Shown: piece after piece, positions 1-64,000 of the stretch | Numbering within the stretch: the first letter of the stretch is position 1 | Layout of the letters: every line of letters begins with the position of its first letter | Source: Haplodiscus bocki | Taxonomy: Eukaryota | Direction of reading: 5' to 3' | Assembly: GCA_965655095.1 (NCBI GenBank) | Contig: OZ296651.1 | Location: forward strand, 117,676,001 to 117,740,000 | Length of the DNA: 64,000 bases | Notes under the pieces: model-generated | What the model was told of the DNA's origin: nothing | Databases searched by the model: none | What the model saw: the letters and a program-made list of their open reading frames with translations, nothing else | Position numbers and translations under genes: made by a program

Positions 1-1597
1 AACCGGATTCTTCAATGAAACACCAGCAACCAAATGGGCACCGAACGTTCGGGTAAGGTTCTTTATCCAAAGCTACTGCTATTTGTTCTTGTTGAAGAGT
101 TTTGATCAGTTTCTGGAAATAATGCAAACGAGCGGTTCCGTCAACGACACATTTCCCATTGATTTCTTTTCCATTGAGAAACTGTTGGACACATGGAGTA
201 AACTTTTCCAAGCATCCCATCCATTGCTGTCTCAGTTCCCAAGATAACAACGTTAAAACATTCAACTGCTGCTCCTTGGGCATTTTTTCATCACTCAAAA
301 GCGTGAAAAAAACAGATGGCCATGCGTGACTCCACTCGATGCGTTCGGAAGTACAGTAAAGTAGACATTGATTGCATAATATGGGAAAAGCGTCCTTGAT
401 TCGGTTACCAAACATTCTGTTTATAAAATCTGACTTTTCTGTCTTAGTAAGCTTTAACGGATATTGCAGCGTGGATTGTCGCAAGCATTTGCCGCAAAAC
501 TCTCCGTCAGCAGACTTAGAATTACCATCTGTCGTTTGTTCATTTGTTGCATCACTGTGTGAAACCGTAGCAGTGTTAGTGTACAGATCCTCGATTTTGG
601 GTATTTCTCTGCTCAGAACAGATTTGGTAGCGTTTTCTGACAACGGTAGCATCGGAAAATTTTGATCTGACTTTGCGTTACAGGAGTTCTGACTTGGAAT
701 GTGTGTGACGTGAGTTTCAAGGCATGTCTTCGAGGTGGATGGATCCGCAGTGTGTTTTGCTTTTTTCGCTGGTGGGACCCCTGTTGTGTTTTCCGGGTAC
801 CTGAAAGATTCAATATCCTCTCCCAAAACTGACGAAGAGAAATGCATTGCGTTGGAACCAAGACAGGAAATTCTTTGTGAACCTGCAGCGTTTTCTTCAT
901 TTGCGACTGAAACCAACTCACTGATTACTTCAAAGTGATTTGCATTCCAGGTTTGCTGAATGAAAATTCCACGACGATTCGTGCTCAGAGAGCATTCATA
1001 AACCAACCAGGATTTCAGAGGAACATGATATAAATATACGTCCATTTGGAAAATCTGACAAAACGCGTATATTTCAACGCATGTTCCGAAGACTCCATTT
1101 TCTTCCATTTTCGACAAACTGAGGTACTCTTGAATCGAAGTACAAAGCAAAACACGGTATTGGTTTGGAAAATCAGCGGAGTAAATTGTGGTTTGTAAGC
1201 TGTTTGGAGGGAAGTTGATGAACATCATGTTGCTAACAATTATATTCCGTAGAATTGAACTACAATCCTGTGACAAACCGAGAGCAACTGCTAAGGATGA
1301 GAAAAGGCAATTACCATCGCCAAAAATCGCAGTTACACGCGCCGGACGCAAATTATAAATGATACTGTCATTTGCGATCGAAACGTCTAGAGAGACTAAA
1401 AAATCAGTTAGACCTAAAGTTGAGAGACAGTTCAGAGTTTCACTTCGTGCAACTGGTGAAACGGAGATTGAAATGTCGGGAATTTTGTATAAGATGCCCA
1501 GCGGCTCATCAGATTGCAGTTCTCGATCAATGTCCTTCAGGCAAACATGGCTTGCAACAGCAAATTGTCCACAAGAAGTACAACGGCGACGCTTCAT
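1..1597 (-). CDS. N-terminal part of the OTU/Rep/helicase polyprotein, divergent subfamily (runs off window, absent from ORF track)
   Basis: Manual translation from ATG 1597 is open to position 1: MKRRRCTSCGQF...EPLGILY...IFGDGNCLFSSLA (OTU Cys)...GVFGTCVEIYAFCQIF...NHFEVIS (OTU His)...CGKCLRQST...AWPSVFFTLLSD...EPYPNVRCPFGCWCFIEESG. Collinear with the unit 1-3 proteins. Confidence 0.9.
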   Translation of the reverse strand, partial: MKRRRCTSCGQFAVASHVCLKDIDRELQSDEPLGILYKIPDISISVSPVARSETLNCLSTLGLTDFLVSLDVSIANDSIIYNLRPARVTAIFGDGNCLFSSLAVALGLSQDCSSILRNIIVSNMMFINFPPNSLQTTIYSADFPNQYRVLLCTSIQEYLSLSKMEENGVFGTCVEIYAFCQIFQMDVYLYHVPLKSWLVYECSLSTNRRGIFIQQTWNANHFEVISELVSVANEENAAGSQRISCLGSNAMHFSSSVLGEDIESFRYPENTTGVPPAKKAKHTADPSTSKTCLETHVTHIPSQNSCNAKSDQNFPMLPLSENATKSVLSREIPKIEDLYTNTATVSHSDATNEQTTDGNSKSADGEFCGKCLRQSTLQYPLKLTKTEKSDFINRMFGNRIKDAFPILCNQCLLYCTSERIEWSHAWPSVFFTLLSDEKMPKEQQLNVLTLLSWELRQQWMGCLEKFTPCVQQFLNGKEINGKCVVDGTARLHYFQKLIKTLQQEQIAVALDKEPYPNVRCPFGCWCFIEESG

Positions 1598-2929
1598 GTT
1601 TTGCTTTTTGGTTGCAGGTTTGATTGCACAAAAAAGGGAAGCAGCATGTCAAAATTTACCATACCTATTTGAAACACAAAAAAAATTACAGACCCCAGAT
1701 AATTGAAGCCGCCAAGGACCCATTTGCGACAAATAGAGCTCCAGAGGCTGCTATAAATTCGACATACAGACTGTGATATTTATTCCTTTCCGCATTTCAA
1801 ACCTTTTTGAAGTTTTTAGGAAAGGACTGTTTCCATAACGGTTACAGTTTCCATTGCGAATTGAATAATGAAAAACAGAAGCGCCTTGGTTTTGCGAAGG
1901 CCTCTGAGCGAAACCAAGGCTTTGGGAAGATGCCTTTTACATATAGTGCTTCACTCGTGCCGACATCAAATAGCAAAAGTCCTACAGGCAAAGCACATAG
2001 AAAACACAATGAAAGTCTCTAAACATTTACAAGAAGCAATAAACTACTTTCCAAATTAACCCTTCAAGAAAGAGAAGCCGATATAAAATCTTTGGCTTCA
2101 GGTCACAAGTTTTGGTCTGCAACAAAAACCAGCAAACTCCTACAGGAAGGAGGCGTATGTCAAAATTCCCCAAAAACTTTCACTTGCGATAATTGGTACC
2201 AGCCAATTACTTCCCCCTTTTGACGTGGAATGAAACAGAGACTATTCACACAACTGCACGAGAAACACACTTTTTGTCATTAATTTACTCAATATGGTGA
2301 CAATTGGCAAACACAAACAAAAACGAAAATAAACTTTTGCAGATACACGCAAAATTGCATCATTTTCTTCCCTGCCAGCACAGCACAACCAAAAACAAAA
2401 AAAATACTCAAGTTTATTCTGCCTTTCATATATTCGAACGTTATTTTTAATGAGCACCCGAAAATCATGAAGAATTTTCCTATAATGACACAGACTACAC
2501 AATTATCTGCCTTTACTTCAAGCTGACTACAATGGCAATCAATCTGAAGCTTGCTTTTTACTGCTGGAAACTTAACCGTCCTGTAGTTGGCGATAAGAAG
2601 AGCAAATATATCTAAAGCAATGAACATGAAAAATTAGCTTAAATTAAACTGACATTGAACTGTTGAACAAAGTAGGATATCATGTTACAGCGTTTTACTG
2701 CTCAGTTGAAAAGAGATAAAACCCTTTTTTCAAAAGCGTGAAACAAGAACGTTACGTAATCTTTCATTCCCACACTGACAGCGGAAACGGTCTGTTTGTC
2801 TAAGAAATTATCCCTTGTTTTCAGTTTACCGCATGACTGACACCAAACTCACCAGCTAACGAATGGCGAACACTAAATGTTACGTGACCGGTGTTTAGGC
2901 CGCAGACGGTTAAAAAGTAAATGAAAGCA

Positions 2930-3790
2930 AGTTCTCCTCCTAAGCAAAACCAATAATATGCTCAACTTTGTTGAACCTGTAGAAATTGTTCCTCTAATGC
3001 CAGTCAACGTTGGCAACCAAGGGGATACATTAAAAGTAACGATTATTTTGTTTACTTTTCAATTTCCCACGTCTCCAATGCGCCATTAACTATTTCAACA
3101 TTTCATGTACGATGATAACAGCGTAGTCCCCCTTTTAGTTTTAGAAATTATTGAAAAGTATTAGTAGTCAGCCAGCGATTCTGACAAGCGTTACACAGCA
3201 CTCTTCTCCCAGGAAAACGTTAGCAAAGTAATTTACCAAAGTTAATGCGCCGAATTTATCGACACAAGCCAAAAATTGTTCACCAAAATCAGTTGAGACT
3301 TCAGTGAGTCAGGAATTACAGGATGAACAGTTCATACGTTTCTATCACATACGAAAAAGTATCTACATGAAAGGGTTCAAATGCGGGATTGGAAATTGGC
3401 GATGCCGAGTTCACGTGAAACAATTTACGATTTGATATAAAAACGCAATATCCAAAAAGAAACCTCGACAAAACTTCACAAGAATAAAACGTATCCATAA
3501 CATGCTCGTTCGCTGATCATTTTATCTGACAACAAGTAATTTTTTACACAAAATTCAAAAGTTATTTTGGAATAAGTGTAAAACTCCGTTATGTATGCGT
3601 CGGAACCGACCGAATAGCCTCTTCCAAGAACCTCACGCAAAAACGTTTGTGAAACGCGACAGTTCTGGTTCGGTCTGTAGAAGAAAAAAATTCTTAAAAT
3701 CGAAACCACTCTTGAAAGTCATCAATAGTAAAGAAGCATCGTTTTAACTGAGCATGATACCTTCAGAAACTGTTTCGATTCCTTTCACTA
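2930..3790 (-). pseudogene. Decayed accessory ORF (unit 0 copy); boundaries approximate
   Basis: Fragments FYRPNQNCRVS...VGSDAYITEF, PISNPAFEPFHVDTF and AVIIVHEMLK*LMAH match the equivalent frames in units 1-3. Interrupted by stops and frameshifts. Confidence 0.5.
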
Positions 3791-4767
3791 ACCACGTTTA
3801 TTGTTGGTAAAAGCTGAAAATCAGGAAAATCAAAGCACGAATTTCACCACTTGACAAAAGAAAGACACACATTTAGTCTACTATCAGCACTGATACGTCA
3901 TCAAAGTGGCCTTTAACTTGTCATAATCTATGGCTGACGATGACTTGATGGAGACAATGGAGACAAGTGTCTCAAGTCAATGATGAAAATGGCTAGTTAC
4001 CATTAATCCTTTTGTTCTGCTTCTGGACGCATTAAACGTATTTAATGCGTTTTGAACGGTGCATGAATAAAATAGTTACATAATGGATGAAATGTTTTGG
4101 CGCGGAACTTTTTGTTCATGAATTTCTCTGGTACAGAACACCTAACTGTACTTTTTCATGTATGAAAAAGGCCAAATGACGTGGACGAGCCCGCAACACC
4201 AATATTGTTTCTCTGAAGAACAAAAAACGGTATGGAGGACCACCAAGAAATGCTTCAGGTACATCACCCATTCTGCAAGCCAATGATTTCTTTGAAAAAT
4301 TCCGGATTAAACAAATGGGAAGGTTATCCAATGAAAACGTTCATTGTTATGTAAGTCGGTCACGGGTAAATGGGTGAAGTTAAATATTATTTCTGCAGCT
4401 GACAACTTTAAAAATTTGTTACATTAGCGCCGTTTTGACCTGAGTTTGTGTAAAAATCGACCAGAAAGTATGTTTGCCATCCTTCATTGCTGCTGTTGTC
4501 AACTTTTAAAAAGTCTACAAAACTATACGTTTTGCGGAAAAAACGCAATCTTACGGTGTGAGACAAACTGTCCATGTATCCATGTATCAGTTGTACCGCG
4601 TCGTGTGAGCTATTCTTCAGCCTGGAGTAAGGTATCGTAAATAAAAAAAACAACAGTTTCCTTTTATAAAAACAACCCTTTAGAAAAAAGAACCAATCAC
4701 CAGAAATGATGCAGCAAAAAAATTGGATGCAAAAAATCCCGCCTTCTGGTAATTTTCACCGTCGCCT

Positions 4768-5814
4768 CCACTGGGTGGTCAGGTGATTGCGCCCCACATA
4801 GGTCCTCGCGAGGCGGGGGAGGGGCCCCTTTGCCTCGCGTTAAAATATAGGAAATAACAAATACGCACATACGGTATAGGGAATGTGCGATCTCAGCTCC
4901 CACCCATACGATTTGGATCAAACTTTGCATGCGGACATAACTTTCAATTCTAAGAACAATGGTGCAAGTTAGATCATTTTAGCAAAAATGGTTGGGGAGT
5001 TATGACGGGATGATTCTGTTTTTTGGCCTCATTTTGCAGTTTTTTACCGACAGCCCTGCAAGTAACCAGATGCATTTGGCCGAAACTTTTCGTGTGAAGC
5101 AGAATAACTAAGGGCTACACGCATGCAAGAAATTTTCTACCAACTCGTCATAGGTGTTGAGATATGACGGATCAAATTTGGAAAAAAATGCCGAAAATCG
5201 GCCATTTCGTCATAGCTCCCACATTGAAGTGCATAGTTTGCCCTCTGGAGTGGCTCCAGTATGAAATCAACTCCATAACTTGAAAGACAATTTTCCGAAG
5301 ATGAAAAATTTTCGGCCACTTTGCCGAAAGAAATGACGGTTATGACGAAATTTTCGAAAAAAATATTAAAAATTTCCAAAAACTCAGTTTTGATTGTAGA
5401 ATTCATATCTGGCAAATGTTTTGTCCAACTTTCCCCCAAATTTTTCTTACTGCATAGTTTTTTGAATTTTAACCTTTTTTTGTGGGTTGAAGTATTGAAA
5501 TTTTCTGGAAAAACAATCATAATTTGGCCCAAAATTTAAAAAAAAAATTTCGAAATTCAAATTGTTAATTGCCCCGCCCCGTTGTTTCGTAGATTAGCGA
5601 AGCGACACGGAGAAACAACGGGGCCAAACTGTTCGGAAGCTTCGTCTTCAATGTCCTGTCGATTTCAATGAAGATTTCACAGGCTCAATTTCAATGCATT
5701 AAACAGGCATTTGCAAAACTCATTACTGTGTTCGAAGAAAAGACTATCAGTAATGTATCATATTTCAGAGGTGCTTCTCCAGTGACCGCCACCTGGTGAT
5801 TTTCACCGGTGCCT
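4768..5814. mobile_element. Short non-coding module, type A (1047 bp), putative non-autonomous partner
   Basis: Bounded by junction motifs at 4768 and 5815. First ~580 bp are homologous to the left terminus of the long units (GAGGCGGGGGAGGGGCC, CCATACGATTT.GATCAAACTTTGCATG, AATGACGGTTATGACGA). No credible ORF. Confidence 0.8.
5576..5624. other. 13-bp stem / 23-nt loop hairpin specific to the short modules
   Basis: GCCCCGTTGTTTC (5576-5588) is the exact reverse complement of GAAACAACGGGGC (5612-5624). Copies at 6623-6671, 41225-41273 and 59216-59264. Confidence 0.85.
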
Positions 5815-6861
5815 CCACTGGGTGGTCACGGGATTGCGCCCCTCATAGGTCCTGGCGAGGCGGGGGAGGGGCCCCTTTGCCTCGCGTTAAAATATAAGAA
5901 ATAACTCTATGCAAATACGGTATAGGAAAATAGCGATCTCAGCTCCCACCCATACGATTTGGATCAAACTTTGCATGCGGACATAACTTTCAATTCTAAG
6001 ATCAATGGTGCAAGTTAGATCATTCTAGCAAAAATGGTAGGGGAGTTATGACGGGATGATTCTGTTTTTTGGCCTCATTTTTCAGTTTTTTACCGACAGC
6101 CCTGCAAGTAACCATACGCATTTGGCCGAAACTTTTCGTATGAAGCAGAATAACTAAGGGCTACACGCATGCAAAAAATTTTCTACCAACTCGTCATAGG
6201 TGTGGAGATATGACGGATGAAATTTGGAAAAAAATGCCGAAAATCGACCATTTCGTCATAGCTCCCACATTGAAGTGCATAGTTTGCACTCTGGAGTGGC
6301 TCCAGTATGAAATCGACTCCATAACTTGAAAGGCAATTTTCCGAAGATGAAAAATTTTCGGCCACTTTGCCGAAAGAAATGACGGTTATGACGAAAATTT
6401 CGAAAAAAAAACTTAAAATTTTCCAAAACCTCAGTTTTGATTGTAGAATTCATATCTGGCAATTTTTTTGTCCATTTTTCCCCCAAATTTTTCTTACTGC
6501 ATAGTTGTTTTGAGTTTGAAACTTTTTTGTGGGTTGAGGTATTGAAATTTTCTGGAAAAACAATCATAATTTGGCCCAAAATTGAAAAAAAAAAATTCGA
6601 AATTCAAATTGTTATTTGCCCCGCCCCGTTGTTTCGTAGATTAGCGAAGCGACACGGAGAAACAACGGGGCCGAACTTTTTGCAAGCTTCGTCCTTGATG
6701 TCCTGTCGATTTCAATGAAGATTTCACAGGCTCAATTTCAAAGTATTAAACAGGCATTTGCAAAACTCATTACTGTGTTCGAAGAAAAGACTATCAGTAA
6801 ACTATCATATTTCAGAGGTGCTTCTCCAGTGACCGCCACCTGGTGATTTTCACCGGTGCTT
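5815..6861. mobile_element. Short non-coding module, type A (1047 bp), tandem copy
   Basis: Close direct repeat of 4768-5814, bounded by the same junction motif. Confidence 0.8.
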
Positions 6862-8196
6862 CCACTGGGTGGTCACGCTTTTTAGCCCCACAAAACCGTT
6901 TGCGAGGCGGGGGAGGGGCCCTGTGCCGAGCTTCATAAATCAAGTTTACACCTAACCGGACCCCCCCGAAAAGGAGACGATCTCGAAACCTAACCATACG
7001 ATTTCGATCAAACTTTGCATGTGGATAGAGTCTGCCGATGTATGAAGATTTTTGGCACTTACATCATTTTCTTTTTTTTTCGTTGGGGAGATATGACGCA
7101 ATGATCCTGTTTTTTGGCAGGTTTCGATGTATTTTTCGCAATATCTCCACACTTTAACCATAGCATTGGACTCAAATTTTTTCTGTGAAGCACAATTGTT
7201 GTGGACTACCTACCTGCCAAAATTTTTTGGCCAGGGCCTTTTGCCCTAGGAGATATGACCTTTCAAAATTGTCAAAAATAGGCCAAAATCGACCAATTTG
7301 TCATTTCTCCCACGTTGATGTTAAAAAAGTGATGTGAGCTTTCGTCACAACGTGACGGGACCTGTGTCAAATGAAAAAAAAATTTCCGACAAAAAAACAG
7401 TTTTGGTCAAATTGCCGAAAATAATGACGGTTATGACGATTTTTTGAGGAGGAAAAAAAAAACAGGTAAAAAGTCAGTTTCTCCTCTACTTCATCTGAAA
7501 TCCGTCAACTTTTTGAAGGCGGGAATGAAGCTTTGCTGAAATTTCATACTCAACTATTAGGCTGGGAAACTGTCGGTAACACAAGTTTTAACTTGGGCCA
7601 ATTCAAGGAAACTCGCTGCAGTTTTTTTTCTTTCAATTCCAAATTATTTGTAATAGAAATTATGAAGATTATGTTATAGTTATACATAACTGTAGCAACT
7701 TTTTTTGTCTCAGTGGACATTGAATTAGATTTGAGGTGACTAGTTACAAGGAGCTGCACAAACTTTTTTCTGAATGACCCATTGAATTTTTAATGAACAT
7801 TATACGTACCAACAACAGAAAACAACTTAAACTGTGCTAAATAAAGTTCACTAGTAATACAAAGTGAAATCTCAGTTTAACTGCAAATGAATGGTAGCAA
7901 CCCTTGAAAATTCAATTGAATGCACGTAGAAAAAATGCACTTCATGACAACTATCTTTTTCTTAAACGACAATTGATCTTTTAATTTTGGGCAAACACCT
8001 TACGGTCGAATGCCTTGTGACAGTCGATGTTGCATGCAAACAACTTTCGGTAGCTTGCGGAATGATTCATTGCACCTTGTTTTAATTGTCTCTAATACCT
8101 GTGTTGCGCCTGTAATTAATTTGTAACTGTAGTAAAAACTATCACAACAGTGATTGATATAAGATTTGTTTGAGTTTTGTTGGTTCAATGAAGTGT

Positions 8197-9210
8197 TCAT
8201 CTCATGTTGTTTGCATTGTCACTTGCCGGCAAACTTGCGTTAGCGTGAAAAAGGCGTGGTGGCTGGTTTGTATCGTCTCCAGTCCAGGGAATTACATTGT
8301 ACTTCAAGTTCACAGGGATCTCAGTCGCTGGAGTGATCCGACAAATTCTTACCCTTTGAACATTTTGGGCAATGTTTTCTTCTGTCAAAGCAGTTTTGTA
8401 GAAGCCTGACACTCTCCATCCACCATTGTTATTAACATGGTTGGCAACACGCATGACAGCTTCTCTCAAAAGTCCCCTGTCAATTGATGTGTATGCCGAT
8501 CTAATGATAGCTTCCTCACAAAAAAGTTTGGTCAAAGACAAACTTTGCAGAATATCCCCTGTTAGAGGATCATCGTCTTCGTTCAATATGTCCTGACTAA
8601 TTACCCTTGCTGACATTACCCATGCCCACAAAGTCGATTTTTGCAAACATGCACAAATGCTTTCGTTTTTTCCATTTCTTCTGTCGCACAAAAAACCTGA
8701 ACAAGTCGGAAACACAGGAATTGCGTGCAGAAACGAAAGGGGTCGATGTGGGAGACAGAAGTGGAACATTGCACCCGTCGAGGGATTCAAATCGATAGGA
8801 ACAGGCTCCATTGGCAGGTCGTCGGTAACTACCTCTAACGGAAGAGACACGTTGAAAATTGGATTGGTTCGATCGTTACCAAGGCAGGAGTTGGAAAATA
8901 TTGCTTCTTTCACATCAACGATGGCACCAATAGTTAATTTTCGGTCAGCAAAAAGGAGTGAACTTTTCTGCGCAGAATCGGCTATTACTGCAAAGCATTC
9001 TCGCGTTTCCATTTCGCCGATGATGATTAGGCGATCATAGTTTGTGTCAGGGGTCAATCTTTTAGCTTTTACAGTTTGCGGTCGAAATAACTGTAGGGGA
9101 CGATCAAATTTTTTAAAAACCAAAACAACACCTCGGATATATGTGTTCTCACTGTTTCGCAAGAAATTGGGAGCAATAATTTGGGCTGTATTTACACGGG
9201 TGGTCATCAT
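8197..9210 (-). CDS. 337-aa accessory protein of unknown function with Cys cluster (CSGFLCD...CAC)
   Basis: ATG-ATG start at 9210. The 1014-bp frame is the same length in all four copies and is open in units 1, 3 and 4. Confidence 0.8.
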   Translation of the reverse strand: MMTTRVNTAQIIAPNFLRNSENTYIRGVVLVFKKFDRPLQLFRPQTVKAKRLTPDTNYDRLIIIGEMETRECFAVIADSAQKSSLLFADRKLTIGAIVDVKEAIFSNSCLGNDRTNPIFNVSLPLEVVTDDLPMEPVPIDLNPSTGAMFHFCLPHRPLSFLHAIPVFPTCSGFLCDRRNGKNESICACLQKSTLWAWVMSARVISQDILNEDDDPLTGDILQSLSLTKLFCEEAIIRSAYTSIDRGLLREAVMRVANHVNNNGGWRVSGFYKTALTEENIAQNVQRVRICRITPATEIPVNLKYNVIPWTGDDTNQPPRLFHANASLPASDNANNMR

Positions 9211-10553
9211 CTGGAACATTCCCTTCAAGCACCATCTTACACAACGCGGTTTACACAATGACATTTTTTTAACCTATTCAGGATGCAGAACTAAGTGTTC
9301 TCAATAAACAAAACAAAGAAGATGAAGTTGAACATGATCAAATACAACTTCACTAAATTTTCCACGTTTCAGTGAGAATTGTTAGTATACATTAAAAGGT
9401 TCGATATTAAAGTTGTTGCTCTTTTTTTACATTGAAAAAATTTACATGATTATTTACATGATGCCACGCAAAAGGTGGAACTGACTTTTTTCAACTTTTT
9501 TTTTCACTTTTCAACGGTCTGAAAGTTCAGTCAATAGTAAATGAGGGGTATGTTTGGTCTTAATTACATTCTTCAACGAACTTTCACTGAACAATCATGG
9601 CTGCAAATGCAAATGAAAAGAGTATACGTGTTGAAAACGTGTTAATTCAGGATAAAATTGAAGTTCTTTGTGGTAACCAGTCTAACATGAAACTAAAATC
9701 TTTTGAAAAATGATTAATTCATTGCACAGACAATGATAGCAACTTGAAAGAAATGAAACAATCGACAGTTTTTTGACTTAAACAAATGAAGTTGAATCGA
9801 AGCTACATAAAACGATATTTCAGGGGAAGTAATCTGCGGAATGTTCCATTTCAATGAGAATTTCAATTAGGTACAAAAAAGTAACAGAAATAAAAACAAC
9901 GCCGAACAAAAAGCAACATTCAAGGGTTTAGCAGTATCCATGGGTTTAGCAGTATTCACTTTATGGAGAAACGTATGTGAAAGAAACTAGCATACATAAA
10001 AAAACAACGCAACATACCAAATTCAAAGGTTTACCGGATTAAAATGACATTTACTCAAAAAATCATTGAGTTTTGTTGAGAAGTTACAAAAAAATAGCAA
10101 CTCAGATCACTTTACAGTCGATTCCAATTGTATGCACAGTAAAACAACCAATAACTCCTATTTGTTTGCTGCATGATAAAATAGGAATATCTGTTTAATC
10201 GAATATGCCGAAGGAAGCCTTCAAAACCTTGGTCGTTCAGGTTTCCCACAACACTTTTATTTCTTTTTCAGTTGGAAAACGATGTGATTGCTTTCAGAAC
10301 CCCAGTCGACATTGAGCAGGTGTACGTATTCTGCGACGCTCTGTTAAAAGAGTGGGCATTAAACAATTACAATTGATCACAATTTTGTCGACCACATTAT
10401 GAAAACTTTTCAGTCAACTTTGATATTTTAAAAGAAACTAAGAAGAAAGAAAACAAATACGCCATTACCAAAAAATCTAACACAGGGTACCATGTTAGAG
10501 ACTGCGTTCAATAATCAACAACTACTTCACGAAAGCTTTGTTACTTGTACTTA

Positions 10554-11306
10554 TCACAGGTCACAAAAATGTGGTACAGTACCCAAAATTCTGTTTCTTA
10601 GAATGTACATCAAGTTGGAAACACCGTGACGAGATAAATGCACGCCATCCATCAAATTCCTCTCGGAGCTCATTTTGCTAGCCACCGACAAAAAATTGTA
10701 TTGACCCGAAGAGTTTCTGAGTCCATCGTTCACCCTTTTGATATCTAGGAGGCAACGTTTGGATCTCATGACAAGAGCCAGACAGTATACTGTGTAACAC
10801 ATTGGAGTGGCCAGACGCACGAGGTACATAATGTCTCGAACCACCTAAGATTTAACAAAATTTTTTGAGGTGAACATGCACTTCGTTTGATTTTGTCGAA
10901 CTTTCTTCAAATTTTGGAGGAAAAAAATGAAAATACTTTCAGTTTCATTTGACGCTCAGCTTTTCAATAGGAAAATTTTTTTCGCAGGGAAATATCACCT
11001 GCTTATCAATTCATGCACAATGCACCCTGATGTTGCAATGAGTATTTTCCTGAAAATGTTTTCAGTCGCGACCAACTTGACATTCTGTTGAACAAATCAC
11101 TCACTTGCTCAGGAGTTTTTCCTGCTTGTAAGTGCATTTGCCCCGATGAACAGAATGATTGATTCATAAAACGTTGTTAGGTTTCTTAAACAGTCAATTA
11201 CCGGACGGCAAGATGCCGTGGCACCAGAGAAAAACTTCACTTCCAGGTTTTCGTGCTTCCTGACAAGTCTTCTGCCAAGAGAATCAGCTATGATAAGATG
11301 TCTCAT
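10554..11306 (-). pseudogene. SGNH/GDSL hydrolase gene, frameshifted (unit 1)
   Basis: Same two-exon layout as unit 2, but a 14-bp deletion at the end of exon 1 (...TSRKNS* instead of ...TSRGRQRGKTPEQ) shifts the frame. Confidence 0.8.
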
Positions 11307-12217
11307 TTAGATCTGCAGAACGTTGAAAAACAAAGACAAGGGGGGACGACAAAAAAACGACAATTAATGATTCCAACATCATAGGTACACTATGATGGAA
11401 CACAGAAGATAAGTGTCTTTAGCATTAAATTGGAGTATAAAACGCAAGAGCTGAAAAAATCATTGCTCCGAAAGCTCTAAATATATATTTGCTCATTTGA
11501 GTGTGTCTGCTTTTTGGTATAGAAGTTTCACTAAGGTTTCACTAAATGTTTCACCTTGCGGTCGAAACAGGAAGAAGTACAAGGCTTTTATCATACACTA
11601 TCTGGGAGTATATCGTTATTAGGACAAACAAAAAAGAAAGTGTTCGATAAGCATACGTTAAAAATGCAGTGCAAAAAGTTAAATTTTCTAATCAATCAAC
11701 TTTACTAACAGTGGGCAATCAGGAACGTTCTTTGTTAAGGGGCAGTTTAAGAACACCTAATGTACCCATTTCAATGTTCCAAAAAGCATGTTGAAAGTGC
11801 AGCAAACTTTTTTCTGCAAATGAATTTTGTCGAGAAAGTTTTGTATTAAACTTACTTAAACGTTGAACTCTCTGGAAAACAGTACGTTGGCTAAATATTC
11901 TGTAGACTACTCTCAAAGACGTCACAAATTGAACAATTGAATTGTTGTAAATAGCAAAAGAAAAAACATTTAGAAATAACAAATTCAGCGTTCTTTAAAC
12001 ACAGCAAAAAGCAAAAACACACATACTAAAAACATTATACGTGCACCTCTGGAAACCACCGGGGACATTGAAGGTATACGTTGGACGTTTAAAAATTCAT
12101 TTCATGTGTTGAATAAATAATGAACTTCAGGTTTGTTTGTGAGAAAGCATTCACTTCGTCACATTTCACAGTCGGCGAAGCATTTGATAAGTAGTTTGTC
12201 AGTGTTTCTCTAAGGTA

Positions 12218-15200
12218 CTAAAGTAATATAGGCTGATTACAGCAAATTACCAATTTCAAGACATCTTCTTTATGCGGCCAATTTATGATTAAGTTTTCTG
12301 CTGTTGACAATGCATTCGGGAGGGAGATGTTCTTCTTCCTCAAGTTAAGCACTTTAGTAACTGCCTCAAGCCACGGTTTTTCAAAAAACCTTATTCTCTC
12401 CGTTGAGCTGCTTGCAAGAAAACCAGTCACATAAGCACACAAAACCCAAGGTCTTCGAGAGGGATCCTGTGTGAATGATGCTCCCAAGCCAACATTATGT
12501 TCACGAATTCGTCGATTGAGGCACATTGTTGAACCAATATATAATAAGTTGTTTTGCGGGACGCTCTGAATAAGGTAACAGTAGCCAACATTCTCCTGCG
12601 GTATACTGATGGTTGATGGAAAAGGGTTTGTAGCACCATGGAAGATCGTTGGGTCACGGGAAGAACACTTCTGGAGGATTTCGGAAGTCAGCTCCGACCA
12701 CTGTGACTTTTTACACAGCAAACTCAGAATGGCTCCTTCGTTCGACTGCTTCGATCCCACGAAAGTGATGTCCGCCAGTGATCGAACACGACTCATTACT
12801 ACGTATAGTTGCTCTGGCAACCAAAGTGAAAACTCTTGGGCTCCAACAATCTGCGTGGCAACTGTTGGGAGTGTTTCGCCCATAGTTTTATGAATAGTTG
12901 ACGCCACGTACAATTTGAGGGGGAATTGGATTCTGCGACAAATAGTTCTGTGGTTTAGACGAATGTTCACTCCAATTTCTTTTGCAAGGACAATACATCT
13001 CCAGGTACTTCGAATTACAGAGAGTGGTGGAATGGATCGGCAACCAGCAGGTGCCAAGGCAACAGTTACTGTTCCGTTGTCAGCCAATGAGTCCAGGGAA
13101 ACCAAAACACAGAGTTGTCCTTGGAAAGCCATCACATTTGGCTTGTTCACAGTGAGTCGGAGAATTGCTCCGGGGAACAGAAACAACGATTGTGGCTCCA
13201 AACATTTCTTGTTTAGAAACTTTGTTACCGCTCCAGAAGCTTCTATCCAGTTGTCCGTACTTGACACGCACATTTCAACTGTCGATGAACTTTCATGGAA
13301 CTGGGAACCACTGTCTTTCACTTGATTAATATTTTCAACGTCGCATATCTTTCTGCTTTGCGAGTAGCAAAAATTCGAATTGCATCATTTGGTACGTCAT
13401 CCCAACATTATACGAAATTGCAATTTCGCTCGATCAAATTCCAAATTTGCTTTCCGATGGGAGGTGTTCTGGGAAAAGTTGACATGAGTGACAAAACTTT
13501 CTGACCTGCTTCGTTTTGCATACGCACAAAGTGCTGGAGGAAACTAAAATGAAAAGTCGTTAAAGGGAATGAAGAACTGATCAGACAACTTCCTTTTCGT
13601 GGAGGAAGTTGAAAAAAATCTCCTGTTGCAATGATTAGTTTCCCAGCAAATGGCACGTAGTTCGAGCAAATGATTTGGAAAACGTGGTCCGTGGCCGCCC
13701 AAAGTTCACTAGAGATCATCGAAATTTCTTCAACGAACAATACATCCAAATTCTGGAGAAGCCGACTTTTGTCCGGTGATTTCTGCAAGCTGGACAAAGC
13801 TACTCGAGACAAAGAATTAACAGTTCCATTTTTTTCCACCGGGAAAGGAATAAGAGCGTTCAGATGCTTCCCACCTAAAGCAGCCGACCTTTCGGCCGCC
13901 AGCGAAGTTACCATGCAATTGAGTCCTTGACATATTGCATAACTCAGAGCTCTCAACATGATGAACGTTTTTCCCGTTCCTGGTGCCCCTGCAATGATTT
14001 GATGTCTGACGAAATTTTGTGTTCCTCCTCTGTACAAGTCCACCATTTCAACTAAATGTTTCAAAATTTCACTCTGTTCACAGTACGACTTCACTGTCTG
14101 GCCAGGATGTCTACCAAAGTCCGGTTTCCAAACAATGGGTGCAGTTAGGGAAGCGTCTATCATACTTTCTTCGCTTGGAAGTCCCATTTGACATGTGTGT
14201 AAGAACTCTACCAATCTACTCTTGTTCATTGTCAAATCTACAGCAACATTTTCTTCGGAGTCGGCAGAGATAGTGCGATCCAAAACAGCTGGTACCCCGG
14301 ATGCAAAATACAAATTGTTTTCTAACAGTGCCTCTCCTAGAACACTATTTGCCATCAACAAATACTTGTCAATGAGTTTAGAGGATCCTGGCACAAAGCG
14401 GAGCTGTTGCAGTAGGTACCGGCGAGCTAGTTGAAGGACGACTGCTACAGTAATGTTGTTACGCTCGACCAGGTTGGCAGCTACAAAAACTTCCCTGAAA
14501 GAGGAAACAGAGAGAATGTCCAGTTCGGTGTCAAACGAACCAAAAGTTAGCACAAAGTGCAACAAGAACTTTGCTGGACTACTGGGCAGATTATTTGTGA
14601 AAACCACTATGGCTTTTTGATCTGAGAAACAAAGATTGTACGCTACTAGTCTGGGGCAACTTTTGGTTCCTTGCAATTTGGGGACAATTTGTTTGCGGCA
14701 CTCCTCTTTCAAAAATTCGTCCCTCGGCTCATCACTTCTTGTTGCACAGAAATCAAGAAAATCAAAGATAGCGGATGGGCGTATCTTGATGACGTATCCG
14801 AGGCAATCAACCCAAAAGTCATTACACGATGCACGGCTCAACAAAATCTCATGACTACTTTTCCCTTTCGAAATGTTGTTTTTGAGTCTAACGAACCAAC
14901 TGAAATAACTTTTCAAACTGCTGACAAAGAGAAGCTCCGGTGGTCTCAGCCCAAAAATGGTCACTTTGTCAGGCGTAATCGAACTCGCTTCTACATCTGC
15001 CAACAACAATTCTTGATTTTTTGTTAATTGTCGATGTTTTGGAAGCTTCAGGACGTTTTTCCGAATTCGAACAGCTTCGGCAAAAACAGCACTGATGTTC
15101 ATGGTGCTCGCAGTATATTTTTCTATCACTATTCCTGATCTGAATTCTTTGGGAACTGTTGGTACATGAATGAAATCTACGTTTCTGCAAACGCACGGCA

Positions 15201-18200
15201 ACTGCAAAGCCCACCACAAGCATTCAGTAATGCTAACAATTCTTCCTGTTACAGATTTGCGTTTATCATCATCCTGACGTTTTTTGGTTACGCTGGATTG
15301 GACACCGGCTATTTTTTCATTCACAATAGGTTCCGTTTGCACATTCACTTCATTCTCACCAGCAGAGGCTAATATCTTTGTGAACGCCCGACCTTCCACA
15401 CCGGCAGCATACTTTGCAACGTATCGTGAACACATTTCGTCGTCACAAATTTGGACGTTCGTACTGCTTTCGGTGAAAGCAAACAAAGCTGCATTTGTTG
15501 GTGACGAGTGTTCATTGTAAGCAGCAGGGTAGTGATGTTTTCCAGCTCTCAGTTCTTCTTCAACTTCGTCTGTTGAAGAGTTAGGGTCAATATAGGACAA
15601 TTTCATGCTTCTCAGCAAGTCCCAAGTTTCTTTAGAGTAATTAGGTTGTATTTCCTTGTAAGAGAACCCAACTGATGCAGGATATTTAGGTACCCTACAC
15701 ACTGGCTTTCCCGACCAATCAGTTTTCTTTTTACATCTATTTTTTCCTTTGCCACAATCGTGCCGTTGGTATCTTTGGAAAAGTTCTCCCAACCGGAACC
15801 GTTCTCTATCCGATAATGCTGGACAACATTTGCTCAAGGCGCCCATGAATGTTTCTTTCGAACAGCAGACTCGGGATTGAACTTCCGGACCAAACTTGTT
15901 TTCCTCGGTACACACTAGTGCATGGATGTGTGGAAAGGCCGAAGTTTCATCTTGCCACTCGTATCTTATCCATAAGTGAGAGATTGGTCCCAAAGGTTGC
16001 TCGGCCGAACACTTCAACCATTGCATTACATACAGTGAGGCGCGATGCCAACATCTAAGCATAGGCATTAATTCACTTTGTATTACAGATAATCTCAGTT
16101 CTTTCGATGTAATATCGGGCGGGTAAAGTTTGTCAATAGCCTGGAAAATTTTCCGCAAGCCGGGGTGAGTAGATTGTCCACATGTGTATGTAACAAAATA
16201 AGTGGGGTTTTTATCTCTAATGAGTGCTGCTACTTCGCACACATTTTTCCGGGATTCTGCACAATCGAATTTGAACGTTTCATCGGAAAAGTACTGATAA
16301 TTAGTAGGCGCACTGCCCAATTCTTGCCAGCCTCTGTTCAACACAATCCGAATATCAGTTTTACTCAATTGTAAGTTTAAAAGACAGTCAAAAACGAACT
16401 GAAGATAAGATGCGTGACTGGAGGTTAAAAGCGACCCATCAGTGATGCGAGTTCGCAGCATGTTCTCTAAACCTGCAAACCCTACTTGTTTGTTGTATTT
16501 TTCGGATTGGAACAGGGATATTGGAATTGCTCCTTCAATGCTGCCTTCGTAATTTTGGGACCAGAAAGTAGAAGGAAAAAGCAGTCCTTCCGGTTGAAGC
16601 AAAGGCGTTGATGATGTCGAGGAAGCTGTAATGTTTTCCATGAAACGTTTCTCCTTAACGGTTAGGGTAATGGGATGACCTTTTTTCCTGTACAGTAAGT
16701 TGCATCGAGAATTCAACAGTATGTGGAGAGGAATATTGTAATTTTCCTCACTGACAGCCTCTTGTACAGCAACAATGGCCCTTTGACCCGAACACACGTT
16801 CAATTTATTCATCACCAATTCACTTTCGCTGATCGAGTTTGCGTTCATGTTGTTGCACAAAAAAGAAGCTAACGACGAACTTGAGTTTTGACTTGAACAG
16901 TTGATGGATAAATCTGGTTCAACAACGCTTCTGTCCTGCTCACATAAACTAGCTATGTTGGAATTCAGTTCACACAGTGCACCATTGATTGCAGCTTCAG
17001 CGTTTGGTTTTTCAGGCGCTAATTTTCGTTTTGCTATAGGTCCAACTAAAACTCGTAAGTTCGGATGTTTCATTCCCTCGTCGAAGTGTTTCTTACACAC
17101 ACAACTGTTGCACTTTGAGTAGGCACATCTGAGGAATGATGACCTTCCACATCGACAGAAGTAGTTGCTACGTCGGAAGTCCCTTGTTAAAGGAACATCA
17201 AGTTTGTCACAAATGAAAACTCCTTGACCGGTTAAATTACTGAGATAGTGCCACTTTACAGTCGACACTTTCTTAGAGTTAGTTCCTCGGTAGATTAAAA
17301 AACTCCAGTAGCCTCGTAGCATTTTTTTCTATTAAGGTCTCAGGTGACTCCAACAAAGGTTCAGCAAACTTGTTAGCTTTCAGTGTACGCCAAAAATTGC
17401 AGAAGCGACCACCATGCCGAAGCAAAGTTACAGCATCTGTACCCCGAGAACCACAACCACATCCCACAAGCTCAAATTGGACATCAAACACGATGATATT
17501 GAGAGGTGGGTTGACCTTGTTCCTCAAATTGTTTACATCAGTTGTTGTAGCAATCACGTGTTTCGTATCCATGGTTACGTCGCGCACAATTTTCTCAGTC
17601 AATTCTATTCTTTGGCTCAAATGCAGATGGCATAAGTCAGCACATAATGCGTGCAACACCACGCCACCCGCCTGAAAAAAGTTTGAAATCATGTTTGGGT
17701 TGTCATTGTTAGTCGCCGCGTTGTTCAATATACTGTCAATGTCAGCTTGAGCTTGTGAAATACGCTGCAACTTGCTTTCTTTTCCAAACCAAGCAAATGT
17801 ATGACCAACAGTGACAACAAATTTGTTGCCAAAACGTGGTTAACGCCGGATACCATGGATGAACATAAAATTGGAGAAATGCAGCATGCTGCTTGAAGAA
17901 ACCAGAGTGTATCTCCAGTATCATTGATCAGAGGAGGAGGTGAGCAACCATGTTCATTGTTTGGTTGAGCCAAAGCGTAGCACTGAAGAAATTTCACATT
18001 ACTCAAAAGTTCTTGTTCGTTTTTGTCTATCACTTTCGTCAATCGAATGCAGGTGTCAAGATCTACGCCGACATGCTCCGGCATTTTTTCCTTTTTCAGC
18101 TGATATTGAGAGAGATCAGTGGCGACATCTTCAATCAATTTACCTTGAACAACCCATTGTCTAATTAAAATTGGGATATCTGACCTGAAAAACATGGCGG

Positions 18201-20313
18201 TTCCTTCAGCCTGGAACAAACGATTGCTAGTGATGTTCCAACGCCGTTTACGTCTCAACGAAACAGTACTCATACCACTATAAGACCCAACGCTCCGAAA
18301 CAGTTGATAGGTGTGGCTAGCATAATTAGCCTTGAAGCTACTCACACACGACAATGAAGGTGATACAATGGCTAATCGTTCCTCAAACAAAGTTGGAATT
18401 CGTCCCAGCTCCGGATGCCTGGGGGGATGCAAGAACTGTAACTCACATCCCCTGTCATGCGCAGAACAAGTTTGCACAACCAAACCTTCTTTCTCATGTA
18501 ACCGCAATGTGGCAGCCACTAGAAACGTCTTTAAGCACATCAAAGGGCGCAAAAAGTCGAGTCTAGCGCCTCTGAGTTTTTTGAATGCAGACGCTTGGAA
18601 TGATGTGAAAGTTCTGTCTATTAAGTTTACAAAATGCTGCGCTGGTATGTAGCCAGGATCTTCGATAAACGTCCAACAACCGAAAGGGCAACGTATGTTT
18701 GGATACGGTTCCAACTCCAAATCTTCAGCCATTTCTTTTTGTCTCATTGTTGTCATTAGTTGCTCGAAACGTTTCAGTCTCTGTGTTCCATCAACAGTAC
18801 AAGTGCCAAAAATACGCCGCCGATTCAAAACACGCTGGATGCAGATAGAGAAAAGGGTAATTAGCCCTAGCCAATGTTGCCTTATTTCCAGGGGTAACAG
18901 CGAGCAAATAGCGACTAAACAAGCTTCTGGCTCGGAAGTATCAGAAAGGAGCGTGAAAAAAACAGCTAGCCAAGCCATTTGCCAGTTAACTTTTGGTGCA
19001 GTACAATAGTTATAACAGAAACAACACACATGTACGTTATCGTTTTTCAGCTTCCTACCAAACTTTCTATTAACCAATCCAGCTTTGCTGTAGGCCTTAA
19101 TGTCGAACGGAAAATATACCGTGGCTTGACGCATGCACTTGCAACAAATGTTGGCAGCATCGACAGTATCTGTCACAACCAATTTTGACTCAGTTTTAAC
19201 GGTTGATTCTTCAGTCAATTCCGATGATGGAACAAAATTTTCAGTTATTTTCAGTAAAATCTCATCAGTCAACTCGCCTCCAGGCAATCTGTGAAACTGA
19301 TCTTGTCGATGTTCCACAGCAGTTGGAGGACGGCCTCTACTTCGCGTTGTAGTATTTTCTCCATCACAAAGAGCTTCTGCCAAACAAAAAGATGTCACAG
19401 CTGTATTAGTTTCTCTATCGTCGATCAAATATGTGGCGACTGGATATTCTGAAGACCGTCTGCGCTTCTGCAACGGCTCAGTTTCATCAAGTGCTGCAAG
19501 CGCTGTCTGGATTACGTGGCAGTGAGTATTCATTGCTGAATTTGCACATTGACTACTCGAACCAGCAACATCTTCTGATAGGAGTGATGAAGCGTGGCAT
19601 GTTTCGGTCAAGCCACTAATTACCTCAAAGTGATCTCCAGTTCGCGTTTGTTGAATGAAAACGCCTTGTCTGTCATTTGAGCAGTCGCATTTGTAAACGA
19701 ACCAATTTTTCAAAAGACTGTGGTATACATAAACGTCCAATTTAAAAAATTGACAGAAGGTATATATTTCAACACAAGTGCCAAAAACTCCATTTTCTGC
19801 CATTCGTGATGTCTGCAGGTAGTGGTTGACAGTTGGACTGGTGAGAAGTTTGTTCTGGTTGGGGAACTCAATGGAATAGATAGAAGGTTGCAAACTGTTT
19901 TCCGGAAAGGTTACCGAGTCCATGTTACTCACAATATGTTTCCTCAAATCATGACCACTTTCATGAGAGAAACCGATAGATACGCCCAGGGCAGTGAAAA
20001 GACAATTACCATCACCCGTTATTTTAAGACTCTGCGAGGGTTGAACAGAAGTGAGGCGAATGTTAGTTTTATTCACAATTATGCCGCTTGTTGGGGAACA
20101 GGATAGTCCCATCGCTTTCAACGTTGATTCTATATGCAGGCTATCAACAGATGAGACCAGCAAATTACTATCAGCTATACTGTACAAAATTCCTAATGGT
20201 TCGCTGGTTGAAGAAACATTGTCAGTGGTATTTGGACAGGAGTGATTACGTTCACTGAAGCGTCCACATTTTGCACAGCGACGTCTTTTCAAATCACTCT
20301 TGCCAGATGGCAT
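12218..20313 (-). pseudogene. Disrupted OTU-Rep-PIF1-GIY-YIG polyprotein (unit 1)
   Basis: ORF pieces 17725-20340, 17279-17770, 13408-17322 and 12218-13321 are collinear with unit 3. Lesions: 1-bp loss near 17806, extra A near 17322, GAA>TAA at 13408, 1-bp loss near 13330. Confidence 0.9.
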
Positions 20314-21989
20314 TGCTCTTTCACAACAAACTTCGCTCAAAAGTTTATCAATACCTCATCTTTAATAGTGAATACAATGTAAAGAGTAGGCGCCATTATA
20401 GAACCAACGTTCAAAATGACATCCTTTTGCTCGGCTTTCAAACTGTTCAATTAACGGTAGCATCTAATTAATTCGAAAAAAGTAGTATCCAGAAAAATAC
20501 ATGCAATGTGGGCCTTGGTTTTGCGCAGTTAACGGAGCAAAACCAAGGCATTCATCAGAGAATGAAAACAAACAGGTACTTACTTGGAGAGGCGGCGATG
20601 TAATGAGTGTTAATTGCGAATCTTGTGTTGTTTAAAAATCGTATTTAAGAAAATAATTTCCGTTCGCCCATACAAGTGGAACGCATCTCGATGTTACGGA
20701 TTCCCGTAAATTATTAGTGTACATGGCGAGTTCTGTCAAGTTTTTTTCCACAATCCTCAGTAAAAGAGACTACAATGCACATCACAATGGTTCTTAGAAA
20801 CCAACAATGTTCAGTTGGAAAAACCAACTGAGAACGCATAAGTGTTGAGCGAATTCATACGGATTTCGAAAGGTGTTTTGGAAAACTGTGCACTTTAGCA
20901 GGCCTGCAAGTTAACCTAAAAAGAGTAATCTTGAAAAATGAGGAGGCAAGAAATGGAGAAAAAAAAGTTTTCCGAGATCTTACTATTAATTCAGGCAAAC
21001 TAAAATTATGCCCTATTCTTTATGACGGAAGTCTGACACGAGGTGAAAATTGACTGCACAGAAAAATATCATCACGTAGAAAACCCGAAATCCTAACAAA
21101 CTAGAGAACTATGTTTAAAAGATTCTCACCATCTTGTTTCTCTCTTAGTAAAATCTTGGCTTCCAAAATCATTGCATGATACGGAAGTTATGGAAGCTGA
21201 GAAAACCAGGTGATTCAGTTGAGAAAACAACTGCTTGGAGCAGTGGTTGATCAATAAAAATTCAATCAAAAATATCGACAGCGTTTATGTAAATGCTAAA
21301 AATGAAACATTCAAGTTGATTATTGTACAAAGCAGATGGGATTTTTGACAGTTGAAACAACAAACAGCAAGAGGCCCTCTTTTTCCCCCGCGAAAAAACA
21401 CGTTAACAATTTCACCTTGTCAAAGTTTCATTTGAACACCTGAAGAATGTAAACTTTCAGTATTTGCCGAAATTTTTGAAATTGTCGTCAAACAGAAGTC
21501 GTTTTCTTATAAGTGCGTCACAAAGTTGATCCACAGTCCCATGCGTGGTACTTCCACGCCACAGATAACACACAGTTTGCTATGAATGTTGAGGCAGTAC
21601 CTTCCACCAAAAAGTATTTTCCACAAGCAAGGCTTTTCGCTAACATCTGCACAAAACGCGTCCGAATCCAAACAGTGTTGTCGGAAAAGGCAATTTTTTG
21701 CGGTCAAAACTATTGATAATATGATCTGAATTACCGTCATTCGATCTTGAATTTCGCTCCAAAAAGGGTAAAAACAATTGAGTGGTTGATCACATGGAAG
21801 ATGAAACGAAACTCACAGGCAACACAAACATGAAGATTTTTCAATAGCAGCAAAAACACGATGAAATGACGCACACACTGTCAAGTTTGTCAGAAACCTA
21901 TAGGTAATGTAATTCTGCGAACATGCACGTTAACACTCCGTAGCTTTTAGGCGGTAGAAGGGTAAAAAATTAATGAAAACATTTTCTCC

Positions 21990-22850
21990 GTAGCAAAACC
22001 ATTAGCTTGCTCAACTCTGAGGAGCCCGTTGACACTGTTCGTTCAATGCCAATCATCTTTGGAATCCATCGGTATAAATTTAAAGTTACGATTATGTTGT
22101 ACACTTTTCAATTTTTCTTACGCCTCTCATGCTCCATCAGCCACATTAGCAATTCATGTAGGATGATAACAGCGGAGTTCCCCTTTGGAATTCGGAAATT
22201 GTGGAAGAATACCCAGTAGTCAGTCAACGATTCTTACAAATATTATCCAGCATTCTTCGTTCAGGAAAACGTCAGTTAAATAAATTACCCGAAACAATTA
22301 GCTCAATTTATCGACAGAAGCCACACGATGTTGACCATAGTCAGTTGAGACTTCAGTGAGCCACGATTCACAAGAGGAAAACTTCAAACGATCGAATGAC
22401 ATAAGAAAAGTGTCTACTTCAGAGGGCTCAAATGAGGGATGGGAAATTGGCAAAGTCTAGTTGACGCTAAAGAAATTATGATTTCATATCAAAACGCTTT
22501 ATACAAAAACTAACTTCGGCAATAGTTGAGAGGAATGACACTTTGCTATATTTCGCACGTCCGCGGATAATTGTTTTGACAACGAGAAGCATTATTTCAC
22601 AGAAAAATCAAAACTTACTTTGAAAAAAGTTCGAAACTCCCATATGTAGGCTTCAGAACCAACCAAATATAATCTTGCGAAAAACTAAGGTAAAAGAATT
22701 CGTGAAACGCGACAATTTTTGAACGGTCTGTAGAACAATAAAATCTTCAAAATCGGAAACACCCAAAAACGACATCAAGAGTAAATAAGCATCGTTTCAA
22801 CTGTACACATTACCTCCACATATTGTTGAAGTTGCTTACACTAACCACAT
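21990..22850 (-). pseudogene. Decayed accessory ORF (unit 1; also ~38600-39470 and ~56580-57450); boundaries approximate
   Basis: Fragments FYRPFKNCRVS...VGSEAYI, PISHPSFEPSEVDTF...WLTEVSTDYG and SAVIILHELLMWLMEH show amino-acid-level similarity to unit 0 (2930-3790). Confidence 0.5.
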
Positions 22851-25138
22851 TTCATGTTGGCAAAAGCTCAAAAAGTAGATAATCGAAGTACTGCTTTCAA
22901 GAGTTCATAAATGAAAGGCACATATTTAATCGACTATCAGTACTGATCCGCCATGAAGTTGGCCTTTATCTTGTCATAATTTATGGTTGAAGATTATTTG
23001 ATGAAGTCAACTGTCTCAATTCAATGATGATTATGACTAGTAACTTTTCTCTTCTTTTTGTTTTCCAAAAGCATCGAACGTTCTATATATGTATTTGGAC
23101 GACGCATGAATAATATTGTTACATAGTGGATGAAATGTCATGGCGCAGAACTTCCTATTCATAAATTTTCTAGTACAGAACACCTAACTGTACATTTTCA
23201 TGTTTTGAAAAAATCAACCGATGTGAAATAGCACACAACACTTATATTGTTCCTCTGAAGCACGAAGGAAGGCAACGAGAACCACGAACAATTGCTTCAA
23301 GTACATGACTCATTGCGCAACCAATAGATTTTTTTAAAAAAAGTGGATTAACTAAATGGAACGGAACTGTCCTGAAAACGTCCATTGTTATGGAAGCCGG
23401 TAACGGGTAGGTCTCCGGAGATATATTTCAATTCAGCAGCTGATAAAGTGGAAAATTTGTTACTTTACCGTTCTGAGCTGACTTCCGGAAAAAATCGACC
23501 GGAAAGTACGTTTGCCATACTTCATTGCTGCTGTATGAACTTAAAAAAAACCAGGAAGATTACTATAGGTTTTGAGGAACATCCTCACATTTACGGTGTG
23601 AGACGACCTCTGTACGTATCAGTTGCATCCGCATTGTGCGAGTTAATCTTCAGTCTGGAGAAAAGTATCGTAAAAAAAGAACAAACAACAGTTTCCAATT
23701 ATATAAACAAAAAATTAGATTCCGAACCAATCACCAGAATTGATACCGGAAAATAATTGAATGCAAAAAAAACCCGCCCTCTAGTAACTTGCACCGTTGC
23801 CTCCACTGGGTGGTCACGCTCTTAAGCCCCACAAAACAGTATTGCGAGGCGGGGGAGGGGCCCTGTGCCGAGCTTCATAAATCAAGTTTACACTTAACCG
23901 GACCCCCCCGAAAAGGAGACGATCTCGAAACCTAACCATACGATTTTGATCAAACAATGCATGTGGATAGAGTCCGCCGATGTATGAATATTTTTGGCAC
24001 TTACATCATTTTCTTTTTTTTCGTTGGGGAGATATGACGCAATGATCCTGTTTTTTGGCACGTTTCGATGTTTTTTTCGCAATATCTCCACACTTTAGCC
24101 ATAGCATTGGACCCAACTTTTTTGTGTGAAGCACAATTGTTGTGGACTACCTACATGCCAAAATATTTTGGCCAGGGCCCATTGCCCTAGGAGATATGAC
24201 CTTTCAAAGTTGTCAAAAATGGGCCAAAATCGATCATTTTGTCATTTCTCCCACGTTGATGTTAAAAAAGTGATGTAAGCTTTCGTCACAACGTGACGGG
24301 ACCTGTGTCAAATGAAAGATAATTTTCCGACGAAAAAACAGTTTTGGTCAAATTGCCGAAAATAATGACGGTTATGACGATTTTTTGTGGAAGAAAAAAA
24401 AACCAGCTAAAAAGTCAGTTTCTCTACTTCATCTGCATCTGAAATCCGTCAACTTTTTGAAGGCGGGAATCAAGCTTTGCTGAAATTTCGTATTAAACTA
24501 CTGGGCTGGGAAACTGTCGGTGACACAAGTTTTAACTTGGGCCAATTCAAAAAACTCGCTGCTGTTTTTTTCTTTCAATTCCAAATTATTTGTAATAGAA
24601 ATTATGAAAATTGTGTTATAGTTATACATAACTGTAGCAACTTTTTTTGTCTCGGTGGACATTGAACTAGGTTTGAGGTAATTAGTTACAAGGAGCTGCA
24701 CACACTTTTCTCTGAATGACCCATTCAATTTTCAATGAACATTATACGTACCAACAAGAGAAAACAACTTAAACTGTGCTAAATAAAGTTCACCAGTAAT
24801 ACAAAATGAAATCTCAGTTTAACTGCAAATGAATGGTAGCAACCCTTGAAAATTCAATTGGATGCACGTAGACTAAATGCACTTCATGACAACTCTCATT
24901 TTCTTTAACGACAATTGATCTCTCAATTTTGGGCAAACACCTTACGGTCGAATGCCTTGTGACAGTCAATGTTGCACGCAAACAACTTCCGGTAGTTTGC
25001 TGAATTATTCATTGCACCTTGTTTTAATTGTAACTAATACCTGTGTTGAGCCGATAATTAATTTGTAACTCTAGTAGAAAGTATCACAACAGTGATTGAG
25101 ATAAGATTTGTTTGAGTTTTGTTGCTTCAATGAAGTGT

Positions 25139-26152
25139 TCATCTCAAGTTGTTTGCATTGTTAGTTGCCGGCAAATTTGCGTTAGCGTGAAAAAGGCGTG
25201 GTGGCTGGTTTGTATCGTCTCCAGTCCAGGGAATTACATTGTACTTCAAGTTCACAGGGATCTCAGTCGCTGGAGTGATCCGACAAATTCTTACCCTTTG
25301 AACATTTTGGGCAATGTTTTCTTCTGTCAAGGCAGTTTTGTAGAAGCCTGACACTCTCCACCCACCATTGTTATTAACATGGTTAGAAACACGCATGACA
25401 GCTTCTCTCAAAAGTCCCCTGTCAATTGATGTGTATGCCGATCAAATGATCGCTTCCTCACAAAAAAGTTTGGTCAAGGACAAACTTTGCAGAAGATCAC
25501 CTGTTAGAGGATCATCGTCTTCGTTCAATATGTCCTGAATAATTACCCTTGCTGACATTACCCATGCTGACAAAGTCGATTTTTGCAAACATGCACAAAT
25601 GCTTTCGTTTTTTCTACTTCTTCTGTCGCACAAAAAACCGGAACAAGTCGGAAACACAGGAATTGCATGAAGAAACGAAAGGGGTCGGTGTGGGAGACAG
25701 AAGTGGAACATTGCACCCGTCGAGGGATTCAAATCGATAGGAACAGGCTCCATTGGCAGGTCGTCGGTAACTACCTCCAACGGAAGCGACACAATGAAAA
25801 TTGGATTGGTTCGATCGTTACCAAGGCAGGAGTTGGAAAAAATAGCTTCTTTCACATCAACGATGGCACCAATAGTTAATTTTCGGTCAGCAAAAAGGAG
25901 TGAACTTTTCTGCGCAGAATCTGCTATTATTGCAAAGCATTCGCGCGTTTCGATTTCGCCAATGATGATTAGGCGATCATAGTTTGTGTCAGGGGTCCAT
26001 CTTTTAGCTTTTACAGCTTGCGGTCGAAATAACTGTAGGGGACGATCAAATTTTTTAAAAACCAAAACAACACCTCGGATATATGTGTTCTCACTGTTTC
26101 GCAAGAAATTGGGAGCAGTTATTTGGGCCGTATTTACACGGGTGGTCATCAT
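25139..26152 (-). pseudogene. 337-aa accessory protein gene with nonsense codon (unit 2)
   Basis: In-frame AGA>TGA at 25442-25444 splits it into ORFs 25442-26170 and 25139-25411. Confidence 0.8.
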
Positions 26153-27496
26153 CTGGAACATTCTCTTCAAGCATCATCTTATACAACGCGGTTTACACAG
26201 TGACATTTTTTCAACCTATTCAGGACGCAGAACTAATTGTTCTCAAAGAAAAAAGAAAACAAAGAAGATGGAGTTGAACATGATCAAATACAACTTCATT
26301 AAATTTCCACGTTACAGTGAGAATTGTTAATATACATTAAAAGGTTCGATATTAAAGTTGTTGCTCTTTTTCTACATTGAAAAAATTTACATGTTTCTTT
26401 ACGTGATGCCACGCAAAAGGTGGAACTGACTTCTTTCAACTTCTTTTTTCACGTTTCAACGGTATGAAATTTCAGTCATTAGTGAATGAGGAGTATGTTT
26501 GGTCACAATTACATTCTTCAACGAACTTTCACTGAACAATAATGGCTCTAAATGCGAATGAAAAGAGTATACGTATTGAAAACGTGTTAATTCAGGATAA
26601 AACTGATGTTCTATGTGATAACCAGTCTAACATGGAAGAAAATCTTTTGAAAAATGATTAATTCATTGCACAGACAATGATAGCAACTCAAAAGAAATGA
26701 AACAATCGACAGTTTTTTTACTTAAGCAAATGAAGTTGAACCGAAGCTAAAAAGAACGATAATTCACGGGAAGTATTCTGCGGAATGTTCCATTTCAGTG
26801 AGAATTTCAATTAGCTATAAAAAATTAACAGATATAAAAACAACGCCGAACAAAGAGCAACATTCACGGGTTTAGCAGTATTCATGGGTTTAGCAGTATT
26901 CACTTTATGGAGAAACGTAAGTGAAAGAAACTAACATATAAAAAAAACAATGCAACATGCCAAATTCAAAGGTTTCACGGAATAAAATGACATCTACTCA
27001 AAAAAATCATTTAATTTCGTTGACAAGTGACAAAAAATAAAAACTCAGATCACTTTACAGTCGATTCCAATTGTATGCACAGTAAAACAACCAATTACTC
27101 CTATTTGTTTACTGCATGATAAAATAGGAATATCTGTTTAATCAAATATGCCGAAGGAAGCCTTCAAAACATTGGTCGTCCAGGTTAACCACAACACTTT
27201 TATTTCTTTTTCAGCTGGAAAATGATGTGATTGCTTTCAGAACCCCAGTCGACAATGAGCAGGTGTACGTATTCTGCGACGCTCTGTTAAAACAGTGGAC
27301 ATTAAACAATCACAATTGATCACAATTTTGTCGACCACATTATGACAACTTTTCAGTCAACTTTGATACTTTAAAAGAAACAAAGAACAAAGAGAACAAA
27401 CACGCCATTTCCAAAAAATCTAACACAGGGAACCATGTTAGAGACTGCGTTCATTAATCAACAACTACTTCACGAAAGCTCTGTTACTTGTACTTA

Positions 27497-28260
27497 TCAA
27501 AGGTCAGAAAAACGTTGTACAGTACCCAAAACTCTTTTTCTTAGAATGTACATCAAGTTGGAAACACCGTGACGAGATAAATGCACGCCATCCATCAAAT
27601 TCCTCTCGGAGCTCATTTTGCTAGCCACCGACAAATAATTGTATTGACCCGAAGAGTTTCTGAGTCCATCGTTCACCCTTTTGATATCTAGGAGGCAAGG
27701 TTTCGATCTCAAGACAAGAGCCAGACAGTGTACTGTGTAACACATTGGAGTGGCCAGACGCACGAGGTACATAATGTCTCGAACCACCTAAGAGTTAACA
27801 AATTTTTTGAGGTGAACATGCACTTCGGTTGATTTTGAAGAACTTTCTTCAAATGTTGGAGGAAAAAAAAGAAAATACTTCCAGTTCCATTTGAAGCTCT
27901 GCTTATTATTAGGATAATTTTTTCGCTGGGAAATATCACCTGCTTATCAATTCATGCACAATGCACCCTGATGTTGCAACCAGTATTCTCCTAAAAAATT
28001 TTCAGTCGCGACCAACTTGACATTGTGTTGAACAAATCACTCACTTGCTCAGGAGTCTTTCCCCGCTGTCTGCCCCGGCTTGTAAGTCCATTTGCCCCGA
28101 TGAACAGAATGATTGATTCATAAAACGTTGTTAGGTTTCTTAAACAGTCAATTACCGGACGGCAAGCTGCCGTGGCACCTGGGAAAAACTTCACTTCCAG
28201 GTTTTCGTGCTTCCTGACAAGACTTCTGCCAAGAGAATCAGCTATGATAAGATGTCTCAT
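27497..28260 (-). CDS. Two-exon SGNH/GDSL hydrolase, 168 aa, intact (exon 1 28260-28045, intron 28044-27788, exon 2 27787-27497)
   Basis: Donor CAA|GTGAGT and acceptor CTCTTAG|GTG join in phase 0. The spliced protein has the SGNH blocks in order: IIADS (Ser), PGAT (Gly), IGAN (Asn), DGVH (Asp/His). Confidence 0.85.
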
Positions 28261-29176
28261 TTAGATCTGCAGAACGTTGAAAAACAACGACAAGGGGCGA
28301 TGACAAAAAAAAAACGACAATTAATGATTCCAACAGCATAGGTACACTATGATGGAACACAGAAGATAAGTGTCATTAGCATTAAATTGGAGTATAAAAC
28401 GCAAGAGCTGAAAATAACATTGTTCCAAAAGCTCTAAATATATATTTGCTCATTTGAGTGTGTCTGCTTTTTGGTATAGAAGTTTCACTAACGTTTTACC
28501 AAATGTTTCACCTTGCGGTCGAAACAGGAAGAAGTACAAGGCTTTTATCATACACTATCTGGGAGTATATCGTTATTAGGACATACAAAAAAGAAAATGT
28601 TCGATAAGCATACGCTAAAAATGCAGTCCAAAAAGTCAAATTTTTTAATCAATCAATTTTACATACAGTGGGCAATCAGGAACGTTCATTGTTAAGGGGC
28701 AGTTTAAGAACACCTAATGTACCCATTTTATCGTTCCAAAAACCATGTTGAAAGTGCAGCAAATTCTTTTCCGCAAATGAATATTGTCGAGAAAGTTTTG
28801 TATTAAATTTACTTAAACGTTGAACTCAATGGAAAACAGTACGTTGGCTAACTATTCTGCAGACTACTCTCAAAAACATCACAAATCCAACAATTGAATT
28901 GTTGTAAATAACAAAAGAAATAAAACATTTAGAAATAACAAATTCAGCGTTTTTTAAACACAGCAAAAAGCAAAAACACACATACTGAAAACTTTATACG
29001 TGCACCTCTGAAAAAAACCGGGGACCTTGAAGATATAAGTTGGACGTTTAAAAATTCACTTCATATGCTGATTAAATAATGAACTTTAGGTTTTTTTGTG
29101 AGAAAGCATTCACTTCGTCACATTTCACAGTCGGCGAAGCATTTGATAAGTAGTTTGTCAGTGTTTCTCTAAGGTA

Positions 29177-32100
29177 CTAAGGTAATATGGGCTGATTACA
29201 GCAAATTACCAATTTCAAGACATCTTCTTTATGAGGCCAATTTATGATTAAGTTTTCTGCTGTTGACAATGCATTCGGAAGGGAGATGTTCTTCTTCCTC
29301 AAGTTAAGCACTTTAGTAACTGCCTCAAGCCACCGTTTTTCAAGAAACCTTATTCTCTCTTTTGAGCTGCTTGCAAGAAAGCCGGTCACGTAAGCGCACA
29401 AAACCCAAGGTCTTCGAGAGGGATCATGCGTGAATGAAGCTCCCAAGCCAACATTATGTTCACGAACTCGTCGATTGAGGCACATTGTTGAACCAATATA
29501 TAACAAGTTGTTTTGCGGGACGCTCTGAATAAGGTAACAGTAGCCAACATTCTCCTGCGGTATACTGATGGTTGATGGAAAAGGGTTTGTAGCACCATGG
29601 AAGATCGTTGGGTCACGGGAAGAACACTTCTGGAGGATTTCGGTAGTCAGCTCCGACCACTGTGACTTTTTACACAGCAAACTCAGGATGGCTCCTTCGT
29701 TCGACTGCTTCGATCCCACGAAAGTGATGTCCGCCAGTTATCGAACACGACTCATTACTACGTATAGTTGCTCTGGCAACCAAAGTGAAAACTCTTGGGC
29801 TCCAACAATCTGCGTAGCAACTGTTGGAAGTGTTTCGCCCATAGTTTTATGAATAGTTGAGGCCACGTACAATTTGAGGGGGAATTGGATTCTGCGACAA
29901 ATAGTTCTATGATTTAGACGAATGTTCACTCCGATATCTTTTGCAAGGACAATACATCTCCAGGTACTTCGTATTACAGAGAGTGGTGGAATGGATCGGC
30001 AACCAGCAGGTGCCAAGGCAACAGTTAGTGTTCCGTTGTCAGACAATGAGTCCAGGGAAACCAAAACACAGAGCTGTCCTTGGAAAGCCATCACATTTGG
30101 CTTGTTCACAGTGAGTCGGAGAATTGCTCCAGGGAACAGAAACAATGATTGTGGCTCCAAACATTTCTTGTTTAAAAACTTTGTCGCCGCTCCAGAAGCT
30201 TCTATCCAGTTGTCCGTACTTGACACACACATTTCATCTGTCGATGAATTTTCATGGAACTGGGAACCGCTGTCTTTCACTTGACAAATTTTCTTTAATG
30301 TCGCATATCTTTCTGCTTTGCGAGTAGCAAAAATTCGATTTGTATCATTTGGTACGTCATCCCAACATTCTACGAAATTGCAATTTCGCTCGATCAAATT
30401 CCAAATTTGCTTTCCGATGAGAGGTGTTCTCGGAAAAGTTGACATGAGTGACAAAACTTTCTGCCCTGTTTCATTTTGCATACGCACAAAGTGCTGGAGG
30501 AAACTAAAATGAAAAGTCGTTAAAGGGAATGAAGAACTGATCAGACAACTTCCTTTTGGTGGAGGAAGTTGAAAAAAGTCTCCTGTTGCAATGATTAGTT
30601 TCCCAGCAAATGGCACGTAGTTCGAGCAAATGATTTGGAAAACGTGGTCCGTGGCCGCCCAAAGTTCACTAGAGATCATCGAAATTTCTTCAACGAACAA
30701 TACATCCAAATTCTGGAGAAACCGACTTTTGCCCGGTGATTTCTGCAAGCTGGACAAAGCTACTCGAGACAAAGAATTAACAGTTCCATTTTTTTCCACC
30801 GGGAAAGGAATGAGAGCGTTCAGATGCTTCCCCCCTAAAGCAGCCGACCTTTCGGCCGCCAGCGAAGTTACCATGCAATTGAGTCCTTGACATATTGCAT
30901 AACTCAGAGCTCTCAGCATGATGAACGTTTTTCCCGTTCCTGGTGCCCCTGCAATGATTTGATGTCTGACGAAATTTTGTGTTCCTCCTCTGTACAAGTC
31001 CACGATTTCAACTAAATGTTTCAAAATGTTACTCTGTTCACAGTACGACTTCACTGTCTGGCCAGGATGTCTACCAAAGTCCGGTTTCCAAACAACGGGT
31101 GCAGTTAGGGAAGCGTCTATCATTCTTTCTTCGCTTGGAAGTTCCATTTGGCATGTGTATAAGAACTCCACCAATCTACTCTTGTTCATTGTCAAATCTA
31201 CAGCAACATTTTCTTCGGAGTCGGCAGAGATAGTGCGATCCAAAACAACTGGTACCCCGGATGCAAAATACAAATTGTTTTCTAACAGTGCCTCTCCTAG
31301 AACGCTATTTGCCATCAACAAAAACTTGTCAATGAGTTTAGAGGATCCTGGCACGAAGCGGAGCTGTTGCAGTAGGTACCGGCGAGCTAGTTGAAGGACG
31401 ACTGCTACAGTAATATTGTTACGCTCGACCAGTTTGGCAGCTACAAAAGCTTCCCTGAGAGTGGAAACAAAGCAAATGTCCAGTTCGGTGTCAAACGAAC
31501 CAAAAGTTAGTACAAAGTGCAACAAGAACATTGTTGGATTACTGGGCAGAGTATTTGTGAAAACCACTATGGCTTTTTGATCTGAGAAACAAACATTGTA
31601 CGCTAGTAGTCTGGGGCAACTGTTGGTTCCTTGCAATTTGGGGACAATGTGTTTGCGGCACTCCTCTTTCAAAAATTCGTCCCTCGGATTATCACTTCTT
31701 GTTGCACAGAAATCAAGAAAATCAAAGATAGCGGGTGGGCGTATCTTGATGACGTATCCAAGGCAATCAACCCAAAAGTCACTACACGATGCAGGGCTCA
31801 ACAAAATCTCATGACTACTTTTCCCTTTCGAAATGTTGTTTTTCAGTCTAACGAACCAACTGAAATAACTTTTCAAACTGCTGACAAAGAGAAGCTCCGG
31901 TGGTCTCAGGCCAAAAATGGTCACTTTGTCAGGCGTAATCGAACTCGATTCTACATCTGCCAACAACAATTCTTGATTTTTTGTTAATTGTCGATGTTTT
32001 GGAAGCTTCAGGACGTTTTTCCGAATTCGAACAGCTTCGGCAAAAACAGCACTGAAGTTCATGGTGCTCGCAATATATTTTTCTATCACTATTCCTGATC

Positions 32101-35100
32101 TGAACTCTTTGGGAACTGTTGGTACATGAATGAAATCTACGTTGGTGCAAACGTACGGCAACTGCAAAGCCCACCACAAGCATTCAGTTATGCTAACAAT
32201 TCTTCCTGTTACAGATTTGCGTTTATCATCATCCTGACGTTTTTTGGTTACGCTGGATTGGACACCGGCTATTTTTTCATTCAGAATAGGTTCCGTTTGG
32301 ACTTTCAATTCATTCTCACCAGCAGAGGCTAATATCTTTGTGAACGCCCGACCTTCCACACCGGCAGCATACTTTGCAACGTATCGTGAACACATTTCGT
32401 TGTCACAAATTTGGACGTTCGTACTGCTTTCCGTGAAAGCAAACAAAGCTGCATTTGTTGGTGACAAGTGTTCATTGTAAGCAGCAGGGTAGTGATGTTT
32501 TCCAGCTTTCAGTTCTTCTTCAACTTTGTCTGTTGAAGAGTTAGGGTCAATATAGGACAATTTCATGCTTCTCAACAAGTCCCAAGTTTCTTTCGAGTAA
32601 TTAGGTTGTATTTCCTTGTAAGAAAACCCAACTGATGCAGGATATTTAGGTACCCTACACACTGGCTTTCCCAACCAATCAGTTTTCTTTTTACATCTAT
32701 TTTTTCCCTTGCCACAATCGTGCCGTTGGTATTTTTGGAAAAGTTCTCCCAACCGGAACCGTTCTCTATCCGATAATGCTGGACAACATTTGCTCAAGGC
32801 GCCCATGAATGTTTCTTTCGAACAGCAGACTCGGGATTGAACTTCCGGACCAAACTTGTTTTCTCCGGTACACACTAGTGCATGGATGTGTGGAAAGGCC
32901 GAAGTTTCATCCTGCCACTCGTATCTCATCCATAAGTGAGAGATTGGTCCCAAAGGTTGCTCGGCCGAACACTTCAACCATTGCATTACATACAGTGAGG
33001 CGCGATGCCAACATCTAAGCATAGGCATTAATTCACTTTGTATTACAGATAGTCTCAGTTCTTTCGATGTCATATCGGGCGAGTAAAGTTTGTCAATAGC
33101 CTGGAAAATTTTCCGCAAGCCGGGGTGAGTAGATTGCCCACATGTGTATGTAACAAAATAAGTGGCGTTTTTATCTCTAATGAGTGCTGCTACTTCGCAG
33201 ACATTTTTCCGGGATTCTGCACAATCGAACTTGAACGTTTCATCGGAAAAGTACTGCTAATTAGTAGGCGCACTGCCCAATTCTTGCCAGCCTCTGTTCA
33301 ACACAATCCGAATATCAGTTTTACTCAATTGTAAGTTTAAAAGACAGTCAAAAACGAACTGAAGATATGATGCGTGACTGGAGGTTAAAAGCGACCCATC
33401 AGTGATGCGAGTTCGCAGCATGTTCTCTAAACCTGCAAACCCCACTTGTTTGTTGTATTTTTCGGATTGGAACAGGGATATTGGAATTGCTCCTTCAATG
33501 CTGCCATCGTAATTTTGGGACCAGAAAATAGAAGGAAAAAGCAGTCCTTCCGGTTGAAGCAAAGGCGTTGATGATGTCGAGGAAGCTGTAATGTTTTCCA
33601 TGAAACGTTTCTCCTTAACGGTTAGGGTAATGGGATGAATTTTTTTCCTGTACAGTAAGTTGCATCGAGAATTCAACAGTATGTGGAGAGGAATATTGTA
33701 ATTTTCCTCACTGACAGCCTCTTGTACAGCAACAATGGCCCTTTCACCCGAACACACGTTCAATTTATTCATCACCATAGTTGCTACGTCGGAAGTCCCT
33801 TGTTAAAGGAACATCATGTTTGTCACAAATGAAAACTCCTTGACCGGTTAAATTACTGAGATAGTGCCACTTTACAGTCGACACTTTCTTAGAGTTAGTT
33901 CCTCGGTAGATTAAAAAACTCCAGTAGCCTCGTAGAATTTTTTCTATTAAGGTCTCAGGTGACTCCAACAAAGGTTCAGCAAACTTGTTAGCTTTCAGTA
34001 TACGCCAAAAATTGCAGAAGCGACCACCATGCCGGAGCAAAATTTCAGCATCTGTACCCCGAGAACCACAAACACATCCTACAAGCTCAAATTGGACATC
34101 AAATAGGATGATGTTGAGAGGTGGGTTGACCTTGTTCCTCAGATTGTTTACATCAGTTGTTGTAGCGATCACGTGTTTCGTATCCACGGTTACGTCGCGC
34201 AGAATTTTCTCAGTTAATTCTTTTCTTTGGCTCAACTGCAGATGGCATAAGTCAGCACATAATGCGTGCAACAACACGCCACCCTCCTAAAAAAAGTTTG
34301 AAATCATGTTTGGCTTGTCATTGTTATTCAACGCGTTATCCAATATACTGTCAATGTCAGCTTGAGCTTGTGAAATACGCTGCAACTTGCTTTCTTTTCC
34401 CAACCCAGCAAATGTATGAGGCAACAGTGAAAACAAATTTGCTGCGAAAACGTGAAGAACGCCAGACACCATGGATGAACATAAAAATGGAGATATGCAG
34501 CATGCTGCTTTAAGAAACCAGAGTGTATCGCCAATATCATTGATCAGAGGAGAAGGTGAGCAACCAAGTTCATTGTATGGTTGAGCCAAAGCGTAGCACT
34601 GAAGAAATTTCACATTACTCAAAAGTTCTTGTTCATTTTTGTCCATCACTTTCGTCAATCGAATACATGTGTCAAGATCTACGCCGACATGCTCCGGCAT
34701 TTTTTCCTTTTTCGGCTGATATTGAGAGAGATCAGTGGCGACATCTTCAATCAATTTACCTTGAACAACCCATTGTCTAATTAAAATGGGATTATCTGAC
34801 CTGAAAAACATGGCGGTTCCTTCAGCCTGGAACAAACGATTGCTAGTGATGCTCCAACGCCATTTACGTCTCAACGAAACAGTACCCATACCACTATAAG
34901 ACCCAACGCTCTGAAACAGTTGATAGGTGTGGCTAGCATAATTAGCCTTCAAGCTACTCACACACGACAATGAAGGTGATGCAATGGCTAATCTTTCCTC
35001 AAACAAAGTTGGAATTCGTCCCAGCTCCGGATGCCTGGGGGGATGCAAGAATTGTAACGCACATCCCCTGTCATGCGCAGAACAAGTTTGCACAACCAAG

Positions 35101-36920
35101 CCTTCTTTCTCATGTAACCGCACTGTGGCAGCCACTAGAAACGTCTTTAAGCACATCAAAGGGCGCAAAAAGTCGAGTCTAGCGCCTCTGAGTTTTTTGA
35201 ATGCAGACGCTTGGAATGATGTGAAAGTTCTGTCCACCAAGTTTAAAAAATGCTGCGCTGGTATGTACCCAGGATCTTCGATAAACGTCCAACAACCAAA
35301 AGGGCAACGTATGTTTGGATACGGTTCCAAGTCCAAAGCTTCAGCCATTTCTTTTTGTCTCATTGTCGTCATTAGTTGGTCGAAACGTTTCAGTCTCTGT
35401 GTTCCATCAACAGTACAAGTGCCAAGAATACGCGGCCGATTCAAAACACGCTGGATGCAGATAGGGAAAAGGGTAATTACCCCTAGCCAATGTTGCCTTA
35501 TTTCCAGGGGTAACAGCGAGCAAATAGCGACTAAACAAGCTTCTGGCCTGGAAGTATCAGAAAGGAGCGTGAAAAAAACAGCTGGCCAAGCCATTTGCCA
35601 GTTAACTTTTGGTGCAGTACAATAGTTATAACAGAAACAACACAGATGTACGTTTTCGTTTTTCAGCTTCCTGCCGAACTTTCTATTAACCAATCCAGCT
35701 TTGCTGTAGGCCTTAATGTTGAACGGAAAATATACCGTGGCTTGACGCATGCACTTGCAACAAATGTTGGCAGCATCGACAGTATCTGTCACAACCAATT
35801 TTGACTCGATTTCAACGGTTGATTCTTCAGTCAATTTCGGTGGTGGTTCAAAGTTTTCAGTTAATTTCAGGAAAATCTCATCAGTCAACTCACCTCCAGG
35901 CAGTCTGTGAAATTGATGTTGTCGATGTTCCACAGCAGTTGGAGGACGGCCTCTACTTCGCGTTGTAGTATTTTCTCCACCACAAAGAACTTCCGCCAAA
36001 CAAAAAGACGTCACAGCTGTATTTGTTTCTCTATCGTCGATCAAATATGTGGCGACTGGATATTCTGAAGTCCGTCTGCGCTTCTGCAAAGGCTCAGTTT
36101 CATCAAGTGCTGCAAGCGCTGTCTGGCAGTGAGTATTCATTGCTGAATTTGCACATTGACTACTCGAACCAGCAAAATCTTCTGATATCAGTGATGAAGT
36201 GTGGTATGTTTCGGTCAAGCCACTAATTACCTCAAATTGATCTCCAGTTCGCGTTTGTTGAATGAAAACGCCTTGTCTGTCATTTGAGCAGTCGCATTTG
36301 TAAACGAACCAATTTTTCAAAATACTGTGGTATACAAAAACGTCCAATTTAAAAATTTGACAAAAGGTATAAATTTCAACACAAGTGCCAAAAACTCCAT
36401 TTTCTACCATTCGCGATGTCTGCAGGTAGTGCTTGACAGTTGGACTGGTGAGAAGTTTGTTCTGGTTGGGGAACTCAGCGGAATAGATTGAAGTTTGCAA
36501 ACTGTTTTCCGGAAAAGTTACCGAGTCCATGTTACTCACAATATGTTTCCTCAAACCATGACCACTTTCATGAGATAAACCGATGGCTACGCCCAGTGAA
36601 GTGAAAAGACAATTACCATCACCCCTTATAGAAAGACTCTGCGAGGGTTGAACAGAAGTGAGGCGAATGTTAGTTTTATTCACAATTCTGCCGCTTGTTG
36701 GGGAACAGGATAGTCCCATCGCTTCCAACGTTGATTCCAAGTGCAGGGTATCCACAGAGGAAACCAGCAAATTACTATCAGCTATACTGTACAAAATTCC
36801 TAAGGGTTCGCTAGTTGAAGAAACTTTGTCAGTGTTATTTGGACAGGAGTGATTACGTTCACTGAAGCGTCCACATTTTGCACAGCGACGTCTTTTCAAA
36901 TCACTCTTCCCAGATGGCAT
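29177..36920 (-). pseudogene. Disrupted OTU-Rep-PIF1-GIY-YIG polyprotein (unit 2)
   Basis: Nonsense codons at 34287 (CAG>TAG), 33257 (TAT>TAG) and 29738 (TCA>TAA). A 344-bp frameshifting deletion removes the CRCGR...CVCKKH Zn finger. OTU catalytic His is replaced (TGDQFEV vs TGDHFEV). Confidence 0.9.
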
Positions 36921-39900
36921 TACTCTTTCACAAGAAAGTTCGCGCAAAAGTTTATCAATCACTCATCTTTAATAGTGAATTTATTGTAAAGAGTAGGCAC
37001 CATTATAGAACCAACGTACAAAGTGACATCGTTTTGCTGGGCTTTCAAACTGTTCAATTAACGGTAGCACTTAATCAATTCGAAAAAAGCAGTATCCAGA
37101 AAAATATATGCAATGTGGGCCTTGGTTTTGCGCAGTTAACGAAGCAAAACCAAGGCATTTATCAGAGAAAGAAAACAAACAGTTATTTACTTGGAGAGTC
37201 GGCGATGTAATGAGTGTTAATTGCGAATTTTGTGTTGCTTAAAAAACGTATATAAGAACTTATTTTCCGTTCACCCATACAAGTGGAACGCATCTCGATG
37301 TTACGGATTCCCGTCAATTAGTAGTGTACACGGCGAGTTCGTTCAAGTATTTTCCACAATCCTCAGTGAAAGACACTACAATGCACATCACAATCGTTCT
37401 TAGAAGCTAACAATGTTCAGTTGGAAAAACCAACTGAGAACGCATGAGTGATGAGCGAACTCATACGCATTTCCAAAGGTGTTTGGGAAAACTGTGCACT
37501 TTAGCAGGGCTGCAAGTTAACCTAAAAAGAGTAATCATGAAAAATGAAGAGGCAAGAAAAGGGAAAAAAAATAAAGTTTTTCCGATACCGTACTATTAAT
37601 TCAGGCAAACTGAAATTATGCCCTATTCTTTATGACTCAAGTCTGACACGAGGTGAAAATTAATTCCACAAAAAACCATCATCATTTAGAAAACCCGAAA
37701 TCCTAACAAAGTAGAGATCTATGTTTGAAAGATTCTCACCATCTTGTTTTTCTCTTGGTAAAATCTTAGCTTGCAAAATCATTGCATGATACGGAAGTTA
37801 TGGAAGCTGAGAAAACCAGGTAATTTAGTTGAGAAAACAACTGCTTGGAGCAGCGGTTGATCAACAAAAATTCAATCAATAATATCGACAGCGATTATGT
37901 AAATTCTAAAAATGAAACATTCAAGTTCATTATTGTACAAAGCAGATGGGAGTTTTGAAAGTTGAAATAAGAAACAGCAAGAGGCCGTCTTCTTCCCCGG
38001 CCAAAAAACACGTTAACAATTTTACCTTGTCAAAGTTTCATTTCAACAACTGAAGAATGTAAACATTCAGTGTTTGCGGAAATTTATTAAAATTGTCCTC
38101 AAACAGAAGTCGTTTTCTTATAAGTGCGTCCCAAAGTTGATCCGCAGTCAAATGCGTGGTACTTCCACGCCAAAGATAACATACAGTGTGCTATGAATGT
38201 TGAGGCAGTACTTTTCATCAAAAAGTATTTTCCACAAGCAAGGTTATTCGCTAATATCTGCAAAAAACGCGTCCGAATCCAAACAGTGTTGTCGGAAAAG
38301 GCAATTTTTTGCGGTCAAAACTATTGATAATATGATCTGAATTACGGTCATTCGATCTTGAATTTCGCTCCGAAATGGTAAAAACGATTGAATGGTTGAT
38401 CACATGGAAGATGAAACGAAACTCACAGGCAACACAAACATGAAGATTTTTCCAAACCAGCAAAAACACGATGAAATGACGCACAAAATGTCAAGTTTGT
38501 CAGAAACCTATAGGTTTTGTAATTCTGCGAACATGCACGTTAATAATCTGTAGCTTTTAGGCTGTAGATGGGTAAAAAATTAATGAACACAATTTCTTCT
38601 CCATAGCAAAACCATTAGCATGCTCAATTCTGAGGAGCTCGGTGACACTGTCGTTCAATGCCAATCATCTTTGGAATCCATCGGTATAAATTTAAAGTTA
38701 CGATTATGTTGTACACTTTTCAATTTTTCTTACGCCTCTCATGCTCTATCAGCCACATTAGCAATTTATGTAGGATGATAACAGCGGAGCTCCCCTTTGC
38801 AATTCGGAAATTGTGGAAGGATACCTAGTACTCAGTCAACGATTGTTACAAACATTATCCAGCATTCTTCGACAAGGAAAACGTCAGTTAAATAAATTTC
38901 TGGAAAGAATTAGTTCAATTTATCGACAGAAGCCACGCGATGTTGACCATAGTCAGTTGAGACTTCAGTGAGTCACGATTCACAAGATGAAAACTTCAAA
39001 CGATCGAATGACATAAGAAAAGTGTCTACTTCAGAGGGTTCAAGTGAGGGATGGGAAATTGGCCATGTCTAGTTGACGCTAAAGAAATTATGATTTCATA
39101 TCAAAACGCTTCATCCAAAAACTAACTTCGCAATAGTTCAGAGGAATAACACGTTGCTATATTTCGCTCGTCCGCGGATAATTTTTTCTGACAACGAGAA
39201 GCATTTTTTCACAGAAAAATCAAAACTTACTGTGAAAAAAGTTCAAAACTCCGATATGTAGGCTTCAGAACCAACCAAATATATTCTACCGAAAAACTGA
39301 GATAAAAGAATTCGTGAAAAGCGACAATTTTTGAACGGTCTGTAGAACAGTAAAAACTTCAAAATCGGAATTACTCAAAAACGACATCAAGAGTAAAGAA
39401 GCATCGTTTCAACTGTACACGTTACCTCCACATATTGTTAAAGTTGCTTACACTAACCACATTTCATGTTCACAAAAACTCAAAATGTAGAGAATGGAAG
39501 TACTGCTTTCAAGACTTTATAAATGAAAGGCACATATTTAATCGACTATCAGTACTGATCCGCCATCAAGTTGGCCTTTATCTTGTCATTATTTATCGTT
39601 GATGAATATTTGATGAAGACAACTGTCTCAATTCAATGATGATTATGACTAGTAACTTTTTCTCATCCTTTTATTTTCCAGAAGCATCAAACGTTCTATA
39701 AATGTTTTGGACGACGCATGAATAATATTGTTACATAGTGGATGAAATGATATGGCGCAGAACTTCCTATTCATAAATTTTTGTAGTACAGAACGCCCAA
39801 CTGTACATTTGCATGTTTTGAAAAAATCAACTGATGTGGAATAGCACACAACACTTATATTGTTCCTCTGAAGCACAAAGGAAGGCAACGCGAATCACCA

Positions 39901-40417
39901 AGAATTGCTTCAAGTACATGACTCATTGCGCAACGAAAAGATTTTATTTAAAAAAGTGGATTAAATAAATGGAACGTAACTGCACTCAAAACGTCCATTG
40001 TTATGGAAGCCCGTAACGGGTAGGTCTGCGGAGTTATATTTTAATTCAGAAGCTGATAAAGTGGAAAATTTGTTACTTAACCGTTCTGAGCTGACTTCCG
40101 GAAAAAATCGACCGGAAAGTACGTTTGCCATACACTTCATTGCTGCTGTCATGAACTTAAAAAAAAGGAAAATTACCATAGTTTTTGAGGAACATCCCTA
40201 CATTTACGGCGTGAGACGAACTCTGTATGTATCAGTTGCATCCGCATTGTGCGAGTTAATCTTCAGCCTGGAGAAAAGTATCGTAAAAAAAAGAACAAAC
40301 AACAGTTTCAATTATATACACAAAAATTTAGAATTCCGAACCAATCACCAGAATTGATACAAAAATAGAAAACTGAATGCAAAAAATCCCGCCCTCTAGT
40401 GATTTGCACCGTTGCCT

Positions 40418-41462
40418 CCACTGGGTGGTCACGGGATTACGCCCCTCATAGGTCCTGGCGAGGCGGGGGAGGGGCCCCTTTGCCTCGCGTTAAAATATAA
40501 GAAATAACTCTATGCAAATACGGTATAGGAAAATAACGATCTCAGCTCCCACCCATACGATTTTGATCAAACTTTGCATGCGGGCATAACTTTCAATTCT
40601 AAGAACAATGGTGCAAGTTAGATCATTCTAGCAAAAATGGTTGGGGAATTATGACGGGATGATTCTCTTTTTTGGCCTCATTTTGCAGTTTTTTACCGAC
40701 AGCCCTGCAAGGAACCACATGCATTTGGCCGAAACTTTTCGTGTGAAGCAGAATAACTAAGGGCTACACACATGCAAAAAATTTTCTACCAACTCGTCAT
40801 AGGTGTTGAGATATGACGGATCAAAGTTGGAAAAAAATGACAAAAATCGATCATTTCGTCATATCTCCCACATTGAAGTACCTAGATTGCGCTCTGGAGT
40901 GGCTCCAGTATGAAATTAACTCCATAACTAGAAAGATAATTTTTCGACGACAAAAAATTTTCGGCCCTTTTGCCGAAAGAAATGACGGTTATGACGAACT
41001 TTCCGAAAAAAAATTAAAATTTTCCAAAAACTCAGTTTTACTTGTAGAATTCGTATCTGGCAAATGTTTTGTTCAATTTCTCTACAGAGTTTTCTCACTG
41101 CAAAGTTTATCTCGAAATTTAACCTTTGTTGTGGGTCGAAGTTTTGAAGTTTTTCGGAAAAACAATCATAATTTGGTCCAAATTTGAGGAAAAAATTATC
41201 AAAAGTCAAACTGTTAATTGCCCCGCCCCGTTGTTTCGTAGACTAGCGGAGTGACACGGAGAAACAACGGGGCCAAATTGTTTGCAAGTTCCATCATCGA
41301 TGTTTCATCCGGATCGGTGAAGATTTCACATGCTAAATTTCAATATATAAAAAATGCATTTGCAAAAATCATTACTGTGTTGAAAGACAACACTAGCAAG
41401 TTTGTTCAAGTTTCAAAATGGCATAACCAGTGACCGCCACCTGGTGATTTTCACCGGTGCCT
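40418..41462. mobile_element. Short non-coding module, type A variant (1045 bp)
   Basis: Left part closely matches the 5815 module. Right part is more diverged but keeps the perfect 13-bp stem at 41225-41273. Confidence 0.8.
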
Positions 41463-42793
41463 CCACTGGGTGGTCACGCTTTTTAGCCCCACAAAACCGT
41501 TTGCGAGGCGGGGGAGGGGCCCTGTGCCGAGCTTCATAAATCAAGTTTACACCTAACCGGACCCCCCCGAAAAGGAGACGATCTCGAAACCTAACCATAC
41601 GATTTCGATCAAACTTTGCATGTGGATAGAGTCTGCCGATGTATGAAGATTTTTGGCACTTACATCATTTTCTTTTTTTTCGTTGGGGAGATATGACGCA
41701 ATGATCCTGTTTTTTGGCAGGTTTCGATGTATTTTTCGCAATATCTCCACACTTTAACCATAGCATTGGACTCAAATTTTTTGTGTGAAGCACAATTGTT
41801 GTGGACTACCTACCTGCCAAAATTTTTTGGCCAGGGCCTTTTGCCCTAGGAGATATGACCTTTCAAAATTGTCAAAAATAGGCCAAAATCGACCAATTTG
41901 TCATTTCTCCCACGTTGATGTTAAAAAAGTGATGTGAGCTTTCGTCACAACGTGACGGGACCTGTGTCAAATGAAAAAAAAATTTCCGACAAAAAAACAG
42001 TTTTGGTCAAATTGCCGAAAATAATGACGGTTATGACGATTTTTTGAGGAGGAAAAAAACAGGTAAAAAGTCAGTTTCTCCTCTACTTCATCTGAAATCC
42101 GTCAACTTTTTGAAGGCGGGAATGAAGCTTTGCTGAAATTTCATACTCAACTATTAGGCTGGGAAACTGTCGGTAACACAAGTTTTAACTTGGGCCAATT
42201 CAAGGAAACTCGCTGCAGTTTTTTTTCTTTCAATTCCAAATTATTTGTAATAGAAATTATGAAGATTATGTTATAGTTATACATAACTGTAGCAACTTTT
42301 TTTGTCTCAGTGGACATTGAATTAGATTTGAGGTGACTAGTTACAAGGAGCTGCACAAACTTTTTTCTGAATGACCCATTGAATTTTTAATGAACATTAT
42401 ACGTACCAACAACAGAAAACAACTTAAACTGTGCTAAATAAAGTTCACTAGTAATACAAAGTGAAATCTCAGTTTAACTGCAAATGAATGGTAGCAACCC
42501 TTGAAAATTCAATTGAATGCACGTAGAAAAAATGCACTTCATGACAACTATCTTTTTCTTAAACGACAATTGATCTTTTAATTTTGGGCAAACACCTTAC
42601 GGTCGAATGCCTTGTGACAGTCGATGTTGCATGCAAACAACTTTCGGTAGCTTGCGGAATGATTCATTGCACTTTGTTTTAATTGTCTCTAATACCTGTG
42701 TTGCGCCTGTAATTAATTTGTAACTGTAGTAAAAACTATCACAACAGTGATTGATATAAGATTTGTTTGAGTTTTGTTGGTTCAATGAAGTGT

Positions 42794-43807
42794 TCATCTC
42801 ATGTTGTTTGCATTGTCACTTGCCGGCAAACTTGCGTTAGCGTGAAAAAGGCGTGGTGGCTGGTTTGTATCGTCTCCAGTCCAGGGAATTACATTGTACT
42901 TCAAGTTCACAGGGATCTCAGTCGCTGGAGTGATCCGACAAATTCTTACCCTTTGAACATTTTGGGCAATGTTTTCTTCTGTCAAAGCAGTTTTGTAGAA
43001 GCCTGACACTCTCCATCCACCATTGTTATTAACATGGTTGGCAACACGCATGACAGCTTCTCTCAAAAGTCCCCTGTCAATTGATGTGTATGCCGATCTA
43101 ATGATAGCTTCCTCACAAAAAAGTTTGGTCAAAGACAAACTTTGCAGAATATCCCCTGTTAGAGGATCATCGTCTTCGTTCAATATGTCCTGACTAATTA
43201 CCCTTGCTGACGTTACCCATGCCGACAAAGTCGATTTTTGCAAACATGCACAAATGCTTTCGTTTTTTCCATTTCTTCTGTCGCACAAAAAACCTGAACA
43301 AGTCGGAAACACAGGAATTGCGTGCAGAAACGAAAGGGGTCGATGTGGGAGACAGAAGTGGAACATTGCACCCGTCGAGGGATTCAAATCGATAGGATTA
43401 GGCTCCATTGGCAGGTCGTCGGTAACTACCTCTAACGGAAGAGACACGTTGAAAATTGGATTGGTTCGATCGTTACCAAGGCAGGAGTTGGAAAATATTG
43501 CTTCTTTCACATCAACGATGGCACCAATAGTTAATTTTCGGTCAGCAAAAAGGAGTGAACTTTTCTGCGCAGAATCGGCTATTACTGCAAAGCATTCTCG
43601 CGTTTCCATTTCGCCGATGATGATTAGGCGATCATAGTTTGTGTCAGGGGTCAATCTTTTAGCTTTTACAGTTTGCGGTCGAAATAACTGTAGGGGACGA
43701 TCAAATTTTTTAAAAACCAAAACAACACCTCGGATATATGTGTTCTCACTGTTTCGCAAGAAGTTGGGAGCAGTTATTTGGGCCGTATTTACACGGGTGG
43801 TCATCAT
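42794..43807 (-). CDS. 337-aa accessory protein of unknown function (unit 3)
   Basis: Open 1014-bp frame from ATG-ATG at 43807; homolog of 8197-9210. Confidence 0.8.
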   Translation of the reverse strand: MMTTRVNTAQITAPNFLRNSENTYIRGVVLVFKKFDRPLQLFRPQTVKAKRLTPDTNYDRLIIIGEMETRECFAVIADSAQKSSLLFADRKLTIGAIVDVKEAIFSNSCLGNDRTNPIFNVSLPLEVVTDDLPMEPNPIDLNPSTGAMFHFCLPHRPLSFLHAIPVFPTCSGFLCDRRNGKNESICACLQKSTLSAWVTSARVISQDILNEDDDPLTGDILQSLSLTKLFCEEAIIRSAYTSIDRGLLREAVMRVANHVNNNGGWRVSGFYKTALTEENIAQNVQRVRICRITPATEIPVNLKYNVIPWTGDDTNQPPRLFHANASLPASDNANNMR

Positions 43808-45149
43808 CTGGAACAATCTCTTCAAGCATCATCTTACACAACGCGGTTTACACAATGACATTTTTTTAACCTATTCAGGACGCAGAACTAAGTGTTCTCA
43901 ATAAACAAAACAAAGAAGATGAAGTTGAACATGATCAAATACAACTTCATTAATTTTCCACGTTTCAGTGAGAATTGTTAGTATACATTAAAAGGTTCGA
44001 TATTAAAGTTGTTGCTCTTTTTTTACATTGAAAAAATTTACATGATTATTTACATGATGCCACGCAAAAGGTGGAACTGACTTTTTTCAACTTTTTTTTT
44101 CACTTTTCAACGGTCTGAAAGTTCAGTCAATAGTAAATGAGGGGTATGTTTGGTCTTAATTACATTCTTCAACGAACTTTCACTGAACAATCATGGCTGC
44201 AAATGCAAATGAAAAGAGTATACGTGTTGAAAACGTGTTAATTCAGGATAAAATTGAAGTTCTTTGTGGTAACCAGTCTAACATGAAACTAAAATCTTTT
44301 GAAAAATGATTAATTCATTGCACAGACAATGATAGCAACTTGAAAGAAATGAAACAATCGACAGTTTTTTGACTTAAACAAATGAAGTTGAATCGAAGCT
44401 ACATAAAACGATATTTCAGGGGAAGTAATCTGCGGAATGTTCCATTTCAATGAGAATTTCAATTAGGTACAAAAAAGTAACAGAAATAAAAACAACGCCG
44501 AACAAAAAGCAACATTCAAGGGTTTAGCAGTATCCATGGGTTTAGCAGTATTCACTTTATGGAGAAACGTATGTGAAAGAAACTAGCATACATAAAAAAA
44601 CAACGCAACATACCAAATTCAAAGGTTTACCGGATTAAAATGACATTTACTCAAAAAATCATTGAGTTTTGTTGAGAAGTTACAAAAAAATAGCAACTCA
44701 GATCACTTTACAGTCGATTCCAATTGTATGCACAGTAAAACAACCAATAACTCCTATTTGTTTGCTGCATGATAAAATAGGAATATCTGTTTAATCGAAT
44801 ATGCCGAAGGAAGCCTTCAAAACCTTGGTCGTTCAGGTTTCCCACAACACTTTTATTTCTTTTTCAGTTGGAAAACGATGTGATTGCTTTCAGAACCCCA
44901 GTCGACATTGAGCAGGTGTACGTATTCTGCGACGCTCTGTTAAAAGAGTGGGCATTAAACAATTACAATTGATCACAATTTTGTCGACCACATTATGAAA
45001 ACTTTTCAGTCAACTTTGATACTTTAAAAGAAACAAAGAACAAAGAGAACAAACACGCCATTTCCAAAAAATCTAACACAGGGAACCATGTTAGAGACTG
45101 CGTTCATTAATCAACAACTACTTCACGAAAGCTCTGTTACTTGTACTTA

Positions 45150-45902
45150 TCAAAGGTCAGAAAAACGTTGTACAGTACCCAAAACTCTTTTTCTTAGAAT
45201 GTACATCAAGTTGGAAACACCGTGACGAGATAAATGCACGCCATCCATCAAATTCCTCTCGGAGCTCATTTTGCTAGCCACCGACAAAAAATTGTATTGA
45301 CCCGAAGAGTTTCTGAGTCCATCGTTCACCCTTTTGATATCTAGGAGGCAACGTTTGGATCTCATGACAAGAGCCAGACAGTATACTGTGTAACACATTG
45401 GAGTGGCCAGACGCACGAGGTACATAATGTCTCGAACCACCTAAGATTTAACAAAATTTTTTGAGGTGAACATGCACTTCGTTTGATTTTGTCGAACTTT
45501 CTTCAAATTTTGGAGGAAAAAAATGAAAATACTTTCAGTTTCATTTGACGCTCAGCTTTTCAATAGGAAAATTTTTTTCGCAGGGAAATATCACCTGCTT
45601 ATCAATTCATGCACAATGCACCCTGATGTTGCAATGAGTATTTTCCTGAAAATGTTTTCAGTCGCGACCAACTTGACATTCTGTTGAACAAATCACTCAC
45701 TTGCTCAGGAGTTTTTCCTGCTTGTAAGTGCATTTGCCCCGATGAACAGAATGATTGATTCATAAAACGTTGTTAGGTTTCTTAAACAGTCAATTACCGG
45801 ACGGCAAGATGCCGTGGCACCAGAGAAAAACTTCACTTCCAGGTTTTCGTGCTTCCTGACAAGTCTTCTGCCAAGAGAATCAGCTATGATAAGATGTCTC
45901 AT
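45150..45902 (-). pseudogene. SGNH/GDSL hydrolase gene, frameshifted (unit 3)
   Basis: Carries the same 14-bp exon 1 deletion as unit 1. Confidence 0.8.
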
Positions 45903-46813
45903 TTAGATCTGCAGAACGTTGAAAAACAAAGACAAGGGGGGACGACAAAAAAACGACAATTAATGATTCCAACATCATAGGTACACTATGATGGAACACA
46001 GAAGATAAGTGTCTTTAGCATTAAATTGGAGTATAAAACGCAAGAGCTGAAAAAATCATTGCTCCGAAAGCTCTAAATATATATTTGCTCATTTGAGTGT
46101 GTCTGCTTTTTGGTATAGAAGTTTCACTAAGGTTTCACTAAATGTTTCACCTTGCGGTCGAAACAGGAAGAAGTACAAGGCTTTTATCATACACTATCTG
46201 GGAGTATATCGTTATTAGGACAAACAAAAAAGAAAGTGTTCGATAAGCATACGTTAAAAATGCAGTGCAAAAAGTTAAATTTTCTAATCAATCAACTTTA
46301 CTAACAGTGGGCAATCAGGAACGTTCTTTGTTAAGGGGCAGTTTAAGAACACCTAATGTACCCATTTCAATGTTCCAAAAAGCATGTTGAAAGTGCAGCA
46401 AACTTTTTTCTGCAAATGAATTTTGTCGAGAAAGTTTTGTATTAAACTTACTTAAACGTTGAACTCTCTGGAAAACAGTACGTTGGCTAAATATTCTGTA
46501 GACTACTCTCAAAGACGTCACAAATTGAACAATTGAATTGTTGTAAATAGCAAAAGAAAAAACATTTAGAAATAACAAATTCAGCGTTCTTTAAACACAG
46601 CAAAAAGCAAAAACACACATACTAAAAACATTATACGTGCACCTCTGGAAACCACCGGGGACATTGAAGATATACGTTGGACGTTTAAAAATTCATTTCA
46701 TGTGTTGAATAAATAATGAACTTCAGGTTTGTTTGTGAGAAAGCATTCACTTCGTCACATTTCACAGTCGGCGAAGCATTTGATAAGTAGTTTGTCAGTG
46801 TTTCTCTAAGGTA

Positions 46814-49800
46814 CTAAAGTAATATAGGCTGATTACAGCAAATTACCAATTTCAAGACATCTTCTTTATGCGGCCAATTTATGATTAAGTTTTCTGCTGT
46901 TGACAATGCATTCGGGAGGGAGATGTTCTTCTTCCTCAAGTTAAGCACTTTAGTAACTGCCTCAAGCCACCGTTTTTCACAAAACCTTATTCTCTCCGTT
47001 GAGCTGCTTGCAAGAAAACCAGTCACATAAGCACACAAAACCCAAGGTCTTCGAGAGGGATCCTGTGTGAATGATGCTCCCAAGCCAACATTATGTTCAC
47101 GAATTCGTCGATTGAGGCACATTGTTGAACCAATATATAATAAGTTGTTTTGCGGGACGCTCTGAATAAGGTAACAGTAGCCAACATTCTCCTGCGGTAT
47201 ACTGATGGTTGATGGAAAAGGGTTTGTAGCACCATGGAAGATCGTTGGGTCACGGGAAGAACACTTCTGGAGGATTTCGGAAGTCAGCTCCGACCACTGT
47301 GACTTTTTACACAGCAAACTCAGAATGGCTCCTTCGTTCGACTGCTTCGATCCCACGAAAGTGATGTCCGCCAGTGATCGAACACGACTCATTACTACGT
47401 ATAGTTGCTCTGGCAACCAAAGTGAAAACTCTTGGGCTCCAACAATCTGCGTGGCAACTGTTGGGAGTGTTTCGCCCATAGTTTTATGAATAGTTGACGC
47501 CACGTACAATTTGAGGGGGAATTGGATTCTGCGACAAATAGTTCTGTGGTTTAGACGAATGTTCACTCCAATTTCTTTTGCAAGGACAATACATCTCCAG
47601 GTACTTCGAATTACAGAGAGTGGTGGAATGGATCGGCAACCAGCAGGTGCCAAGGCAACAGTTACTGTTCCGTTGTCAGCCAATGAGTCCAGGGAAACCA
47701 AAACACAGAGTTGTCCTTGGAAAGCCATCACATTTGGCTTGTTCACAGTGAGTCGGAGAATTGCTCCAGGGAACAGAAACAACGATTGTGGCTCCAAACA
47801 TTTCTTGTTTAAAAACTTTGTCGCCGCTCCAGAAGCTTCTATCCAGTTGTCCGTACTTGACACACACATTTCATCTGTCGATGAACTTTCATGGAACTGG
47901 GAACCACTGTCTTTCACTTGACAAATTTTCTTTAATGTCGCATATCTTTCTGCTTTGCGAGTAGCAAAAATTCTAATTGTATCATTTGGTACGTCATCCC
48001 AACATTCTACGAAATTGCAATTTCGCTCAATCAAATTCCAAATTTGCTTTCCGATGGGAGGTGTTCTGGGAAAAGTTGACATGAGTGACAAAACTTTCTG
48101 ACCTGCTTCGTTTTGCATACGCACAAAGTGCTGGAGGAAACTAAAATGAAAAGTCGTTAAAGGGAATGAAGAACTGATCAGACAACTTCCTTTTCGTGGA
48201 GGAAGTTGAAAAAAATCTCCTGTTGCAATGATTAGTTTCCCAGCAAATGGCACGTAGTTCGAGCAAATGATTTGGAAAACGTGGTCCGTGGCAGCCCAAA
48301 GTTCACTTGAGATCATCGAAATTTCTTCAACGAACAATACATCCAAATTCTGGAGAAACCGACTTTTGTCCGGTGCTTTCTGCAAGCTGGACAAAGCTAA
48401 TCGAGACAAAGAAATAACAGTTCCATTTTTTTCCACCGGGAAAGGAATGAGAGCGTTCAGATGCTTCCCACCTAAAGCAGCCGACCTTTCGGCCGCCAGC
48501 GAAGTTACCATGCAATTGAGTCCTTGACATATTGCATAACTCAGACCTCTCAGCATGATGAACGTTTTTCCCGTTCCTGGTGCCCCTGCAATGATTTGAT
48601 GTCTGACGAAATTTTGTGTTCCTCCTCTGTACAAGTCCACCATTTCAACTAAATGTTTCAAAATTTCACTCTGTTCACAGTACGACTTCACTGTCTGGCC
48701 AGGATGTCTACCAAAGTCCGGTTTCCAAACAACGGGTGCAGTTAGGGAAGCGTCTATCATACTTTCTTCGCTTGGAAGTCCCATTTGACATGTGTGTAAG
48801 AACTCTACCAATCTACTCTTGTTCATTGTCAAATCTACAGCAACATTTTCTTCGGAGTCGGCAGAGATAGTGCGATCCAAAACAGCTGGTACCCCGGATG
48901 CAAAATACAAATTGTTTTCTAACAGTGCCTCTCCTAGAACACTATTTGCCATCAACAAATACTTGTCAATGAGTTTAGAGGATCCTGGCACAAAGCGGAG
49001 CTGTTGCAGTAGGTACCGGCGAGCTAGTTGAAGGACGACTGCTACAGTAATGTTGTTACGCTCGACCAGGTTGGCAGCTACAAAAACTTCCCTGAAAGAG
49101 GAAACAGAGAGAATGTCCAGTTCGGTGTCAAACGAACCAAAAGTTAGCACAAAGTGCAACAAGAACTTTGCTGGACTACTGGGCAGATTATTTGTGAAAA
49201 CCACTATGGCTTTTTGATCTGAGAAACAAAGATTGTACGCTACTAGTCTGGGGCAACTTTTGGTTCCTTGCAATTTGGGGACAATTTGTTTGCGGCACTC
49301 CTCTTTCAAAAATTCGTCCCTCGGCTCATCACTTCTTGTTGCACAGAAATCAAGAAAATCAAAGATAGCGGATGGGCGTATCTTGATGACGTATCCGAGG
49401 CAATCAACCCAAAAGTCATTACACGATGCACGGCTCAACAAAATCTCATGACTACTTTTCCCTTTCGAAATGTTGTTTTTGAGTCTAACGAACCAACTGA
49501 AATAACTTTTCAAACTGCTGACAAAGAGAAGCTCCGGTGGTCTCAGCCCAAAAATGGTCACTTTGTCAGGCGTAATCGAACTCACTTCTACATCTGCCAA
49601 CAACAATTCTTGATTTTTTGTTAATTGTCGATGTTTTGGAAGCTTCAGGACGTTTTTCCGAATTCGAACAGCTTCGGCAAAAACAGCACTGATGTTCATG
49701 GTGCTCGCAGTATATTTTTCTATCACTATTCCTGATCTGAATTCTTTGGGAACTGTTGGTACATGAATGAAATCTACGTTTCTGCAAACGCACGGCAACT

Positions 49801-51919
49801 GCAAAGCCCACCACAAGCATTCAGTAATGCTAACAATTCTTCCTGTTACAGATTTGCGTTTATCATCATCCTGACGTTTTTTGGTTACGCTGGATTGGAC
49901 ACCGGCTATTTTTTCATTCACAATAGGTTCCGTTTGCACTTTCACTTCATTCTCACCAGCAGAGGCTAATATCTTTGTGAACGCCCGACCTTCCACACCG
50001 GCAGCATACTTTGCAACGTATCGTGAACACATTTCGTCGTCACAAATTTGGACGTTCGTACTGCTTTCGGTGAAAGCAAACAAAGCTGCATTTGTTGGTG
50101 ACGAGTGTTCATTGTAAGCAGCAGGGTAGTGATGTTTTCCAGCTCTCAGTTCTTCTTCAACTTCGTCTGTTGAAGAGTTAGGGTCAATATAGGACAATTT
50201 CATGCTTCTCAGCAAGTCCCAAGTTTCTTTAGAGTAATTAGGTTGTATTTCCTTGTAAGAGAACCCAACTGATGCAGGATATTTAGGTACCCTACACACT
50301 GGCTTTCCCGACCAATCAGTTTTCTTTTTACATCTATTTTTTCCTTTGCCACAATCGTGCCGTTGGTATCTTTGGAAAAGTTCTCCCAACCGGAACCGTT
50401 CTCTATCCGATAATGCTGGACAACATTTGCTCAAGGCGCCCATGAATGTTTCTTTCGAACAGCAGACTCGGGATTGAACTTCCGGACCAAACTTGTTTTC
50501 CTCGGTACACACTAGTGCATGGATGTGCGGAAAGGCCGAAGTTTCATCTTGCCACTCGTATCTCATCCATAAGTGAGAGATTGGTCCCAAAGGTTGCTCG
50601 GCCGAACACTTCAACCATTGCATTACATACAGTGAGGCGCGATGCCAACATCTAAGCATAGGCATTAATTCACTTTGTATTACAGATAATCTCAGTTCTT
50701 TCGATGTAATATCGGGCGGGTAAAGTTTGTCAATAGCCTGGAAAATTTTCCGCAAGCCGGGGTGAGTAGATTGCCCACATGTGTATGTAACAAAATAAGT
50801 GGGGTTTTTATCTCTAATGAGTGCTGCTACTTCGCACACATTTTTCCGGGATTCTGCACAATCGAACTTGAACGTTTCATCGGAAAAGTACCGATAATTA
50901 GTAGGCGCACTGCCCAATTCTTGCCAGCCTCTGTTCAACACAATCCGAATATCAGTTTTACTCAATTGTAAGTTTAAAAGACAGTCAAAAACGAACTGAA
51001 GATAAGATGCGTGACTGGAGGTTAAAAGCGACCCATCAGTGATGCGAGTTCGCAGCATGTTCTCTAAACCTGCAAACCCTACTTGTTTGTTGTATTTTTC
51101 GGATTGGAACAGGGATATTGGAATTGCTCCTTCAATGCTGCCTTCGTAATTTTGGGACCAGAAAGTAGAAGGAAAAAGCAGTCCTTCCGGTTGAAGCAAA
51201 GGCGTTGATGATGTCGAGGAAGCTGTAATGTTTTCCATGAAACGTTTCTCCTTAACGGTTAGGGTAATGGGATGACCTTTTTTCCTGTACAGTAAGTTGC
51301 ATCGAGAATTCAACAGTATGTGGAGAGGAATATTGTAATTTTCCTCACTGACAGCCTCTTGTACAGCAACAATGGCCCTTTGACCCGAACACACGTTCAA
51401 TTTATTCATCACCAATTCACTTTCGCTGATCGAGTTTGCGTTCATGTTGTTGCACAAAAAAGAAGCTAACGACGAACTTGAGTTTTGACTTGAACAGTTG
51501 ATGGATAAATCTGGTTCAACAACGCTTCTGTCCTGCTCACATAAACTAGCTATGTTGGAATTCAGTTCACACAGTGCACCATTGATTGCAGCTTCAGCGT
51601 TTGGTTTTTCAGGCGCTAATTTTCGTTTTGCTATAGGTCCAACTAAAACTCGTAAGTTCGGATGTTTCATTCCCTCGTCGAAGTGTTTCTTACACACACA
51701 ACTGTTGCACTTTGAGTAGGCACATCTGAGGAATGATGACCTTCCACATCGACAGAAGTAGTTGCTACGTCGGAAGTCCCTTGTTAAAGGAACATCAAGT
51801 TTGTCACAAATGAAAACTCCTTGACCGGTTAAATTACTGAGATAGTGCCACTTTACAGTCGACACTTTCTTAGAGTTAGTTCCTCGGTAGATTAAAAAAC
51901 TCCAGTAGCCTCGTAGCAT
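46814..51919 (-). CDS. Helitron-type RepHel (HUH Rep + PIF1/SF1B helicase) with C-terminal SLX1-like GIY-YIG endonuclease, 1701 aa
   Basis: Rep motifs PTYFVTYTC, RYEWQ...FPHIHALV (HUH) and RYVAKYA (YxxKY). PIF1 motifs GAPGTGKT, FVEEISM, PFAG...GDFFQLPP, RIQFPLKL...TIHKTMGETL and QLYVVMSRV. C-terminus GYCYLIQS...LYIGST...RRIREHN..GASFT...RPW...VTGF...EKRW. Confidence 0.93.
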   Translation of the reverse strand: MLRGYWSFLIYRGTNSKKVSTVKWHYLSNLTGQGVFICDKLDVPLTRDFRRSNYFCRCGRSSFLRCAYSKCNSCVCKKHFDEGMKHPNLRVLVGPIAKRKLAPEKPNAEAAINGALCELNSNIASLCEQDRSVVEPDLSINCSSQNSSSSLASFLCNNMNANSISESELVMNKLNVCSGQRAIVAVQEAVSEENYNIPLHILLNSRCNLLYRKKGHPITLTVKEKRFMENITASSTSSTPLLQPEGLLFPSTFWSQNYEGSIEGAIPISLFQSEKYNKQVGFAGLENMLRTRITDGSLLTSSHASYLQFVFDCLLNLQLSKTDIRIVLNRGWQELGSAPTNYRYFSDETFKFDCAESRKNVCEVAALIRDKNPTYFVTYTCGQSTHPGLRKIFQAIDKLYPPDITSKELRLSVIQSELMPMLRCWHRASLYVMQWLKCSAEQPLGPISHLWMRYEWQDETSAFPHIHALVCTEENKFGPEVQSRVCCSKETFMGALSKCCPALSDRERFRLGELFQRYQRHDCGKGKNRCKKKTDWSGKPVCRVPKYPASVGFSYKEIQPNYSKETWDLLRSMKLSYIDPNSSTDEVEEELRAGKHHYPAAYNEHSSPTNAALFAFTESSTNVQICDDEMCSRYVAKYAAGVEGRAFTKILASAGENEVKVQTEPIVNEKIAGVQSSVTKKRQDDDKRKSVTGRIVSITECLWWALQLPCVCRNVDFIHVPTVPKEFRSGIVIEKYTASTMNISAVFAEAVRIRKNVLKLPKHRQLTKNQELLLADVEVSSITPDKVTIFGLRPPELLFVSSLKSYFSWFVRLKNNISKGKSSHEILLSRASCNDFWVDCLGYVIKIRPSAIFDFLDFCATRSDEPRDEFLKEECRKQIVPKLQGTKSCPRLVAYNLCFSDQKAIVVFTNNLPSSPAKFLLHFVLTFGSFDTELDILSVSSFREVFVAANLVERNNITVAVVLQLARRYLLQQLRFVPGSSKLIDKYLLMANSVLGEALLENNLYFASGVPAVLDRTISADSEENVAVDLTMNKSRLVEFLHTCQMGLPSEESMIDASLTAPVVWKPDFGRHPGQTVKSYCEQSEILKHLVEMVDLYRGGTQNFVRHQIIAGAPGTGKTFIMLRGLSYAICQGLNCMVTSLAAERSAALGGKHLNALIPFPVEKNGTVISLSRLALSSLQKAPDKSRFLQNLDVLFVEEISMISSELWAATDHVFQIICSNYVPFAGKLIIATGDFFQLPPRKGSCLISSSFPLTTFHFSFLQHFVRMQNEAGQKVLSLMSTFPRTPPIGKQIWNLIERNCNFVECWDDVPNDTIRIFATRKAERYATLKKICQVKDSGSQFHESSSTDEMCVSSTDNWIEASGAATKFLNKKCLEPQSLFLFPGAILRLTVNKPNVMAFQGQLCVLVSLDSLADNGTVTVALAPAGCRSIPPLSVIRSTWRCIVLAKEIGVNIRLNHRTICRRIQFPLKLYVASTIHKTMGETLPTVATQIVGAQEFSLWLPEQLYVVMSRVRSLADITFVGSKQSNEGAILSLLCKKSQWSELTSEILQKCSSRDPTIFHGATNPFPSTISIPQENVGYCYLIQSVPQNNLLYIGSTMCLNRRIREHNVGLGASFTQDPSRRPWVLCAYVTGFLASSSTERIRFCEKRWLEAVTKVLNLRKKNISLPNALSTAENLIINWPHKEDVLKLVICCNQPILL

Positions 51920-54911
51920 TTTTTTCTATTAAGGTCTCAGGTGACTCCAACAAAGGTTCAGCAAACTTGTTAGCTTTCAGTGTACGCCAAAAATTGCAGA
52001 AGCGACCACCATGCCGAAGCAAAGTTACAGCATCTGTACCCCGAGAACCACAACCACATCCCACAAGCTCAAATTGGACATCAAACACGATGATATTGAG
52101 AGGTGGGTTGACCTTGTTCCTCAAATTGTTTACATCAGTTGTTGTAGCAATCACGTGTTTCGTATCCATGGTTACGTCGCGCACAATTTTCTCAGTCAAT
52201 TCTATTCTTTGGCTCAAATGCAGATGGCATAAGTCAGCACATAATGCGTGCAACACCACGCCACCCGCCTGAAAAAAGTTTGAAATCATGTTTGGGTTGT
52301 CATTGTTAGTCGCCGCGTTGTTCAATATACTGTCAATGTCAGCTTGAGCTTGTGAAATACGCTGCAACTTGCTTTCTTTTCCAAACCAAGCAAATGTATG
52401 ACGCAACAGTGAAAACAAATTTGTTGCCAAAACGTGGTTAACGCCGGATACCATGGATGAACATAAAATTGGAGAAATGCAGCATGCTGCTTGAAGAAAC
52501 CAGAGTGTATCTCCAGTATCATTGATCAGAGGAGGAGGTGAGCAACCATGTTCATTGTTTGGTTGAGCCAAAGCGTAGCACTGAAGAAATTTCACATTAC
52601 TCAAAAGTTCTTGTTCGTTTTTGTCCATCACTTTCGTCAATCGAATGCAGGTGTCAAGATCTACGCCGACATGCTCCGGCATTTTTTCCTTTTTCGGCTG
52701 ATATTGAGAGAGATCAGTGGCGACATCTTCAATCAATTTACCTTGAACAACCCATTGTCTAATTAAAATTGGGATATCTGACCTGAAAAACATGGCGGTT
52801 CCTTCAGCCTGGAACAAACGATTGCTAGTGATGTTCCAACGCCGTTTACGTCTCAACGAAACAGTACTCATACCACTATAAGACCCAACGCTCCGAAACA
52901 GTTGATAGGTGTGGCTAGCATAATTAGCCTTGAAGCTACTCACACACGACAATGAAGGTGATACAATGGCTAATCGTTCCTCAAACAAAGTTGGAATTCG
53001 TCCCAGCTCCGGATGCCTGGGGGGATGCAAGAACTGTAACTCACATCCCCTGTCATGCGCAGAACAAGTTTGCACAACCAAACCTTCTTTCTCATGTAAC
53101 CGCAATGTGGCAGCCACTAGAAACGTCTTTAAGCACATCAAAGGGCGCAAAAAGTCGAGTCTAGCGCCTCTGAGTTTTTTGAATGCAGACGCTTGGAATG
53201 ATGTGAAAGTTCTGTCTATTAAGTTTACAAAATGCTGCGCTGGTATGTAGCCAGGATCTTCGATAAACGTCGAACAACCGAAAGGGCAACGTATGTTTGG
53301 ATACGGTTCCAAGTCCAAATCTTCAGCCATTTCTTTTTGTCTCATTGTTGTCATTAGTTGCTCGAAACGTTTCAGTCTCTGTGTTCCATCAACAGTACAA
53401 GTGCCAAAAATACGCCGCCGATTCAAAACACGCTGGATGCAGATAGAGAAAAGGGTAATTAGCCCTAGCCAATGTTGCCTTATTTCCAGGGGTAACAGCG
53501 AGCAAATAGCGACTAAACAAGCTTCTGGCTCGGAAGTATCAGAAAGGAGCGTGAAAAAAACAGCTAGCCAAGCCATTTGCCAGTTAACTTTTGGTGCAGT
53601 ACAATAGTTATAACAGAAACAACACACATGTACGTTATCGTTTTTCAGCTTCCTACCAAACTTTCCATTAACCAATCCAGCTTTGCTGTAGGCCTTAATG
53701 TCGAACGGAAAATATACCGTGGCTTGACGCATGCACTTGCAACAAATGTTGGCAGCATCGACAGTATCTGTCACAACCAATTTTGACTCAGTTTTAACGG
53801 TTGATTCTTCAGTCAATTCCGATGATGGAACAAAATTTTCAGTTATTTTCAGTAAAATCTCATCAGTCAACTCGCCTCCAGGCAATCTGTGAAACTGATC
53901 TTGTCGATGTTCCACAGCAGTTGGAGGACGGCCTCTACTTCGCGTTGTAGTATTTTCTCCATCACAAAGAGCTTCTGCCAAACAAAAAGATGTCACAGCT
54001 GTATTAGTTTCTCTATCGTCGATCAAATATGTGGCGACTGGATATTCTGAAGACCGTCTGCGCTTCTGCAACGGCTCAGTTTCATCAAGTGCTGCAAGCG
54101 CTGTCTGGATTACGTGGCAGTGAGTATTCATTGCTGAATTTGCACATTGACTACTCGAACCAGCAACATCTTCTGATAGGAGTCATGAAGTGTGGTATGT
54201 TTCGGTCAAGCCACTAATTACCTCAAAGTGATCTCCAGTTCGCGTTTGTTGAATTAAAACGCCTTGTCTGTCATTTGAGCAGTCGCATTTGTAATTGAAC
54301 CAATTTTTCAAAAGACTGTGGTATACATAAACGTCCAATTTAAAAATTTGACAGAAGGTATATATTTCAACACAAGTGCCAAAAACTCCATTTTCTGCCA
54401 TTCGCGATGTCTGCAGATAGTGGTTGACAGTTGGACTGGTGAGAAGTTTGTTCTGGTTGGGGAACTCAGCGGAATAGATAGAAGTTTGCAAACTGTTTTC
54501 CGGAAAGGTTACCGAGTCCATGTTACTCACAATTTGTTTCCTCAAATCATGACCACTTTCATGAGAGAAACCGATAGCTACGCCCAGTGCAGTGAAAAGA
54601 CAATTACCATCACCCGTTATTTTAAGACTCTGCGAGGGTTGAACAGAAGTGAGGCGAATGTTAGTTTTATTCACAATTATGCCGCTTGTTGGGGAACAGG
54701 ATAGTCCCATCGCTTTCAACGTTGATTCTATGTGCAGGGTATCAACAGACGAGACCAGCAAATTACTATCAGCTATACTGTACAAAATTCCTAATGGTTC
54801 GCTGGTTGAAGAAACATTGTCAGTGGTATTTGGACAGGAGTGATTACGTTCACTGAAGCGTCCACATTTTGCACAGCGACGTCTTTTCAAATCACTGTTG
54901 CCAGATGGCAT
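51876..54911 (-). pseudogene. N-terminal part of polyprotein (Zn-knuckle-like start, OTU protease, Cys-rich region), unit 3
   Basis: Starts MPSG at 54911; CAKC...HSC; OTU motifs GDGNCLF...GDHFEV. One in-frame TCA>TGA at 54183 separates ORFs 54183-54938 and 51876-54131. Separated from the RepHel ORF by one extra A in an A7 run near 51920. Confidence 0.85.
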
Positions 54912-57900
54912 TGCTCTTTCACAACAAACTTCGCTCAAAAGTTTATCAATAACTCATCTTTAATAGTGAATACAATGTAAAGAGTAGGCGCCATTATAGA
55001 ACCAACGTACAAAATGACATCGTTTTGCTCGGCTTTCAAACTGTTCAATTAACGGTAGCATCTAATTAATTCGACAAAAGTAGTATCCAGAAAAATACAT
55101 GCAATGTGGGCCTTGGTTTTGCGCAGTTAACGGAGCAAAACCAAGGCATTCATCAGAGAATGAAAACAAACAGGTACTTACTTGGAGAGGCGGCGATGTA
55201 ATGAATGTTAATTGCGAATCTTGTGTTGTTTAAAAATCGTATTTAAGAAAATAATTTCCGTTCGCCCATACAAGTGGAACGCATCTCGATGTTACGGATT
55301 CCCGTAAATTAGTAGTGTACATGGCGAGTTCTCTCAAGTTTTTTTCCACAATCCTCAGTAAAAGAGACTACAATGCACATCACAATGGTTCTTAGAAACC
55401 AACAATGTTCAGTTGGAAAAACCAACTGAGAACGCATAAGTGTTGAGCGAATTCATACGGATTTCAAAAAGTGTTTGGGAAAACTGTGCACTTTAGCAGG
55501 GCTGCAAGTTAACCTAAAAAGAGTAATCATGAAAAATGAGGAGGCAAGAAATGGAGAGAAAAAAGTTTTCCGAGATCTTACTATTAATTCAGGCAAACTA
55601 AAATTATGCCCTATTCTTTATGACTGAAGTCTGACACGAGGTGAAAATTGACTCCACAGAAAAATATCATCACGTAGAAAACCCGAAATCCTAACAAATT
55701 AGAGAACTATGTTTAAAAGATTCTCACCATCTTGTTTTTCTCTTAGTAAAATCTTGGCTTCCAAAATCATTGCATGATACGGAAGTTATGGAAGCTGAGA
55801 AAACCAGGTGATTCAGTTGAGAAAACAACTGCTTGGAGCAGTGGTTGATCAATAAAAATTCAATCAAAAATATCGACAGCGTTTATGTAAATGCTAAAAA
55901 TGAAACATTCAAGTTGATTATTGTACAAAGCAGATGGGATTTTTGACAGTTGAAACAAGAAACAGCAAGAGGCCCTCTTTTTCCCCCTCGAAAAAACACG
56001 TCAACAATTTTACCTTGTCAAAGTTTCATTTGAACACCTGAATAATGTAAACTTTCAGTATTTGCCGAAATTTATTGAAATTGTCGTCAAACAGAAGTCG
56101 TTTTCTTATAAGTGCGTCACAAAGTTGATCCACAGTCCCATGCGTGGTACTTCCACGCCACAGATAACACACAGTTTGCTATGAATGTTGAGGCAGTACT
56201 TTCCACCAAAAAGTATTTTCCACAAGCAAGGCTTTTCGCTAACATCTGCACAAAACGCGTCCGAATCCAAACAGTGTTGTCGGAAAAGGCAATTTTTTGC
56301 GGTCAAAACTATTGATAATAAGATCTGAATTACGGTCATTCGATCTTGAATTTCGCTCCAAAAATGGTAAAAACGATTGAGTGGTTGATCACATGGAAGA
56401 TGAAACGAAACTCACAGGCAACACAAACATGAAGATTTTTCAATAGCAGCAAAAACACGATGAAATGACGCACACACTGTCAAGTTTGTCAGAAACCTAT
56501 AGGTAATGTAATTCTGCGAACATGCACGTTAACACTCCGTAGCTTTTAGGCGGTAGAAGGGTAAAAAAATAATGAAAACATTTCCTCCGTAGCAAAACCA
56601 TTAGCTTGCTCAACTCTGAGGAGCCCGTTGACACTGTTCGTTCAATGCCAATCATCTTTGGAATCCATCGGTATAAATTTAAAGTTACGAGTATGTTGTA
56701 CACTTTTCAATTTTTCTTACGCCTCTCATGCTCCATCAGCCACATTAGCAATTCATGTAGGATGATAACAGCGGAGTTCCCCTTTGGAATTCGGAAATTG
56801 TGGAAGAATACCCAGTACTCAGTCAACGATTCTTACAAATATTATCCAGCATTCTTCGTTCAGGAAAACGTCAGTTAAATAAATTACCCGAAACAATTAG
56901 CTCAATTTATCGACAGAAGCCACACGATGTTGACCATAGTCAGTTGAGACTTCAGTGAGCCACGATTCACAAGAGGAGAACTTCAAACGATCGAATGACA
57001 TAAGAAAAGTGTCTACTTCAGAGGGTTCAAATGAGGGATGGGAAATTGGCAAAGTCTAGTTGACGCTAAAGAAATTATGATTTCATATCAAAACGCTTTA
57101 TACAAAAACTAACTTCGGCAATAGTTGAGAGGGATAACACTTTGCTATATTTCGCACGTCCGCGGATAATTTTTTTGACAACGAGAAGCATTATTTCACA
57201 GAAAAATCAAAACTTACTTTGAAAAAAGTTGGAAACTCCCATATGTAGGCTTCAGAACCAACCAAATGTATTCTTGCGAAAAACTCAGGTAAAAGAATTC
57301 GTGAAACGCGACATTTTTTGAACGGTCTGTAGAACAATAAAATCTTCAAAATCGGAAACACCCAAAAACGACATCAAGAGTAAATAAGCATCGTTTCAAC
57401 TGTACACATTACCTCCACATATTGTTGAAGTTGCTTACACTAACCACATTTCATGTTGGCAAAAGCTCAAAAAGTAGATAATCGAAGTACTGCTTTCAAG
57501 AGTTCATAAATGAAAGGCACATATTTCATCGACTATCAGTACTGATCTGCCATGAAGTTGGCCTTTATCTTGTCATAATTTATGGTTGAAGATTATTTGA
57601 TGAAGCCAACTGTCTCAATTCAATGATGATTATGACTATTAACTTTTCTCATCTTTTGGTTTTCCAAAAGCATCCAACGTTCTATATATGTATTTGGACG
57701 ACGCATGAATAATATTGTTACATAGTGGATGAAATGTCATGGCGCAGAACTTCCTATTCATAAATTTTCTAGTACAGATCACCTAACTGTACATTTTCAT
57801 GTTTTGAAAACATCAACTGATGTGAAATAGCACACAACACTTATATTGTTCCTCTGAAGCACAAAGGAAGGCAACGAGAACCACGAAGAATTGCTTCAAG

Positions 57901-58400
57901 TACATGATTCATTGCGCAACCAATAGATTTTTTTAAAAAAGTGGATTAACTAAATGGAACAGAACTGTCCTGAAAACGTCCATTGTTATGGAAGCCGGTA
58001 ACGGGTAGGTCTCCGGAGATATATTTCAATTCAGCAGCTGATAAAGTGGAAAATTTGTTACTTTACCGTTCTGAGCTGACTTCCGGAAAAAATCGACCGG
58101 AAAGTACGTTTGCCATACTTCATTGCTGCTGTATGAACTTAAAAAAAACCAGGAAGATTACTATAGGTTTTGAGGAACATCCTCACATTTACGGTGTGAG
58201 ACGACCTCTGTACGTATCAGTTGCATCCGCATTGTGCGAGTTAATCTTCAGTCTGGAGAAAAGTATCGTAAAAAAAGAACAAACAACAGTTTCCAATTAT
58301 ATAAACAAAAAATTAGATTCCGAACCAATCACCAGAATTGATACCGGAAAATAATTGAATGCAAAAAAAACCCGCCCTCTAGTAACTTGCACCGTTGCCT

Positions 58401-59456
58401 CCACTGGGTGGTCACGCTCTTAAGCCCCACAAAACAGTATTGCGAGGCGGGGGAGGGGCCCTGTGCCGAGCTTCATAAATCAAGTTTACACCTAACCGGA
58501 CCCCCCCGAAAAGGAGACGATCTCGAAACCTAACCATACGATTTTGATCAAACTTTGCATGTGGATAGAGTCTGCCGATGTATGAACATTTTTGGCACTT
58601 ACATCATTTTGTTTCTTTTCGTTGGGGAGATATGACGCAATGATCCTGTTTTTTGGCAGGTTTCGATGTTTTTTTCGCAATATCTCCACACTTTAACCAT
58701 AGCATTGGACTTAAATTTTTTGTGTGAAGCACAATTGTTGTGGACTACCTACATGCCAAAAATTTTCGGCCAGGGCCTTTTGCCCTAGGAGATGTGACCT
58801 TTCAAAATTGTCAAAAGTAGGCCAAAATCGACCAATTTGTCATTTCTCCCACGTTGATGTTAAAAAAGTGATGTGAGCTTTCGTCACAACGTGACGGGAC
58901 CTGTGTCAAATGAAAGATAATTTTCCGACAAAAAAACAGTTTTGGTCAAATTGCCGAAAATAATGACGGTTATGACGAAATTCCCGGAAAAAAACCAAAA
59001 ACTCAGAAAAATTTATTTTTGACAGTAGAATTTCTTCCCATGTTAAGTTGCGCAATTTCTTCGCCCAATATATTCCTCCCTTTGGAAAGAGGTCAAGATC
59101 AAGTAGAAGGTTCACGTAGAGGAAATTTCCTGAAGTTCTTTCAAAAAACAAACAAACGGTTGAAATACCTATAAATAAAGGACAAAAATTGAGAAACAAA
59201 ATTAGCATTACCTTCGCCCCGTTTTTCCGTAGATTAGCGCAGCGTTTCGGAGGAAAATTGGGGCATAAAACATTTCGACATAACTTCTTTTATCCACTTT
59301 TGTAAGTTTTTATGACAGAAGTCTCTAAAAATGTAGTTTTTGAATCAAACTGGGGAAAGTACCTAACATGGAACGTTTCATAGGAACAGAGAAAATACAT
59401 GTACTGGCACAAAAAAAGAACCAGTGGCCGCCAACTGGTGAATTTCACCGTTGTCT
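58401..59456. mobile_element. Short non-coding module, type B (1056 bp)
   Basis: Left ~580 bp is the long-unit (B-type) terminus. Right part is a diverged homolog of the type A right half, including the hairpin at 59216-59264. Confidence 0.8.
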
Positions 59457-60782
59457 CCAGTGGGTGGTCACGCTCTTAAGCCCCACAAAACAGTATTGCG
59501 AGGCGGGGGAGTGGCCCTGTGCCGAGCATCAAAAATCAAGTTTACACTTACCCGCACCCACCCGCAGAACACACGATCTCGAAACCTAACCATACGATTT
59601 TGATCAAACTATGCATGTGGATAGAGTCCGCCGATGTATGAAGTTTTTTGGCACTTACATCATTTGTTTTCTTTTGGTTGGGGAGATATGACGCAATCAT
59701 CCTGTTTTTTGGCAGGTTTCGATGTTTTTTTCGCAATATCTCCACACTTTAACCATAGCATCGGACCCAATTTTTTTGTGTGAAGCACAATTGTTGTGAA
59801 CTACCTACATGCCAAAAATTTTTGGCCTGGGCCTTTTACCCTAGGAGATATGACCTTTCAAATTTGTCAAAAATAGGCCAAAATCGATCATTTTGTCACT
59901 TCTCCCAATTTGATGTTAAAAAAGTGATGTAAGCTTTCGTCACAACGTGACGGGACCTGTGTCAAATGAAAGATAATTTTTCGACAAAAAAACAGTTTTG
60001 GTCAAATTGCCGAAAATAATGACGGTTATGACGATTTTTCGTGGAAGAAGAAAAACCAGGTAAAAAGTCAGTTTCTCTACTTCATCTGAAATCCGTCAAC
60101 ATTCTGAAGGCGGGAATCACGCATGGCTGAAAGTTTGTACTGAACTACTGGGCTGGGAAAATGTCGGTGACGCAAAATTTTTACTTGGGCCAATTCATAA
60201 AAACTCGTTGCAGTTTTTTCTTTCAATTCCGAATTATTTGTAACAGAAATTTTCAAAATTATGTTAAAATTATACAAAACTGTAGCAAATTTTCTGTCTC
60301 AGTGGACATTGAATTAGATTTGAGGTGATTAGTTATAAAGAGCTGCACACAAACTTTTCCTGAATGACCCATTTAATTTTTAATGAACATTATACGTATC
60401 AACTACAGAAAACAACTTAAACTGTGCTAAATAAAGTTGACCAGTAATACAAACTGAAATCTCAGTATCTTGAATGGTAGCAACCCTTGTAAATTCAATT
60501 GGATGCACATAAAACAAATCCACTTCATGACAACTCTCATTTTCTTTAACGACAATTGATCTATTAGTTTTGGGCAAACACCTTACGGTCGAATGCCTTG
60601 TGACAGTCGATGTTGCATGCAAACAACTTTCGGTAGCTTGCTGAATGATTCATTGCACCTTGTTTTAAATGTCTCTAATACATGTGTTGAACCGGTAATC
60701 AAGTATTTGTAACTGTAGTAAAAATTATCACAACAGTGATTGACATAAGATTTGTTTGAGTTTTGTTGGTTCAATTAAGTGT

Positions 60783-61796
60783 TCATCTCATGTTGTTTGC
60801 ATTGTTACTTGCCGGCAAATTTGCGTTAGCGTGAAAAAGGCGTGGTGGCTGGTTTGTATCATCTCCATTCCAAGGAATCACATTGTACTTCAAGTTCACA
60901 GGGATCTCAATCGCTGGAGTGATTCGACAAATTCTCACCCTTTGAACATTTTGCGCAATGTTTTCTTCTGTTAAAGCAGTTTTGTAGAAGCCTGACACTC
61001 TCCACCCATAATTGTTATTAACATGGTTAGCAACACGCATGACAGCTTCTCTCAAAAGTCCCCTGTCAATTGATGTGTATGCCGATCTAATGATAGCTTC
61101 CTCACAAAAAAGTTTGGTCAATGACAAACTTTGCAGAATATCACCTGTTAGAGGAACATCGTCTTCGTTCAGTATGTCCTGACTAACTACCCTTGCTGAC
61201 ATGACCCATGCTGACAAAGTTGATTTTTGCAAACATGCACAAATGCTTTCGTTTTTTCTATTTCTTCTGTCGCACAAAAAACCGGAACAAGTCGGAAACA
61301 CAGGAATAGCGTGCAAAAACGAAAAGGGTCGGTGTGGGAGACAGAAGTGGAACATTGCACCCGTCGAGGGATTCAAATCGATAGGATTAGGCTCCATTGG
61401 CAGGTCGTCGGTAACTACCTCTAACGGAAGAGACACGTTGAAAATTGGATTGGTTCGATCGTTACCAAGGCAGGAGTTGGAAAAAATAGCTTCTTTCACA
61501 TCAACGATGGCACCAATAGTTAATTTTCGGTCAGCAAAAAGGAGTGAACTTTTCTGCGCAGAATCTGCTATCATTGCAAAGCATTCTCGCGTCTGGATTT
61601 CGCCGATGATGAATAGGCGATCATAGTTTGTGTCAGGGGTCATTCTTTTAGCTTTTACAGCTTGCGGTCGAAATAACTGTAGGGGACGATCAAATTTTTT
61701 AAAAACCAAAACAACACCTCGGATATATGTGTTCTCACTGTTGCGCAAGAAGTTGGGAGCAGTTATTTGGGCCGTATTTACACGGGTGGTCATCAT
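60783..61796 (-). CDS. 337-aa accessory protein of unknown function (unit 4)
   Basis: Open 1014-bp frame from ATG-ATG at 61796; homolog of 8197-9210. Confidence 0.8.
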   Translation of the reverse strand: MMTTRVNTAQITAPNFLRNSENTYIRGVVLVFKKFDRPLQLFRPQAVKAKRMTPDTNYDRLFIIGEIQTRECFAMIADSAQKSSLLFADRKLTIGAIVDVKEAIFSNSCLGNDRTNPIFNVSLPLEVVTDDLPMEPNPIDLNPSTGAMFHFCLPHRPFSFLHAIPVFPTCSGFLCDRRNRKNESICACLQKSTLSAWVMSARVVSQDILNEDDVPLTGDILQSLSLTKLFCEEAIIRSAYTSIDRGLLREAVMRVANHVNNNYGWRVSGFYKTALTEENIAQNVQRVRICRITPAIEIPVNLKYNVIPWNGDDTNQPPRLFHANANLPASNNANNMR

Positions 61797-63118
61797 CTGG
61801 AACAATCTCTTCAAGCATCATCTTATACAACGCGGTTTACACAGTGACATTTTGTCAACCTATTCAGGACGCAGAACTAATTTTTCTCAAAATTTAAAAC
61901 AAACTAGATGAAGTTCAACATGATCAAATACAATTTCATCAAAATTCCACGTCACAGTGAGTATCGTTAGTATACATTAAAATGTTTGATAGAAAAGTTC
62001 TTGCTATTTTTCTATTGAAAAAATTTACATGTTCCTTTAAGTGATGCCACGCAAATGGTGCAACTGACTTCCTTCAACATTTTTTCACGTTTCAACGGTC
62101 TGAAAGTTCAGTCTTTAGTGAATGAGGAGTATGTTTGGTCACAATTACAATCTTCAATGAACTTTCACTGAATATTAATGGCTGTAAATGCAAAAGAAAA
62201 GAGTATACGGATTGAAAACGTGTTAATTCAGGATAAAAATGTTCTTTTATATGACAACCAGTCTAACATGAAAGAAAAATTTTTTTTTAAAAAAACAATT
62301 CATTGCACAGACAATGAGAGCAATTCAAAAGAAATGAAACAATCGGCATTTTTTGACTTGAACAAATGAAGTTAACTTGAAGCTACGTAAAACAATATTT
62401 CAAGGCAAGTAATCTGTGGAATGTTTCATTTCAATGAGAAGTTCAATTAGCTACAAAAAAACATTAGGCATAAAGTCAATGCTGAGCAAAGAGCAACAAT
62501 CATGGGTTTAGCAGTATTCGAAGTTTATGGAAAAACGTAACTGAAAGAAACTAACATACAGAAAAAAACAACACAACATGCCAAATTCAAAGTTTTCACG
62601 AAAGACACCGACATTTATTCCAGAAAATCATTTAACTTTGTTAAGAAGTTACAAAAACTAAAAACTCAGATCACTTTAAAGTCGATTCCAATTGTATGCA
62701 CAGTAAAACAACCAATAAGTCCCATTTGTTTGCTGCATGATAAAATAGGAATATCTGTTTAATCGAATTTACCGAAAGAAGCCTTCATAACATTGGTCGT
62801 CCAAGTTTACCACTACACTTTTTTCTCTCTTTCAGCTGCAAAAGGATGTGATTGCTTTCAGAACCCCAGTCGACAATGAGCAGGTGTACGTATTCTACGA
62901 CGCTCTGTTAAAACAGTGGGCATTAAACAGTTACAATTGATCAGAATTTTGTCGGCCACATTATGACAATTTTCCAGTCAACTTTCATAATTTGAAATAA
63001 AAGAACGAGGAAAGGGAAGAAACACGCCATTAACAAAAAATCAAACACAGGGTACCATGTTAGAGACTGCGTTCATTAATCAACAACTACTTCACGAAGG
63101 TTTTGTTACTTGTACTTA

Positions 63119-63879
63119 TCACAGGTCAGAAAAACGTAGTACAGTACCCAAAACTCTTTTCCTTAGAATGTACATCAAGTTGGAAACACCGTGACGAGAT
63201 AAATGCAAGCCATCCATCAAATTCCTCTCGGAGCTCATTTTGCTAGCAACCGACACAAAATTGTATTGACCCGAAGAGTTTCTGAGTCCATCGTTCACCC
63301 TTTTGATATCTAGGAAGCAAGGTTCGGATCTCATGACTAGAGCCAGACAGTATACTCTGTAACACATTGGAGTGGCCAGACGCACGAGGTACATAATGTC
63401 TCGAACCACCTAAGAGTTTACAAATTTTTTTAAGCTGAAGATGCACTTCGTCTGATTTTGTTCAACTTTCTTCAAATTTTGGAGAAAACAAAAAGAAAAT
63501 ATTTTCAGTTGCATTTGAAGGTCATTAATTGGAAAATGTTTTCGCAGGGAAATATTGCCCGCGTATCGACTCATACACAATGCACCCTGATGTTGCAACC
63601 AGTATTTTTCTAAAACGTTTTCAGTCGCAAGCAATTTGACATTGTGTGGAATAAATTACTCACTTGCTCAGGACTCTTTCCCCGTTGTCTGCCCCGGCTT
63701 GTAAGTCCATTTCCCCCGATGAACAGAATGATTGATTCATAAAACGTTGTTAGGTTTCTTAAACAGTCAATTACCCCACGGCAAGATGCCGTGGCACCAG
63801 GGAAGAACTTCACTTCCAGGTTTTCGTGCTTCCTGGCAAGTCTTCTTCCAAGAGAATCAGCTATGATAAGATGTTTCAT
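63119..63879 (-). CDS. Two-exon SGNH/GDSL hydrolase, 168 aa, intact (exon 1 63879-63664, intron 63663-63410, exon 2 63409-63119)
   Basis: GTGAGT donor and TTAG acceptor are conserved while the intron interior diverges. Motifs IIADS, PGAT, IGGN, DGLH. Confidence 0.85.
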
Positions 63880-64000
63880 TTCGATCTGCAGAACATTGAA
63901 AAGCAACGACAAGGGGCGATGACAAAAAAAAACGACAAATAATGATTCCAACAGCATAGGTACACTATGATGGAACACACAAAACAATTGTCATTAGCAT

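Follow-up and report, generated by a model that had tools for sequence, protein, structure and literature searches.

What does a conserved stem-loop do in a non-coding module of approximately 1 kb, and is it peculiar to such modules? The question is raised by the window analysed here, a stretch of 64,000 nucleotides that is part of contig C4 of a 1.5-Gb eukaryotic genome and in which long units (14.7-16.9 kb) and short modules (~1.05 kb) are arrayed head to tail. A sequence-only reading had proposed that the short modules carry a covarying stem-loop of their own, possibly an origin, a second-strand priming signal, a nuclease substrate or a structured RNA. The features of the window are as follows, with hairpin positions given as the fraction of the unit length L from the right end of the unit.

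1..4773, plus strand: right part of a 14,737-bp A-type long unit (remainder upstream, L043)
1883..1920, plus strand: internal hairpin of the A-type long unit, 0.195 L
4774..5820, plus strand: short non-coding module A1, 1047 bp; begins GGTGGTC and terminates CCTCCACTG
5576..5624, plus strand: hairpin of A1, with a 13-bp stem, a GTA/GGA internal loop and a GC-GAA-GC tip; centre 220 nt, or 0.210 L, from the right end of the module
5776..5829, plus strand: right-end/left-end junction of two modules, cut point CTG|GGTGG, with a short asymmetric inverted repeat and a small terminal hairpin
5821..6867, plus strand: short module A2, 1047 bp
6623..6671, plus strand: hairpin of A2, same as that of A1, 0.210 L
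6868..23808, plus strand: long B-type unit, 16,941 bp, with its ORFs on the minus strand
20512..20549, plus strand: internal 13-bp hairpin of the 16,941-bp unit, 0.193 L
23809..40423, plus strand: long B-type unit, 16,615 bp
37119..37156, plus strand: internal hairpin of the 16,615-bp unit, 0.198 L, in a copy with a deletion left of the hairpin
40424..41468, plus strand: short module A3, 1045 bp
41225..41273, plus strand: hairpin of A3, same as that of A1, 0.210 L
41469..58406, plus strand: long B-type unit, 16,938 bp
42794..43828, minus strand: 344-aa ORF, candidate OB-fold single-strand binding protein (a lead only)
46814..54953, minus strand: RepHel polyprotein, here in three pieces, with OTU, weak Helitron_like_N, PIF1 helicase and SLX1-like GIY-YIG domains
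55110..55147, plus strand: internal hairpin of the 16,938-bp unit, 0.193 L, the most stable 60-nt DNA window of the unit
58407..59462, plus strand: short module B1, 1056 bp
59216..59264, plus strand: type B hairpin with a GC-GCA-GC tip, 0.210 L
59463..64000, plus strand: left portion of another long unit, which runs past the end of the window

The RepHel polyprotein of the long units combines OTU, Helitron_like_N, PIF1, and GIY-YIG domains. Its PIF1 match lies above the Pfam cut-off and the weak Helitron_like_N match below it (E 1e-4), with HIH and Y..KY motifs visible, and close homologs carry PF14214 and PF05970; in the broad sense of an HUH Rep fused to a PIF1-type helicase, the elements are Helitron-like. 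When compared with the Helraiser structure 7lcc, the helicase part alone matched (E 1e-5), and the best structural relatives of the C-terminal GIY-YIG domain were SLX1 proteins (E 4e-6). The 344-aa ORF, whose OB-fold look-alikes are a lead only, likely encodes a predicted OB-fold single-strand binding protein.

The head-to-tail junctions of 154 distinct complete units are precise (CTN|GG) and, as read from these junctions, show no target duplication; the units begin with GGTGG and terminate in CTG, CTA or CTT. All 4 unrelated left flanks examined have CTN as their last three bases (the search pattern left CTN unspecified), and the right flanks at array edges have G as their first base in 8 out of 9 cases and GGT in 7 out of 9. 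These CTN left flanks and GGT right flanks point to a nick at CTN|G, from which the plus strand would be peeled left to right, a polarity that we infer from the junctions only; insertion would take place into sites like the element's own junction. Judged by their ends and flanks, the elements belong among the Helitron-like elements but possess neither the HLE1 ends (5' TC, 3' CTRR, A|T target), given their GGTGG and CTG/CTA/CTT termini, nor the T|T target of HLE2/Helentron elements at the edges examined. An imperfect 9-bp terminal repeat and a small hairpin are found at the ends of the A and B modules and are weaker in the long units. Many short and long families with different ends are mixed in the arrays (G000; L045, L047, L049, L141-L142), consistent with families inserting into each other's CTN|GG junctions.

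The internal hairpin of the short modules is as first described. Each of the three type A modules contains a perfect 13-bp stem with a 23-nt loop (5576-5624, 6623-6671, and 41225-41273), and the type B arms (59216-59264), checked by hand, differ as reported by two changes on both sides, a G.T and a T.T. Only the window copy has the G.T wobble, other B1 copies having G-C, and the change from G-C to T-A is kept only in B1, the commoner B2 having T.T at that position. We found the 49-nt hairpin in 4 out of 4 short modules of the window and in 81 out of 81 distinct modules of ~1.05 kb from four families (A, B, D, and E), a set that was fetched around hairpin-pattern matches and is biased towards hairpin-containing arrays. 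Against a control, the loop pattern gave 146 genome matches versus 2, the A/E arm palindrome 151 sites versus 0, and the right arm followed by the right terminus 180-200 nt away 163 matches versus 13. A covariance model matched only the four short-module copies within the window at E<=10 and gave 82 matches above 45 bits in 464 kb, none of them in the long units of the window.

The fold common to the families comprises an outer stem of 10-13 bp, an internal loop that invariably has G.A on its left and GGA on its right side, and a tip with C-G as closing pair; the inner stem is complete only in family E. The A and B tips read GC-GNA-GC in 49 of 50 units, with A, C or G as N. According to the accessible text of PMC13037366, this is the DNA mini-hairpin of phage and plasmid priming sites; GNA hairpins, which are much weaker as RNA, occur at the origin of phage G4, at RSF1010 ssiA, and at the N4 promoter. 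Family E has a five-base tip of the G-N-G-N-A type in 17 out of 24 units, whereas family D (8 copies) has lost the internal loop and shows a tip inverted onto the other strand and a perfected right arm in all 7 complete units, which looks like the outcome of one template switch. Since the inverted D tip was amplified nonetheless and E has a five-base tip, the loop as earlier defined is neither strictly conserved nor essential. Two further ideas were ruled out: the inverted tip of D does not track the inverted ORF of its helper, as the ORF of the E helper is oriented likewise while the E tip is not inverted, and an alternative register (an inner TYCG/CGGA stem with a bulge) is not supported by families E and D.

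The strand of the hairpin follows the termini and not the ORF, with 0 of 74 A, B, and E copies flipped and 7 of 7 D copies in one orientation. This bears on the possibility that the hairpin is a substrate of the SLX1-like GIY-YIG domain, a nick at the stem base resolving an intermediate or making a self-priming 3' end. SLX1 cuts branched DNA, a specificity that, together with the structural match of the C-terminal domain and the inverted loop and perfected palindrome of family D, would fit such a role. Routine hairpin transfer, however, predicts flip/flop isomers as at a rolling-hairpin, parvovirus-type terminus, and none were found among the 74 A, B, and E copies, D being fixed; the absence of flips and the single orientation of D instead fit a single template switch. 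We consider a nuclease substrate distinctly unlikely.

The folding z-scores of the region 5566-5634 are -3.3 as DNA and -3.4 as RNA, and those of the type B copy -0.9 and -3.2, respectively. Values of -3.2 to -3.9 on three of four strands could also indicate a structured small RNA or a promoter element of the satellite modules (a Pol III A box or inverted Myb-like sites), and the E inner stem shows a T-A / T.G / C-G series. The motifs invoked are an A/B loop that we take to resemble an A box and E tips that presumably fit a GNRNA pentaloop. Nevertheless, Rfam and ARAGORN gave nothing credible at the hairpin, the E loop does not fit an A box, and there is no conserved B box downstream. When RNA contigs of two runs were compared with positions 4700-5900, a single contig of 151 nt was identical over the hairpin, at a depth of 3 and from a run labelled as another organism; it is given no weight here. 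An RNA or promoter role appears very unlikely.

Conservation of the hairpin is much stronger than that of its surroundings. Among 67 of the 81 units, hairpin identity between families is 64-78% (z 6.8-11.7), compared with 48-57% in the adjacent 150 nt to the left and right, a background level (~50%) except for D-E; within families, the values are 91-98% and 81-92%, respectively. This bears out the claim that the span is kept while the flanks diverge and supports the selection that had been postulated. In an alignment of 12 subfamily variants with 20 pairs, both-side changes occur at 5 pairs, a number matched by 19 of 500 shuffles (37 of 500 in a similar second test), while the covariation score was reached by 0 of 500 shuffles and slid controls give 0-1 both-side pairs; 7 of the 13 outer pairs never vary. 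As the changes amount to just ~3-5 events on a four-family tree, the covariation first reported is suggestive, and conservation of the primary sequence, as aligned here, is the stronger signal. One could also suppose that the hairpins are neutral palindromes kept symmetric by template switching, with covariation and placement inherited from ancestry; template switching at the hairpin is seen in family D, and the few both-side events and the shuffles reaching their number would agree with it. The far better conservation of the hairpin relative to its flanks would not, and we regard this explanation as extremely improbable.

Each short family matches its cognate long family over the left 560 bp (median 94-96%, versus 60-66% between short families) and has a right end of ~35 bp in common with it; the left ~570 bp of module B1 are 93-97% identical to the adjacent long units. 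When the interiors of the 81 modules (base 700 to -50) were used as queries against 26 long units, 6 of them gave a match of 27-30 nt, which lies away from the hairpin, and nothing else matched. The modules are therefore not simple deletion derivatives, in agreement with the sequence-only reading, and the HINE-type derivation of the interior from an autonomous partner was not observed in this comparison. The total length of the short families A, B, D, and E stays within 1024-1061 bp even though their interiors retain only background similarity, suggesting that size is under selection. The left region common to modules and long units contains a conserved inverted repeat (5157-5219 and equivalents; spacer of ~38 nt), probably a transposase-binding array.

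The hairpin had not been found in the long units. The covariance model indeed gave no match in those of the window, but a hairpin of different sequence occupies the equivalent relative position, so that a signal special to satellite modules is not supported. Every long family carries a non-coding hairpin of its own, in most cases more stable than any other 60-nt DNA window of the unit, and other short families in the same arrays (1.25, 1.43, 2.1, and 3.2 kb) also carry an internal hairpin. In order to locate these without bias, the 154 complete units were clustered into 19 groups, from which 57 units (at most 5 copies of each short and 3 of each long cluster) were scanned for the most stable 60-nt DNA window regardless of position. 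Of the 55 units left after exclusion of two composites (C4a_9248 and L074_2707), 47 have their top hairpin at 0.193-0.227 L from the right end; in 7 others the hairpin is second behind a terminal hairpin, and one decayed copy misses.

A first fit with 17 families gave d = 33.6 + 0.1923 L for the distance d from the right end, with residuals of at most 23 bp, and six additional long units, which belong mostly to these families, deviate from it by no more than 26 bp. For all 23 families, spanning 1.0-21.9 kb, d = 36 + 0.195 L with an R2 of 0.9989 (0.986 for the 11 long units alone); the dominant hairpin lies at 0.193-0.227 L in all of them, corresponding to left:right ratios of 3.4-4.2. Composites or chimeras were left out of the fits (a 20,951-bp unit at 0.209, a 17,835-bp unit at 0.311, and a shortened 2,886-bp copy at 0.236), and the 17,985-bp long family is represented by one copy. 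A uniform null has a probability of ~1e-9 if 8 independent hairpin lineages are counted by eye, a rough value since the families are related.

Four diverged families were fetched after the prediction had been fixed, using a RepHel query 35% identical to the Rep region of the window. The hairpin lies at 0.204 in a 12.0-kb family (3 copies), at 0.200 in an 11.4-kb family, where it ranked second by 0.1 kcal/mol, at 0.207 in a 15.5-kb family (2 copies), and at 0.220-0.222 in a 3.07-kb family (7 copies, top in 6). The stated band of 0.19-0.20 was held by just 1 of the 3 new long families, and the offsets of the four from the fixed line were +52, +113, +193, and ~+58 bp, so the ratio differs slightly between clades.

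Where related long families differ in length, the difference is distributed over the two sides of the hairpin at ~4:1 (e.g. +1885/+425 and +1363/+315 bp). The position is kept despite a RepHel ORF that is on the minus strand in A/B and on the plus strand in D/E and despite a differing gene order. Passive inheritance does not account for a fraction that stays constant over a 21-fold range of lengths with matched two-sided gains, and this scaling largely refutes the neutral explanation. A nuclease site alone gives no account of proportional placement, and the structured RNA first considered fits poorly as well, there being no reason for its position to be proportional to DNA length in coding units of either orientation. 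The hairpin is thus a real, selected feature and part of a larger positional rule. As no relatives were found in two metagenome scans, and viral scans gave either helicase-region matches at 21-35% identity only or nothing, the rule rests on one genome. It is apparently undescribed: the open literature searched gave no description of an internal hairpin, stem-loop or second-strand priming site in Helitrons.

A position tied to DNA length and termini, and not to genes, points to the geometry of replication. We propose, with a probability of approximately 0.55, that the hairpin is the origin of second-strand synthesis, positioned so that back-synthesis and displacement finish together. RepHel would nick CTN|G at the left end and peel the plus strand left to right; with ~80% displaced, the hairpin would fold in the single strand, and the host primase/polymerase would start the minus strand there, back towards the left end. 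Given the 4:1 split, the faster synthesis over 0.8 L would end as the helicase covers the last 0.2 L, implying a speed ratio near 4, and once the helicase reached the right end, the ends would be joined into a double-stranded circle. The short modules would have retained just the parts required for this cycle, namely the helper-matched left ~600 bp, the ~35-bp right end, and a hairpin at the right fraction. Of the options initially listed, second-strand priming is now the best reading, although not as a satellite-only signal, since the long units have the counterpart; a Rep nicking origin is unlikely because the element ends at the junction ~200 nt from the hairpin.

By analogy, the hairpin probably works like a single-strand origin, albeit a putative one. 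In the accessible text on Helraiser, the plus strand alone is transferred, the circles must be double-stranded, and minus-strand priming is left open, with ordinary lagging-strand synthesis proposed by the authors (PMC5876387). The single-strand deamination gradient expected under this reading, measured at four-fold sites of seven long families, has within-family slopes in the predicted direction, neither of them significant (-0.06, p 0.22; -0.09, p 0.09), the pooled skew trend being mostly gone after within-family centring. Counterpoints to priming are family D, which amplified to 8 copies without the internal loop and with its tip on the other strand, and the hairpin sequences, which vary widely from clade to clade. 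Somewhat more tentatively, at slightly less than even odds, the origin position may act as a timer inherent in the element, a 4:1 division that is fixed, encodes the ratio of polymerase to helicase speed, and has to be kept in balance by every indel, and the 1-kb modules may be a long-lived satellite lineage that swaps left ends with helpers and keeps its own origin.

The scaling would be accounted for equally well if the hairpin were not a priming site but a pause, hand-over or meeting point of two processes at speeds of ~4:1, such as a pausing helicase, a site where a second RepHel or the OB-fold protein is loaded, or the meeting of forks. Such a point could work with any strong stem and with the loop in either orientation, as seen in family D, and the Helraiser terminator signal is likewise a hairpin, according to the accessible text of PMC4778049. 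However, no element ends at the hairpin in the complete units mapped, and the arm sequence is kept beyond the needs of an obstacle, given the 7 of 13 outer pairs that are invariant among the 12 subfamily variants. We therefore consider a pause or meeting point rather unlikely.

As described in the accessible text of PMC11417382, PMC4067079, and PMC5148889, HLE2/Helentron elements with their HINE and DINE-1 partners resemble the present elements in having RepHel with OTU, an ORF in either orientation, and non-autonomous partners with both ends in common, and may also resemble them in an OB-fold-like gene, short asymmetric inverted repeats, and a terminal hairpin; a GIY-YIG domain is reported once, in a Sphagnum HLE2. 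They differ in their T|T insertion (CTN|G(GT) here), in their AP endonuclease (none was detected in the present elements), in the interiors of the partners (those of the present modules are not deletion products of the helpers), and in hairpins that are terminal (within ~60 bp of the end) rather than internal and length-scaled. With Helraiser/HLE1, the accessible text of PMC4778049 and PMC5876387 indicates a common head-to-tail array formation and an assumed plus-strand rolling-circle cycle via double-stranded circles, whereas the TC...CTRR ends and A|T target are absent here, and the Helraiser hallmarks include a terminal hairpin only, without the internal one. The pT181 sso, phiX174 ssi, G4 origin, and RSF1010 ssiA likewise have their hairpin on the displaced strand and away from the nick site (PMC5714925 and PMC13037366, accessible text), and the GNA tips recur among such origins (PMC13037366), although here the strand polarity is presumed and the family D tip lies on the other strand. 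Unlike these origins, for which the accessible text describes no proportional placement, the present case is a eukaryotic transposon, and its priming is presumed. The main mechanistic paper, in its accessible text, does not settle how Helitron circles have their second strand primed (PMC5876387), and here one site of 30-50 nt per element is singled out. With a single site and a quantitative position rule, the question can be tested directly by shifting or removing one hairpin of a 1-kb module. Whatever its role, a cis signal at a constant length fraction over a 21-fold size range is unusual, and the positional rule would constrain cargo capture and vector design for such elements.

The mitochondrial light-strand origin OL and the lentiviral central polypurine tract also start the second strand at an internal genome fraction, seen at one genome size, whereas here the fraction is held over 1-22 kb. 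Begomovirus deltasatellites, too, are small and non-coding, travel with an HUH replicon, and have a secondary stem-loop; unlike them, the present modules are integrated transposons, and their helper has its own counterpart hairpin.

Several minor observations concern the families of these arrays. A- and B-type long units are 74% identical over their rightmost ~1.9 kb (56545-58400 and 2894-4773), which contain no long ORF. In the D/E long units (L032-L033, L069/L104), the gene cassette is inverted relative to the termini and the gene order differs from that of the A/B units of the window, and there is an additional ORF of 226-236 aa. The A-type long units L196/L197 (17,047 bp) and L043 plus window (14,737 bp) are 90% identical over the left 3.1 kb and 72% in RepHel, pointing to possible recombination between families. 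Besides its hairpin at 0.22 L, family G (1.43 kb; L045/L046) has a second palindrome ~100-170 nt from the right end, with a stem of up to 37 bp and a GC-rich loop. In the H and I short families (e.g. L048, L049), the last ~30 nt before CTA are hypervariable between copies and the GC-rich terminal hairpin is constant; a variable, guide-like stretch of ~27 nt before CTA in some left flanks is actually the right end of these families.
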